Assembly: GCA_965237955.1 (NCBI GenBank)
Contig: OZ250169.1
Coordinates: 1,056,001 to 1,120,000, forward strand
Source: Candidatus Marinacidobacterales bacterium
GTDB taxonomy: Bacteria > Acidobacteriota > Vicinamibacteria > Marinacidobacterales > SMYC01
Length of the DNA: 64,000 nt
Direction: 5' to 3'
How positions within the stretch are numbered: position 1 is the first letter of the stretch; every line of letters begins with the position of its first letter. The notes beneath the pieces were generated by a model. That model made no database searches and was not told the DNA's origin. It saw only the letters and a program-made list of their open reading frames with translations. Shown here in pieces: positions 1-64,000 of the stretch. The position numbers were made by a program, and so were the translations under genes.

Positions 1-342
1 GCCCGGGAGGCGATGATGTCCATCGGTTGTATTCAGGCCAAGAAGTGCCACACCGATCTCTGCCCGACCGGTGTGACAACACACAACCGCTGGCTTCAAG
101 CCGGTCTGGACATCGACGACAAGGCGACGCGCTTTGCCCGCTACGTCAAGACGTTCCGCGAAGAGCTTTTGAGCCTCGCTCATGCCATGGGCTACGAGCA
201 CCCCTCTCAAGTGAGCGGCGACGACATCGAGTTCAGCACCGGTACCAACAAGTTCACGACGCTGCGCGAGCTCTTGGGATATTCGCGAGATCCGACCGAG
301 TTCACGAAGATGGAGGACTACGAGAAGACCGACTCGCGCTAG
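1..342 (+). CDS. FMN-binding glutamate synthase family protein, C-terminal part (starts before the window)
   Basis: GCIQAKKCHTDLCPTGV is the 3Fe-4S Cys motif of the family; the TAG stop lies inside the CTAG target of the adjacent IS630. Confidence 0.85.
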   Translation, partial: AREAMMSIGCIQAKKCHTDLCPTGVTTHNRWLQAGLDIDDKATRFARYVKTFREELLSLAHAMGYEHPSQVSGDDIEFSTGTNKFTTLRELLGYSRDPTEFTKMEDYEKTDSR

Positions 343-1523
343 TCCCCTGGATCTTTAATTACTGTCCAAATTCGATTTGCCATGTGTATCGAGCGTTCGC
401 TGGGCGAACCGAGCGATGGTTTCGAGGATTTGGTCGGCGGATTTCGTCCACTTGAACGGCTTTGGGTTCTCGTTGTGAGCATCGAGATAGTCTTGTATCG
501 CAACGCGGAGCTGAGGCACGCTCGTGTGCGAGCCTCGTCGCAAGGCGTGTTCGGTGAGCAAGCCAAAGAAGCGCTCAGCGAAGTTGAGCCAAGAGGCGTG
601 TGTCGGTGTGAAGTGAAAGTGGAACCGAGGTCGCTTGGAAAGCCAGCGTTTGATCGCCGGTGTCTTGTGCGTGGCGAGATTGTCGAGCACGACGTGGATG
701 TCCAACTCGCTGGGAACGGCTGCTTCGATCTCAGCGAGGAACTTCTTGAACTCTAGCGCTCGATGTCGCGCGTAGCACTTTCCGAAGACTTCACCTGTTG
801 CGGCGTCGAGTGCGGCAAACAGGTCAGTCGTTCCATGCCGAATGTAGTCGTGGGTTTGTCGCTCGGGCTGGCCCAAGCTCATGGGCAGGACAGGTTGAGC
901 ACGCTCGAGCGCTTGAATCTGCGATTTCTCGTCGACGCACAGGACGACCGCGTTATCCGGTGGGTTCATATACAGGCCAACAACGTCGCGTACTTTTTCG
1001 ACCAGTTGTGGGTCTTGCGAGAGACGAAACGATTCCGAGCGGTGCGGTTGAAGCCCGAACGTTCGCCAAATACGTCCAATCGTCGAATGACTCAGCCCAA
1101 GATGCTTGGCCATCGAGCGCGTACTCCAATGGGTTCTCCCCTTTGGAGTCGTCTCCAGCGTCTTGGTCACGACTTCCTCGATCTGGTCATCGCCGATTTT
1201 GCGAGCCGCTCCCGGCCGAGGTTCGTCGTACAACCCTTCCATTCGTTGTTCTACAAAGCGTCTTCGCCACTTGCCCACCGTGCTCCTCATGGTGTGCATC
1301 TTCCTAGCAACTTCCATATTCGTCAGACCCGCCGCGCAATCCAGCACGATCTTCGCTCGGAAGGCTTGGTGCGGCGAACTACGGCTGCGTCGCGCCAGTC
1401 GCGTCAGCGCTTCGCTTTCTTGAGACGACAGCTTCAATTCGGCTTTTCGCCGGCCCTTGTGTTTCATGCATTTAGCAGATCACAGAAGGGCCGGTGTTGT
1501 CTAGCTTTTTCTGTTCCGGGGGA
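343..1523 (-). mobile_element. IS630-family element, copy 1 (1181 bp)
   Basis: Flanked by CTAG at 339-342 and 1524-1527; short IRs TCCCCTGGA/TCCGGGGGA; near-identical to 40197-41377 and 56505-57685. Confidence 0.95.
355..1467 (-). CDS. IS630 transposase
   Basis: HTH N-terminus (THWSTRSMA) and DDE motifs [24 protein letters not shown]. Confidence 0.95.
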
Positions 1524-1544
1524 CTAGCGAGTCGCACCGACTCT

Positions 1545-1710
1545 CCCTCTCCCGCAAGCGGGGGAGAGGGCCTGGGGTGAGGGGGATGTCCAGGGGGATG
1601 TTGCCGACCTGGTTCAAGGCCGACTTCGAGTCACACGGAGTCATGTGGTGGCACCCTCACCCCCCTCGTATCGCCAGAGCTCGGGACCCTCTCCCGCGAG
1701 CGGGAGAGGG
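1545..1710. repeat. Pair of REP-like palindromes
   Basis: CCCTCTCCCGC-AA/GA-GCGGG(GG)AGAGGG at 1545-1570 and 1687-1710, between convergent genes. Confidence 0.7.
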
Positions 1711-1728
1711 GGAATAGGGATCGCGAGC

Positions 1729-3231
1729 TTATTTAAGTGCTTTCGCCATCGAACGGCACACGGTCTTCAGGACTTCGATACGAGCCCAGCGCTTGTCGTC
1801 TCCTGCCACGACGTGCCATTTGGCGTATTCGGTGCTGGTGCGCTGGATCATTTCGTTGGCCGCAAGCTCGTAGTCAATCCGACGCTCTCGGTTGCGATAG
1901 TCGTCGGGTGTGATCTTGTACTTCTTGAACGGTACTTTCTCGCGGGCCTTGAAGCGGCGGAGCTGTTCTTCCTCCGACAGGTGGACCCAGAATTTGAGGA
2001 CGAGCACGCCTCGGTCCGCGAGCTGACCTTCGAAGTCGTTGATCTCGGCGTAGGCGCGCTTCCACTCGTCCTCGGCTGCAAAACCCTCGACGCGCTCCAC
2101 GAGCACGCGCCCATACCAGCTCCGGTCAAAAATCGCGACGTGCCCCGCGCGCGGAATGTTGCGCCAGAATCGCCATAAATAATGATGTGCGAGCTCTTCG
2201 TCGGTAGGAGCGGCAATGGGGATGACGCGATAGTGAGCGGCGTCCATCGCACGCGTCAGTCGGCGGATGGCGCCACCTTTGCCCGCCGCATCCCACCCTT
2301 CGAACGCGAACACGGAGGACATCCCTTCGTCGTGCGCCTTTTCGCTCAACTCCGCCAGGCGACCCCAGAGCTTTTGGAGCTTCTTTTCGTAGTCGTTCTT
2401 TTCGAGCTTCGCGCTCAAATCCACCTGATCGAGGACGGTAATGGGGCTGGGTTCCCCGGCACTCGTGCGCGGAGTCGTTTTCCGGGGTTTCGGCGGTCGT
2501 CCGAGGCGTTTCGTCAGCGACTGGATGATGACCTGCGCCACGGTCACGTCGCGGTAGTTATCGTCCGTGCTCTCGACGACGTGCCATAAAGAGGCATCAC
2601 GGCTCGTCTGCCGTAGAACCCGCTCGGCAACTTCCCTCACGTCTCCGTAGTGTTTGTGGAGAATGCGATCCTCTTTGACGACTCGCCAGGCGCGGCCCGC
2701 TTTCTTCTCCGCTCTTTTGAGGCGCTTTTTGAGCTCTTTTTTCGGCGTGTGTAGCCAGAACTTCAGGATGAGCGCGCCATCGTCCGTAAGCGCTTTCTCG
2801 AAACTCTGGATGTGCCGGACGCGCCGATCGAGCCCCACCTCGTCGATATCACCAACAACTCGATCGACGATGACTCGAGTCATCCACTCTCGCAAATAGA
2901 GTCCGATCCGACCCCGAGTCGGCAGCGTCCTCCAATAGCGCCAAAAGCGAGGTCGCTCCGCCTCTTCCTGTGTCAGATCTTCGTAGACATTCGCCGCGAG
3001 GAATCGCGGATCCATCCACTCGTGCAGCATGTTGGACACCTCGGTGCAACCGGGCTGATCGTCGCCGCCGAGGACGAGAATGACGGGAAAATCGGAATCG
3101 CGCAGCTCGTACTGCACGGTAAGGAGGCCCACGCGGAGCACCGGCTCTTGCTTCTTGTAGTCCTGCTTGCTCGTTTTACGCCCGAGCTCCGCCGCTTCGA
3201 ACATCCCGCCCCCTCCAACGGGAGGCATCAT
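1729..3231 (-). CDS. pap: Polyphosphate:AMP phosphotransferase (two-domain PPK2)
   Basis: Two PPK2 domains; the C-terminal one has FEGWDAAGKGG, FDRSWYGRVLVERV and KFWVHLS; the N-terminal P-loop is degenerate. Confidence 0.9.
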   Translation of the reverse strand: MMPPVGGGGMFEAAELGRKTSKQDYKKQEPVLRVGLLTVQYELRDSDFPVILVLGGDDQPGCTEVSNMLHEWMDPRFLAANVYEDLTQEEAERPRFWRYWRTLPTRGRIGLYLREWMTRVIVDRVVGDIDEVGLDRRVRHIQSFEKALTDDGALILKFWLHTPKKELKKRLKRAEKKAGRAWRVVKEDRILHKHYGDVREVAERVLRQTSRDASLWHVVESTDDNYRDVTVAQVIIQSLTKRLGRPPKPRKTTPRTSAGEPSPITVLDQVDLSAKLEKNDYEKKLQKLWGRLAELSEKAHDEGMSSVFAFEGWDAAGKGGAIRRLTRAMDAAHYRVIPIAAPTDEELAHHYLWRFWRNIPRAGHVAIFDRSWYGRVLVERVEGFAAEDEWKRAYAEINDFEGQLADRGVLVLKFWVHLSEEEQLRRFKAREKVPFKKYKITPDDYRNRERRIDYELAANEMIQRTSTEYAKWHVVAGDDKRWARIEVLKTVCRSMAKALK

Positions 3232-3422
3232 ATCGCCCGTTCGATGTTGCGTTTACGAAAAAGCTCGACAAAGCACGCAGCACGAGTACAATGGGGCGTT
3301 TTTTGTTGTGTTGGAGTAGGCATTTAGGGGTCGGCGAGAATACAAGCGCCATCATATAAATCGCGGGCTTTTCGAGTTACCGTCCGCTCCGCTCCCGCCT
3401 CGTCACAACGGGGAGTCGAAGT

Positions 3423-4033
3423 TTGTCCGACTCGGACCGACGTAAGCCTAACGAAGAATCGGGAGATCCCAACAAGATGTCGCGACGGGAAGAATATTTC
3501 GAAGGCGCCACACTGTCACCCGACGAAGTGACGTTCCAGCGAGAAGGGCTTCCGGATGACTACCGCATGCGCTACGAAGAAGACCACTACGTCGACGAGC
3601 TCGTCGCCGCGGGAAGTATGCCCCAGCTCCGGCTCGTCCCCGTCAGCGAGATCGAAGGCGGCTTCGGCAGTGGTGGTGAAAGCCTGGACGGCCTCATCGA
3701 CTCGATCCAGGCGTACGGCGTCCTGCAACCTTTGTTAGTACGAAGGCTCCGAGGTCGCTACGAGCTACTCGCCGGCTCCAAACGCCTGGCTGCCGCTGTG
3801 AACGCAGGTCTCAAAGAAGTCCCCTGCCTCGTCCACGAGGTCGACGACGTCGAAGCGCGTCGTCTCGCCGAGGCAGCCAATCGACGAGCCAGCCGCACGG
3901 CCGTGGCGTCGAGCTCCTCGCTTCAATGGAGTACGGACGCGATGATTCTCGTCGCAGGAAGCCTCAACACGATCCTTTCGACGCTCGGCCTCTTGGACAA
4001 ACCCGACAGCTCGCTTCGCGACCGCGTCGCCGT
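3423..4033 (+). pseudogene. 5' half of a ParB-N-domain protein broken by IS5 insertion and inversion
   Basis: SIQAYGVLQPLLVRR...YELLAGSKRLAAA..GLKEVPC (ParB/Srx fold); ends at the target sequence CGTCGCCGT (4025-4033). Confidence 0.85.
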
Positions 4034-4785
4034 TGCCTTGGTGCACAACTCCGATAGAGGCCGAGAGCTCGCTTGGCCCCGACTCCCATCATCCGATCAT
4101 CTCGCTATCAGGCATCCCGAGCGCCGTCATCGTGTTGAGAATCTTGCACCCGATCCTTGCCTCGACTCTCTGTGCCGCCAACCCTCTCGCTCGCATCGCT
4201 GAGCCCACGATAGCCTTCGCCACTCTGCTCGTCGACACACAGATGGAGCTTGCGATAGTCCCTGCTCTTTGGTGCTCTGCGCAGCTGGCCGGCGTGGACA
4301 GCGAGACCGCTGCTGTCGATCAAGATGTGCAACGGCGTCTTCTGCTTGTCTTGGTAGAAGGGGACCTTACCCAGCTTCGCCTTGCGCCTCGAGATCGTGG
4401 TGTGATCGGGCACATCATTGTCTAGCTTCATCAGAGCGAACAACGATCGCAGCAATCCCTCGCTCTGCCTAGATGACAGATGAAACACCATGCCCAGGGT
4501 GACAGCCGTCTCGATGGCGTGGTTCGAGTACTTACGTTGACGGCCCGGTTTCCTCCTCCTCGGCCGGGGCGCGTCCCAGTTCACAAGCTTGCCGGCGGTG
4601 AGCGAGATCCAGACGGTCAGGCTCCCACGGTTGCGTAGACCCGCCTCATATTCACGCCAATTCCTCACGCGATAGGCCTTCTTCACATACTTCCGCTGAG
4701 TGCGTTTGAAAATGCTCATGGGGAACCTCGAATCCGTGAGTAAAGGACAATTGTGGACCGAGATCGCGAGTTGTGCACCAAGGCA
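4034..4785 (-). mobile_element. IS5-family (IS903-like) element with a 335-bp internal deletion
   Basis: TIR TGCCTTGGTGCACAACTC; 752 bp versus 1087 bp for the full copy at 16475-17561. Confidence 0.92.
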
Positions 4786-4893
4786 GCTTCGCGGCGGTAA
4801 TAGTTGAGCAAGCCGCCCAATCGTTTGCGACATCGCACATTCCCGTCGAGACTGCCCACGCGCTCGTCCGCTTCGATCAACGCGTTTTCCAAT
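4786..4893 (-). pseudogene. rve integrase C-terminal remnant
   Basis: Reverse strand reads LENALIEAD...RCRKRLGGLLNYYRREA, matching the C-terminus of 55221-56291. Confidence 0.7.
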
Positions 4894-4934
4894 GTATCCA
4901 GATATCTCTGTTATAGAGGAGATGAAGTATTTTT

Positions 4935-6653
4935 GCCTCTCCTGCCATTTCAGTGGATCCTCTCGAGGGTGAGACCGCCACAGTTTAGGTAGACGAGACT
5001 GATGAGAGCTTCGGCAGAGTGGAGTCCAAAGCTGCGGTGGCTCAGCAGCCGGATTTTGTTGTTCATTCCTTCGAGTCGGCCGTTGCTGAGTCTCCACGTG
5101 ACCCACGCGATGACGCCATCGAAGTGGCTGCGGATCATCTTCGCCGCGCGTTTGACGGGCTCTATCCTCGAGCTCATAGCGCGCCGCAGCCATCCTCGGA
5201 GAAACTTCTTGGCCCATGTCTCGGTTTTGTAGGTGTAGAGGTCCATGAAGTCGTCGCGCAGAAGCATGGCGCGGTAGAGGCGACGATTAGCTCGCACCTG
5301 CTCGCGGAGCACCCGTTTGTCTTTCGCGCTGCGGTTGTGTTTGGCCTTGAGAAGGGGAAACTTGGTGTTCTTGAGGTTGCGCCGGGCAGTCCCTTTGAGC
5401 TCGCGCACCAGCTCGCGCCGGGTCTTATCCACGGCCTCGTTCAGATGCTTGACGATGTGGAAGCGGTCAAAGATCACCCGTGCCTGAGGAGCCTTTTTGC
5501 CGACGACAGTTATGTACGGCTCCCACATGTCCATGCTGACCGCTTCGAGCTCCGCGGCTCTTTGTGGTCCGAGCTTGCGGAAAAACCGCAGCAGCGTCTT
5601 GGCCTTGCGCTCCTTTCCCGCCCAGACGACCCGGCCGCTGAGATGGTCTATTACCACTGTTAAGTACTTGTGGCGTTTGCGGTAGCTGATCTCGTCCATC
5701 CCAATCACCCGCAATCCATCGAGCTCGCGCCGCTCATCCCGCTGCTCGGCAACCACTCGCTGGATGATCCGTCGCACCGAACGCCACGTCACTCGGAAAT
5801 AGTTCGCTACGGCGCTGACGTCCGTCCTCTGTGCCAGCCACGCTACCTCTTGTTCGAAGCTTTTGGTAAAGCGGCTTCCCTTGTCGGCCCAAGGCACCTT
5901 TTCTCTGACCACTCCACACCACCGACATACCACTCGTCGGATCGAGTAGCGAAGATAGGTCCGGACTCCGAACAGGTCCAAGTGCCGCCAGTAGCGATTG
6001 TAGCGATCTTTGTTCTTGCGGACCTTTCGTCCGCAAATCCCGCACAGAGGCTTCCTCCTCCGTGGTACTACATCCACCACCACTCTGGCTTTGTCCGCCT
6101 GGAAGTGGAAACCTCGGACCCACAGGCCTTGCAATCCGATGAGCTTGTTGACTAACGTAGTAACGCGCATCGCGGGAACGCTCTTTTCTCTTTCGGGAAA
6201 AAAGATTCTAGCGTTCTCGCCGATGCGCATCTACACATGGCTTACCCTCTCAACCCACGGGCCTCACCAAATGCCACTGCCCCTCAGCGGGAGACGAGGC
6301 TGTGGGAAACGCCCCCACGGTTCTGGTCGTTCAGACCTTGCTCACGACTGAGTTCTCTTCGAAGCCTGGAAGGGCGTTTTCCATAGCCTCCACTAATCGA
6401 GCCCCCCCTTCCTTATTCCATATGAATTAATCTTTCTTGTATATATATCAGGAGGGGCCTGTGGGCGCTCGTGGGAAACGCGAAGCGTTTTCCAAGCGAT
6501 TGTGGAAAACGCCGCTCCACGTTTGTACGTGCTCACAACCTTTCCCTAAACGCCTCTCTCGCCCGGAGTTTCCGGCGTTTTCCACAATCGCGGCAGCGTC
6601 CATAGGCCATGCCCTCCAACACAAATCAGATCCCCCGAAACGACAGGAGAACC
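4935..6653 (-). mobile_element. ISL3-family element, copy 1
   Basis: IRs GCCTCTCCTGCCATTTC/GAAACGACAGGAGAACC; 8-bp TSD GTATTTTT at 4927-4934 and 6654-6661. Confidence 0.95.
4950..6230 (-). CDS. ISL3 transposase
   Basis: CxxC zinc finger, GMDEIS, SMDMW, FDRFHIV, SNGRLEGMNNKI. Confidence 0.95.
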   Translation of the reverse strand: MRIGENARIFFPEREKSVPAMRVTTLVNKLIGLQGLWVRGFHFQADKARVVVDVVPRRRKPLCGICGRKVRKNKDRYNRYWRHLDLFGVRTYLRYSIRRVVCRWCGVVREKVPWADKGSRFTKSFEQEVAWLAQRTDVSAVANYFRVTWRSVRRIIQRVVAEQRDERRELDGLRVIGMDEISYRKRHKYLTVVIDHLSGRVVWAGKERKAKTLLRFFRKLGPQRAAELEAVSMDMWEPYITVVGKKAPQARVIFDRFHIVKHLNEAVDKTRRELVRELKGTARRNLKNTKFPLLKAKHNRSAKDKRVLREQVRANRRLYRAMLLRDDFMDLYTYKTETWAKKFLRGWLRRAMSSRIEPVKRAAKMIRSHFDGVIAWVTWRLSNGRLEGMNNKIRLLSHRSFGLHSAEALISLVYLNCGGLTLERIH

Positions 6654-6756
6654 GTATTTTTTTTGACTCAATGTATTCTCCCATTTAATGATAGTTGTGT
6701 GAACATTGTTGTGGAACCCAAATAGTTATTTCATCTCTCAGATAAAGATCTCACGT

Positions 6757-8841
6757 TTACCTTAGGTATCTGTCAAACCATCTGACTATGTGCTGTTGCC
6801 TCTCCACTATGTGTTTGGGCCCTTTGATTCCGTGACCTTCTCCGGGGAAGCTGACGAACTCGACGACTCTATTCAGCTTCTTCAATGCTATGAAGAGCAT
6901 TTCAGCCTGCTCAATCGGGCAAACCCAGTCCAGCTCGGAATGGATGAGCAAGAGCGGCGTCTTCATATTCTTGACGTAGGTGATGGGGGACTTTTCTATG
7001 AACATCTGGGGGTCATCCCACGGTTCCTTCATCTCAGAGATCTCATGGGGCGAACCATGGTAGCTGAAGTGGTTGCTCATACTCGCCATCGAGATGGCCG
7101 TCTTGAACCGGTCCGTGTGCGCTATGATCCAGTTCGTCATGAAGCCGCCATAGGATCCGCCTGCGACCCCCAGCCTCTCCGGGTCGACGAAGGGATAAGT
7201 CTCGATAACATAATCTATGGCCTCCATGATGTCCCGGTAATCCCGATCACCCCAGTGGTCTGGGGCCTCAGCTGAGCGCACGAATAAGATGTCAGCTGCG
7301 AAGGATTCTCCGTACCCGGTACTGCCCCTATAGTTCGTGTAGACCACAGCAAAGCCGTGCTCCGCCAACACCTGGTAACCACGCCTCAATCCATATCTGT
7401 ATCCGCCTCTTGGCCCACCGTGAATAAAGCTGACCATCGGGTACTTCTCACCCTCTTTGAGTTCATGGGGCTTGACTATCCATCCCTGGACTTTGACGCC
7501 GTCGCTGGCGGTGAACCAGAACTCCTCGGGCTCGACAAGCCTCAGCTTCCCCAGGAGGGTCCTATTCATCTCCGTCCTCTTCGCTTGACCACCGTCGTCC
7601 AGGATCCAGAGCTCGCTGGGAGTCATGGGACCCGAGGCGTTGAAGGCGAAGACCTTCCCGGCCTCGTCCATGGTGAAGGAGCCGATGTTCATCTTTCCCT
7701 CCGTCAAGGCCTCGACCTCCCCCTCAAGGCTCACCCTGTGAATATGACGGGTGCCGTGGTTGGGGAACTTGACGTAGACGTACTTCGAGTCTGGGGACCA
7801 CTTGACCGAGGCTCCTCTGGCGACCGTCCGGTCGAAGTCAGCAGTGAGGCACTTGGGCTCGCCGCCCTTTACTGGCAAGACCCAGATGTCGGCATTTCTG
7901 TACACGTGGCGCCTGTGGGAATCACGCTCCTCCATGACGCGTCCACCGAAAGCGATGTACTCCCCATCCGGAGACCAATCCAGACTTTGTATACGGGCTC
8001 CCCGCCCCCTCCATAGGACTTCTGGATCTCCTCCTTTTGAGGAGATGGTGTAGATACGCCCGCGAGAGAAAAAGACTACGCGGCTGCCATCGGGGGACCA
8101 GTCGACCATATTTATGTTGAACTCTCCATCGGTCAGCTGCTTTACCTGACCGCTTTCGGGCTGGACTGAGAAGAGATGCCTCCACCTATCATGTATGAAT
8201 TCACGTTCCGATGGGGTCTTGTAAGGATAGCTTCTGATGATCTTGACGTCGCTGCCCTTCGCTCTCTCGCCTTTGAAGACGTTTGAGAGAAAAAGTATGG
8301 TCTTGCCGTCGGGGGACCAGGTGGGGCGCTCAACGCCTTCCTCTACAGAGGTAAGACATCTTGCCTCACCGCCGTCGGCAGGGATCACGAATATCTGCAT
8401 CCCTGGTTTATTCTCCTCGCTCAAACGATCGGAGAGGAAAAGGATGGTCTTCCCATCTGGGGACCATCTGGGATGGCTGTCGTTGCCGTTGCCGTATGTA
8501 AACTGTTTCGGCTCTTTCTCATCCAAAGGGAGGAGCCATATGTGGCTGTGGTATCTGTCCTCTTTCACGTTCGCGGTCGTGTAAGTGAAGAGAACTTTGG
8601 TACCGTCAGGGGATATCTGTGGATCCGATACAGGTTGCCCAGGAAAAATTGGCGTGATCCTGTAATCTTCCAGTTTTTTCATTCCCAACGCTTTGTTAGG
8701 GTTATCAGGATTGCCAGGTGGGTTTTCAGGCTTGCCTCTTGTTGTTCTTACTTGGCCTTCACTAAAGTCTATAAAAACCAAAGCAAAAGCCAGGAAGGCC
8801 ACCAATCCAAAAAGTTTCAGATTATGGATTTTTTTCATCAT
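6757..8841 (-). CDS. S9-family peptidase (PD40 beta-propeller plus alpha/beta hydrolase) with a fused ~50-aa secretion leader
   Basis: WSPDG repeats, IHGGP, nucleophile GGSYGG, HSELD, GEGH; first ~50 aa shared with 15032-16411. Confidence 0.92.
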   Translation of the reverse strand: MMKKIHNLKLFGLVAFLAFALVFIDFSEGQVRTTRGKPENPPGNPDNPNKALGMKKLEDYRITPIFPGQPVSDPQISPDGTKVLFTYTTANVKEDRYHSHIWLLPLDEKEPKQFTYGNGNDSHPRWSPDGKTILFLSDRLSEENKPGMQIFVIPADGGEARCLTSVEEGVERPTWSPDGKTILFLSNVFKGERAKGSDVKIIRSYPYKTPSEREFIHDRWRHLFSVQPESGQVKQLTDGEFNINMVDWSPDGSRVVFFSRGRIYTISSKGGDPEVLWRGRGARIQSLDWSPDGEYIAFGGRVMEERDSHRRHVYRNADIWVLPVKGGEPKCLTADFDRTVARGASVKWSPDSKYVYVKFPNHGTRHIHRVSLEGEVEALTEGKMNIGSFTMDEAGKVFAFNASGPMTPSELWILDDGGQAKRTEMNRTLLGKLRLVEPEEFWFTASDGVKVQGWIVKPHELKEGEKYPMVSFIHGGPRGGYRYGLRRGYQVLAEHGFAVVYTNYRGSTGYGESFAADILFVRSAEAPDHWGDRDYRDIMEAIDYVIETYPFVDPERLGVAGGSYGGFMTNWIIAHTDRFKTAISMASMSNHFSYHGSPHEISEMKEPWDDPQMFIEKSPITYVKNMKTPLLLIHSELDWVCPIEQAEMLFIALKKLNRVVEFVSFPGEGHGIKGPKHIVERQQHIVRWFDRYLR

Positions 8842-8891
8842 GTCCTCCTTATTTTAAAGGATAGGAAAAATCATAGCTTCGCTGATGGGTG

Positions 8892-9010
8892 CCTGTGCCA
8901 ATTTTCGCAGGGTGCATGAGAGAAGGTTCCATTTCAGTACCTCGTGGAGCATAGCAAAGCCCAAGAGCGGCAGGTCGAGGACCGCGGATCGAGTTTATGA
9001 AAGGCACAGG
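8892..9010. mobile_element. 119-bp MITE with CCTGTGCC termini and an outward-facing extended -10
   Basis: CCTGTGCC at 8892 and GGCACAGG ending at 9010, similar to rve-element ends; TGCTATGCT on the minus strand (~8948-8956) points at the S9 gene. Confidence 0.6.
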
Positions 9011-9154
9011 AAGCCGCTCGGCAGGTCAAGTAAGGGCAGTTACTTCAGCTCGCGTTCGATCGCTGCTCGATCGCGCCGTCAAGAGGGCAAGTGACGCCTC
9101 CGGGATACAAGAAACACTGGCACGCTTGAGTTTTGGTGTTAGACCATGAGATTT

Positions 9155-9236
9155 GGATGGCGGGACCGGTATGAATCGAGAGGTTCACGTACCGTTCTGA
9201 GGGGGGCTGGGGTGAAATTCCCAGGCCTACTCACCT
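9155..9236 (+). ncRNA. Group II intron 3' remnant (domains V-VI)
   Basis: GACCGGTATGAATCGAGAGGTTCACGTACCGTTC (DV with GAGA tetraloop and AC bulge) followed by GGGGCTGGGGTGAAATTCCCAGGCCTACTCACC (DVI); no RT ORF seen. Confidence 0.85.
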
Positions 9237-9400
9237 TTCGAATCGACTCTGATTGTCCTCCACAGACCGTAAAAGCCGACCAGAAACCGATCATGCAACC
9301 AAGAACAAAAAAGTTAAGCTACCTCACCTATGACTTACTCCTAACAGCTGCTTTTGTCTGAAGCCGTAAAAGCTTGCAACGTTATGTCATTGATGTAAAG

Positions 9401-10915
9401 CTAATATGGATTCGACGGCATCATATCCCACGCTTGAAGTGTCGGAACCTTGGTCAGGCCACCCTTCGAGAACAAGACCACGCCTTGGCTGTCTGTGCGC
9501 CTCGGATAGATGCGTCGCATCACCGCCTGGCGATTGTTGGCAAAAACCTCGATTACCGACTTGTCCACAAAAACTCGCAGTTTTAGCGGCTCACCGGGCT
9601 TCAATTCAAACGGTCCCGCTTCCACTGACTTCGGCCCTTCGCTCAGGCTCGACTCAGTGGTGTCGACCTTGAGTTTTTTCTCGTTCGCATCGTAAAAGAC
9701 AAGCGTCTCCTCTTCACCGCCCGGCGAGGCACAGACCTTCACACCGAACTGCTCGGCACCGTCGGGTATCATTTCAATCAACAGTTCAATGCTGTTTCCG
9801 CGAATGTTCTCCAATGGCATCTCGCTGTCGGCCTGAATAGTCAAATTCTTAATCTCCTTCGGATTGTATCGCAGCACTTCCAGTTCCTTCGGCGGCCACA
9901 TCCGCAGCATGCCGTCTTCTCCCAACGCTAGGACACGAGGCAGGCTGTACGTGCCCAACCATCCGCTGGTTGGCTTCTTGTCCATACCCCAGGCCTTGTT
10001 AAAAATCCAGGCCCACATGATCCGGCGTCCCTTGTCATCCAACAAACTCTCCGGGGCAAAGAAGCTCCTGTCCACCCAACTCATTTGCTCATGGTATTCG
10101 GGATAGAACTTCTCGTTCTTCCACTGGCCCAGGTAATAGCGAGCACCAAGCGGGTGACTGATACACAGAAGCATGTGTTTATTGCCCAGCTTGAAAAAAT
10201 CAGGGCAGGACACGTCTTCGTTGATGTCTACACCCTCAAGACTATGGGCCATCAAGTCACCGACATACTTCCATTCGCCGTCCAGGCTGTCAGACTTGGC
10301 GATTGCGGGTCTTTCCCCGCCGAAGATGGCGTAGTACGTATTGCCCTCAACCCAGCCGTGCGGGTCCCATGACCGGTACTTGCCATGATGAGGGTCACCC
10401 TCACTGGTTTCTGGAGTAATAGGATTTGAATCCAGCTTCTTCCAGTAGTTCAGGTCATCATCGAGGGCAACTGCCATAGCGTTGCCCTGGCCTACCTGGT
10501 GATAAACTATAGTAGGCACGCCTTCTTTGTTGATGAAGGTGTTTCCGCTGAATATGCCGTCAATCAGTCCTGTTGGGTGGTGACGCCAGTGAACAAGGTC
10601 TACGCTTGATACGTGGCCCCAGCTTGATACGTGGCCCCCGTTCTGCCCCTTGTAGTCCTGGAAAATATAGAAAAGATGGTATCGACCTTTCCAGAATATG
10701 GCTCCGTTGACATCACCGCCTTCCCAAGCAACAAAGTGGTATCCCGGCCGATATGGGTCTTGCAACAGCTCTTCCCTCAAGGCCCGAGTGTTCCGCATCA
10801 TTTCGGACAGATTTGCTTGCACCCCCGCCGTGCTACGATCGCACCGCGCCAGAATGACCGCCACAATGGAGAAGAATAAGAAAATCAAAAAGGCTTTTAA
10901 ACTCGTTCTTTTCAT
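9401..10915 (-). CDS. Glycoside hydrolase family 32-like secreted protein
   Basis: RPGYHF..GDVNG, WGHVSSVDLVHW, WDP, SCPDFF, SLPRVL, LRVFVDKSVIEVFAN; N-terminal signal peptide. Confidence 0.88.
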   Translation of the reverse strand: MKRTSLKAFLIFLFFSIVAVILARCDRSTAGVQANLSEMMRNTRALREELLQDPYRPGYHFVAWEGGDVNGAIFWKGRYHLFYIFQDYKGQNGGHVSSWGHVSSVDLVHWRHHPTGLIDGIFSGNTFINKEGVPTIVYHQVGQGNAMAVALDDDLNYWKKLDSNPITPETSEGDPHHGKYRSWDPHGWVEGNTYYAIFGGERPAIAKSDSLDGEWKYVGDLMAHSLEGVDINEDVSCPDFFKLGNKHMLLCISHPLGARYYLGQWKNEKFYPEYHEQMSWVDRSFFAPESLLDDKGRRIMWAWIFNKAWGMDKKPTSGWLGTYSLPRVLALGEDGMLRMWPPKELEVLRYNPKEIKNLTIQADSEMPLENIRGNSIELLIEMIPDGAEQFGVKVCASPGGEEETLVFYDANEKKLKVDTTESSLSEGPKSVEAGPFELKPGEPLKLRVFVDKSVIEVFANNRQAVMRRIYPRRTDSQGVVLFSKGGLTKVPTLQAWDMMPSNPY

Positions 10916-10957
10916 TTGTTTAATCTCCTTTTAGATTTTCAAATTACCATGCCCTGG

Positions 10958-11071
10958 GGCGTTGGTGTATAAATCCGGACAACCCTAAAGGAATCAGCAA
11001 GTTACGTTTTAGGGCAAAAGTTAGCGGAGTCAATGGAATCAACGACTTACCAGTATTCATGCACCAACGCC
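10958..11071. mobile_element. 114-bp IS5/IS903-type MITE
   Basis: TIR GGCGTTGGTG(T/C)AT(A/G)AAT at both ends; lies 42 bp upstream of the GH32 start. Confidence 0.75.
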
Positions 11072-11265
11072 TGAACAACTTCATCAATGCGACCCTCGCC
11101 GCGACCGTGGCCCAAGCGGAGACACTGGCTTTTTTCGAAGATCGTCTGAAGGATGTAGACCTAGAGGCGCTGCGCCAACGTGTCGAAGCTTTCATGAAGC
11201 GCACGGAGTCAGGCGACGAACCTTCGATCGAAGAACTACGGAAGGCCATGGGCGAACGGTTCTAG
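11072..11265 (+). pseudogene. 3' fragment of a hypothetical gene cut by the MITE
   Basis: The start of ORF 11059-11265 lies inside the MITE TIR; the rest looks coding. Confidence 0.4.
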
Positions 11266-11292
11266 CGCAGCGCGTAGGATCAAAAAACTCAA

Positions 11293-11720
11293 TTACCTGA
11301 GGATTGTCGCCAGCACCTCTCCCGCGCCGTCCTTGATGTTCAACCGTCCATCGGTGGCGTGGGTCGACGGGTTCATCAGAACGACTTCGGTAGCGTGACC
11401 GGCGCCGTTCGAGAACAGCGGAAACATCAGCTGCTCACGCGTTTCGTCCGACGCTTCCTGCAACGGCACGTCGGAGAAGACGAGCTCGCCGCGCGCGTTC
11501 GTCACTTTCTTCAGAAGCGTCAGCCCGACTTCGCTGTCGTAAAAAATCTGCAGCGAGCCCCTAAGCGCCCCGATTCCGAATGTATGTTCGAGATCGAGCA
11601 CCATCTTCTTCCCGAGCGGTACGATGCGCTCGTAGCGGCTGCGATGGTTGCCGTCGACGTCGAAATGGTTCCAGGTAGATCGACGTCCGCTGCGGGCTCG
11701 GCCACACCGCAAAGCACGGC
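11293..11720 (-). pseudogene. C-terminal fragment of a larger hypothetical protein
   Basis: Coding-like stretch (QLMFPLFSNGAGHATEVVLMNP) with no credible start; abuts the truncated amidohydrolase. Confidence 0.4.
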
Positions 11721-11839
11721 CGCGAGCAAGAAACTGGATAGGAGCTCTATCGTCCCTCACCTCCAAGGAATTTCCGCTCCGAGACTAGTCGCGAGACCCG
11801 CGCAGCGACTCGCGCGCGCGCCGCGGGATTGGGTGGAAT

Positions 11840-12839
11840 CGGTGGAACGGCGGAAAGTCGAGCTCGCCTCCCGGGAATGCCTGTCGAAGGGCATCACCAG
11901 CTTTCAAGACGCAGGCTCGTCGTTCGCGACCATCATCTCTTGAAGACGATGGCGGAAGAGGGCAACCTCGACCTGCGTCTGTGGGTCATGATCAGCGGGT
12001 CGAGCGAAGAGCTCGCGGTCAAGCTGCCTCACTACAAGATGATCAATGTCGGCGATCAGCGGTTGACGGTCCGCGCGATCAAGAGAGGGATCGATGGCGC
12101 CCTCGGCTCGCACGGTGCCTGGCTTCTCGAGCCGTACGCGGACATGCCCGAGAGTACGGGTCTCAACACGACGAGCCCCGAAGTCATCTCCGAGACCGCG
12201 GAGCTCGCCATCCGCCACGGGTTCCAGCTGTGTGTTCACGCCATCGGCGACCGCGGCAACCGGGAAACGCTGGATATATTCGAGAGTGCCTTCGAGGCAA
12301 ATCCGGACAAGACCGACCTGCGCTGGCGCATCGAGCACTCGCAACACCTCCATCCCGACGACATCCCCCGCTTCGGCGAGCTGGGCGTCGTCGCGTCGAT
12401 GCAAGGGATCCACTGCACGTCGGACGGACCCTGGGTCGTGCTCCGTCTCGGTGAGAAACGTGCAAGAGAAGGCGCGTATCCGTGGCGCACGCTCTTGGAG
12501 ACCGAAGCCGTCGTTGCCAACGGCACCGATGCGCCGGTGGAAGACGTGGATCCGATCGCGAGCTTCTACGCTTCCGTGACCCGGCGGATGAAAGCGAACG
12601 GCGAGCTCTTCTATCCCGAGCAGCGCATGACGCGGGAGGAGGCGTTGCACTCGTACACGCTCGCTCCCGCGTGGGCCGCGTTCGAGGAGGACATCAAAGG
12701 CTCACTCGAAGTCGGGAAGCTCGCGGACGTCACCGTGTTGTCGAAAGACATCATGACCGTCCCCGAGGAGGAAATCTGCGAAGCGAAGGTGATCTACACG
12801 ATCGTGGGCGGCGACGTGAAATACGAAGGGCGGCGTTAG
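11840..12839 (+). pseudogene. YtcJ-like amidohydrolase (Amidohydro_3), 5'-truncated and frameshifted
   Basis: KGITSFQDAG (other frame), DGALGSHGA, VHAIGDRGN, RIEHSQ, GTDAPVE, GSLEVGKLAD. Confidence 0.88.
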
Positions 12840-12859
12840 GCTGGAAACGCAAAGAAATC

Positions 12860-12938
12860 AACGCAAAGGCGCAGAGACGCAAGGGCGCAAAGTCCGGCTA
12901 GGCTACGCTCTCTTTGCGCCCTTGCGCCTCTGCGTTTG
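12860..12938. repeat. REP-like long hairpin / bidirectional terminator candidate
   Basis: CGCAGAGACGCAAGGGCGCAAAG...CTTTGCGCCCTTGCGCCTCTGCG between convergent genes. Confidence 0.65.
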
Positions 12939-12944
12939 CTTTTC

Positions 12945-13497
12945 TTAGCTTGCGTCGGTGGGGAGGGTCATTGTCAGGCGGCATCCACCTGCGGCGGTTG
13001 GGGCGATCTCGAGTCTTCCGTTGTGGAGCTCGGCCGCGCGCTTGGCTGCTAGGAGCGACACTGCTGCGCCGAAGCCGCCCGGACGCTCGTCCCAGTGGGG
13101 GTCGAACCAGTGGGACCAGGACGATGTCGGCATACGCACTGCGTCTTGGGACACGGTCAAGTTGACGGTGTTGGTGAGCTCGTTGAGCGTCATGTCGACC
13201 GAGAGCCTTCCGCCCCGGCCCGAACGCATGAACGCAAGAATCGTTTCGATAGCGCCCGAAATCGCCACCGCCACGAGCTCTTCGTCGGCCCGGATCGGGC
13301 AAGCGCTCAGGCTTCTCGCGTGGAGCTCGATGCCGAGTAGTCCACGCTCGTCCTCCGAGGCGGTGAGCACGTTCTTTAGAATCGTTGCAGCGTCGAACGG
13401 TCGTCGCGTGAGTGCCGGCTCCGCCCGCAGGATCTCGAGACCGCGCATCAGCCGATTGGCCCTGAGCGCTTCGGCGCGGATGAGACCAACGGCGACG
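12945..13497 (-). pseudogene. 3' half (histidine-kinase ATPase-like domain) of the gene starting at 3423
   Basis: Begins with the second copy of CGTCGCCGT (reverse complement at 13489-13497); GGFGAAVSLLAAKRAAELHNGRLEI...GGCRLTMTLP. Confidence 0.85.
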
Positions 13498-14249
13498 TGC
13501 CTTGGTGCACAACTCGCGATCTCGGTCCACAATTGTCCTTTACTCACGGATTCGAGGTTCCCCATGAGCATTTTCAAACGCACTCAGCGGAAGTATGTGA
13601 AGAAGGCCTATCGCGTGAGGAATTGGCGTGAATATGAGGCGGGTCTACGCAACCGTGGGAGCCTGACCGTCTGGATCTCGCTCACCGCCGGCAAGCTTGT
13701 GAACTGGGACGCGCCCCGGCCGAGGAGGAGGAAACCGGGCCGTCAACGTAAGTACTCGAACCACGCCATCGAGACGGCTGTCACCCTGGGCATGGTGTTT
13801 CACCTGTCATCTAGGCAGAGCGAGGGATTGCTGCGATCGTTGTTCGCTCTGATGAAGCTAGACAATGATGTGCCCGATCACACCACGATCTCGAGGCGCA
13901 AGGCGAAGCTGGGTAAGGTCCCCTTCTACCAAGACAAGCAGAAGACGCCGTTGCACATCTTGATCGACAGCAGCGGTCTCGCTGTCCACGCCGGCCAGCT
14001 GCGCAGAGCACCAAAGAGCAGGGACTATCGCAAGCTCCATCTGTGTGTCGACGAGCAGAGTGGCGAAGGCTATCGTGGGCTCAGCGATGCGAGCGAGAGG
14101 GTTGGCGGCACAGAGAGTCGAGGCAAGGATCGGGTGCAAGATTCTCAACACGATGACGGCGCTCGGGATGCCTGATAGCGAGATGATCGGATGATGGGAG
14201 TCGGGGCCAAGCGAGCTCTCGGCCTCTATCGGAGTTGTGCACCAAGGCA
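13498..14249 (+). mobile_element. IS5-family element with the same 335-bp deletion, inverted relative to 4034-4785
   Basis: Same TIRs, same 752-bp length and same deletion junction (GGCGAAG^GCTATC). Confidence 0.92.
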
Positions 14250-14256
14250 GTGGAGA

Positions 14257-14334
14257 GGTACTTTCGAGTGAACGAACGGATTTCGTTCATTCCCCGATGA
14301 CCTCCGCCCACACGGGCGGTACCATTGCTGTCAA
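14257..14334 (-). repeat. ~78-bp two-hairpin dispersed repeat (copy 1 of 3)
   Basis: Near-identical copies at 31712-31788 and 59272-59348. Confidence 0.85.
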
Positions 14335-14423
14335 GTTGGGAACGTGGACCACAAGATATAGTCGTAGCTGCACCCAACCTGACCACACGATATTGTGGAG
14401 CGTTGTCTCAATTTGACAATACC
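14327..14423. mobile_element. Miniature element with IS6-like ends
   Basis: GCTGTCAAGTTG...CAATTTGACAATACC mirrors the ends of the IS6 at ~35092-35897. Confidence 0.55.
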
Positions 14424-14680
14424 CCGCCGAGCGCTGGATCGGGAGTTGTCGTCGAGAGATGCTCGAGCACGTGGTCGTCCTGAGCGAGCGGCACCTCGTC
14501 CGACTCGTGCTCTCTTACCTCCGCTACTATCACCAAGACCGTGGTCACTTGGGTCTCAACAAGGACACCCCCAAACGAGAGACCCGTCACGCCACGACCG
14601 TCATCGACGGCGAACGTGATCGCGCTGCCACGAGTCGCTGGACTCCATCATCGCTACGAGTGGCGCGAGGCCGCATAGCG
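14424..14680 (+). pseudogene. rve integrase C-terminal remnant
   Basis: LEHVVVLSERHLVRLVLSYLRYYHQDRGHLGLNKDTP, followed by a degenerate C-terminus. Confidence 0.8.
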
Positions 14681-14923
14681 CCCGTTGCCGGTCGTGACGG
14701 GTTCACGTCGCCAGAGCTCTTGATGTTTGCATCCCCCGCTCTTGAACCCGGTGACTCGTGTGCTCCCGACGACGTCACGGGGCGTCGATGCCTGCTTTCG
14801 TCGTGGGTTTCCGTCCGGACTAATAATGATGAGCCACAGGTATCGTTGTCTCCCGTCGAGCGCGGCCCGAATTATGCCTGCACTCACCTTCTGCTTCCCT
14901 GAAGGATTAGCCACACGTCGCTT

Positions 14924-15031
14924 CTGCCGCTCTTGGGCTTCTGCTATGCTCCAGCACGGACGGCATGGACATTTCTCTCATGCACGCGCTGAGAAAATTG
15001 GCGCCGGTACGCATCCTTTAAAAAGGAGGAC
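14924..15031 (+). promoter_or_regulatory. Putative promoter, 5' UTR and RBS shared with the S9 gene
   Basis: CTGCCGCTCTTGGGCTT(C)TGCTATGCTCCA...CTCTCATGCAC...GAAAATTGGC...ATCCTTTAAAA..AGGAGGACATGATG also occurs as the reverse complement at 8836-8973. Confidence 0.65.
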
Positions 15032-16411
15032 ATGATGAAAAAAATCCATAATTCGAAACTTTTTGGGTTGGTGGCCCTCCTGGCTTTTGCTTTGGTTTTT
15101 ATTGGTACAGACTTTATTGAAGGCCAAGTAAGAACAACAAGAGGCAAGCCTGAAAACCCACCTGGCAATCCTGATAACCCTAACAAAGGAGGCCATAAAA
15201 CCCAAGACCGCCCAGCAGACGTTGTGTTCTGGAATTGTTGTGAGGATCCTAGCGGAGGAGATCGTTCAGCGGTTAGTGACACATCTCCCCAGATAGATTC
15301 ATCTACTCAAACAAATACGTCACAATTTGCGAATGCGAAAGAAAAATTAATTAGCATGGGATTCAACGTACCTGGTGAATCACATAAGCAGGAGTTTGTA
15401 GGAAGCTTAGATATACCAATTGACATCAAAGATAGATTTTTGGAAATCTTAGACGCTATAACTAGCGTGTTAGGCAGCTATCCTAATTTTGTCTACGTCG
15501 CTTACAATCGAAATGGCACAGAAGCGGATGCCAAGCCTGTTTTTGACAGGTTGTCTGAAATTGATTTTTCACTAGATGGATTCACTATTGCCGAATTACA
15601 AAGGAAAGCAACCTGCCTTGGAGGATCCAATGCTGGGGAACCCAGAACAGTCACAACTGAACCTTATAGTGTATGCATTCAACATTTAGCTTTTATTCAA
15701 AATCCTTTTAATCATCCACCTCAAGAAACTAAAGCGCACCCAGACAAAATTTTAGGTAGGCGTGTACTTAATTATGCACATGAATATTTTCATCATTACG
15801 AACGAGCTCATGCCTTAGATAGGGGACTTAACTATCAAGGAGATCTAGAAAATCCTCAAACAACCGTGGATGCTCCACCGTGGTGGACAGAAGGAGCGGC
15901 AGTAGCATTCCAAAATGCATGGTATAAAGCAAACTGGAGTACCCTATCCTTTTTTGAAGGTAAAAAATGGGGAGATGTAAAAGTTAGCATTATGTTCAGT
16001 GATGATCCAGGAGTTTATAGAGAGTTTAGACGTGGCATTATGGATGCCCCTGGCAGGAAAAGAGAGGGTTGTACCCCAAATTTTAAAATGGGACCCTATA
16101 CCGACAGATATGACACCGAGCGAGCTCCAGATGCTGATCCATGTCGGGCTTTCATGTTAGCTGTACCATATATCGCATCGTTGACTTCGTACAAAACAGT
16201 GTTAATTGATATACCTCAAGATTACTATGATCTTGGTTTTTGGGGAGCTTTTGAAAAGCATGTGGGTATGAACAAACAGGAATTTTATGATAATTTTAAT
16301 GCCTTTTTGAGGTCTGGTAATCCAGAAGATGAACCACCTGAAGGTTGGGCTCCTCCTGAAGGCGATATAGCATCATATGCTAACTTTCTAGAAATAGTCC
16401 CTAAAAAATAG
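15032..16411 (+). CDS. Secreted hypothetical protein with a zincin-like metallopeptidase motif and the shared leader
   Basis: AHEYFHHYE (HExxH) and downstream PWWTEGAA; strongly AT-rich relative to its flanks. Confidence 0.75.
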   Translation: MMKKIHNSKLFGLVALLAFALVFIGTDFIEGQVRTTRGKPENPPGNPDNPNKGGHKTQDRPADVVFWNCCEDPSGGDRSAVSDTSPQIDSSTQTNTSQFANAKEKLISMGFNVPGESHKQEFVGSLDIPIDIKDRFLEILDAITSVLGSYPNFVYVAYNRNGTEADAKPVFDRLSEIDFSLDGFTIAELQRKATCLGGSNAGEPRTVTTEPYSVCIQHLAFIQNPFNHPPQETKAHPDKILGRRVLNYAHEYFHHYERAHALDRGLNYQGDLENPQTTVDAPPWWTEGAAVAFQNAWYKANWSTLSFFEGKKWGDVKVSIMFSDDPGVYREFRRGIMDAPGRKREGCTPNFKMGPYTDRYDTERAPDADPCRAFMLAVPYIASLTSYKTVLIDIPQDYYDLGFWGAFEKHVGMNKQEFYDNFNAFLRSGNPEDEPPEGWAPPEGDIASYANFLEIVPKK

Positions 16412-16474
16412 GCAATTGGTTTTTGGGACCGCATTGAGTTTGGCTCATTCTTATTAAATTTCCACCTTCTGACC

Positions 16475-17561
16475 TGCCTTGGTGCACAACTCGCGATCTC
16501 GGTCCACAATTGTCCTTTACTCACGGATTCGAGGTTCCCCATGAGCATTTTCAAACGCACTCAGCGGAAGTATGTGAAGAAGGCCTATCGCGTGAGGAAT
16601 TGGCGTGAATATGAGGCGGGTCTACGCAACCGTGGGAGCCTGACCGTCTGGATCTCGCTCACCGCCGGCAAGCTTGTGAACTGGGACGCGCCCCGGCCGA
16701 GGAGGAGGAAACCGAGCCGTCAACGCAAGTACTCGAACCACGCCATCGAGACGGCTGTCACCCTGGGCATGGTGTTTCATCTGTCATCTAGGCAGAGCGA
16801 GGGATTGCTGCGATCGTTGTTCGCTCTGATGAAGCTAGACAATGATGTGCCCGATCACACCACGATCTCGAGGCGCAAGGCGAAGCTGGGTAAGGTCCCC
16901 TTCTACCAAGACAAGCAGAAGACGCCGTTGCACATCTTGATCGACAGCAGCGGTCTCGCTGTCCACGCCGGCCAGCTGCGCAGAGCACCAAAGAGCAGGG
17001 ACTATCGCAAGCTCCATCTGTGTGTCGACGAGCAGAGTGGCGAAGTCGTCGCCGGCGAGCTGACGAGCAAAAGAGCCCGCGATTCATCGCGGGTTGCATC
17101 GCTTGTCGGACAGATCGACAGTCCCATCTCATCGGCCAGAGCTGACACCGCATACGACGCCAGCGGCGTCTATGAGGCGATCGAGAATCACAGCGCTCAT
17201 TGCTCGCCGAGGGTGCTGATACCGCCGCGCAAGGGCGCCCAGCTCGCATCGGGGCCGGCGAGCAGCCGACAGCGCAATCGCAACATTGCAGCACAAGCTC
17301 GGCTCGGCAAACGAAAGTGGCACACAGAATCGGGCTACAGCAAACGGAGCAAAGTCGAGACAACGTTCCATCGCTACAAGGCTATCGTGGGCTCAGCGAT
17401 GCGAGCGAGAGGGTTGGCGGCACAGAGAGTCGAGGCAAGGATCGGGTGCAAGATTCTGAACACCATGACGGCGCTCGGGATGCCTGATAGCGAGATGATC
17501 GGATGATGGGAGTCGGGGCCAAGCGAGCTCTCGGCCTCTATCGGAGTTGTGCACCAAGGCA
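16475..17561 (+). mobile_element. IS5-family (IS903-like) element, full length (1087 bp)
   Basis: TIR TGCCTTGGTGCACAACTC; flanks show no matching TSD. Confidence 0.95.
16541..17506 (+). CDS. IS5-family transposase
   Basis: [48 protein letters not shown]. Confidence 0.95.
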   Translation: MSIFKRTQRKYVKKAYRVRNWREYEAGLRNRGSLTVWISLTAGKLVNWDAPRPRRRKPSRQRKYSNHAIETAVTLGMVFHLSSRQSEGLLRSLFALMKLDNDVPDHTTISRRKAKLGKVPFYQDKQKTPLHILIDSSGLAVHAGQLRRAPKSRDYRKLHLCVDEQSGEVVAGELTSKRARDSSRVASLVGQIDSPISSARADTAYDASGVYEAIENHSAHCSPRVLIPPRKGAQLASGPASSRQRNRNIAAQARLGKRKWHTESGYSKRSKVETTFHRYKAIVGSAMRARGLAAQRVEARIGCKILNTMTALGMPDSEMIG

Positions 17562-18178
17562 ATGTCGGTGCGCTTGTCGACCACTTCGGCACGGGCTTGC
17601 TCGGGGCTCATGTAGGCTGGCGTCCCGAGAATGTGGCCGTCACGGGTCATGTGGGACGGTGCGGTTTTCGTTCTCGACCCGTTTCGAGGAGTCTCTGTTA
17701 TAAAGGGCTTGGCGAGGCCGAAGTCCAGCACTTTGACCAGCCCCTCCGGAGTTATTTTCACGTTGTCCGGTTTGAGATCCCGGTGCACGATCGCTTGCGC
17801 GTGCGCGGCTTCGAGCGCTTGGGCGATCTGCTTGAAGACCGTGAGGATATCGCGCAAGCTCATCGAGCGCGCGTCGAGTCGTTCGCCGAGCGTTTCCCCC
17901 GGGACGAGCTCGAGGATCAGAAAGAGGTTTTCGTCGCGGCGCTCGAGGCCGAAAATGGATCCGATGTTCGGATGATTGATCGAAGCTAACACTCGCGCTT
18001 CGCGCTCGAATCGCTTGACGCGCTCCGCATCTTGGGCCACGGAATCAGGCAGTGCTTTGATCGCTACCTCGCGTTTGAGCTCGGTGTCGCGTGCGAGGTA
18101 CACCTCGCCCATGCCTCCGGCACCCAGCGGAGACAGAACTTCGAAAACACCGAGTCGTGTTCCAGGTTCCAACGCCAT
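17562..18178 (-). pseudogene. Hanks-type Ser/Thr protein kinase truncated by IS5
   Basis: LGAGGMGEVY, VAIK, HRDLKPDN, DFGLAK, GTPAYMSPEQ; cut at DKRTDI. Confidence 0.93.
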
Positions 18179-18244
18179 AGGTGATCTCAAGCCTCGAACA
18201 GAGATCAGCCTAGCACCGCGACTCCATGGATTCCAACATGAAAA

Positions 18245-19099
18245 GTGCTGTATCCTTCGATTGTCGTTGAGACCGGTATGAACTCGCGCGGACGCACCTT
18301 CGTCGGGTGGCTAATCATCTTGTCGTGCGTCCCCACTCCGGTACTAGCAGCCAAGCTTCAAATGGACACCCTCAACGCGTGGTTGGAGTACAAGCGACTG
18401 ACCGAGGAGCGGATCGAACGCGAGCTCGCATCAACCGAAGGGTTCCTCATCTTTGACTTTCTCCTCGAGAGTGACCGAGTTGCGATCCGATCCGCGTTGG
18501 ACTCCAGCGACACCTTTATCAAGAAGCTGAAAACGCGGAACGAGGAGGGTGGCGACATCAAGATTACGAAAGGGCTCGTGCACCACTGGTACGGGATCGT
18601 TCTCGTCCGCGGCACCGAGCTCGAGGACGTGCTGCGCTTGGTTCAGGACTACGACAACCACGCGAGCTACTTCGAAGACGTGGAGGACTCGCGCCTCGTG
18701 TCTCATCAGGGCGACGAGTACGAGATATTCTTGAGACTCCGTCGCAAGAAAGTCATCACCGTGCACTACAACACCGAGCACCACGTTACCTACCATCGCC
18801 GCGCGCCCGGTGAGGTGTGGAGTCGCAGCGAGTCCACCCGCATCGCCGAGCTCGATAATCCAAGTACGACGCGCGAGCGTGAAAAACCCCTCGAGAACGA
18901 TCGGGGCTTCATGTGGCGCCTGAATTCCTACTGGAGGTTCCAACAAGTTCCCGAAGGCGTCATCGTCGAGTGCGAGTCCATCAGCCTCAGCCGGACGGTT
19001 CCCATCGCCTTCCGCTGGATCGTCAAACCGTTCATCAACTCCGTCCCGCGGGAGTCTCTCGAATTGGCGCTCCGCCCGCTCCAGGATGCGTTCAACTGA
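18245..19099 (+). CDS. Secreted hypothetical protein (possibly START-like fold)
   Basis: Long ORF with host-like codon usage and a signal-peptide-like N-terminus; true start may be 18278. Confidence 0.7.
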   Translation: MLYPSIVVETGMNSRGRTFVGWLIILSCVPTPVLAAKLQMDTLNAWLEYKRLTEERIERELASTEGFLIFDFLLESDRVAIRSALDSSDTFIKKLKTRNEEGGDIKITKGLVHHWYGIVLVRGTELEDVLRLVQDYDNHASYFEDVEDSRLVSHQGDEYEIFLRLRRKKVITVHYNTEHHVTYHRRAPGEVWSRSESTRIAELDNPSTTREREKPLENDRGFMWRLNSYWRFQQVPEGVIVECESISLSRTVPIAFRWIVKPFINSVPRESLELALRPLQDAFN

Positions 19100-19256
19100 A
19101 AGATCTGGAAGTGAAGCGCGCGATTTTCGAGGGCGAGTTTTGGAATGTCCGCTAGAGTGTAGAGTGTCATCGGCAGAGGACGAGCTGAAGGCGCAAGTAA
19201 CTGAATCTAAAGGCCCATGCCATGGCACAGGCTTTGCTTTACACTTTGAGTAGCCC

Positions 19257-19991
19257 ATGCGCATTCGATTCGTTTTTGCTCTGCTGGCGGTTGCGATGGT
19301 GGCTCCGCTGGCGAGCGCACAGGAAGAGCCCGACTTTCTGTTCGGCGCTCCCCGGGGTGCGTTCTCCATCCGCGGCGGATACCTGATCGCGTCGGCCAAG
19401 AGCGACATCTATGAGTTCTTGTCGGAGGAGCTGACCATCGAAAGCAATGACTTCAACGCGCTGGTCTTCGGCATCGACGTCGCGCTCGCGATCCACCCTC
19501 GGCTGGATGTGCTCGCCGGCTTCGAGTACAGCTGGACGGCCATCGATTCCGAGTACCGCGAGTTCGAGGAGGACAGCGGCGCGCCCATCACCCAGACCAC
19601 CGAGCTCAGGACGGTTCCGCTCACGGGGAGCATCAAGCTGTACTTGACGCCGCGCGGACGAGAGATCAGTCGTTTCGCGTTCGTGCCGAACAAGGCGCGA
19701 CCTTACGTGGGTGCCGGCGCCGGTCTCATTTGGTATCGGCTCGAGCAGATCGGTGATTTCGTGGATTTCGCCGATCTTTCTATTTTCACCGGCGAGTTTC
19801 GCTCGAGCGGCTTGGGCACGGAGGCACACGTGTTTGGTGGTCTGGACCTCCAGCTGAGCCCCAAGTGGTACCTCTCGTTGGAGGGACGCTACGTCTGGGC
19901 CGATGCGGACCTGTCCGGAGACTTCGTGGGCTTCGACCCCATCGACCTCAACGGCCTCCGGATCACCGCGGGCTTTAGCTACAGTTTTTGA
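19257..19991 (+). CDS. Outer-membrane beta-barrel protein
   Basis: Signal peptide, PYVGAGAG strand and C-terminal GFSYSF. Confidence 0.85.
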   Translation: MRIRFVFALLAVAMVAPLASAQEEPDFLFGAPRGAFSIRGGYLIASAKSDIYEFLSEELTIESNDFNALVFGIDVALAIHPRLDVLAGFEYSWTAIDSEYREFEEDSGAPITQTTELRTVPLTGSIKLYLTPRGREISRFAFVPNKARPYVGAGAGLIWYRLEQIGDFVDFADLSIFTGEFRSSGLGTEAHVFGGLDLQLSPKWYLSLEGRYVWADADLSGDFVGFDPIDLNGLRITAGFSYSF

Positions 19992-20014
19992 GATAGAAGA
20001 CACAGGAGGACGCC

Positions 20015-21184
20015 ATGACGACAACACTCCTATTGGCCTTAGCACTGGCCGGCGCGCCAGGACAAAACGAAGTGGCCAATCTCGACTCACGATGGGTTCC
20101 CTGGCTCGGATGCTGGGAGCTCGTCGACGACCAGCGGCGTGAGCCCCTCATCGGCGAAGCCGATCCCACCCAGGGCCAGGACGTCCCGCTACGCGGGCTC
20201 GTGTGCCTGAATCCAGCGCCCGACGGAAACGGTGTCACCGTCACTACCGTCGCGGGCGGTGAAGCGTTTCTCGAAGAGACGCTCGTCGCCGACGGCGAGA
20301 AGAACCCGTCTGCCAAAGGCAAGTGCAGCGGCTGGCAGCGCACCGAGTGGTCCGCGGATGGCTATCGTCTGTTCACGAGCGCCGAGCTCACCTGCGAGGA
20401 GAACAGTAGGCTGACCGTCTCGGGGCTCAGCATGATGGTGCCTCGGTCCACGTGGGTCGACATCCAAATCGTCGAGAGCAGCGCCGGACGTGCCGTCGTG
20501 ATCCGCCGCTACCGCCCGGCAAACGATACCGAGGTCATCGACTCGGGAGCTCCGGTTCTCAACACCGACCTCAAGATGAAATCGTACCGAAGCCGGCTCG
20601 CGCTCACCAACCCGCTTTCTGCCGACGACATTACCGAGGCTGCCAGCAAAGTCGCGCCCGAAGCTCTCGAAGCCGCGGTGTTGGAGCACGAGGAAGGTTT
20701 CGCGCTCGACGCCGCCGCGTTGACGCGTCTCGATGATGCCGGAGTCCGTCCCGGACTCATCGATCTAATGGTCGCGCTTTCGTATCCCAACCAGTTCGTC
20801 GTCAACGCGGGCTCAGGCGACGGCGCCGGCGGTGGCGGCTTCGCACTCCCCGGCACCTACTACCGCACCGGTTTTCCCTACAGCTATCGAACGCCGTATT
20901 ACGTGACCCCGTTCAGTTATTACTATTGGTACGCGCCACACCATCCTCGATACGTGGTGCGGCCCGTCGCCGTCCCGGAGGTTCGCCAGGGACTCGTCAG
21001 CAAGCGCGGCTACGCGCAAGTCGCACCCAGTCCTACCGGTCGTCGCGCCCGTCATCGCGGCGGCTCCGGCGGCGGTAGTTCCGTCTCCGGTTCGAGCCGC
21101 TCGTCGGGGTCGAGTGGATCGGTCAGTAGCCAGGGCTACTCGCGCGGTGGTTCATCGGGCCGCAGCGCTACCAGGAAGAAGTAA
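20015..21184 (+). CDS. Secreted hypothetical protein with Tyr-rich and Gly/Ser-rich tail
   Basis: GGAGG RBS, signal peptide, WVPWLGCW motif; directly follows the beta-barrel gene. Confidence 0.8.
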   Translation: MTTTLLLALALAGAPGQNEVANLDSRWVPWLGCWELVDDQRREPLIGEADPTQGQDVPLRGLVCLNPAPDGNGVTVTTVAGGEAFLEETLVADGEKNPSAKGKCSGWQRTEWSADGYRLFTSAELTCEENSRLTVSGLSMMVPRSTWVDIQIVESSAGRAVVIRRYRPANDTEVIDSGAPVLNTDLKMKSYRSRLALTNPLSADDITEAASKVAPEALEAAVLEHEEGFALDAAALTRLDDAGVRPGLIDLMVALSYPNQFVVNAGSGDGAGGGGFALPGTYYRTGFPYSYRTPYYVTPFSYYYWYAPHHPRYVVRPVAVPEVRQGLVSKRGYAQVAPSPTGRRARHRGGSGGGSSVSGSSRSSGSSGSVSSQGYSRGGSSGRSATRKK

Positions 21185-21191
21185 GCCGCAC

Positions 21192-21430
21192 CTAACCGGC
21201 ACGTGTGCCGTTGGGGACGGGTGTCTCCGGAACGGCGAGTCTCGGGAGCACGCCGTCGGCGTAGCCGGTGTCAAAGAGCATGCCTTCGGAAATCTCGCCT
21301 CGCATGCGGCGCGGTTTCAAATTCACCACGAAGAGCGCCTGACGCCCTTCGAGCTCAGCCGGGTTCTCGCGCTCTTCTTTGAGGCCCGCGAGGATGGTGC
21401 GCTGGTGGTCCCCGAAATCGACCGTCAGTT
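21192..21430 (-). pseudogene. tRNA-binding (Trbp111/CsaA-like) protein, 3' fragment
   Basis: Reverse strand reads RTILAGLKEERE..LEGRQALFVVNLKPRRMRGEISEGMLFD...PVPNGTRAG*. Confidence 0.8.
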
Positions 21431-21440
21431 TAATGACTTC

Positions 21441-22751
21441 AAGTGGTACCTCTCGTTGGAGGGACGCTACGTCTGGCCGATGCCGTTCTGTCCGAGGACT
21501 ACGTCGGCTTCGACCCCATCGACCTCAACGGCCTCCGGATTACCGCGGGCTTTGGCTATAGTTTTTGAGTAAGATAGAAGACACGAGGAGGACGCCATGA
21601 CGACAGCACTCCTATTGGCCCTAGCGCTGGCCGGCACAAGACGAAGCCGCCAATATCGACTCCCGGTGGGTTCCCTGGCTCGGATGCTGGGAGCTCGTCG
21701 ACGACCAGCGGCGTGAGCCCCTCATCGGCGAAGCCGATCCCACCCAGGGCCAGGACGTCCCGCTACGCGGGCTCGTGTGCCTGAATCCAGCGCGCCCGAC
21801 GGAGACGGTGTCACCGTCACCACCGCCGCGGGCGGTGAGGCGTTTCTCGAAGAGACGCTCGTCGCCGACGGCGAGAAGAACCCGTCGGCCAAAGGCAAGT
21901 GCAGCGGCTGGCAGCGTACCGAGTGGTCCGCGGATGGCTATCGTCTATTCACGAGCGCCGAGCTCACCTGCGAGGAAAACCGTAGGCTGACCGTCTCGGG
22001 GCTCAGCATGATGGTGCCTCGGTCCACGTGGGTCGACATCCAAATCGTCGAGAGCAGCGCCGGACGTGCCGTCGTGATCCGCCGCTACCGCCCGGCAAAC
22101 GATACCGAGGTCATCGACTCGGGAGCTCCGGTTCTCAACACCGACCTCAAGATGAAATCGTACCGAAGCCGGCTCGCGCTCACCAACCCGCTTTCTGCCG
22201 ACGACATTACCGAGGCTGCCAGCAAAGTCGCGCCCGAAGCTCTCGAAGCCGCGGTGTTGGAGCACGAGGAAGGTTTCGCGCTCGACGCCGCCGCGTTGAC
22301 GCGTCTCGATGATGCCGGAGTCCGTCCCGGACTCATCGATCTAATGGTCGCGCTTTCGTATCCCAACCAGTTCGTCGTCAACGCGGGCTCAGGCGACGGC
22401 GCCGGCGGTGGCGGCTTCGCACTCCCCGGCACCTACTACCGCACCGGTTTTCCCTACAGCTATCGAACGCCGTATTACGTGACCCCGTTCAGTTATTACT
22501 ATTGGTACGCGCCACACCATCCTCGATACGTGGTGCGGCCCGTCGCCGTCCCGGAGGTTCGCCAGGGACTCGTCAGCAGCCACGGCTATGCGCAGGTCAA
22601 GCCTCGTCCTACCGGTCGTCGCGCACGTCGTCGCGGCGGCTCGGGCGGGGATGGTTACGTTTCCGGTTCGAGCAGCTCGTCAGGGTCGGGTGGATCGGTC
22701 AGTAGCGAAGGCTATTCGCGCGGTGGTTCGTCCAGCCGCTCCGCTACCAGG
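21441..22751 (+). pseudogene. Degenerate tandem duplicate of ~19863-21177 (barrel 3' end plus hypothetical gene)
   Basis: Direct sequence identity with frameshifts near 21480, 21640 and 21795. Confidence 0.9.
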
Positions 22752-23010
22752 ATGAGGCAGTTTGGAGCTATCCGGTCTCGGCTAGTAACCATAGAATAAC
22801 AGGGAATAACAGGGAATAACAGGGAATAACAGGGAATAACAGGGAATTTGGGCCATTTTTGTGCAGATCCGGCCGTTTTTTGACGTGGCAACCCTCTATA
22901 TTTCAAATGGTTAGATGGCAATTCCCTGTTCCGAAATAACAGGGAATTTCTGATGAAAGAACAGGGAAGTGGAAATCGGCGAACAGGGAATTGAGATGGA
23001 CGAATAGGGG
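22750..23010. repeat. att-like core plus (GAATAACAGG)x5 tandem and dispersed AACAGGGAA boxes
   Basis: Tandem at 22794-22847; further copies and one inverted copy up to ~23010; 30-bp core shared with ~61022-61051. Confidence 0.85.
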
Positions 23011-23159
23011 AATGTCAGAGCAGCACGTGAGGAGTTCCATTCGAGCACACGAATGGTTTTCTGCCTCTCCGTTCAAAAGAGTTGTGCTCCGCAAAAAGTC
23101 GATCCGGCGTTGATTGCGCGGGTTTCGCTATCGTTTGTGTTCTTGGACACGACGAGGTC

Positions 23160-23238
23160 GTGAGCGCTATTTTGGCTGTAACTTAATACACCGTAACGTC
23201 TTAGCGTCATCTCACCAACACTTAATAGCGGAAGCACC
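23160..23238. mobile_element. Partial IS1-type MITE followed by an rve-type end (GCACAGGACGG)
   Basis: Matches part of 63258-63425. Confidence 0.65.
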
Positions 23239-23317
23239 GCACAGGACGGGGAGAAACAGATAGGCCGCGCCTACGGAGCACCGCGCCAGCCCTCGACCCT
23301 ACCGGGAGCCCTCCCCC

Positions 23318-26224
23318 CTACATGCCTCCCCACCGGTAGTTGAGGCGCGTGTAGTAGTAGGTGCCATTGAAGCCAAACGGTGAGAACTGGCCGTATTGAT
23401 TGCCGACCGTGTCAGTGCCGAACCTGTTCACGTCGGGGTACGTGCCCAGCACGTTTTCACCGCCGACCACCAGGGTGACGGCATCGCCGAACGGAATGCC
23501 GAGTTCGAGGTCGAGCAACGCCTTGCCTGAATAGGCCGGGTACAGCCAGGGCTCCGCCGGTCCGCCAGCGACATCGACGGCATTCCGTCCATCTTCGCTG
23601 TCCCAGAACTGGCCGAAGTAGTTCAGCCGGCCCATCAGGCTCCACCGGTCGGCGCGGTGGATGGTGCTGACGTTCCATCGGGTATTCGGCAATCCCCGTT
23701 CCAGCGTGTTGATGCGGAATTCATCGATCACGGCGCTCTCGATATTCTTGACTGCTGTGTCCGTGTAGTTGAAGACCGCGCTGACCGTCGTGCGCCCGAC
23801 CGCCAGGCTCGCAATCAAGTCGAGACCCTGGGTTGTCGTCGAGAAGTCGTTCAGGAAGAACCGGAACACGGGGAAATTCCGCGCCTCGGGAATCCCTTCC
23901 TCAAGCAGCGTCAGGATCTCGGGCTCCGACAGTGCGATTTCCTGCGACAGGGCGACACGATCGTCAATATTGATCCGGAAGTAGTCGGCGGTGAAAGTGA
24001 ATGGGCCTTGCTCGAAGACCACGCCCGCGCTGACGTTGAGTGATTTTTCAGGCTGGAGCTGCCCGCCGCCCCGCGCGACGGCCACCGCGGAGGTAGCCGG
24101 GACGACGCCGTTGTTGGTCAACTGCCCGCCGATGAACGCAGTCGTCACGTTGAACGCGTGCTGCTGCCCTGGGGTCGGTGCCCGGAACCCGCTGCTCACG
24201 GCGCCACGCAGCGAGAACGCGTCGGTCAGTCCGACGCGCGCCGCGAGCTTGCCGTTCGTCGTTGTGCCGAAGTCCTCGAAGTTCTCGAACCGGACGGCCG
24301 TGCCGACCGTCCACTGGCCGCCCGGGTCGTTAAACTCGACGTCCCCGTAGACCGCCACGTTGCTGCGGTTCCAGCTGCCCGCCGTCGTGTCAGCTCGGTA
24401 ACCGTTGAAGCCGTTCGACCCGGAGCTAAAGCCCTGGGCGGCATACGGGCCGATCTCCCACGACGGCTGCCCGCCCGCGCCGATCGTGAACTGCTCGTCA
24501 CGCCACTCCGTGCCGCCCGCGACGTTCACCATGTCGCTGACCGGGTACGAGACGTCGAAGTTGATGTTGACGTCGTGCTGCCGGTAGCTGCCGGGCTTGA
24601 ACGACGTCGGCGTGTCGTAGCCGAGCGACGCGTTGACCGTATCAAAGATGAACTGATCGACTTGGCTGGTGCCGATGTTGATGCTCGTGTCCCAGTTGAG
24701 GCCGGTGCTTGAGAGCCGGCGCAGGCCGGCGACTACCGAATGGTCGATGAGGTCGCCGCCGAACTGCGGCGTGAACCCGCCGGGGAACCGGCTGTGGAGC
24801 GTGAAGCAGTTCGGGTCGGCCTCGACCTGCTGGAGGGCGGCCGCATCGGGGACGTTGCCGATGATCGGGACCGCGGGGCAGCCGCCGGCGCCCTTGACGC
24901 CGGTCTCGGCCCAGACCCGGTCGCCGACGAGCAGGGTCGGGAGGCCGTCGACCACGGGGCCGCGGAAGACCCCGCCGCGGGTATGCGGGTTCCGGAAGTA
25001 GAAGCCGCCAGTCACCGTGCGGCTCGCGTAGTTGGTGTGGCCGTAAAATTGCCATTGGTTCGCGAACAGATGACCGAAGTTGACGAACAGCTTCAGGTCG
25101 TCCTCGAGTTTCGGTGATCCCCAGACCTGGGCCGGGTTGCGCAGGTTCGTATTGCCGGCCTCGATGATGTTCTGCGCATCCGTGCGCTGAATGCTGCGGT
25201 TGGTCGGCCCGGCGTTGCCGTACTCCAGGCTGAGGTTCACGAACCCGGTCCTGCCGAGCGGCAGTCCGGCATTCGCGGCGACCGTGACCGCCTGCCCCCG
25301 GCCGCCGATCCCGTTGCAGGAATGCTTGATGTCGCCGATGATGCCCTCCCCGCAGGTGGACAGGCTACCCGGGTTCGCATCGAGGTAGGCGCCTGTGCGG
25401 AACTCCAGGCTGCCGCCCGAACGGGCATCCTTGAGCTGGAAGTTCATGACGCCGGCAATGGCATCCGAGCCGTATTGCGCCGCTGCGCCGTCGCGCAGCA
25501 CCTCGGCCTGCCGAATCGCAATCGAGGGGATGACGGAGAGATCCGGTCCCTGCGAACCATCCGCGATGCCGTTGCCAAGCCAGGTGATGACCGCCGCGCG
25601 GTGGCGGCGCTTGCCGTTGACTAGGATCAGCGTGTGATCCGGCGCCAAATTGCGCAGGGACGCTGGCCGGACGATGGTCGCCGCGTCGCTGATCGGTTGA
25701 ATGCTGATGTTGAACGAGGGGATGACGGTCCGCAACTGCTCGCCCAGGTCCGTACTGCCCTGGCTGGCGAAATCCTCGCTTCGGATGACGTCGATCGGCA
25801 CGGCCGAGTCGGTCACCGACCGCGGCTGGGCACGGGTCCCGACAACGACCACCAGTTCTTCAAATCCTCCGACCGCCATCTCCACGTTGATGGAGGCCGT
25901 GGCGCCGGCGCTCACCTCCACCACCTGCGCGGGCGCGGTGAAGCCGGAGAGAGTGAACGTCACGCCGTATGTCCCCGGGGCGAGACCGCTGAACGTGAAC
26001 TGGCCAGTCCCGTCGGTGACGGTCACCCGCCCGCTGCCCGCCGCGTCCCGCGCTTCCACGGTGACGCCGGGGAGAATGCTGCCCGTGGCGTCGGTAACCG
26101 TCCCGGAGATCGTCGCGTCCTGGGCGTTGGCAACGCCGGGCGCGTACACGACGGCAGCGAAAACCAGCACCAGCAAAAGGAAAGCCGGTCTGTGATTGCA
26201 AAGTGTCAACATTTGTCGCTCCAT
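23318..26224 (-). CDS. TonB-dependent receptor
   Basis: Signal peptide, carboxypeptidase-regulatory-like N-domain, plug motifs (LILVNGKRRH, VLRDGAAAQYGSDAIAGVMN), beta-barrel. Confidence 0.95.
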   Translation of the reverse strand: MERQMLTLCNHRPAFLLLVLVFAAVVYAPGVANAQDATISGTVTDATGSILPGVTVEARDAAGSGRVTVTDGTGQFTFSGLAPGTYGVTFTLSGFTAPAQVVEVSAGATASINVEMAVGGFEELVVVVGTRAQPRSVTDSAVPIDVIRSEDFASQGSTDLGEQLRTVIPSFNISIQPISDAATIVRPASLRNLAPDHTLILVNGKRRHRAAVITWLGNGIADGSQGPDLSVIPSIAIRQAEVLRDGAAAQYGSDAIAGVMNFQLKDARSGGSLEFRTGAYLDANPGSLSTCGEGIIGDIKHSCNGIGGRGQAVTVAANAGLPLGRTGFVNLSLEYGNAGPTNRSIQRTDAQNIIEAGNTNLRNPAQVWGSPKLEDDLKLFVNFGHLFANQWQFYGHTNYASRTVTGGFYFRNPHTRGGVFRGPVVDGLPTLLVGDRVWAETGVKGAGGCPAVPIIGNVPDAAALQQVEADPNCFTLHSRFPGGFTPQFGGDLIDHSVVAGLRRLSSTGLNWDTSINIGTSQVDQFIFDTVNASLGYDTPTSFKPGSYRQHDVNINFDVSYPVSDMVNVAGGTEWRDEQFTIGAGGQPSWEIGPYAAQGFSSGSNGFNGYRADTTAGSWNRSNVAVYGDVEFNDPGGQWTVGTAVRFENFEDFGTTTNGKLAARVGLTDAFSLRGAVSSGFRAPTPGQQHAFNVTTAFIGGQLTNNGVVPATSAVAVARGGGQLQPEKSLNVSAGVVFEQGPFTFTADYFRINIDDRVALSQEIALSEPEILTLLEEGIPEARNFPVFRFFLNDFSTTTQGLDLIASLAVGRTTVSAVFNYTDTAVKNIESAVIDEFRINTLERGLPNTRWNVSTIHRADRWSLMGRLNYFGQFWDSEDGRNAVDVAGGPAEPWLYPAYSGKALLDLELGIPFGDAVTLVVGGENVLGTYPDVNRFGTDTVGNQYGQFSPFGFNGTYYYTRLNYRWGGM

Positions 26225-26283
26225 TTGTCGCTAGAAAAGCCGACGGCCTGTTTCGTTTGGAACCGGGGTATTGTCAAGTTTCA

Positions 26284-26396
26284 GGGTGCTTGCGCTGTTT
26301 GCTGTTGGTGATGTGTACGTATCCCTTTGCAAAAAAAGCGCTTACACTCCATTTAGCGTGCGGCGAAGGTCGCGAGCGCTATTTTTGGCTGTAATT
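26284..26396. mobile_element. IS1-type MITE, truncated by IS200
   Basis: Reverse complement of ~63315-63425; preceded by the IS6-like end GGTATTGTCAAGTT. Confidence 0.7.
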
Positions 26397-26464
26397 ATCA
26401 CAGGTAAACCCCGGCTCTGCCGGGGGTGACTCACAGAGGTTTGACCGTGTGAGGCAGTAATAAC

Positions 26465-28180
26465 GGTTCTCCTGTCGTTTCGGGGGATCTGATTTGTGTT
26501 GGAGGGCATGGCCTATGGACGCTGCCGCGATTGTGGAAAACGCCGGAAACTCCGGGCGAGAGAGGCGTTTAGGGAAAGGTTGTGAGCACGTACAAACGTG
26601 GAGCGGCGTTTTCCACAATCGCTTGGAAAACGCTTCGCGTTTCCCACGAGCGCCCACAGGCCCCACCTGATATATATACAAGAAAGATTAATTCATATGG
26701 AATAAGGAAGGGGGGGCTCGATTAGTGGAGGCTATGGAAAACGCCCTTCCAGGCTTCGAAGAGAACTCAGTCGTGAGCAAGGTCTGAACGACCAGAACCG
26801 TGGGGGCGTTTCCCACAGCCTTGTCTCCCGCTGAGGGGCAGTGGCATTTGGTGAGGCCCGTGGGTTGAGAGGGTAAGCCATGTGTAGATGCGCATCGGCG
26901 AGAACGCTAGAATCTTTTTTTCCGAAAGAGAAAAGAGCGTTCCCGCGATGCGCGTTACTACGTTAGTCAACAAGCTCATCGGATTGCAAGGCCTGTGGGT
27001 CCGAGGTTTCCACTTCCAGGCGGACAAAGCCAGAGTGGTGGTGGATGTAGTACCACGGAGGAGGAAGCCTCTGTGCGGGATTTGCGGACGAAAGGTCCGC
27101 AAGAACAAAGATCGCTACAATCGCTACTGGCGGCACTTGGACCTGTTCGGAGTCCGGACCTATCTTCGCTACTCGATCCGACGAGTGGTATGTCGGCGGT
27201 GTGGAGTGGTCAGAGAAAAGGTGCCTTGGGCAGACAAGGGAAGCCGCTTTACCAAAAGCTTCGAACAAGAGGTAGCGTGGCTGGCACAGAGGACGGACGT
27301 CAGCGCCGTAGCGAACTATTTCCGAGTGACGTGGCGTTCGGTGCGACGGATCATCCAGCGAGTGGTTGCCGAGCAGCGGGATGAGCGGCGCGAGCTCGAT
27401 GGATTGCGGGTGATTGGGATGGACGAGATCAGCTACCGCAAACGCCACAAGTACTTAACAGTGGTAATAGACCATCTCAGCGGCCGGGTCGTCTGGGCGG
27501 GAAAGGAGCGCAAGGCCAAGACGCTGCTGCTGTTTTTCCGCAAGCTCGGACCACAAAGAGCCGCGGAGCTCGAAGCGGTCAGCATGGACATGTGGGAGCC
27601 GTACATAACTGTCGTCGGCAAAAAGGCTCCTCAGGCACGGGTGATCTTTGACCGCTTCCACATCGTCAAGCATCTGAACGAGGCCGTGGATAAGACCCGG
27701 CGCGAGCTGGTGCGCGAGCTCAAAGGGACTGCCCGGCGCAACCTCAAGAACACCAAGTTTCCCCTTCTCAAGGCCAAACACAACCGCAGCGCGAAAGACA
27801 AACGGGTGCTCCGCGAGCAGGTGCGAGCTAATCGTCGCCTCTACCGCGCCATGCTTCTGCGCGACGACTTCATGGACCTCTACACCTACAAAACCGAGAC
27901 ATGGGCCAAGAAGTTTCTCCGAGGATGGCTGCGGCGCGCTATGAGCTCGAGGATAGAGCCCGTCAAACGCGCGGCGAAGATGAGCAGCCACTTCGATGGC
28001 GTCATCGCGTGGGTCACGTGGAGACTCAGCAACGGCCGACTCGAAGGAATGAACAACAAAATCAGGCTGCTGAGCCACCGCAGCTTTGGACTCCACTCTG
28101 CCGAAGCTCTCATCAGTCTCGTCTACCTAAACTGTGGCGGTCTCACCCTCGAGAGGATCCACTGAAATGGCAGGAGAGGC
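26465..28180 (+). mobile_element. ISL3-family element, copy 2
   Basis: 8-bp TSD GTAATAAC at 26457-26464 and 28181-28188; near-identical to copy 1. Confidence 0.95.
26888..28165 (+). CDS. ISL3 transposase
   Basis: Same motifs as 4950-6230, one codon shorter. Confidence 0.95.
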   Translation: MRIGENARIFFSEREKSVPAMRVTTLVNKLIGLQGLWVRGFHFQADKARVVVDVVPRRRKPLCGICGRKVRKNKDRYNRYWRHLDLFGVRTYLRYSIRRVVCRRCGVVREKVPWADKGSRFTKSFEQEVAWLAQRTDVSAVANYFRVTWRSVRRIIQRVVAEQRDERRELDGLRVIGMDEISYRKRHKYLTVVIDHLSGRVVWAGKERKAKTLLLFFRKLGPQRAAELEAVSMDMWEPYITVVGKKAPQARVIFDRFHIVKHLNEAVDKTRRELVRELKGTARRNLKNTKFPLLKAKHNRSAKDKRVLREQVRANRRLYRAMLLRDDFMDLYTYKTETWAKKFLRGWLRRAMSSRIEPVKRAAKMSSHFDGVIAWVTWRLSNGRLEGMNNKIRLLSHRSFGLHSAEALISLVYLNCGGLTLERIH

Positions 28181-28233
28181 GTAATAACAAAGTCCTCCTT
28201 AGAAAGCGCCAACTTCCAAACAAGGAGGACTCA

Positions 28234-28758
28234 ATGAAAAACTACGAAAGCCTATCGCACACGCGGTACGACTGCAAATACCATGTTGTCTTTATCCCCA
28301 AATACCGACGGAAGAAAATCTACGGGGCGATTCGGCGGCATCTGGGAGAGATTTTTCACGAGCTGGCGAAGCAGAAGGAAAGTCGCATCTTGGAAGGGCA
28401 TTTGAAGGGCGGTCACGTCCACATGTGCATCAGCATTCCACCGAAGTTTGCGGTGTCGAGTGTGGTGGGCTTCATGAAGGGGAAAAGCGCAATTTCGATA
28501 GCTCGAAACTTCCTGGGGCGCAAGCGTAACTTCACGGGGGAGAGTTTCTGGGCGAGGGGCTACTTCGTGTCCACGGTAGGTTTGGATGAAGAAGTTGTTC
28601 GTGAATACATCCGGCACCAAGAAAAGGAGGATCAACGCCTAGAGCAGCTGAATCTGGTTTGGTCGGCCAAGAATGCGTATTCCAGCCATCGTGAACGCCG
28701 AATCCAGAGCAAGCTGAACAGCGAATCCGGTGAAGCCGAACGCTCATCGAAGCGATGA
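28234..28758 (+). CDS. tnpA: IS200 Y1 (HUH) transposase; native C-terminus replaced by IS21 end sequence
   Basis: AAGGAGG RBS; CKYHVVFIPKYRRK, GHVHM, FWARGYFVSTVG, YIRHQE. Confidence 0.9.
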   Translation: MKNYESLSHTRYDCKYHVVFIPKYRRKKIYGAIRRHLGEIFHELAKQKESRILEGHLKGGHVHMCISIPPKFAVSSVVGFMKGKSAISIARNFLGRKRNFTGESFWARGYFVSTVGLDEEVVREYIRHQEKEDQRLEQLNLVWSAKNAYSSHRERRIQSKLNSESGEAERSSKR

Positions 28759-29085
28759 AGTGTTGGGTGACCTCCTTTCCACTGATTGAAAACGTGAACC
28801 TATCTTACCTGCGTGTTGTGTAGCAAGGGGCGGCAGGTCGGTGCCGGAGGGAGCGGGCGTAAGGAAAGACGCGAAGCGACCTTCCCGCTCCCGTAGGCAG
28901 CGACCTGCCGCGGCCGAACCCCGGGCGATGTGGGGCTGGTTTCGGGGGGTTGCTGGGGTATGGCCTGGCTCGAGAAGACGCTTCCTGAGGCATTCTCGCG
29001 CGTCGTTTTGGCGCCGCATCGTCTGGCCCCGGGTTTGGCGGTTTCACCCGTTTTTATCGCATCGACGCTGTGGTCCCTCGCTCGC

Positions 29086-29844
29086 TCATGCATCGGCGTT
29101 GTCAAATGCCTTTGGCGCAGCCTTGGTCTTTCTCAGAGAAGCTCCTTTGAGAGTGATGCGGTGCGCGCTGTGGAGAATGCGATCGCAGATAGCGTCTGCC
29201 TGGTTTGGGTCGCCAATCGCTTCGTGCCACTGCTTGAGCGGAATCTGGGTCGCGATGAGTGTGGAGCCACGCTCGGCGCGGTCTTCGATGACCTCCATTA
29301 GATCCCGTCTCTCCGATTCTTTCAGCGGGTGAAGCAGCCAATCATCGATAGCCAGTAAGTCCAGCTTGGCGAGTTTCGTCAAAAGCCGGGCGTAGGAACC
29401 ATCACCACGAGCGACCGCGAGCTCGTGGAGCAAGCGCGGTGCTCGCACGTAGCATCCGGTGAAGCCGCGACGACAGGCCCGCTCCACGAAGGCGCAAGCC
29501 AAGAACGATTTGCCAATCCCCGTCGGGCCGGTGATGAGCAGGTTATGGCGCTCACCGACAAAGCGGCAGTTGCCCAGGCTCAAGATCTGTTCGCGGTTTA
29601 AGCCTCGAGGCGCTTGGAAGTTCACGTTCTCCAAACATGCCGGATAGCGGAGCTTTGCCGCTCGCAGTCGTCGAGAAAGCTTACGCTGTTCGCGGGCGGT
29701 CCACTCGGCATCGACCAGGAGTCCCACACGTTCCTCGAAGCTCAGCTCCTTGTATTCGCTCGAGCTCAACTGGGTTTCGAACGCGGACACCAAGCCGAAC
29801 AACTTCATGGCGTTCATCTTTTCTATCGTTTCGGGTGTCAGCAT
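29086..29844 (-). CDS. istB: IS21 helper ATPase
   Basis: GPTGIGKS Walker A, LLAIDDW Walker B, ADAICDRI. Confidence 0.93.
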   Translation of the reverse strand: MLTPETIEKMNAMKLFGLVSAFETQLSSSEYKELSFEERVGLLVDAEWTAREQRKLSRRLRAAKLRYPACLENVNFQAPRGLNREQILSLGNCRFVGERHNLLITGPTGIGKSFLACAFVERACRRGFTGCYVRAPRLLHELAVARGDGSYARLLTKLAKLDLLAIDDWLLHPLKESERRDLMEVIEDRAERGSTLIATQIPLKQWHEAIGDPNQADAICDRILHSAHRITLKGASLRKTKAAPKAFDNADA

Positions 29845-31394
29845 CGGGACTCTCCTCCTTCGTAGTGATCCGCGCCTCGGATGTTCTCGTGCTCCTCTCG
29901 CGGTTTCGCTTCGGCGTCCGATTCGAGCACCACACGATCCAGACCAGCCGAGAGAATGTTTTTCACCGTGCGATAGCTGTAAGAGCTCAAAGCTTCCGCT
30001 CGTGCGCAAGCGGCCTCGAGACGCTCACTGCCCCAGCGGCTGCCTAGTCGCATGACTCCCAGGCAAGAGCGAAATCCCTGCTCCGGGTGAGGCCGACTCT
30101 CTAGAATCCCCGCAACCAGCCTTCCCGTGGCGCGACCTGACTGCTCCGCCCAGTGGAGCAGCCGCGACGGCGTCCACTCCAGGTGCTCCCGATGCGAACG
30201 TGGCATATGCTCCGGGTTCGTGGAGTAGTGCCCCTTTCCTTTCTTGCGGGGATGCGACGCGACGCGCTTTCCCTTGAACAGGACCTCCACCACCGAGGCC
30301 GTCACCCGTGCCTCGACTTTCTCGTGAATGAGCTGATAGGGAACGCTGTACAAGTTGTTCTCCACCTCCACGTGGTAGTCGATGTTCACTCTGCACCGCT
30401 TCCACGTCGATAACTCGTAGCTCTCCTGCGGTAGCGGTTTCAGTACGGGCCGGTCTAGCCTTTCGTACAACTCCCGCCGACTCACACCGAGCTTCTGCAT
30501 CGGACGCGCATTCAGGACCTCTAACTTCTCCCAGATGGCTTCGTTCAGTTCCGCCAGGCTGAAGAACGTGCGATGACGAAGCACCGCCAGGATCCAGCGC
30601 TGCGCCACCTGCACTGCCGACTCCACCTTCGCTTTGTCTTTCGGCTTGAACACCCGAGCCGGGACCACAACCGCACCGTAATGCGTCGCCAGCTCTTCGT
30701 ACGTCCGGTTGATCCCTGGCTCGTAACGGTCCACCAAATCCACGCCGCTCTTCAAGTTGTCCGGAACCCAGATCTCCGTACTGCCACCGAAGTAATCCGA
30801 CATCCCCTTATGGGCCTTCGCCCACGATTCCAGCGGCTGGTTCAGTGTCGCTTCGACGTAGGTGTAACTGCTCGCGCCCAACGTCCCGACGAACAGCTCC
30901 ATTTCGACGAGCTCTCCCGTTTTCGGATCGACGATGTGAGGCTTCTTCCCCGAAAAATCGACGAATGTCTTCTCGCCTGCTCGATGCCGTTGACGCATCG
31001 TCGGGTTCAGCTTCTTCTTCCACTGACCGTACAGCTCGCAATAACGGCTGTAGCCGTACGCTCCCGGCTTATTCTCCGCGTACTCCACCCACAGCTGCAG
31101 CAACGTCAGCTCTCGGTGACGCCTCAGCTCCTCGTGGATGTGGGCATAGTCCAGACCCGGCCGTGCGCCAGACGAGCCCGGCGGCGGAAACAGCCCTGCC
31201 TCCAGCTCCCCGTCGCTCAGCTCCTCCGGGAGCGGCCAGCTCAGACCACCCTTCTTCGCCTTGGCCAGGTACTCACTCACCGTTCCAACCGCCACGCGAA
31301 GTGCCTTTGCGATCATGCGGTGAGTAAAACCCAGCTCGTACTTTAACCTTAGAACCTCTCGTATTTTTCTCATCGATAACCTCTTAGCTGCCAT
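29838..31394 (-). CDS. istA: IS21 transposase
   Basis: MRKIREVLRL HTH, FVDFSG, VPDNLKS, KDKAKVES. Confidence 0.95.
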   Translation of the reverse strand: MAAKRLSMRKIREVLRLKYELGFTHRMIAKALRVAVGTVSEYLAKAKKGGLSWPLPEELSDGELEAGLFPPPGSSGARPGLDYAHIHEELRRHRELTLLQLWVEYAENKPGAYGYSRYCELYGQWKKKLNPTMRQRHRAGEKTFVDFSGKKPHIVDPKTGELVEMELFVGTLGASSYTYVEATLNQPLESWAKAHKGMSDYFGGSTEIWVPDNLKSGVDLVDRYEPGINRTYEELATHYGAVVVPARVFKPKDKAKVESAVQVAQRWILAVLRHRTFFSLAELNEAIWEKLEVLNARPMQKLGVSRRELYERLDRPVLKPLPQESYELSTWKRCRVNIDYHVEVENNLYSVPYQLIHEKVEARVTASVVEVLFKGKRVASHPRKKGKGHYSTNPEHMPRSHREHLEWTPSRLLHWAEQSGRATGRLVAGILESRPHPEQGFRSCLGVMRLGSRWGSERLEAACARAEALSSYSYRTVKNILSAGLDRVVLESDAEAKPREEHENIRGADHYEGGESRC

Positions 31395-31711
31395 TTCCTG
31401 GATCGTCCTCCTTCCGGGTACGACCTAGAGTTGCCTTGAAACGTGCTATCGATGAGCGTTCGCGATGCCGGAACCGGCGTTCACGTTGCCTGGAATCCGT
31501 GTTCACCTTCCCCGGAATCGATGTTCACGATCCCCGGAATCCGTGTTCACGATGCTTTGGAATGGATGTTCACCTTCGGCTGGAATCTGCGTTCACGATG
31601 CCCCGGAATACGCACCTTACCTCTATCTACCGCGCCAGCCCCCGACCCTACCGGGCTTGAGCGCACCGCGCTGCCAACATCTTGGGGGCGGTTCGGCCCT
31701 GAATGCCTCAC

Positions 31712-31788
31712 TTGACAGCAACGGCACCGCCCGCGTGGGCGGAGGTCATCGGGGAGTGACCGAAATCGTTCGTTCACTCGAAAGTACC
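31712..31788 (+). repeat. ~78-bp two-hairpin dispersed repeat (copy 2)
   Basis: Matches 14257-14334 and 59272-59348. Confidence 0.85.
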
Positions 31789-31801
31789 GACCGACAGGTT
31801 G

Positions 31802-32770
31802 TCAGAAGTGGTACGTCAGACTCAGGCTGAAACCGAGCAGTGTCATGTCGTCTGTCGTTATGGTTCCTGATACCGGTTCGCTCCCGTCCCTGCGTACATT
31901 CGGCACGTGGCTGCGTAACGGAATCCATTCAATACCGTCGTCACGGAAGGATGAGAAGTTGACCCAGCGGCCCTTCACCCCTAGAGACACAGATTCCGTC
32001 ATTTCGTAGTCCACTCCGAACAGCACCTGATAACCGAACAGAGTGTCGGAAAGTACCTCTTGGGCGACACTGGTCGTTCCAGCAAGATTCCGGCGGATCT
32101 CTTCGACGTTGGGCAACCCCTCTCCGGTGGAGATCGCGGTGGGGTCGGCGTTCCTGGCCCACACTCCGGAGTATCCCATCTGGGCAAGACCGACACCCAT
32201 GCCAAACCCGGCATAGGGGGTGACCCGGGTACTGTTGATGAAGTCCAGATACAGGTTCCCGAACAGGTTGTGCCCGGTGAGGGTGCCTATGCGGTCATTC
32301 GCCACCCAGATTTCCTGACGAAGCTTGTCGCCGGAGGCTCCTTCGGCGAAGGGAATCTCGGAGGTCTGATTATATTGGGAGACCTGGTAGGAGTATTCAA
32401 ACTCCGGCCGAAGGCGGACTCTCATCCCAGCCAGGTCGTTCTCCCAGGCTCGATACCCCAGTACAAATCCGGACAGAATGCCCCTGGCACCGTCGAAACT
32501 GTTGCTCCAGTTGTCACCTGCCCCGCGATTCGAACCCGTGCAGTTGTAGTTTTCATACCCAGCAGTTTGTGTCACGGTCGCATACATCGGGTTGATGTAC
32601 TCGTCACAAACGCTGGCCCGGTCGTTGGAGCTGCCTGTGATATTCATTCCAGAGTGGGAGTTCCTGCCAATCTCAAGGCCAAGATAAAGCCCCTGACCGT
32701 GCGCTGTGCCCCGAGCGAAAATCCATATCGTAACTAGCAAGATAGTCAACGGTATATGAATACGTTTCAT
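31802..32770 (-). CDS. Outer-membrane beta-barrel (opacity/OmpW-like) protein
   Basis: GGGAGGAG RBS, signal peptide MKRIHIPL..AHG, TPYAGFGMG strand, C-terminal LTYHF. Confidence 0.85.
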   Translation of the reverse strand: MKRIHIPLTILLVTIWIFARGTAHGQGLYLGLEIGRNSHSGMNITGSSNDRASVCDEYINPMYATVTQTAGYENYNCTGSNRGAGDNWSNSFDGARGILSGFVLGYRAWENDLAGMRVRLRPEFEYSYQVSQYNQTSEIPFAEGASGDKLRQEIWVANDRIGTLTGHNLFGNLYLDFINSTRVTPYAGFGMGVGLAQMGYSGVWARNADPTAISTGEGLPNVEEIRRNLAGTTSVAQEVLSDTLFGYQVLFGVDYEMTESVSLGVKGRWVNFSSFRDDGIEWIPLRSHVPNVRRDGSEPVSGTITTDDMTLLGFSLSLTYHF

Positions 32771-32970
32771 ACAGTCTGAGCTCCTCCCTGAGCGTTGAAC
32801 AGTTTCGCGGGTAGATTGGGGGAAATTATATTGAAGTGACCCCGCTTTCGGGATGTGTCCCGAGGTCCGTGGAAAAAGAACAGCGCCCTCCACTCCGTCA
32901 TCAGGGTATCAGGTCAGGCGGCAACCTGCGCGTGTTCGAGAACTTCGCTCAGACGTTGGTAGCCGTCGAT

Positions 32971-33730
32971 GGGTGCTTCCTCCATCAAATATTGCTACGC
33001 GGCTGCGGGCAGTGGTACAGGTGCGGAAGAGACCGGGTTGCGTGCCCCAGTGAGCAGGAAAACCTCGATCCGCGACCACAAAGGAATCGTCGTCGCCAAG
33101 AAGATGTCTCGAAAGGTGAGCCGTCGCGTGGTCAGACCGGCCTGCATAGCCGGAGTTCGGATCTCATGTCCGAACTTCAGAGCTTCGTGCGGTCGGACGA
33201 AGTTGTAATAGCAACGGAGCAACTCCATGTGCTCATCGAGCCTCTCCGTCGAGCGAGCGTGGGAAAGCGTTCGTCTCGAAAGGTATGCCGAGCTTTGCCA
33301 GATGGTCAGATTCAACCGCTCGATAAACGACGTGTTCAATGTCGAGGAGTCCTCGGAGTTATTGAGCGCGTCTTCGAATCGCCATGCGGCTCCGTGCAGC
33401 GCTCTCCGTTCGACTTTGATGATACGATCGTTCCTGCGCGTCTTGAGGACCTGGCCGTAGAGACACGCTGGCCGGAAGAAGCGACGGATGACCTTCTGGT
33501 AGAATTCGAATCCATCCGTGACGATCAGGGGAAGACGCCCGAAATTCATCCGCCTCGAAAGGTCACGAAACAGAGCGTGAGTGTTCCGGTAGCTTCGCCT
33601 TCCCGTCACCGTCGATGGCCAGAGCCGAGACCAGACCTCGATCGTAACGAAGACCCAACTCGGCGTCTTCTTGTTTGCCCGTGAACGTGCAAATCTCGTC
33701 GACTTGAAGCTCTTCGGCAGCGAAGTCGGC
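32971..33730 (-). mobile_element. IS1-family element, 5'-truncated and frameshifted
   Basis: Homologous to the 3' two-thirds of 37134-38225; end sequence GGGTGCTTCCTCCATCAAAT. Confidence 0.85.
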
Positions 33731-33852
33731 GACTGTGCTCCGCAAAAAGTCGATCCAGCGTTGATTGCACGGTTTAGACCTGCCATGATCGGCTGCTTCG
33801 CCCCGGTCGACCGGTGGGCTCCATCACGATTACCGGTTGTCACGCATCGCCT

Positions 33853-33893
33853 GATGGTCTATTTCAAAAGGGGCCGAGTTTTGGCACAGGACG
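33853..33893 (+). repeat. Solo tip of the rve-element TIR
   Basis: ATGGTCTATTTCAAAAGGGGCCGAGTTTTGGCACAGGACG. Confidence 0.8.
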
Positions 33894-33945
33894 GGATTGC
33901 TCAATTCGCTTTATGGTCTTGTCCTTCATTGGCTCCCTCCTCCGT

Positions 33946-34422
33946 TTATGACTCGGTGTGAGAGATGACCTGGTAAGAGCCCGAGTCCGGCCTTCCATCT
34001 TCCTGGAGGTTGGAGATCTCGAGAGTATATGAGCCGGCTGGTTCTTCTTCCGCGGTGATTCGAGTAGGCTTCGCTGGCGGTTCACCGATTGAGGACGCGA
34101 CAACGTCTTCGCACGCATTCCTCTGGGAAAGCCGACAATTACATTGGCCACGATAAATGACGGCGTCAAGCCTGTTGGAATCTCGATTCCAGTCAACAAC
34201 GGCCTCGATGTCACCTAAGGCTGTCGTGCTGAACGAGAAGAACCTAAGGAAATCACAGTCTAACGTTTGTGAGGACTCGAGAGTGCCAATGTTGAAACTA
34301 CCGTCAGCTATCACCCTGCTTACATCGAAAACTGGCGCCACTGCGCCAGTAGGTGGCTTGCAGTGAGTCATCGCCAAGAAGGCAGCTGCAACGATCACTT
34401 TCTTTTTCGGCATTCGGCTCAT
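33946..34422 (-). CDS. Hypothetical lipoprotein
   Basis: MPKKKVIVAAAFLAMTHC signal ending in Cys; beta-rich domain. Confidence 0.6.
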   Translation of the reverse strand: MSRMPKKKVIVAAAFLAMTHCKPPTGAVAPVFDVSRVIADGSFNIGTLESSQTLDCDFLRFFSFSTTALGDIEAVVDWNRDSNRLDAVIYRGQCNCRLSQRNACEDVVASSIGEPPAKPTRITAEEEPAGSYTLEISNLQEDGRPDSGSYQVISHTES

Positions 34423-34600
34423 CCAACCTAAGTGGTGTTTCTTAAGCGGCCAAGTCTCAATCTTCGGCATTCGGGCGTCAAGCATATCAATACTGGACTG
34501 GAAAAGAACCAGGCGCAGGCCAAGCCACAGTTGACGGCGATCCCCTACGCGGAAAGCCTGAAGGAGTGTGAGACGAACAAAGCCAAGTTCCAGGATTGGT

Positions 34601-35897
<1,297 letters not shown>

Positions 35898-36337
35898 CCG
35901 CGGAGGACGCGCTCGCTCGCGCCGCCGCCGAGACCAAGCCAGTGCTCCCCGCACAGCAAGCCCCGCCGGCATCGCCTGATCCACAACCGCCGGCGCCCGC
36001 CCGCGTGAGTGATGAGGATGCGATCCGCAAAGTACTTGCCAACTATGTGCAGGCGATCGAGAGCAAGGACTTGTCTCTTTTCGCTAGCGTGAAACCGAAT
36101 CTCTCCGCCGACGAGCGAAGCCGACTCGAAAAGTCGTTCGCCACAATAGACTCGCATCAGATCGATGTTGCGATTTCCGCGGTGGAGATTCAGGGTTCTC
36201 AAGCTTCGGTCAGGATTTCGCGTAAAGATACGATCACCTTCAACGGGCAGACACAAACCCGCGCGTCGCGGCAGATCATAGTCTTTGTCAAGAAGCCCAA
36301 CGGTTGGGTGATCGAACAAATCGCTCAGGCTCCCTGA
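35898..36337 (+). pseudogene. 3' fragment: Pro-rich linker plus NTF2/SnoaL-like domain
   Basis: DEDAIRKVLANYVQAIESKD...GWVIEQI; 5' end removed at the IS6. Confidence 0.6.
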
Positions 36338-36380
36338 GCTAGTTCGTCTACTGGACTCGCTCGTTCACAAAGGAGGCTCC

Positions 36381-36790
36381 ATGGTTAAACGGCTCCAACT
36401 GTTCCTAGCTTTGTGCTTGGTTCTGGGCTCATCAAGGGCCTACGGTGACGACCCGTTCAATATCGCGGTAAAGCCTGAGAAGCTTGCATTTCTCCTTACT
36501 CAGCTCTACGGTCCCGGTGGCCTCATCGTAGACAGCCTGACCGTGCTTCCGAGCGGGGACACGCACTCGGCCCACTTCAATAGCGACTTTCAAACCGGCT
36601 TCACGCAGTTCAATACCGCCCTTGCAAGCCAGATTGTCAACGTTCCACTTCCGTCACCCGCTTCCGGCTTCACCTACGAGTTCGATGCGACCCTTGGAGT
36701 CTTTACCCGAACCACCCAGAGCTTCGGACCGATACTTGCCGAGCGCTGGGAAACCATCGGCGGTGGCCGATTCTCCTTCGGCTTCACATT
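36381..36790 (+). pseudogene. Secreted or outer-membrane protein, 3'-truncated
   Basis: AAGGAGG RBS, signal peptide, PSPASGFTYEFD..SFGPILAER; joined directly to the IS110 remnant. Confidence 0.7.
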
Positions 36791-37041
36791 TCATACTATC
36801 GACGTCTCGCCTATCGCGTCGGTAAATCCAAAGCCATCACCGCCACCGCTCGAAAGCTCGCCATTCTCGTCTACCGCACTCTCAAGGATGGGCTCGTCTA
36901 TCAAGACCCCGGGGCCGCCGCCTACAACGCTCAAGATCGCTCCCGTGCCGTGCGCCGCCTGACCCAACGCGCCGCTGACCTCGGTTTCGCTCTCATCGAC
37001 ACTCAAACGGGCGACGTCGTTCAGGCGGTAGTTTCTTAGGA
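36791..37041 (+). mobile_element. IS110-family transposase 3' remnant
   Basis: Reads YYRRLAYRVGKSKAITATARKLAILVYRTLKDGLVYQDPGA...VS*. Confidence 0.8.
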
Positions 37042-37133
37042 GTGTTGGCGGCCAGTCCCTAACCCCCCTGCGTGCTAGAGTATGAGCCAGAATTTCGAGG
37101 ACACTGTTCTCTCGTGGTCAGGGCCGATCCAAA

Positions 37134-38201
37134 GTGAAAAATCGCAGATGTCTCAATCGCGCCTGTCCGTTGCGGGGCAAAGTCAGTTCCGGAAACATCG
37201 TTCGCCACGGATTCTACCGAACCAGGTCCGGGAAACGTCGTCGATTCCGGTGTGTCGAGTGCGGAAAGACGTTCTCTTTGACCAAGGGCACGCCGTACTA
37301 CCGTCTCCAGCATCGAAGAGCTACTTTCGATGCCGTAGTCGCTCTAAGAGTCGAAGGTGTCAGCATTTCCGCGACTGCTCGGGTCGAGGGGATTGCCTGG
37401 AATACCGTGGCTCGCTGGCTCGAGCGGGCGGCGCACGCTTGTCGTCGATTCAACCGCGAGACGATCATCGGATTCGCCGTCGAGGAGCTCCAGGCCGATG
37501 AGGTCCGCACGTTCGTTGGTAGCAAGAAACGGCCGAGCTGGATCTTCGCTGCCATCGAGGTCGGGTCGCGGCCCTGGCCCTCGACGGTCGTCGGGCGACG
37601 AAGCTACCGAAACACTCTGGCGCTCGTTCGCGACGTCTCCAACCAAATGGATTTCATGAAACTTCCCCTGATCGTCACGGATGGGCTCGATTTCTACGAA
37701 AAGGTCGTCCGTCGCGTCTTCGGGCCGGCTTGTCTCTATGGCCAAGTCCTCAAGACGCGTAGGAACGATCGTGTCGTCAAGGTCGAACGACGGGCCATTC
37801 ATGGAGCTGCGTGGCGATTCGAAGAAGCGCTCAATAACTCCGAGGACTCTTCGACATTGAATACCTCCTTCATCGAGCGACTGAATCTGACCATCCGGCA
37901 AAGCTCGGCATACCTTTCGAGACGAACGCTTTCCCACGCTCGCTCGACGGAGAGGCTCGATGAGCACCTGGAGTTGCTCCGTTGCTATTACAATTTCGTC
38001 CGACCGCACGGAACTCTGAAGTTCGGACGTGAGATCCGAACTCCGGCTATGCAGGCCGGTCTGACCACGCGACGGCTCACCTTTCGAGACATCTTCTTGG
38101 CGACAACGATTCCTTTGTGGTCGCGGATCGAGGTTTTCTTGCTCACTGGGAGGCGCAACCTGGTCTCTTCCGCACCTGTACCACTGCCCGCAGCCGCGTA
38201 G
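37134..38201 (+). CDS. IS1-family transposase (single ORF); element right end at 38225
   Basis: CLNRAC/CVEC zinc ribbon, HTH, ADEVRTFV, VTDGL, NTSFIERLNLTIR. Confidence 0.85.
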   Translation: MKNRRCLNRACPLRGKVSSGNIVRHGFYRTRSGKRRRFRCVECGKTFSLTKGTPYYRLQHRRATFDAVVALRVEGVSISATARVEGIAWNTVARWLERAAHACRRFNRETIIGFAVEELQADEVRTFVGSKKRPSWIFAAIEVGSRPWPSTVVGRRSYRNTLALVRDVSNQMDFMKLPLIVTDGLDFYEKVVRRVFGPACLYGQVLKTRRNDRVVKVERRAIHGAAWRFEEALNNSEDSSTLNTSFIERLNLTIRQSSAYLSRRTLSHARSTERLDEHLELLRCYYNFVRPHGTLKFGREIRTPAMQAGLTTRRLTFRDIFLATTIPLWSRIEVFLLTGRRNLVSSAPVPLPAAA

Positions 38202-38245
38202 CAACATTTGATGGAGGAAGCACCCAAAGTTTAGGAGGATATACC

Positions 38246-39589
38246 TTGTTGAAGAACGGCATGTTGACATTCCTTGTTTTCACTCTTTGGTCGGTGCCGA
38301 CCGCGGCGGTGCCCGCTGCCGAGGAGCCGGACGTGGAGACCGCCGCTCTCGAAGCTGAGATCCGCCAGGAGTTGTCTTTGCTACACTCGCGTCTGTTAAA
38401 GCTCGAGGCGCTTTTGGACTCGTTGCAGGCAGGCAGTGGAGCCTCCGAAGTCGCACCCGGCGGGGACTCAGGTAAAACCGCCGTGGACGAGGCCGTTCCT
38501 CCCGCCCCGAAGCCCGCCATCTCTGGTCGTAGCGATCAGAAGCTGTCCAGGGGCGTGGCAAGCAGCGGAGGCCAGGCGATCTCGTTCACCGGCTTGCTTG
38601 ACACCTATTTCACGTACAATACCAACAGTCCACCAGACGGCTACAACACGCTGTACTACACGAATCCGAATGCGCGGGGCTTCGGCTTAAATCAAGCCAA
38701 GATCGAGATCGACGCCAGCGGCGACGGGCCCATCGGATTCCGTTCCGACATCTGGTTCGGCTCCGGGGCGCGCCTGTTCCGAGACGGTCTTGAGCCGGGT
38801 CCACTCGAGGATGTGCTGTACCTGCAACAGGCGTATGGCTACTACCAGTTCTCGAACGGAGCGCAGCTCGATGTTGGCCTGTTTGGCACGATTGCTGGCC
38901 TGGAAGTGGCCGAGTCACACCTGAACTGGAACTACACCCGAGGCATCCTGTGGGCTTGGAACGAGCCCTTCTCGCACCTTGGCGCTCGGCTCAGCATGCC
39001 GATGACGGACACGTTCACGTCGACCGTCATGCTTGTCAACGGCTTCGACAACGCCTGGGATCAGAATACCGGCAAGTCGTACGGTCTGCAAGGTTCCTTC
39101 GCTCCAAACGATGGCTTCAACACGACCTTGACCTGGATTAATGGACCGGAGAATTGGGGCACGAACGAAGGCTGGCTCAAGAACCTTAGTTGGAACGCCT
39201 ACAAGATGCTGCACGAGCGGTTGGAGTTCATGGCCAACCTCGATTACATCCAGGCCAACGATCCAGAGTTCGGCAGCGCGACATCCTGGGGCATGGGCGG
39301 GTACGCCCGCGGGCATGTCTCGGACCAGGTGCGCATCGCCTACCGCTTCGAATTCATGGACGACACCGATGCGCGGTCGACCGGATTCAAGCAGAACCTC
39401 CGGGAGAACACGTTCACGCTCGAGGTCCAGCCTGTGAAGGACGACCCACGCTTTCTGACGCGTATCGAATACCGCCGTGACTGGTCCGACCTCCCGTTCT
39501 TCACCTGCGGCAGCTGCGCGAGTGGCATGGCGACGAAACAGGACACGTTCACGGTTGGTATGATGTGGGTCTTCGGACCCAGGCAATAG
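38246..39589 (+). CDS. Outer-membrane porin (putative beta-barrel porin-2/OmpL-like)
   Basis: AGGAGG RBS before TTG, signal peptide, coiled coil, YLQQAY, GLEVAESHLNWNYTRG, RIEYRRD. Confidence 0.8.
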   Translation: MLKNGMLTFLVFTLWSVPTAAVPAAEEPDVETAALEAEIRQELSLLHSRLLKLEALLDSLQAGSGASEVAPGGDSGKTAVDEAVPPAPKPAISGRSDQKLSRGVASSGGQAISFTGLLDTYFTYNTNSPPDGYNTLYYTNPNARGFGLNQAKIEIDASGDGPIGFRSDIWFGSGARLFRDGLEPGPLEDVLYLQQAYGYYQFSNGAQLDVGLFGTIAGLEVAESHLNWNYTRGILWAWNEPFSHLGARLSMPMTDTFTSTVMLVNGFDNAWDQNTGKSYGLQGSFAPNDGFNTTLTWINGPENWGTNEGWLKNLSWNAYKMLHERLEFMANLDYIQANDPEFGSATSWGMGGYARGHVSDQVRIAYRFEFMDDTDARSTGFKQNLRENTFTLEVQPVKDDPRFLTRIEYRRDWSDLPFFTCGSCASGMATKQDTFTVGMMWVFGPRQ

Positions 39590-39597
39590 GGGTCGCC

Positions 39598-39675
39598 CGA
39601 CGGCACGGGGCTGGGAGGGTGCCTTTTGAGAGCGTTCGACGGCACGGGGCTGGGAGGGTGCCTTTTGAGAGCGTT
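39598..39675 (+). terminator. 39-bp unit duplicated in tandem, each with a GGCAC..GTGCC-TTTT terminator-like hairpin
   Basis: CGACGGCACGGGGCTGGGAGGGTGCCTTTTGAGAGCGTT x2 just after the porin stop. Confidence 0.6.
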
Positions 39676-40132
39676 GAGGTTGCGAACGTCCCGGAATAAG
39701 TTGCCTCGTGCGGGACGAAGATGAGGGCGCGAAAGGTGTGTGATTTGTGCACATCGTTCAACGAGGTCCGTGGTCGGTGACCACGAAGCCCCCGGGCGGC
39801 TTGCGATGGAAGTCCGAGAGGTTGGTGAAGGATCGTTCTTTTTTCGCAGAAGCTTTCGCGGATGAAACGGGTAGCCCTTTTCTCGTTGGCTCGGCCTGAG
39901 AGGAGGCTTGGGACTGGAAGGTGGAAAAACATACCTGCTCCGCCAGCCACTCGCCGAGCGCCGACTTTGAGGTTGTCGTAGAACCAGCTACCTTTGGACA
40001 TCCTCCAAGCTCATGGAGAGAGCGGTATGAGAAAGGGCTTCGAATTTGTCAAGGCGGTCGTATCCTGCTCCCCTGAAAGTTGAAGCCACCCACAAAGCTG
40101 TGCTGAGATGGTCGGCGGAAAGGTGGTTGAAG

Positions 40133-41920
40133 ATGTCGACGAAGAAGTCGGGGGAGTCTGTCCAGAGGTGGACGGCGAAGCGACGAGCGAATCTAGTCCC
40201 ATGGAACAGAAAAAGCTAGACAACACCGGCCCTTCTGTGATCTGCTAAATGCATGAAACACAAGGGCCGGCGAAAAGCCGAATTGAAGCTGTCGTCTCAA
40301 GAAAGCGAAGCGCTGACGCGACTGGCGCGACGCAGCCGTAGTTCGCCGCACCAAGCCTTCCGAGCGAAGATCGTGCTGGATTGCGCGGCGGGTCTGACGA
40401 ATATGGAAGTTGCTAGGAAGATGCACACCATGAGGAGCACGGTGGGCAAGTGGCGAAGACGCTTTGTAGAACAACGAATGGAAGGGTTGTACGACGAACC
40501 TCGGCCGGGAGCGGCTCGCAAAATCGGCGATGACCAGATCGAGGAAGTCGTGACCAAGACGCTGGCGACGACTCCAAAGGGGAGAACCCATTGGAGTACG
40601 CGCTCGATGGCCAAGCATCTTGGGCTGAGTCATTCGACGATTGGACGTATTTGGCGAACGTTCGGGCTTCAACCGCACCGCTCGGAATCGTTTCGTCTCT
40701 CGCAAGACCCACAACTGGTCGAAAAAGTACGCGACGTTGTTGGCCTGTATATGAACCCACCGGATAACGCGGTCGTCCTGTGCGTCGACGAGAAATCGCA
40801 GATTCAAGCGCTCGAGCGTGCTCAACCTGTCCTGCCCATGAGCTTGGGCCAGCCCGAGCGACAAACCCACGACTACATTCGGCATGGAACGACTGACCTG
40901 TTTGCCGCACTCGACGCCGCAACAGGTGAAGTCTTCGGAAAGTGCTACGCGCGACATCGAGCGCTAGAGTTCAAGAAGTTCCTCGCTGAGATCGAAGCAG
41001 CCGTTCCCAGCGAGTTGGACATCCACGTCGTGCTCGACAATCTCGCCACGCACAAGACACCGGCGATCAAACGCTGGCTTTCCAAGCGACCTCGGTTCCA
41101 CTTTCACTTCACACCGACACACGCCTCTTGGCTCAACTTCGCTGAGCGCTTCTTTGGCTTGCTCACCGAACACGCCTTGCGACGAGGCTCGCACACGAGC
41201 GTGCCTCAGCTCCGCGTTGCGATACAAGACTATCTCGATGCTCACAACGAGAACCCAAAGCCGTTCAAGTGGACGAAATCCGCCGACCAAATCCTCGAAA
41301 CCATCGCTCGGTTCGCCCAGCGAACGCTCGATACACATGGCAAATCGAATTTGGACAGTAATTAAAGATCCAGGGGACTAGTGCTGAGCATACTGAAGGG
41401 CGAGGAGATCAAGAAGCTGAAGCAGAAGATCGGCGAGCTGGTGATCGACAATGCTATTTCGACGACAAAACGTCCGAGGAGTAGTGAACGCGGTGACGGG
41501 CGTCTCAGAGAGAAGGGTGTGCCGCGTGTTGAAGGTTCCACGCTCCCTAATGCATCCGGGGCGCGCCGGATGCGAACCGGGCGACGACAACCGACCGAAG
41601 GGCCGCTGGTAAATCGGCTCGGCGAACTGGCGGTTGAGTTTCCCACGTTCGGCTACCGTCGGCTGTGGGCAATACTGAGACGCCGTGACGGCATCCTAGT
41701 GAATCGAAAGGTGGTTTACCGGATTCTGAAGGCGAACGGTTGGTTCGTACATCAGCGAAGCTATACGCCCCGACCTCGAGTACAAGGTCGACGCAGCCGA
41801 GCGGCCTGTAGCAACGAGCGGTGGGCGATGGGCCTGGCCCACATCTCGTGCGGCCGCGACGGATGGGCGCATCTAGCAAGCGGTCCATTTCGGGAGTTTT
41901 GGGAGTCCGTGCAGGGGCTG
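40133..41920 (+). mobile_element. Degenerate IS3-family element interrupted by IS630
   Basis: MSTKKSGESVQRWTAKRRAN|LVLSILKGE joins across the CTAG; FGYRRLWAILRR and SNERWA..AH. Confidence 0.75.
40197..41377 (+). mobile_element. IS630 copy 2 (transposase 40253-41365)
   Basis: CTAG flanks at 40193-40196 and 41378-41381. Confidence 0.95.
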
Positions 41921-42059
41921 AGCCAGATTTCGAGTTGGCGGACTTCCGGGCCGGTACTGTCAAGTTGAAGTATTCTGATATACAATATTCGGTTTTTGTT
42001 CTTCATAATGGAGTGGCTCGCGATGCCTAAATGGCCAGGGAGCGCTGACAAGCAGCCAA

Positions 42060-42240
42060 CTACTTTTAGAGGCCTCTCTCGATCTGAACTACGGCGACGA
42101 CCAAGAATGTCCAGGGTTGGTTCGGCGTGCTCATGACCGAGCATTCTAGCCTCCCATAGCGAAGCAAGCGTAGACGCGTCTATACGAAACGCTCCGGCTG
42201 ATGCAGGTCTTGAGTTCGTTCGTGTTTTTGGACACGACGC
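42060..42240 (-). mobile_element. Degenerate left end of an rve-integrase element
   Basis: Homologous to ~59060-59224; end motif TTTTTGGACACGACG. Confidence 0.65.
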
Positions 42241-42421
42241 CGTTTCGGGAGGCGATGTAACCGACACCCCGAATCAAGTAGAGAAGACACCAGCGAATTT
42301 CGGGGGTCAACGACTCTGGGTCGGCAAGCACGCGAGGAACGAGGTTATACGCCACTCCTTCCTCTTCATTGAGGAGAAGGCGAAACAAATCCTCTCGAAC
42401 TTGAAACTTTCGACCCGACAT
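42241..42421 (-). pseudogene. 5' fragment of a hypothetical gene truncated by the element end
   Basis: ORF 42146-42421 runs into the transposon end at ~42240. Confidence 0.4.
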
Positions 42422-42533
42422 CGTCTTATCAATTGAAAACCTACGGGCGTCGACAAGTAACGGCAGCCACCGTCCTCGCGAGACCTGTCAGCCTTAGGAT
42501 ACCAGGAAGAAACCTTTTAAGCAGTTTTTTTTC

Positions 42534-44375
42534 TCAGCGCGCATAGCCGAGAGCACGCAGTTTGTCAAGCTGGTCGGGGGTAAGCTCTACCGGTGGTGCG
42601 GGAGCGCCGCTTTCTCGCCGTTCGCTCGCTCGAGCAAGGAAAAATTCCACTTGCTGTAAGGCCCGCTCCACCCAGCTCGGCTCGCCAGACACCAGATCGT
42701 TTCGTTCCCGAGGGTCTCTCGCCAGATCGTAGAGCTCGACCGACGCTTCCGAGCCATCGTGGTGACGGCTGACGATGAGCTTCTTACCGTTCACCCCCTG
42801 CCTCATCGCCAATTTATGTGAGTCGTCTACGGTGTGGCGGGTTTCGGCCCAGACCTCACCATCGGGGCCATCGGACGACTTCTCGGAGCCTCGAATGAGG
42901 CCCAAAAGGCTTCGTCCTTGGAATCCGGCCACGGCCGGGAGCCCCATGTTTTCCAGGATCGTCGGAGCCACATCGACCAGGCTTACTTGCTGAGAGACGC
43001 GCTGACCCGCCCTTTCGCTCCCGGGTAGCTTCATCAATAGCGGAATACGCAACACTTCTTCATATAGCGTCTTCTGGTGCTCCCACCCTCCGTGTTCAAG
43101 AAACTCTTCCCCGTGATCGGAAGTAACTACCACCAAAGACTTGTCGAATATTCCCATCTCTCTCATCACCCCGAACAGCCGCCCAAGTTGCCGGTCCGCG
43201 TATAGGATCTCACCGTCGTAGAGAGCCAGGATGTGCCGGAGATCCCGCGGATCGATCGAGTCCGCCGTCTCCTTCTTGAACTCCCACCAAACGCCGCTGG
43301 CCACGCCCGAGTAGTCTGGGTCGAAGGTCCGGTCGTAGGGCGGCGGTGGATCGTAATGCCAGTGAGGGTCGTAGTAGTGGAGAAAAAGAAAGAAGTCACG
43401 GTCGCCCCTCTCCCTCAAAAAAGAGATGGCACGCTCCGTAACCTGCTCCGCTCGCGCGTCGTAGCGATACCAGTGACCGTCGAAGCCGTGGCCGAAACCG
43501 TATTGCTTCGATAAATAGAGGTGTGTCACCACCGCTTGCGTGAAAAACCCATTCTGTTGAAGATGAAGCGGAAGGCTCGGCACGTCATCAGGCAGCCCGC
43601 GACGGAGATCCACCGCTCCGTGGGATGAAGGATAGAGTGAGGTCAAAAGGGAGGCGTGCGCGGGAAGCGTCCAGGGAGCCGTGGTCACGGCATCTTCGAA
43701 AACGACTCCTTCTTTGGCGAGGGCCTCGAGAGTCGGGGTCGTCCCCCTCCCATAGCCGTAGACGCTCACATGATCCCGTCGCAAGGTGTCGATGGAGACA
43801 ACGATGACTCCTCTGCCCCCCCGATAGCGTGCCCGATCGTGAAGGATCGGGTCCGCAAAGAGCGCCGCAAACCCGAGTGCGGACGCCGCATCTCCAGTTG
43901 CGTTCGCGCCGGCCTTTCCACCTTCGAAGCTCAACCAGATCTCTTTTCCCGCGAAGGGACGGAGGTCGACCGACTGGTCGATCCACTGATCGCTACGCGC
44001 GGTATGAATCTCCCGCTCGAAGACAACGCTCGACGGACTCTCGATACCGGCCTTCATCACGAAGCGAGCTTTGCCGCCGGCGCCTCCCTCGCCTGTCGTC
44101 TTCGGTTTGATGCCAATGGCGAAGGTAAGCAATGGTCTGGGCGGAACCTTCACCCGAAACCGAACCTCGGAAGGAGTCGGTGCCGTGAGGCATGGCCTCG
44201 CGTCTTCACCCAGACTCACCGGAGAGGAGATCGCAGATTCGGAAGAGTTGGAAAAAACCACGTACGTTTGTTCGAGAAGAGAAACCGGTGGCTCGGATGG
44301 CACGGCCCGACTGCAGGCCGGGACCGTCAAAGTTAGGGCGATGGAAAGGAAGCGACGGGTTCTGACGTCAGACAT
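42534..44375 (-). CDS. Sulfatase / alkaline-phosphatase superfamily lipoprotein
   Basis: SIDTLRRDH, APWTLPAHASLLT, HYYDPH, TSDHGEEF, LRALGY. Confidence 0.9.
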   Translation of the reverse strand: MSDVRTRRFLSIALTLTVPACSRAVPSEPPVSLLEQTYVVFSNSSESAISSPVSLGEDARPCLTAPTPSEVRFRVKVPPRPLLTFAIGIKPKTTGEGGAGGKARFVMKAGIESPSSVVFEREIHTARSDQWIDQSVDLRPFAGKEIWLSFEGGKAGANATGDAASALGFAALFADPILHDRARYRGGRGVIVVSIDTLRRDHVSVYGYGRGTTPTLEALAKEGVVFEDAVTTAPWTLPAHASLLTSLYPSSHGAVDLRRGLPDDVPSLPLHLQQNGFFTQAVVTHLYLSKQYGFGHGFDGHWYRYDARAEQVTERAISFLRERGDRDFFLFLHYYDPHWHYDPPPPYDRTFDPDYSGVASGVWWEFKKETADSIDPRDLRHILALYDGEILYADRQLGRLFGVMREMGIFDKSLVVVTSDHGEEFLEHGGWEHQKTLYEEVLRIPLLMKLPGSERAGQRVSQQVSLVDVAPTILENMGLPAVAGFQGRSLLGLIRGSEKSSDGPDGEVWAETRHTVDDSHKLAMRQGVNGKKLIVSRHHDGSEASVELYDLARDPRERNDLVSGEPSWVERALQQVEFFLARASERRESGAPAPPVELTPDQLDKLRALGYAR

Positions 44376-44385
44376 CGAGCTTCGT

Positions 44386-44781
44386 CTAGAAGGAACGCCG
44401 ATGTTCTGGTGTCTCTTGGCGAAAACTAAACCCGCAAGGCTCCCACGGGTTCACGATGTTTCGGTCCCGCAGATCTCTCTCATCGATAGGGAAAGTGGTG
44501 CAGTTCCTCGGGCGACCCTTGTAAATCCCACATCGAGGAAGGCGGCTTGCCCAATTCAAGAGCGGGCAAGGAAACATGACATTGCAGCACGCGCCGGTGC
44601 GATGGCAATTACCGACCCGTCGCGTGAGACTCTCTTCAACGTAGCGGGGTCTGAAGTTCACCAGATACAAACGCCGCACCTTGCCCCCAAGGAGAATGCC
44701 GCGTTGTTTCCAACTCAGCGACCGAAGCCTCTCCCGACCGCGATGCTGGTAGACGCCCGCCCCTTCGTAGAGTACCTGCAT
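44386..44781 (-). CDS. YkgJ-like cysteine-cluster protein
   Basis: CHRTGACC..CP..CGIYKGRPRNCTTFP. Confidence 0.7.
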   Translation of the reverse strand: MQVLYEGAGVYQHRGRERLRSLSWKQRGILLGGKVRRLYLVNFRPRYVEESLTRRVGNCHRTGACCNVMFPCPLLNWASRLPRCGIYKGRPRNCTTFPIDERDLRDRNIVNPWEPCGFSFRQETPEHRRSF

Positions 44782-44848
44782 GGAGGGGGAATCTTAGGCC
44801 AGCCCGCCCGGAGCCGTCAACCCGGGTTCTAGAAAGAGATAGCGAGCT

Positions 44849-45372
44849 TCACCACGTACACGAATGCCGAACTAACTCCCTCCTCGCGGTTGACGAAGTC
44901 GAACGCCACCGTGGGTATGACCGCGTAGCGGGATCCGAGCTCGAAGCCATACTGGATGCCAACGCGTCCCAGGAATAGCTTCTCGTTTCCCCTCTTCCTC
45001 GGCGTGGCTCTCGCCGCCCCCGACGCGCCTCGGCTCTAGCTCCCAACCGGGCCCTGCATACACCGCCAGCCCCTCGTGCAGATGAAAAGTGACGGGGATG
45101 ATCAACAACCAAGCGTCTAAGTCGGTGAGATGTTCCAACGTTCCCCCGATGCCAATTCGCGGGTTGAGCCGATACTCGTAGTCGCCACCAATCGTGAAGA
45201 AACTCTTCTTTTCTTCGGATTCGTAAGTGCCGCCGAGCACCAAGGACGCCTCGTTTCGGTGGAAGTGCTCTTCTGGCTCTTCCTCGGCGGCAAGAGCTGC
45301 GGGAAGAAGGATCGACGCCATACCGAAAACCACAAGCGATGACGACAAGAACTTCAGAAGCTGACCTTCCAT
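44849..45372 (-). pseudogene. Small outer-membrane-type protein, frameshifted
   Basis: Signal peptide and beta-strands (GGDYEYRL, VYAGPG); frame breaks near 44980. Confidence 0.55.
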
Positions 45373-45425
45373 TGAAGCCTCACGCAGTGCTATCTCGGAG
45401 TTGTCGGTTACGAACTTCGAGCGCG

Positions 45426-46022
45426 TCACCGCCGCCGAGGTTTCAGCAAGGCTTCGGTCCCCGAGCCCCAATTGAAGAGGCACCCGAGCGTATCCATGAT
45501 TGGGGCATCGATCTTTTCGACATTTTGAGCGGCGACGACCTGTATGTTCCCTATACCCGGAGTCGCCGCAAAGGGCACGAACATGGTCAAGTTACCGTCC
45601 GCGTGCTCCTCCACGATGTAGGCCAACATCCGCGCCCCCGGGCCTACAGAAAGAAGCGCCGGCTGTAGCTGCCCCGGAACGTCCCTGCCGGACAGCCGCC
45701 TAGAGAGACTCCGCAGCAGCGCATACGGGGCGAAGCGCATGAGGATCCTGTTCTCGAACGACCGCCCGGCACGGCTGCCGACTCGGGATTGGTCGATCAC
45801 CCCCACAAGCAAAGAGATCACGATCAGCACGCCGGCTGCTGTGAAGCGATGGACCCATACGTCGGGGAAGGCGCTCGCGGGCAAGAGGTCCGCGATCGGT
45901 GTGGTCAGGCCCATCAAGATGTCGAACAGCCCGCCGATCAGGAGGTAGGACAGAATCAGCGGCAGCAGGAGCAGGAAGCCGCTCATGAAACGCCTGCTCA
46001 AGAAACTCAACACGTCTTTCAC
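45426..46022 (-). CDS. DUF502-family membrane protein
   Basis: GFLLLLPLILS, two TM helices, MFVPFAATPGIG. Confidence 0.75.
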   Translation of the reverse strand: MKDVLSFLSRRFMSGFLLLLPLILSYLLIGGLFDILMGLTTPIADLLPASAFPDVWVHRFTAAGVLIVISLLVGVIDQSRVGSRAGRSFENRILMRFAPYALLRSLSRRLSGRDVPGQLQPALLSVGPGARMLAYIVEEHADGNLTMFVPFAATPGIGNIQVVAAQNVEKIDAPIMDTLGCLFNWGSGTEALLKPRRR

Positions 46023-46044
46023 GTCGGTCTAGTCCTTCCTGGAT

Positions 46045-46603
46045 TTAGGACGCGGACGCCCTCGGGAAGACGGCCGTAGCGCCATGATGGAACAGGGCCC
46101 GCACTTTGTCCCAGAACTCCCCACCGAGTACGAAAAAGCTGACCAAGTACATTGCATCGCCCACCACGCCGAGCACCACGCGGTTCGCCTCGTAGCCGGG
46201 GATGAAGTGGGCAACGTAGGGAATCAACCAACCGAATAGGAGCGGAAGTAGGAACATGAGGAGGCCGATGCGATAGCGCGTGCGGCTCACGCTCTCCGGC
46301 GGGGCGTATCGCCGGAGGATCCCAAAGAGGAGCCGCTTGAGGTGCTCGAAGCCAGACTTGCCGAGGATCGCAACCGCCGCGAGGGAGAAGAGCTCCGGGA
46401 TGCCGACGGCAAGAATGACCGACAAAGTGGCCTTCCATGCGCTCGGGAGGCTCGACGTCGCGACGAAGGGGATGAGGGCCGGACAGCCCAGCCCGATGAG
46501 GAAGAGAGCAGCGCCCAATCGGAAACGCCGAGCGGCGGGTCCGTGGGGCTCGGTGTTGGCTTCGCTCGCCGCATCCCTAGACCTTTGGCCTGCCACGATG
46601 TCA
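46045..46603 (-). CDS. Transporter-suffix-domain membrane protein (start uncertain)
   Basis: Four hydrophobic helices; AVAILGKSGF and SFFVLGGEFWDKVRALF. Confidence 0.7.
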
Positions 46604-46763
46604 TCACTGCTCGAAGCTACGGTAGGCGACGATGCGCCATTGGCCGTTCTCTCGATTCCAAAGCAGCCCCAGAATGGCTCCGCCCTCGTCCTTGAATCGG
46701 AAGAGAAGCGCCGTAGTACTCGGCGGCCTGCGGTCTTCTCTTGTCCACAAAGATACGGTTCGG

Positions 46764-47849
46764 TGCCTTGGTGCACAACTCCGATAGAGGCCGAGAGCTC
46801 GCTTGGCCCCGACTCCCATCATCCGGTCATCTCGCTATCAGGCATCCCGAGCGCCGTCATCGTGTTGAGAATCTTGCACCCGATCCTTGCCTCGACTCTC
46901 TGTGCCGCCAACCCTCTCGCTCGCATCGCTGAGCCCACGATAGCCTTGTAGCGATGGAACGTTGTCTCGACTTTGCTCCGTTTGCTGTAGCCCGATTCTG
47001 TGTGCCACTTTCGTTTGCCGAGCCGAGCTTGTGCTGCAATGTTGCGATTACGCTGTCGGCTGCTCGCCGGCCCCGATGCGAGCTGGGCGCCCTTGCGCGG
47101 CGGTATCAGCACCCTCGGCGAGCGATGAGCGCTGTGATTCTCGATCGCCTCATAGACACCGCCGGCGTCGTATGCGGTGTCAGCTCTGGCCGATGAGATG
47201 GGACTGTCGATCTGTCCGACAAGCGATGCAACCCGCGATGAATCGCGGGCTCTTTTGCTCGTCAGCTCGCCGGCGACGACTTCGCCACGCTGCTCGTCGA
47301 CACACAGATGGAGCTTGCGATAGTCCCTGCTATTTGGTGCTCTGCGCAGCTGGCCGGCGTGGACAGCGAGACCGCTGCTGTCGATCAAGATGTGCAACGG
47401 CGTCTTGTGCTTGTCTTGGTAGAAGGGGACCTTACCCAGCTTCGCCTTGCGCCTCGAATTGTGGTGTGATCGGGCACATCATTGTCTAGCTTCATCAGAG
47501 CGAACAACGACCGCAGCAATCCCTCGCTCTGCCTAGATGACAGATGAAACACCATGCCCAGGGTGACAGCCGTCTCGATGGCGTGGTTCGAGTACTTGCG
47601 TTGACGGCCCGGTTTCCTCCTCTTCGGCCGGGGCGCGTCCCAGTTCACAAGCTTGCCGGCGGTGAGCGAGATCCAGACGGTCAGGCTCCCGCGGTTGCGC
47701 AGACCCGCCTCATATTCACGCCAATTCCTCACGCGATAGGCCTTCTTCACATACTTCCGCTGAGTGCGTTTGAAAATGCTCATGGGAAACCTCGAATCCG
47801 CGAGTACAGGACAATTGTGGACCGAGATCGCGAGTTGTGCACCAAGGCA
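46764..47849 (-). mobile_element. IS5-family element, copy 4, transposase frameshifted
   Basis: Same TIRs, 1086 bp, ORF split near 47455; no matching TSD. Confidence 0.93.
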
Positions 47850-50137
47850 ACCAGGAGCAAGGGATTCTGAGCTGGGCTCTCGAACAAAACTGCAGGGATG
47901 TCTCTCCGGTCGCGGCTCTTCTAGAGCGACAGCTGGAGACGATCGAATCCACGCCGGGGACGGAGACCCGAGTGGGAGCCGGTGTGGAGACGATTTTCGA
48001 GAAGGCCGCCGAAGTAGCAGAATCCTTTTCCCGCGGCATGATCTCGACCGCGCACGTCTTGATCGTTTGCTCCGCGAACGACACGGTGTGCGGCGAGCTG
48101 TTGCGCTCGAACGGTGTCAGCCGGACCCGTCTCCGCGCCGCGGACGCAGAGGAGTGCACCTTGGCCCATCCCACCGAGAAGCTCCTCCCCACGCTCGCCC
48201 GCTTCGGCCGAGACCTCACCGGGGACGCGGCACAAGGAAATCTGGAGCCTGTCATCGGGCGTGACCAAGAGATCCGCCGGGTTGTACAAACCCTATTGCG
48301 ACGCTCGAAGAACAACCCCATCCTGGTTGGAGAGCCAGGCGTCGGGAAAACCGCGCTCGTCGAAGGCGTAGCTCAGCGAATCGTTCGCGGTGACGTACCC
48401 GATGAGCTGCGGGGCCGGAAGATCATCGCTGTCGATCTGGGAGCCATGTTGGCGGGGACGATCTACCGTGGGATGTTCGAAGAACGTCTGACGAATGTCA
48501 TCCGTGAAGCGGAGGATTCCAAGGGTCGCGTCATCCTTTTCATCGACGAAGTGCACACTCTCTTGGGGGCGGGCTCGGGTCAAGAACGCTCTCTGGACGC
48601 GGCCAACATGTTGAAACCGGCGCTCGCGCGAGGTTTATTGCGAGTGATTGCCGCGACGACCACCGATGAGTACCGGCGTTACTTCGCTCGAGACGCAGCT
48701 CTGGAGAGACGCTTCCAACCCGTTGTTCTCGACGAGCCGACGGTGGAGGAAACAATCGAGCTGCTGCGAGGGATCAAGGGTTGCTACGAAGCTCACTATC
48801 GAATACGGATTCTCGACGAGGCCATCGTCGCGGCGGCGAAGATGTCGCAACGCTATGTCAGGAACCGAAGACTGCCGGACAAACCGATCGATCTGATGGA
48901 TGAGGCGTCCGCAGCGCGCCGGCTCGAGCTCGATGGAATCCCCGCCGAGCTCGAGACGAAGGAGCGACGGATTATCGAGCTCGAAACGGCACGGGTCGGG
49001 TCGCACAGCGCCGAGCTCGAACGTGAAGTTGCCGAGCTACGTACCGAGGCGGGCTGGATGAGAGCTCGGTGGCAGCAGGCCAAAGATGCGCGCCAAACGC
49101 GCGACGAAGTCGATGCCAACGACGTGGCCGAAGTGGCGTCGCGGTGGAGCGGAGTGCCGGTAACGCGAATCGTGGAGGATGAGGCTGCCAAGCTCGCAGA
49201 GTTGGAACTACGGTTGCGGCGGCAGATCGTCGGCCAACCTGAGGCAGCCCGCGTCGTCTCTCAAGCGCTGCTGCGCGCTCGCACCGGCATCAAGAGTGCG
49301 GAACGACCGATCGGAAGTTTCTTGTTCGTCGGCCCGACCGGGGTCGGAAAAACCGAGATGGCCAAGATCCTCGCCCGCGAGATGTTCGGGGAAGCGAAAG
49401 GTTTCGTCCGCATTCAGATGAGTGACTACTCGGACAGTTATTCCGCTTCACGTCTCATCGGCGCACCCCCTGGTTATATCGGATACGACGAGGGCGGTGT
49501 GTTGACCGAGGCAGTGCGTAACCGACCGCACTCCGTGATCCTTTTCGATGAGTTCGAGAAGGCGCACAGCGAGGTTCAAAACCTGTTGTTGCAGGTTCTC
49601 GACGAGGGGCACCTGACGGATTCCAGCGGCGAGACCGTGGACTTCAGCAACACGATCATGATCCTTACGTCCAATCTGGTGCTCGGCGGCGGAAACGGCA
49701 TCGGGTTCGGAAGCGAGAGAAGCGCCACTGCGGCTCTCCAGAAACACTTGCCGCGCGAGATGATCAATCGATTCGATGCCGTGGTTCCCTTCGCCGCGAT
49801 CACGTCCGAGCACATGAAATTGATCGTCGAGCTTCGCCTCGGGGAGTTGTCGGGGCGATTGCGGGAGCGCGGCGTGCGACCGAAGTGGTCGGAGTCGATC
49901 AAGACATGGCTGGCCGAGAATGGCTGCGACCCCATGTTTGGCGCGAGGCCGTTGAGGCGGTTGATCGAGTCTCACGTCGAAACCGAGCTCGCTGCCAAGC
50001 TCGTGGGTGGGCTCGAGGGGGACGTTTCGATTACCGTGCGAGACGACAGCGTCGTCGTAGAGGCGTTCACGGATGAAGCGCCGAGTAGCGCCGGATCGTT
50101 GAAGCTGATTCGAGAATTGCAGGCGCAATGCGAATAG
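47850..50137 (+). CDS. Clp/Hsp100 AAA+ ATPase (ClpB/ClpC-like), N-terminus cut by IS5
   Basis: [58 protein letters not shown]. Confidence 0.9.
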
Positions 50138-50359
50138 ACGCTTGCCGGGGAAGTTGGCGATGCTTTCACTCTCCCGCTAGCGGGCGCGTGGGGTGAGGGT
50201 GGCACCGCATGAACTTGCTGCTGGAAGATTCGGCACTTCACCAGAGGACACTGGACACCTTCACCGATACCGAGGACGAGCTGGCCGACGACACGCGACT
50301 TGCGTGAAATCATCTGCGATACGTCTCCACTTCTCTACCTTCACCAGATCGAGCAGTCA

Positions 50360-50520
50360 GTGACCTAGCCAAGCTCTACGAGGTTCCGACTCACAGACTC
50401 AACGAGCAGGTCACCCGCAACGGGAGGCGCTTTCCAGACGACTTCATGTTTCGGCTCACCCCTCTGTGAGAATGATGAGGTCGATTCTTTGAGATCGCAA
50501 AATGTGATCTCGAAGGCCAG
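50360..50520 (+). pseudogene. ORF6N-domain remnant
   Basis: Reads DLAKLYEVPTHRLNEQVTRNGRRFPDDFMFRLT. Confidence 0.75.
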
Positions 50521-50565
50521 CCGCGATGGTCGTCGGGCTGGTCAGCAACCACCACCGTTGCAGAG

Positions 50566-51906
50566 TCAGGAATGCCGGGGCCGCTGGCTCGACCAGCGCT
50601 TCCGCGCGGCGTCGAGAAACGACGGATCCTTGGTGGGCTCATCCTGAACGATCTTCTCGAATTTGGGCATGAACGACGTCTTCCGATGGTGGCGCTGTCG
50701 GATATCCTCCACGAGGGCGTCCCACTGATCGACTAAACCCGCTTTCTCGTAGCACTTCTTGGCCTGCTTCAGGTTGGATAGAGCCGAGCGGTAGTTTTTG
50801 TTCTTCCCCTCGTCGACGATCTGCAGTGCGATGGCGCGAAAGAGGCGAGCGGCGACGTCGGGGTGTGGACGCTTCAGGTATTTCGCGGCCTCGCTGAGAG
50901 CGTAGTCGCTCTCGTCCATGAGAGCTTCGTCCGTCGTACTCTGGAGCCGATCCACGAGGCGAGTCGTTTCGCGAGTCTCGATGCATAAATCCATCGCTGG
51001 GCGAAGATCGCCGCTGGCGGCACGGTCCATGGCGCGCTCGTGCCAGCGAGTACGCTCGGCTTCCGGTACGTACCGCATGAGCTCGTTGTAGCTGGCGGTG
51101 CCGGGGCTCGCTTCGAAGTCTTTCCAGGCTAGCGTCAGAGCTTCCTCGGGATGGCCGAGCTGGGAGAGGAGGGTGCGCTCGCGCTTTTCGAGATCGTACG
51201 TCGCAAAGTCGTGCCTCCCGCTGATCTCGAGGCCACGCCGAACCCATGACAGTGCTTGGCTGGCTTCTCCCTTCGCGTGGAAGATGTCCGCGATCACGAG
51301 GCAGTCCTGGCCGCGCATCCCCATCTGTTGGCAGAGGCGGATATAAGAGAAGGCGTCGTTTTGCGCCTGGAATAGCGCGCGGAGCACATCGGCCCATTGC
51401 CGCTGCGACGCGTCGCCTCCGAGCTCATCTTTTCTGCGCGCGGCCTCTTGCGAGGCTTGCTCGAAGCGCGCGCGCGCGATCTCCACGAAAGCCATCCGGC
51501 CGTCATCGTCGAGCGCTTCGGCGAGGTCGCGCTCGATCTGGTACGTGTAGCCATAGTTGTCGGCATCGATCCAATGCAAGAGCGTTTCGACCGAATCGTT
51601 GGCCGGGCAGCCGCCGGATTGCCGCGCTCGTACCCAGTGACAACAAAGCCTCTGCATGAAGTTGCCGAGCTCGCCGCCCGAATCGTTGAGCTCGTGGATC
51701 TTGGCGTAGCAGCCCGCTAGAAAGGTCTCGAAGAGGATGGCCGCACGCTCGGGGTCGTCGTCGATGAGAGGGTTGATTTGCTGCACGAGTTGGTCGAGCG
51801 CCTTCACGAAGGAAAAGCTCTTGCCGTAGCTGATGAACTCGCCCGGCCGGAGCGCGGATTCAATGCTGCGCTCGTGAGGGTCTCGTGTGCGAGGTCGACG
51901 GCTCAT
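50566..51906 (-). CDS. Alpha-helical hypothetical protein (resembles the C-terminal region of SWIM-associated proteins)
   Basis: LNDSGGELG and C-terminal HHRKTSF; start overlaps the end region of the upstream gene closely. Confidence 0.7.
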   Translation of the reverse strand: MSRRPRTRDPHERSIESALRPGEFISYGKSFSFVKALDQLVQQINPLIDDDPERAAILFETFLAGCYAKIHELNDSGGELGNFMQRLCCHWVRARQSGGCPANDSVETLLHWIDADNYGYTYQIERDLAEALDDDGRMAFVEIARARFEQASQEAARRKDELGGDASQRQWADVLRALFQAQNDAFSYIRLCQQMGMRGQDCLVIADIFHAKGEASQALSWVRRGLEISGRHDFATYDLEKRERTLLSQLGHPEEALTLAWKDFEASPGTASYNELMRYVPEAERTRWHERAMDRAASGDLRPAMDLCIETRETTRLVDRLQSTTDEALMDESDYALSEAAKYLKRPHPDVAARLFRAIALQIVDEGKNKNYRSALSNLKQAKKCYEKAGLVDQWDALVEDIRQRHHRKTSFMPKFEKIVQDEPTKDPSFLDAARKRWSSQRPRHS

Positions 51907-51935
51907 CTTCTTTGGCTCCCGAGCGGGAACGCTTG

Positions 51936-53330
51936 CTACCGCTCGTCAAAAATTCCGAGCTCCTCCCACAGGAAACTAAGGTCGATGGGATCCCGTCTTT
52001 GAGTCTCGGCTTGCTCGCGCTCGCCAAACTCGTAGCTTCGCAGGAGCTCTACGACCTCGCGCCGGCCAGCCTTTGAACGTATCGCCTGGCGGGGCGTCTT
52101 GTTCTTCAGCGCGGGAATGGGCTCGTCGGTCCAATTGGCGTAAGTCTGCCGGTAGAACTGCTCCAGGATCGCGGTTTTCGTTTCCGGTGGGATGTCGTCG
52201 AGGGGGTCTTCCCCGATATCCGGCTCATTCCTCATTCGTGTGTGGCGCCCTTTCCAAGCATGTCTCGGGTCGGTCGACTCGCGCGCGATGCGCTCCACCG
52301 CGTCGCCGACAAGCTCGGAGAACCAACTCTCGGCGGCATCGGCGGCATCGTTCGTTCGAGCGAAGAGCTCGATGCGATCGTCCGCCGTTTTCGAAATGGA
52401 GCAAAGGCTGCGACGCGCGCTATCGCCGTCTTTCTCCGGCTGCAGACGGACCCAGTGGTCCTCGTCGTCCCGGTCCACGTCCGGCTCCACCTCGAGTGCT
52501 TTTGCGAGCCGTGGCCAGTCTTTCACGCGATAGTGCACCACCGTCAGTAAGATCGCCTCGCCGGTCGAAGCATCGGTCAATACCGGCGGCGGCCCTACGA
52601 GGACCGACAACCAAGCCTCAATGACGGTGGCGCTCACCCAATCGGAATGGAGGAGGCCTCCGCTCCCTCGGGGCCCTTCCAGAATGCGACCGCGCAATGC
52701 CACGTACTGAGGGCGTTTGAAAGCGTACACCGCGCCGGTGAGAACGGTCGGCTCGCACGGGAGCACCCGCGCTGCGAAAATGTCGCCTTCCCGGAGCGAT
52801 TGCGAAGCCGACCTCTCGCGAACCCAAAACCGCGTTGGCTCGTTGGCGAGCGTCGAGACGAGCCACAGACCCTCTCCGGGCTCCGCTTCGACGACTTCGT
52901 AAAGATCGATGGGCTCCGTCGCGAGAAGCTGGAGATAGCGCCGCTCGTTGACATCCATCAGAGGGCCACCCTCACCGAGCACGAGCTCCATGACCGGCAC
53001 GAAATCGTCCTCGTCCTCGGTGGGGCTGATCTCGCCTTCGGCAAGCACCCATTCGAACGCGTTCAGATGAACCATTTCTCCCAGGTCTTCGGGAAGCTCG
53101 TCCAACTCCTCGAATTGCTCCTGCTCCAGTGAACCGAAGAATTCGAAAGTGATCGCACGTTCGATCTCTTCGGGATAGTGCTCGCGAAGCCACGCGATCG
53201 CGCGTGCGACCGCCCCTTCCGCGACCGCGATCGACGACGACGCGGCTTCGTCTTTTGCGAGGCAGCACTTCTTGTACTTCTTCCCGCTGCCGCAGGGGCA
53301 GGGAGCGTTGCGAGACGTTTTGTTCGGCAT
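51936..53330 (-). CDS. SEC-C motif protein with C-terminal Xre/MbcA/ParS antitoxin-like domain
   Basis: RNAPCPCGSGKKYKKCC; NWTDEPIPALKNKTPRQAI. Confidence 0.8.
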   Translation of the reverse strand: MPNKTSRNAPCPCGSGKKYKKCCLAKDEAASSSIAVAEGAVARAIAWLREHYPEEIERAITFEFFGSLEQEQFEELDELPEDLGEMVHLNAFEWVLAEGEISPTEDEDDFVPVMELVLGEGGPLMDVNERRYLQLLATEPIDLYEVVEAEPGEGLWLVSTLANEPTRFWVRERSASQSLREGDIFAARVLPCEPTVLTGAVYAFKRPQYVALRGRILEGPRGSGGLLHSDWVSATVIEAWLSVLVGPPPVLTDASTGEAILLTVVHYRVKDWPRLAKALEVEPDVDRDDEDHWVRLQPEKDGDSARRSLCSISKTADDRIELFARTNDAADAAESWFSELVGDAVERIARESTDPRHAWKGRHTRMRNEPDIGEDPLDDIPPETKTAILEQFYRQTYANWTDEPIPALKNKTPRQAIRSKAGRREVVELLRSYEFGEREQAETQRRDPIDLSFLWEELGIFDER

Positions 53331-53579
53331 AGTGTGAGGCGATTAATACCGTGCCCGACGCCTCCTCGTGGACCGGCGAAAAGCCACTCGCGCAGGCGAT
53401 TCAGGCACAGCCGAAATCTAACACGATGCCAGTCGCGAATGCTTACCCCGGTAGAGAAGCTGGGGACTCACGGGCGTATCCTGGACGTCGAGTCATCGGT
53501 TTGAGGGAGCGGGTGGTGACACTCGCGAGCACGGGACGAACGATCATCGGGATCGAACTCATCTTAGGGCCGGCGACAA

Positions 53580-54990
53580 AATAAGTTCCCGTTTTCAAGA
53601 CGGTCGGATGGTGTAGTTCCATTTGGGTAGAGTCTGGTCCTTTGTAACGGAAAGCGCCTGCATCCGCTCGTCAGTGATTTTGACGCCCTTCGGATAACGA
53701 CGCCGGATAAGGTGTGCGCGTACTCGCAAACCGGAAGAGGTGGTGGTCGTGCGGATGTATTTGAGGATGGTTTCGTAGCTGTCGAGAGGCCTGCCCGCCC
53801 AGTTCTTGCTGATCTCGCTGAACAGACGGTGCTCCACTGGATTCCACTTGGATGTACCGGACGGATAGTGGGCTATGGTGATAGCGATGTCGTGGCGATT
53901 GCAAATCCGCGTTTGAAGCCCGTGCTTCCAACCCCGACACCGATAGCCATTGCTGCCCCCGGCGTCTGCCAATATCGCGAGGTCACGGGCTGCAGGATAG
54001 CGTCGCCGTCCTTCCGTTCGCCACCACTTCTCGATGGCATTCACGGCGAAGTCCGGGGTGTTGTACGAGGTACCAATGAACACTGTCCCGCGGTTCGCGA
54101 GCAGATCGTAGACGCCGTAGGGGATTGCGATGCCGTTCGATTCGGAACGGAAGTCATGGTCTTTGACGAGAGTCGGCTCGCGGTTCCAGGCCTGCCCGCC
54201 GTTTTTGAATAATCCCACCAGCTCCCGTTTCTTCGTGTCTACGCTGATGATGGGATGACCAGCTGCGGCAAAACGCTCGCGCAGTTCGGCGATACACGCG
54301 AATTGGGTATCGCGATCTTCGGACGTGGCACCGCACAGCTTCTTGTGGTTCACCCGCAACGAGAAGCCGAGCTGTTTGAGCAGTCGACCGACGGTTTTGC
54401 TGCTGACGTTCACACCAAGGCTTCTTAGCTCGCAAGCAATCTTGTCGGTGGTCCGCCGCGTCCATTTCACTCCCGTCATCGGATCGCCCGCGGTGTCGTG
54501 CTTCATGAGTTCTTCGATCTTGGCGATGACTTCTGGCGTTTTTTTTGCACGGCGCGCCGTCCGCCACCCTTTCGCCGAACTCCGTCGAGCTCAACATCTC
54601 TCATTAGCAATTCCCTACGACCTCTGGCTACCGTGCTCGGATCCATCCCGAGCAGTTCGGCAATCTGTTGGTCGCCACCGTGACCGAGCTTCATGGCCTC
54701 GACTCCCGCGTAGAGACGGCGCTGCTTTTCATCGAGCAGGCTGTAGAAAAGAACGATCGCAGCCTTCAACTCCACGGGGAGCACGCGGACTCCCCCGACC
54801 CAGCCCAACGTGGAAGGTGACGCCTCATGTACCTGGCGGGCCGAGAGCTGTTGCTTGCGCGTGCTCACATCGGTGGCCAGATACAGATATCGGCCGAACA
54901 CCTGCTCGCGCGCCAATCTTTTCTCTCGGACCAGTTTCAACAGAGGAGCCTTGACGTCAACCTGCACCACGTCCTCGAGCTCGTCGACGT
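53580..54990 (-). mobile_element. ISAzo13-family transposase in two frames, 5'-truncated
   Basis: TAGDPM..KWT, ISVDTKKRE, ADAGGSN, GTSKWNPVEHRLF; an A-run at ~54539-54546 joins the two ORFs. Confidence 0.9.
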
Positions 54991-56420
54991 CGTCCTGTGC
55001 CAAAACTCAGCCCTTTTGAAATAGCCGATAAATCAACAGCTTAGCGTCTGTGTTTGCGACCGTGCCAAGGGCTGTAGGCTCTACAATCGTCTTGGGTGGA
55101 CGGGTCGTCACCATGCAGACGACCACCTGGTCGAGAGCGAATATCCAAGCGTGTTCCTGAAGCTGTGTTTCCACGCTACGCCGGTCGAGTCCATCGAGGG
55201 GCTACCGTCCCGACCACAATCTAGGCGGCACGGCAGTAGTAGTTGAGAATGCCTCCAAGTCGCTCTCGCGACACGATGGGGCCAACGTCCTTCGCGCTTG
55301 CCGGCAGAGGTATGATGAGCTCGTTGTCGATGCCTTGGTGGTTCCGTTCGGTGTGATAGTGCACGACGTATTCGGTTACCGCTGTCCGCAGGTGTCCCTC
55401 ACTGAGAGGTACGAAGCGGTCGAGACATTCTCGACGTATGGAGAGAACGAATCTTTCCGCGTAGGCGTTCAGATTCGGACTATTAGCGGGAAGTCGGAGG
55501 GGCTTCACGCCTGAACCTCTCAACAGCCCACGTGCCTCTTCGGTGAATAGCGGGTCCCGGTCGTGGATGAGGTACCGCTTGCCAAGGAGGAAACCATCCC
55601 ACATGTCAGTGAGGTTTCTTGCTACCTGCTTCATCCACTCTCCGTTGGGGTCCGAAGTTATCCCACCGATGCACACGCAGCGAGTGACGATATCGATGAC
55701 AAACAGGACATGGTAGCGGACGAGCCCGAACGGGTTCACCACTTCGACGGTGAACAGGTCTGTCGCGGCGATAGCGCCCCCATGAACCTTGATGAAGGTG
55801 CTCCACGACATGCTCTTGCCCCTCTCCGGGGCAGGCGCGATATCGTGCTCGGCGAGGACCCTCTTGATGGTGTTGCGTCCGAGTTCATATCCGAGGTTCT
55901 TAAGTGCGCCCTGCAGGCGCGTATATCCCCACGTCGGGTTCTCCCGCGCCATGCGTACCATGAGCTCACGGATGTCCTTCGCCGTGGGAGGTCGGCCTGG
56001 GCTCCGGTTCTTACTGCCATCGTACTTGGCTGCGATGAGGCAGCGATACCAGCGCAGCAGCGTAGAGGGTGTGGCAACGGAGGCAATCTGGGCTAGCACA
56101 TCACGGCCCAAGGCCTGGGCCTTGACGGCGAGCCTACGCCGGTCTTCGTCAGAGAGCCTGAGACGCTTGCCCCGAAGCCCGGCTCGGAGCACACGGTTCT
56201 CCTCTCGCAGGTAATCAATCACATCCTGCTGCTGGCGGTTGACCCAGCCAGCCACAACGAGCAGTAAGAACCGCACGTGGTACGTCATCATGGAGCTGAA
56301 GATAACACCCTCGGTCCAGACGATTGTAGAGCCTACAGCCCTTGGCCCGGTCGCAAAACACAGACGCTAAGCTGTTGATTTATCGGCTATTTCAAAAGGG
56401 CCGAGTTTTGGCACAGGACG
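54991..56420 (-). mobile_element. rve-integrase element with ~100-bp TIRs, copy 1
   Basis: TIRs at 54991-55092 and 56319-56420 begin CGTCCTGTGCCAAAACTC; no TSD. Confidence 0.9.
55221..56291 (-). CDS. HTH plus rve (DDE) integrase/transposase
   Basis: [44 protein letters not shown]. Confidence 0.92.
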
Positions 56421-58569
56421 GGGGCTTCGAGCGTGGCTTCGATGTTTACCGCATGCTCATCAGGCGTCGCGCCAGCGAGATCGTCGATGAGGCACTTGAG
56501 CTAGTCCCATGGAACAGAAAAAGCTAGACAACACTGGCACTTCTGTGATCTGCTAAATGCATGAAACACAAGGGCCGGCGAAAAGCCGAATTGAAGCTGT
56601 CGTCTCAAGAAAGCGAAGCGCTGACGCGACTGGCGCGACGCAGCCGTAGTTCGCCGCACCAAGCCTTCCGAGCGAAGATCGTGCTGGATTGCGCGGCGGG
56701 TCTGACGAATATGGAAGTTGCTAGGAAGATGCACACCATGAGGAGCACGGTGGGCAAGTGGCGAAGACGCTTTGTAGAACAACGAATGGAAGGGTTGTAC
56801 GGCGAACCTCGGCCGGGAGCGGCTCGCAAAATCGGCGATGACCAGATCGAGGAAGTCCTGACCAAGACGCTGGAGACGACTCCAAAGGGGAGAACCCATT
56901 GGAGTACGCGCTCGATGGCCAAGCATCTTGGGCTGAGTCATTCGACGATTGGACGTATTTGGCGAACGTTCGGGCTTCAACCGCACCGCTCGGAATCGTT
57001 TCGTCTCTCGCAAGACCCACAACTGGTCGAAAAAGTACGCGACGTTGTTGGCCTGTATATGAACCCACCGGATAACGCGGTCGTCCTGTGCGTCGACGAG
57101 AAATCGCAGATTCAAGCGCTCGAGCGTGCTCAACCTGTCCTGCCCATGAGCTTGGGCCAGCCCGAGCGACAAACCCACGACTACATTCGGCATGGAACGA
57201 CTGACCTGTTTGCCGCACTCGACGCCGCAACAGGTGAAGTCTTCGGAAAGTGCTACGCGCGACATCGAGCGCTAGAGTTCAAGAAGTTCCTCGCTGAGAT
57301 CGAAGCAGCCGTTCCCAGCGAGTTGGACATCCACGTCGTGCTCGACAATCTCGCCACGCACAAGACACCGGCGATCAAACGCTGGCTTTCCAAGCGACCT
57401 CGCTTCCACTTTCACTTCACACCGACACACGCCTCTTGGCTCAACTTCGCTGAGCGCTTCTTTGGCTTGCTCACCGAACACGCCTTGCGACGAGGCTCGC
57501 ACACGAGCGTGCCTCAGCTCCGCGTTGCGATACAAGACTATCTCGATGCTCACAACGAGAACCCAAAGCCGTTCAAGTGGACGAAATCCGCCGACCAAAT
57601 CCTCGAAACCATCGCTCGGTTCGCCCAGCGAACGCTCGATACACATGGCAAATCGAATTTGGACAGTAATTAAAGATCCAGGGGACTAGTACGAGGGACT
57701 CGAAGCGCAAAGAAATTCTTGTTCGTGCACCTGTTCGATGCTCACTGGCCTTATGTTCCGCCGCGAGGCTTCCTCGATCGGTTCGACGAGCGCCCACCGG
57801 ATATCTCCGATATCCTGACCAAGGTGCGTGATGGCGTGCCGCCCTCCGGGCCAGAGGAAATCCATCAGCTTGTAAATCTATACGATGGGGAGATCGCGTA
57901 CCTCGATCAAGAGCTGGGAAGATTCTTTGCCGGACTCAAGGAAGCAGGCATTTACCGCCGATCCTTGATCATTCTCACCGCCGACCACGGCGAATCTTTT
58001 TACGAACACAATGCATGGGACACATGAGTTCACTTTTCGAGGAGGTTACACACATTCCGCTGATCGTGAAATGGCCTGGAGAGTCTCCCACCGGGACCGC
58101 CGAGTCCCTGGTAAGTCAGCTCAACATCTTCCCCACCCTGCTCGAGGAATCAGGACTCGTTCCCCCATACGACCACGTCTCGCTCGCCCGATTCCTTGGA
58201 GAAAGCCCGGCTCCTTCGAAGAACGCCCTGAGCGAGTTTACCTGGGATGCCAAAGAAGGCCAGGGAGCGATGATGAAGATTGCCGTCAAGGATAACCGGC
58301 TCAAGTATATTTTGATGCTTGCCGGAGAGGTCGAAGACGAGCTTTTTGTCTCGGACGTGGTGAACGAGGAGCTCTACGATCTCATCGAGGACCCCGGCGA
58401 GCAAAAGAACTTGCTTCCCGAGACGACGGCCGATATCGGCCCGTTGCGGAGCGATGCCCGCTTGCTGCTGGAAAAGGCCCGGGCCCTACAGGCCAAGCGA
58501 CGGGGCCAGGAAGTCGTTCTGGATAAAGAGCTCTCGGAGCGTCTCAAGGCCCTGGGCTACATCAATTAG
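56421..58569 (+). pseudogene. Sulfatase: 5'-deleted, IS630-interrupted and frameshifted
   Basis: GFERGFDVY..EAL|EL..FVHLFDAHWPY, YDGEIAY, TADHGE, LKALGY. Confidence 0.85.
56505..57685 (+). mobile_element. IS630 copy 3 (transposase 56561-57673)
   Basis: CTAG flanks at 56501-56504 and 57686-57689. Confidence 0.95.
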
Positions 58570-58599
58570 TCATGCGCGGTCTGCCGTGACCGACCGCTT

Positions 58600-59224
58600 T
58601 CGGGATCTCATCAGAAACCGCGGATTTTCCTTCGCTAGACGTAGGACGAGCTCCGTAATCTCGACCATCACTCTAGGCGCGTATGGTGCAAATAGTACGT
58701 CGAGCTCGACGTCGGCCTGTGGAGGGTCGATGATCGGATCTGCGCGAACGCGAGGATTCGATGGGCCGCCAGCCGAGGTCAATGCCACGACGATACGAAA
58801 CCCACGGGGCGGCTCGGACGGCACTCGAACGCTCGCTGTAGTCCCACTTCCGCGCAATCAGCCTTCGGTGCCAAGTCCAGCAGGGTTTCCGGTGTGACGA
58901 TACCGGCGACTTCTGCCAAGAGTTTCCGACCAAGCGCCTTACCCTTTACCGCGAGCCGACGTCGCTCGTCGTCTGTGAGACGAAGCTTCCTCCCGCAAAG
59001 CCGAGCTTTGAGGACTTTGTTCTCCTCGAGCAAGTAGACCATAGCGGCCTGTTGGTCACGCTGGAGCCAACCAGCGATGGCGACGACCAACAAGGTCAAG
59101 GGCTGGACCGGCGTGCTCATGAGCGAGGATTCTAGCTCCCTTTGGCCAATCAAGCGTAGATACGTCTATTCCGAAACGTCCGGGCGAGCTGGTCTTGAGT
59201 TCGTTTGTATTTTTGGACACGACG
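58600..59224 (-). mobile_element. Truncated rve-integrase element of a related subfamily
   Basis: LLVVAIAGWLQR..EENKVLK..RRRLAVKGKALGR, WHRRLIARKWDYS, LAKENP; end motif TTTTTGGACACGACG. Confidence 0.8.
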
Positions 59225-59271
59225 GGGAAGCCAAAGCCAAAGCAGCGGAGAAGGCGAAGAAGACAGCGAAG

Positions 59272-59348
59272 GATACTTTCGAGTGAACGAACGATTTCGG
59301 TCACTCCCCGATGACCTCCGCCCACGCGGGCGGTGCCATTGCTGTCAA
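59272..59348 (-). repeat. ~78-bp two-hairpin dispersed repeat (copy 3)
   Basis: Matches 31712-31788 almost exactly. Confidence 0.85.
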
Positions 59349-59452
59349 ATTGACGAAAAGCTAGCGTCTCCTGCAGATGGTAGCCAGGATTACCGGGCTG
59401 CACCATCGCGAGAATTCCCGTACCGGAAGCGATTTCTTTGACCAGGCAGCTC

Positions 59453-59806
59453 TTACTTGGACTCGTCCTCGGGCGCGGTGACTGCCGTTACTTTTATCGT
59501 GTTGGTCTCTTCGTCGAGTTCCCCAGCGATAACAACTTCGTGACCAAGGTTCTTCTTGGCGTCGTCCTCGCCGACGTCCAGAATGAAGTAGGCGCTGTTG
59601 GTTGCCAGTGCCCACTTGGCACCACCCTTCACGCAACTCTCCGCGCATCCTTGGTGCCCAGCCTTCGAAACCTTCGCGTAGTCTTTGCTGCAATGCTCGT
59701 CTGCAATCCAGCCGCTCCAGGTGCCATTCTCCTCGGATGCGTTACCAAAGGCCACGAAACCGGAAAGTAATAAAATAGCTACCGCCACGCTTGTCCACTT
59801 CATCAA
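59453..59806 (-). CDS. Small secreted Cys/His-containing protein
   Basis: GGAGG RBS, signal peptide, GWIADEHC..HQGCAESCVKGG. Confidence 0.75.
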   Translation of the reverse strand: MMKWTSVAVAILLLSGFVAFGNASEENGTWSGWIADEHCSKDYAKVSKAGHQGCAESCVKGGAKWALATNSAYFILDVGEDDAKKNLGHEVVIAGELDEETNTIKVTAVTAPEDESK

Positions 59807-59874
59807 TTGTTACCTCCAGGAACCAAACTCCAGCATACTCACACCCGATCACCCTGTCAATAGAGCCAAACCTT

Positions 59875-60070
59875 AGATGCGAAAGTTTAAATCTCCGGGA
59901 CAGGCGCAACGATTCTTGACCGTGCATGGACTCGTGCGAAACTTCTTTCGGGTCGGACGGCATTTGTTGCAAGCTCGTCATCATCGGGAGCTAAGAGGCC
60001 GCGCTTTCTTCGCCTGGCACGAGGTAACGTGTGCCTGACGAAATCACGAAGCGCAACAGTCAACCTGGAC
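59875..60070 (+). mobile_element. IS6 3' remnant
   Basis: Homologous to ~35667-35833. Confidence 0.85.
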
Positions 60071-60314
60071 CTGTGATCCGCAAAAAAGGAGGTCGCGTAT
60101 CGACGGGCAGACAGCCATGAGAGGGAGGTCCTGCGAACTCGTCTTCGCCACCGGGCACCAAGGACGTGGACGTGCGAGTAAGGCCTGTTCGCACGGAGAT
60201 TCCCCGAGTAAGGATACGGGCCGTCGTCTCGTCGCCTACTTATCCGAAGCCGCCGACTGTTTTGGCCGGCTCAGAGGATTAGGTAGATCTCCTGCAGGGA
60301 CATATCATGTCTCC

Positions 60315-60677
60315 ATGACCAGCTTCCGGATTTCGGTGACGGTTCTCGCTGTGATTCACGCGGTCTTCGCAGGATTCACCGCCTTAGTTGGAGCATTCGC
60401 TAACGGTGGGAACGTCTGGCAACGGCTACTGGTGATCCTCCTTCACCCTCTTGGCGCCGCGGGATTGCTTCTGCTCGTGCTGCGGCCCCGCCTCGCCACG
60501 ACGACGATCCTCACCATGATGGCGCTCCTGACGGCGAACGTGATTGCCGACCTGTGCATTGCGCAGATGATTGCCGCGGGAAGAGTGCGGGGAGATTGGG
60601 AGCTTGCGCTGGCATTTTCGGTGGTTCCGGCCATCGGGATTGTCTACGCGCTGGCGCTGCTGCGAACTGCCCGCTAA
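60315..60677 (+). CDS. Small four-helix membrane protein
   Basis: Four hydrophobic segments starting at MTSFRIS. Confidence 0.6.
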   Translation: MTSFRISVTVLAVIHAVFAGFTALVGAFANGGNVWQRLLVILLHPLGAAGLLLLVLRPRLATTTILTMMALLTANVIADLCIAQMIAAGRVRGDWELALAFSVVPAIGIVYALALLRTAR

Positions 60678-60804
60678 CGGCCGGGTAAGGCTCCGTCCGG
60701 AAGAGGAGGTATGAGAGTGAGTGTTCCCCGGTCGTGCGTCTGGGCATATCGGGATACTCCCTCGCATCATTGCAAAGGGCCCCGAATAAATTGTGGACGA
60801 AGAT

Positions 60805-61056
60805 CGGTTATATCCGATAAAACGGATCGGTTATAAAATTGCAGCCAATTCGGTGGGCACCTGAGCGAAAAGTGCCTGGATTTCGCGGTGATTTCGCAGA
60901 TTATAACTAAAACCAGGCGTCAAAAATATAACCGCTTGGTATAACCGATATAACTTGGCGGCCTGAGGCCACTTTTTCGGATTTCTGGCCTCTAAATGCC
61001 ATGTTTGTATGGAAGCCAGCGGAGACCGGATAGCTCCAAACTGCCCCATCCGCCAC
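60805..61056 (-). repeat. att-like core plus TATAACCG/CGGTTATA box array
   Basis: Core shared with 22750-22779; several direct and inverted TATAAC(CG) boxes. Confidence 0.7.
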
Positions 61057-61058
61057 CC

Positions 61059-62485
61059 CGTCCTGTGCCAAAACTCGGCCCTTTTGAAATAGGCCATAAA
61101 TCAGCAGCTTAGTGTCTGTGTTTGCGCCGGGGCCAAGGGCCGTAGGCTTTACAATCGTCTGGCCCGAGGGTGTTATCTTCAGATCCATGATGACGTACCA
61201 CGTGCAATTCCTACTGCTCGTTCTAGCTGGCTGGGTCAACCGCCAGCAGCAGGATGTGATCGACTACCTGCAAGAGGAGAACCGTGTGCTCCGAGCCGGG
61301 CTTCGGGGCAAGCGTCTCAGTCTCTCGGACGACGACCGGCGCAGGCTCGCGGTCAAGGCCCAGGCTTTGGGCCGCGAGGCGCTGGCCCAGATTGCGTCCG
61401 TTGCCACACCCGCTACGCTTCTGCGCTGGTACCGCCACCTCATCGCAGCCAAGTACGATGGCAGCAAGAACCGGAGTCCAGGCCGACCTCCGACGGCGAA
61501 GGACATCCGTGAGCTCATTGTGCGCGTGGCGCGGGAGAACCCGACGTGGGGATATACGCGCCTGCGAGGCGCACTCAAGAACCTAGGACATGAACTCGGA
61601 CGCAACACTATCAAGAGGATCCTCGCCGAGCACGGTATCGCTCCTGCGCCGGAGCGGGGAGGAGCATGTCGTGGAGCACCTTCATCAAGGCTCATTGGGG
61701 CGCCATCGCTGCGACAGACCTGTTCACCGTCGAGGTTGTGAACCCGTTCGGGCTCGTCCGCTACCATGTCCTGTTTGTCATCGATATCGCCACTCGCTGC
61801 GTGTGCATCGGTGGGATAACGTCGGACCCCAACGGGGAGTGGATGAAGCAGGTGGCAAGAAACCTCACTGACATGTGGGATGGGTTCCTCCTTGGCAAGC
61901 GATACCTCATCCACGACCGGGACCCACTATTCACCGAGGCGGTACGTGGGCTCTTGAGAGATTCAGGCGTGAAGCCCCTTCGCCTTCCCGCGAATAGTCC
62001 GAATCTGAACGCATACGCGGAAAGATTCGTTCTCTCCATACGTCGAGAGTGTCTCGACCGCTTCGTACCGCTCAGTGAGCGACACCTGCGCACAGCGGTA
62101 ACCGAATACGTGGTGCACTATCACACAGAACGGAACCACCAAGGTCTCGGCAACGAGCTCATCACACCTCTGCCGACAAGCGCGAATGACGCTGGCCCCA
62201 TCGTGTCGCGAGAGCGACTTGGGGGCATTCTCAACTACTACTGCCGTGCCGCGTAGATGGTCGCCGGCGACGGTAGCCCCTCGGCGGGCTCGACCGGCGT
62301 AGCGTGGAAACAGCTTCAGGAACATGCTTCGATATTCGCTCTCGACTAGGTGGTCATCTGCATGGTGACGACCCGCCCGCCCAAGACGATTGTAAAGCCC
62401 ACGGCCCTTGGCCCGGTCGCAAACACAGACACTAAGTTGCTGATTTATGGCCTATTTCAAAAGGGCCGAGTTTTGGCACAGGACG
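61059..62485 (+). mobile_element. rve-integrase element with ~100-bp TIRs, copy 2 (integrase 61187-62256 frameshifted near 61655)
   Basis: Collinear with 54991-56420; TIRs at 61059-61160 and ~62384-62485. Confidence 0.9.
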
Positions 62486-62756
62486 GGATACGATCCGCTC
62501 CAGCGGGTACGTCGTTCACACGCTCGAAGCCGCCATCTGGTCAGTCGCCCGCACCGGAGACTTCCGCAGCGCGGTGCTGCTCGCGGCCAACCTGGCCGAC
62601 GACGCCGATACGGTAGCAGCAGTGACGGGGCAGCTCGCCGGCGCCCTCTACGGCCTGAACGCCATCCCCGACCACTGGCGGGAACGCGTTGCCTGGAAGG
62701 ATCAACTCCTGGCAGCGGCGCGGCGGTTGCTGTCGGAACCCTTTGCCGACCGGTAG
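62484..62756 (+). pseudogene. ADP-ribosylglycohydrolase 3' fragment
   Basis: [16 protein letters not shown]...[26 protein letters not shown]. Confidence 0.85.
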
Positions 62757-62778
62757 AAATTGGGTGGGTAGCCGAAGC

Positions 62779-62863
62779 ACGGCTCTTGACCCGGTCGCAA
62801 ACACAGACACTAAGCTGCTGATATTATGGTCTGTTTCAAAAGGCCGAGTTTTGGCACAGGACG
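62779..62863 (+). repeat. Solo rve-element TIR
   Basis: About 85 bp homologous to 62400-62485, same orientation. Confidence 0.85.
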
Positions 62864-62946
62864 GGATCGCGCCAGTGCGCCGCGGCCATCCTGCGTATCC
62901 CTACATGCGAGATGCCGACGGAGACGGAGTTGTCTGCGAGCGGTGA
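62864..62946 (+). pseudogene. Excalibur calcium-binding domain 3' fragment
   Basis: IAPVRRGHPAYPYMRDADGDGVVCE*. Confidence 0.75.
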
Positions 62947-63116
62947 ACGGCCTGTCCCTTCCATAAACTTGAGCTGCATGAGATTGGCAAACTGCCTGCA
63001 ACCAGGACGCTTTGGTCGTCTTCATGTAGGACGTTTTGAGAGCCGGCGTCGGCTCTACTCAGGGGTAGAGGTGTAAGCTGGTGCAAAGTCCAGCAGCCGT
63101 CCCGAGCAGATCGGAC

Positions 63117-63257
63117 TCAAGCAGCGCGTCGAGTGTAATAATGATGGAGACCACCGACCTTTGAAATGGCACTCACTTTGCCCATTGCTGGCGACTCTAC
63201 GCGGCGGGGCTCGGGCGCGTCTTTCTCAAGCGACAAATGAGTCCGGCACGAATGATA
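63117..63257 (-). pseudogene. rve integrase C-terminal remnant
   Basis: YHSCRTHLSLEKDAP..VGGLHHYYTRRAA. Confidence 0.8.
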
Positions 63258-63425
63258 GGGTGCTTCCGCCATTAAGTGTTGGTGAGATGACGCTAAGACT
63301 TTACGGTGCATTGAATTACAGCCAAAATAGCGTTCGTGACCTTCGCTGCGCGCTAAATGGAGCGTAAGCGCCTTTTTTGCAAAGGGATGCGCACACATCA
63401 CCAACAGCAAACAGCGCAAGCACCC
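63258..63425. mobile_element. Complete 168-bp IS1-type MITE
   Basis: Termini GGGTGCTTCCGC/GCGCAAGCACCC; one end resembles the IS1-like end GGGTGCTTCCTCCATCAAATGTTG. Confidence 0.75.
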
Positions 63426-63519
63426 AACGGTGTCCCGAGGGTTCGTGCAAGCGAGCGCTGCGAAGCTGCGGGAGATGCAGGAACGGGATCTGACCGGCGA
63501 GGATGTGGTGGCGCTACAG

Positions 63520-63815
63520 GACGGGTAGCCGTCCGCGGCGGCGTCGATGAACATGGGTTCGCCCGGACCGACGTCGGCCGCGAAGAAGGGCACCCGGCCG
63601 TCGCGTTGCCGCGCGGAGTTGTAGGCCGCGATCCGGGGTTCGGGATCTGCGGAGGAGCTGAGAGCCAGGAAAAGGCGTCCGGTGAGCGGACCGTCGTGGA
63701 CGTCGGCGCCGAAGCTGACTTCGACGCCAAGCCGAACAGCCGCACCATCCTGGGCACCCGGCTCCCACGGTGCCCGTATGCAGGCGATCTGGGCTAGAAC
63801 CGCTGCCAGGATGAC
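63520..63815 (-). pseudogene. N-terminal fragment of a secreted hypothetical protein
   Basis: GPLTGRLFLALS..EPR..PFFAADV..DGYP, then the frame degenerates. Confidence 0.45.
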
Positions 63816-63826
63816 GCGAAAACAAC

Positions 63827-64000
63827 TCAAACGACGCCGGACACGCGCAACAGCTGGAACGCTCCCAGCCCAATGACGACGAGCACCACCGCGCCCGCGA
63901 GCAGGTTGGCAAACCATCTGTTCCGATAGCGCCCGAGCAGTGACCGGTCGTTCACGACGACGAGCAGGAAGATGGCGATGAGCGGCAGCAGAAGCCCATT
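63827..64000 (-). CDS. Nramp-family transporter C-terminus (partial)
   Basis: NGLLLPLIAIFLLVVVNDRSLLGRYRN..LRVSGVV*. Confidence 0.7.
   Translation of the reverse strand, partial: NGLLLPLIAIFLLVVVNDRSLLGRYRNRWFANLLAGAVVLVVIGLGAFQLLRVSGVV

Follow-up and report, generated by a model that had tools for sequence, protein, structure and literature searches.

Terminal reassortment of type III effectors, which Stavrinides and colleagues reportedly put forward in 2006, is said to reshuffle ends carrying a promoter and a secretion signal onto new bodies; the locus considered here differs in having a Sec-type predicted signal, hydrolases as cargo and a host among the marine Acidobacteriota. The Erp proteins of Borrelia burgdorferi (OspE/OspF/Elp) have shared 5′ DNA and a leader peptide on unrelated mature proteins (PMC9060444), and the present locus likewise combines conserved upstream DNA and a leader module with evolutionarily unrelated mature proteins. 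Compared with Erp, however, the signal here is a predicted SPase I signal with Gln at +1 instead of a lipoprotein signal, the genes form chromosomal single-gene islands instead of prophage loci, and the leader crossed a class boundary, with one cargo being archaeal-type. For Enterobacterales, proteins have been described that gained a signal peptide when an entire N-terminus was inserted, and the accessible sections of the study report no transposable elements near the N-termini and name no donor (PMC5952966). Here, too, a signal peptide was prepended to a formerly leaderless orthologue, but, relative to those sections, the donor family, the join and the reuse on several cargos are visible. 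As in ISCR1 and IS91 elements (PMC6218425, PMC13181058, PMC13023784), the end found upstream of the leader occurs 3′ of a Y2 transposase and contains a TTCCTAT core, and co-oriented foreign genes come after it at variable distances. It is unlike ISCR1/IS91 in that solo ends without transposase are present, with no class 1 integron, peptidases as cargo and a candidate promoter, and in that no fixed tetranucleotide (CTTG/GTTC) is apparent after the end. A literature search, with most subscription journals outside its reach, found no description of this leader or locus. Rather than a mobile element of a new class, the locus represents shared-leader grafting of the Borrelia Erp kind together with the capture of an ISCR-like end. 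The reading that we favor, with a probability of roughly 0.6, is that an export front end was grafted by recombination onto acquired peptidases, and that a separate IS91-family end was joined to it by chance, likely later, and maybe provides a promoter.

Two homologous blocks and their junctions

The window, a stretch of 64,000 nucleotides from Candidatus Marinacidobacterales bacterium (genome G000), contains copy A (8692-8973, minus strand) and copy B (14924-15188, plus strand), whose homology, noted in a preliminary description of this DNA, was borne out with 80.8% identity over 292 columns (E 1.6e-75 in the 8.1-Mb genome). As had been described, TGCTATGCT, AGGAGG and the leader ORF are present in both, and the leader continues in frame into an S9 peptidase of 694 aa in copy A and into an unrelated HExxH protein of 459 aa in copy B (Table 1). 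The statement that identity stops after NPNK holds between copies A and B, but not beyond that pair; ten further codons (GGHKTQDRPA) are common to copy B and an S9 gene elsewhere in the genome. An IS-rich genome with 6.2% contamination could give rise to an assembly chimera, yet the fusions recur in two other genomes, in other assemblies and in contigs from separate studies. Proteins P0001 and P0003-P0005, which stem from independent assemblies, have junctions identical in kind to the window fusions, contig X2 reads from oriIS into the leader of copy A without any difference, and an X13 contig reads from the end into the leader of copy B, differing at 15 positions and carrying an insertion of 25 nt. 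A chimera, for which we see a negligible chance, is refuted as far as contigs allow.

Table 1. Coordinates of the features of both copies within the window.
Positions	Strand	Feature	Remarks
6690..6756	-	AT-rich 3′ flank, about 67 bp	Common to all four intact genomic S9 paralogues
6757..8691	-	ALG, then an entire S9 peptidase of Bathyarchaeota type, beginning at its own Met54 (8682)	Beta-propeller and hydrolase
8692..8754	-	Gln-first Pro/Asn/Lys linker, residues 30-50	Family consensus GQVKTxGKPDKPPGK
8755..8841	-	Predicted Sec/SPase I signal peptide, residues 1-29	n-region basic; hydrophobic core of 15 residues; S-E-G precedes Gln
8842..8856	-	AT-rich donor 5′ UTR remnant with AGGAGG ribosome-binding site (8849-8844)	Copy A
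8857..8973	-	Right (oriIS-like) end, IS91/ISCR family, subtype A	Transposase absent; terminates ...TGATTTTTCCTATCCTT; contains TGCTATGCT
14845..15019	+	Right end, IS91/ISCR family, subtype B	Terminal CCTAT motif lost; ~25 nt shorter than its counterparts in G013 and X13
15020..15031	+	UTR remnant with AGGAGG (15024-15029)	Copy B
15032..15124	+	Predicted signal peptide, residues 1-31; I-E-G precedes Gln	From sequence and family alignments
15125..15217	+	Linker, residues 32-62; final ten GGHKTQDRPA	Tail common to S9 at G000:7307588
15218..16411	+	Short spacer; predicted zinc metallopeptidase domain, gluzincin-like fold, starting near 15317	Structure model pLDDT 85.5

The shared leader and the peptidases behind it

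By inspection and hydropathy the leader has Sec-type features, namely a basic n-region, a hydrophobic h-region and a small residue at -1, and its hydropathy is about 3.1, whereas almost every leaderless homologue stays below 1.7. The residue after the predicted cleavage site is Gln in 28 of 35 proteins of the leader family, and the end of the leader consensus contains no Cys, such that a lipobox is absent. A Gln after the signal-peptide cleavage site is known as the Q-rule of Bacteroidetes; the residue is the same here, but the phylum is different. The leader family had no Pfam or NCBIfam match on the proteins scanned, and an ESM Atlas search with P0177 gave no usable match. A leader profile found 37 matches among 1.84 billion representatives. 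The bodies that carry the leader fall into six multi-member groups that are mutually unmatched by BLAST, plus singletons, which supports the proposed reuse of a predicted adaptor. Profile matches were present in 20 of 301 genomes of another Acidobacteriota class, which we take to be Aminicenantia, 18 of them among the 82 genomes of its AT-rich family f77, where the leader family heads several unrelated secreted-type proteins. Elsewhere the profile matched in 1 of 400 phylum-wide genomes and in 2 of 40 close relatives. A third, weak match among the close relatives covers the linker only. The leader was thus likely borrowed from another bacterial class. Within G000 it heads six genes, namely five S9 genes, of which four are intact and one is broken, and the gene of the HExxH protein with its gluzincin fold; over the first 96 nt the HExxH gene is 91-95% identical to the four S9 genes, and the UTR is common to them.

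The S9 peptidase of copy A contains PF00326 (E 4e-50) and PF07676, with GxSxGG-type, Asp and His motifs at 561, 634-638 and 670, and judging from these motifs Ser563, Asp638 and His670 likely form the catalytic triad. Its closest relatives lack the leader, the named homologues are from Bathyarchaeota, and the start Met of the relatives (MKKLEDY) has been retained after the linker, so that the ribosome-binding site, signal and linker indeed look like a predicted export adaptor grafted onto acquired genes, as the preliminary description had suggested. Among the best 120 S9 homologues, a hydrophobic N-terminal leader is confined to the clade of the window gene (8 flagged proteins plus P0063). For P0063 the leader is seen when the gene is called from an earlier start, while P0074 lies above the hydropathy cut-off at 2.08, yet starts at MKKL. 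Monophyly of 13 leader-bearing S9s versus 23 others was rejected (p-AU 2.9e-8), the leaderless proteins that break it being P0064 and P0086, which are known here from protein sequences alone. The four S9 paralogues are 92-98% identical over the first 96 nt, 73-79% over the last 900 nt and 83-97% in the 3′ flank. Since the S9s with leader are not one clade, and the leader is so much more alike than the body, it was likely grafted or swapped repeatedly. The copy A gene and its orthologue L012 are 99.0% identical in the body and 91.7% in the leader.

A single old leader-S9 fusion, followed by duplication and fast divergence, has been considered as well, with the HExxH gene as a one-off chimera and the nested leaderless proteins as losses or mis-called starts. 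One S9 graft would suffice if P0064 and P0086 were leader losses or short gene calls; indeed, the leader-bearing S9s group with only these two in three segment trees (support 0.90, 0.19 and 0.85), the 3′ flank is common to them, and short-repeat deletions could give the linker variants. Such a history is nevertheless unlikely, since the leaders are far more alike than the bodies, P0086 starts with MKKL and sits on a short branch (0.08) inside a clade without that Met, and two different leader-S9 joins exist.

The product of copy B (459 aa, 41% GC, HEYFH) has no Pfam or NCBIfam match. His250-Glu251-x-x-His254 and Glu287 are invariant in 41 aligned sequences, and the family is marine with varied N-termini, the SAR202 cluster and Poseidoniia being among its named members. 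Fold comparison placed puromycin-sensitive aminopeptidase first (Z 10.3, rmsd 4.5, 229 aligned), followed by M30 lugdulysin (Z 10.1) and M9 collagenase (Z 9.0), such that the top rows belong to M1, M30 and M9 at Z 9-10 and rmsd 4.5-4.8, and Foldseek returned no match to the model at E 0.001 or better. The structure model thereby suggests a predicted gluzincin-like zinc peptidase. Contig L067 carries the leader and HExxH in 41%-GC DNA beside a gene that matches f77 genus g278 at 86-90% identity, and the placement of the HExxH fusion in the donor class rests on this one contig of 3.4 kb. Its UTR is full, matches the S9 UTRs at 87-96% and has no transposon end. In 96 f77 genomes neither the leader-S9 fusion nor the HExxH gene was found, one of them has a close S9, only 46% identical, and the GH32 of the window was found in none at E 1e-60.

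IS91/ISCR-type ends and the promoter question

The upstream ~120 bp of the block are an oriIS-like end of an IS91/ISCR-family element. At two other sites of the genome, G000:5441116 and 27729, the C-terminus of an IS91-family transposase, 62-65% identical to a PF04986 ORF, immediately precedes this end sequence, which terminates ...TTTTTCCTATCCTT; the two window ends have no transposase upstream. Because block copies adjoin Y2 transposase ends, the earlier assignment to an rve-type end gives way to an IS91-type one. An rve (DDE integrase core) origin was rejected, as an integrase-like remnant stops ~165 bp upstream of the copy B end and none precedes copy A. This remnant, at about 14300-14680 and presumably integrase-like, is a separate neighbor of the end, and a 55-aa piece of it had no Pfam match. 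The sequence TGTCTATCCTT before G000:7307588 was tried as a decayed oriIS and turned out to be part of another repeated IS end, which we assume to be IS110-like. In Rfam, only the 3′ end of a group II intron, located upstream of copy A, exceeded the gathering score, and the tRNA scan found none. The terminus of copy A is TTTTTCCTATCCTT, TTCCTAT-type like ISCR1 (...CTTCCTATACCC), and copy B lacks that motif; the copy A end also resembles the ISCR1 oriIS in the passage quoted in PMC13023784. Subtype A is 96% identical to the leader-free copy G000:1225431-1225549 and 99% to locus L009 of G013, and subtype B is 93% identical to G000:5440924-5441094, itself 3′ of a Y2_Tnp C-terminus, and 96% to L010 of G013. 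Strict oriIS-like motifs number 31 in the genome versus 1-2 in shuffles; CTT stands 3′ of 17 of these and may belong to the element, and the bases beyond vary.

According to the preliminary description, transposon end, promoter, ribosome-binding site and signal peptide travel as one 270-bp unit. Their pairing is seen at two loci each in G000 and G013, in one case ahead of a different S9 paralogue. However, a copy count in G000 gave seven ends and six leaders, paired only at the two window places, so that five of seven end copies are without leader. Among 16 leader genes with upstream DNA seen, four have this end, three another oriIS-like end and nine neither. The window ends belong to different subtypes that are about 80% alike, leader-free copies resemble each of them at 93-96%, the spacing from end to ribosome-binding site varies among loci, and elsewhere the leader has its own longer UTR. 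Furthermore, both enzymes have orthologues that bear the leader but show no match to this end (L012 and L015 for S9, L014 and L067 for HExxH). These orthologues, a finding that the preliminary description itself had named as refuting, largely refute a 270-bp unit, and with the HExxH fusion already present in a donor-class-like contig the single portable module is refuted; we retain very little credence in it.

Scans for sigma-70 sites found 0 promoter-like sites in either block region. An RNA-run contig covers the copy B leader (15016-15213), although contigs cannot show transcription starts, and among the RNA pieces listed none bridges end and ribosome-binding site. By analogy with ISCR1, whose oriIS raises downstream expression 13-15-fold (PMC6218425), the oriIS-like ends may supply promoters. 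This effect would also fit IS91/ISCR ends as active carriers, in which genes would be captured and moved ISCR1-style via circles that connect oriIS with the 5′ side of the gene, and would depend on the end to be expressed in a new host. The ends that abut the UTR are of four different subtypes and do so at different points, and the same subtype-A locus leads into unrelated DNA in G000 (1225435) and into an S9 gene in G013. We nevertheless regard active carriage as improbable, since such an end is missing from 9 of the 16 leader genes, inspection by eye of the 330 nt downstream of 15 genes revealed no IS91 transposase, the copy B end lacks the terminal motif, and other IS ends also border leader genes. 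A strict oriIS-like motif lies within 100 nt of three of the six leader genes, far more than by chance (p about 1e-10, with paralogues counted as independent), and one more has a decayed end. A role of oriIS ends as general gene starts was rejected: an ORF follows 11 of 31, but 8 of 28 when leader genes are removed, versus 16.5% at random (p 0.08).

Spread of the fused genes and their meaning

Between genera, the leader genes form islands of 93-98% identity whose borders coincide with, or are close to, the UTR and the stop codon, whereas several neighboring segments match at only 69-85% and others at 94-100%. Phage carriage was confirmed for none of 166 viral candidates, and no viral contig matched. 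Sponge-metagenome RNA runs contained only 9% of the words, so that they give no habitat evidence.

The leader belongs to the family that heads unrelated secreted-type proteins in f77. Under the favored reading of a grafted export front end, it would have been joined in frame to the marine HExxH domain, as already observed in the f77-like contig, and to leaderless archaeal-type S9 genes, with one join keeping the archaeal start Met; the fusions themselves are seen, and the route is the conditional part. Once a first fusion was present, homologous recombination would have exchanged S9 bodies while both ends stayed constant, and would have carried leaders from one paralogue to another, which would explain the high identity at both ends, the low identity in the middle and the mosaic linkers. 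Finished genes appear to have spread as single-gene islands among genera of the Ca. Marinacidobacterales family, by an agent that we infer from this pattern, and different IS91-type right ends would have replaced the donor upstream DNA at different UTR points. Both proteins are predicted to undergo Sec export, to be cut before the conserved Gln and to digest peptides outside the cytoplasm; going by sequence, the fusion likely makes both peptidases exported enzymes.

As a tentative and rather doubtful extension, marine Acidobacteriota might possess a standing domestication route, in which the conserved, Gln-capped leader and its UTR serve as a landing site for repeated recombination of foreign hydrolase bodies, cytoplasmic archaeal ones among them, and solo IS91 ends as portable promoters and as carriers of the finished genes across classes; if true, this would be an environmental counterpart of ISCR1 capture. 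Two families come into view with this locus, a leader family that lacks a model and an uncharacterised one of marine gluzincin-like proteins. The locus presents an unusually readable signal-peptide gain, with the source family, the join with an archaeal start codon, the cargo reuse and the intergenus spread all visible, and shows how an uncultured marine bacterium could make a cytoplasmic archaeal peptidase an exported one.

Composition of the repeated block

As the preliminary description had stated, copies A and B are homologous and each continues in frame into a different protein. They align with 80.8% identity over 292 columns (E 1.6e-75); copy A leads into an S9 peptidase of 694 aa, copy B into an HExxH protein of 459 aa. 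Both junctions were seen again in other assemblies and in contigs from separate studies, the runs used for junction support being contigs, and the surrounding genome is a single contig of 8.13 Mb with 60% GC. Genome BLAST breaks the block in two at the ribosome site, with seven copies of the upstream end and six of the leader (RBS, predicted Sec signal and Pro/Asn linker), which in this genome co-occur only within the window. The block is two parts, and the proposal that transposon end, promoter and leader form one mobile unit grafted onto acquired genes could not be upheld, because orthologues of both window genes carry the leader without this transposon end.

Coordinates of the repeated block and associated features in the window and in the genome under study (G000)
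Feature	Location	Strand	Remarks
Copy A	window 8692-8973	minus	
Copy B	window 14924-15188	plus	
Interrupted sixth leader copy, S9	G000:3218300-3220520		2.1-kb insertion inside signal peptide, flanked by TTGGTG duplication; second interruption shortly into S9 body
Group II intron 3' end (RF00029)	window 9162-9235	plus	43.3 bits; just upstream of copy A end
Comparable group II intron remnant	G000:27.7-27.95 kb		between another end copy and fucosidase
GH32 gene	window 9401-10930	minus	AT-rich RBS and signal region before GC-richer body
Secreted-type gene pair, tandemly duplicated	window 19898-22857		spacing about 1576 bp; followed by perfect 10-bp repeat GAATAACAGG
Dense IS remains	window 355-1467, 4027-4786, 4950-6230, 13494-14256, 16471-17560		DDE_3, DDE_Tnp_1_5 (several copies) and ISL3 transposases in the window
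Low-GC secreted-type family, four diverged lipoprotein-like paralogues	G000:4146588, 4681175, 5580570, 8072918		355-371 aa
Low-GC secreted-type family, 165-aa protein, four copies	G000:752981, 2919505, 3182596, 8081371		identical across first 160 nt compared

IS91/ISCR-like ends

Copies of the upstream part at G000:5441116 and 27729 lie directly after the C-termini of IS91-family transposases, and its terminus, TGATTTTTCCTATCCTT, resembles the oriIS of ISCR1, given as GTGGTTTATACTTCCTATACCC in PMC13023784. OriIS-like motifs number 31 genome-wide, compared with 1-2 in shuffled sequence. Copies A and B have distinct end subtypes, each 93-96% identical to some leader-free copy; the terminal motif is missing from the copy B end, and TGCTATGCT or a close variant is present in all nine aligned end copies, with or without leader. 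Among 16 leader genes for which upstream DNA was available, a window-type end was found in four cases, another oriIS-like end in three and neither in nine, the CCCCTATC immediately ahead of the RBS in L015, a locus with a window-gene orthologue, being left out of these counts. The strict motif lies within 100 nt of three of the six leader genes in the genome (p about 1e-10, assuming independence), and these three differ in end subtype and join point. At one subtype-A locus the end is followed by unrelated DNA in this genome and by an S9 gene in G013, another genome with leader genes. Enrichment of ORFs after ends was not significant with leader genes excluded (p 0.08), and promoter scans of the end regions called no promoter. 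According to PMC6218425, ISCR1 ends raise downstream gene expression 13-15-fold, so that a promoter role for the oriIS-like ends is plausible by analogy.

Leader family and its enzymes

A search of 1.84 billion representatives with a leader profile gave 37 matches (leader consensus MKKxxxLKLFGLVxILxxALVFIGxxFVQGQVKTxGKPDKPPGK), and Gln comes next after the predicted cleavage site in 28 of 35 leader-family proteins. With the first 50 residues removed, BLAST placed the bodies of these matches and of the genome loci in six multi-member groups (HExxH, S9, FG-GAP repeat and three without a name), the rest being singletons that include short fragments; the groups are set apart by absent BLAST matches, which do not prove non-homology. 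The genome under study has four intact S9, one IS-interrupted S9 and one HExxH leader gene, and G013 and a further genome, G009, both of the same taxonomic family, have five and four leader copies, with one HExxH gene in each. The leader is found mostly in family f77 of another Acidobacteriota class, which we take to be Aminicenantia (18 of 82 f77 genomes, 20 of 301 across the class), and the GC of leader loci is mostly 35-47%. Contig L067 carries leader and HExxH gene with the full AT-rich upstream region, in which no IS91-like end was found; a neighbouring gene is 86-90% identical to f77 genus g278, and the UTR matches S9 UTRs from G000, G009 and G013. Therefore, the HExxH-leader fusion is likely older than its transfer. 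No published description of this leader was found in the literature searched. P0011, an HExxH homologue with 79% identity that is absent from the 37 matches, has a different, lipoprotein-like leader with faint resemblance to the present one.

The best S9 homologues are assigned to Bathyarchaeota by name, are about 660 aa long and start with MKKLEDY; across the junction of copy A the sequence is NPNK-ALG-MKKLEDY. For the HExxH domain, 54 homologues were found, whose N-termini vary, and the structure model of the domain (pLDDT 85.5) is nearest to M1, M30 and M9 peptidases (Z 9-10), Foldseek alone giving no significant match. Both cargos are therefore predicted peptidases.

Probable repeated grafting of the leader and possible wider gene flow

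Monophyly of the 13 leader-bearing S9s was rejected (p-AU 2.9e-8) in a 36-row tree built without five near-duplicate leader rows and most distant homologues, because P0064 and P0086, both leaderless at the protein level, nest among them. Segment trees repeated this nesting; apart from that, the leader-bearing S9s form one group. S9 paralogues are 92-98% identical in leader DNA, 73-79% in the bodies and 83-97% in the 3' flank. G000:6423330 and window copy A are 98-100% identical over about 400 nt and diverge thereafter, and copy A and its G013 orthologue share 99% in the body and 92% in the leader. The leader-S9 joins are of two types, one of which has ten codons in common with the HExxH gene. 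We infer that S9 bodies would have been exchanged by homologous recombination between fixed ends, and leaders converted among copies.

A shared leader is described for Borrelia Erp in PMC9060444, and the window case works similarly; it resembles ISCR in the oriIS-like ends adjoining genes. It is an Erp-like shared leader with ISCR-like end adjacency, a proper member of neither system. For Enterobacterales, PMC5952966 describes gain of a whole leader without transposons nearby.

The N-terminal region of the GH32 protein is possibly a second grafted leader: its start, MKRTSLKAFLI, is similar to the N-terminus of a protein of 967 aa at G000:3749205 (leader GC 0.36, body GC3 0.83), and the GH32 body has an internal Met-Met. 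Low-GC signal-like starts are found on 20 ORFs across the genome. One of these encodes a fucosidase; another encodes a Vps10/BNR protein that, over its first 400 aa, has matches of 66-75% identity in 41 of 96 f77 genomes. Together these ORFs suggest broader gene flow into this genome from the class of f77.
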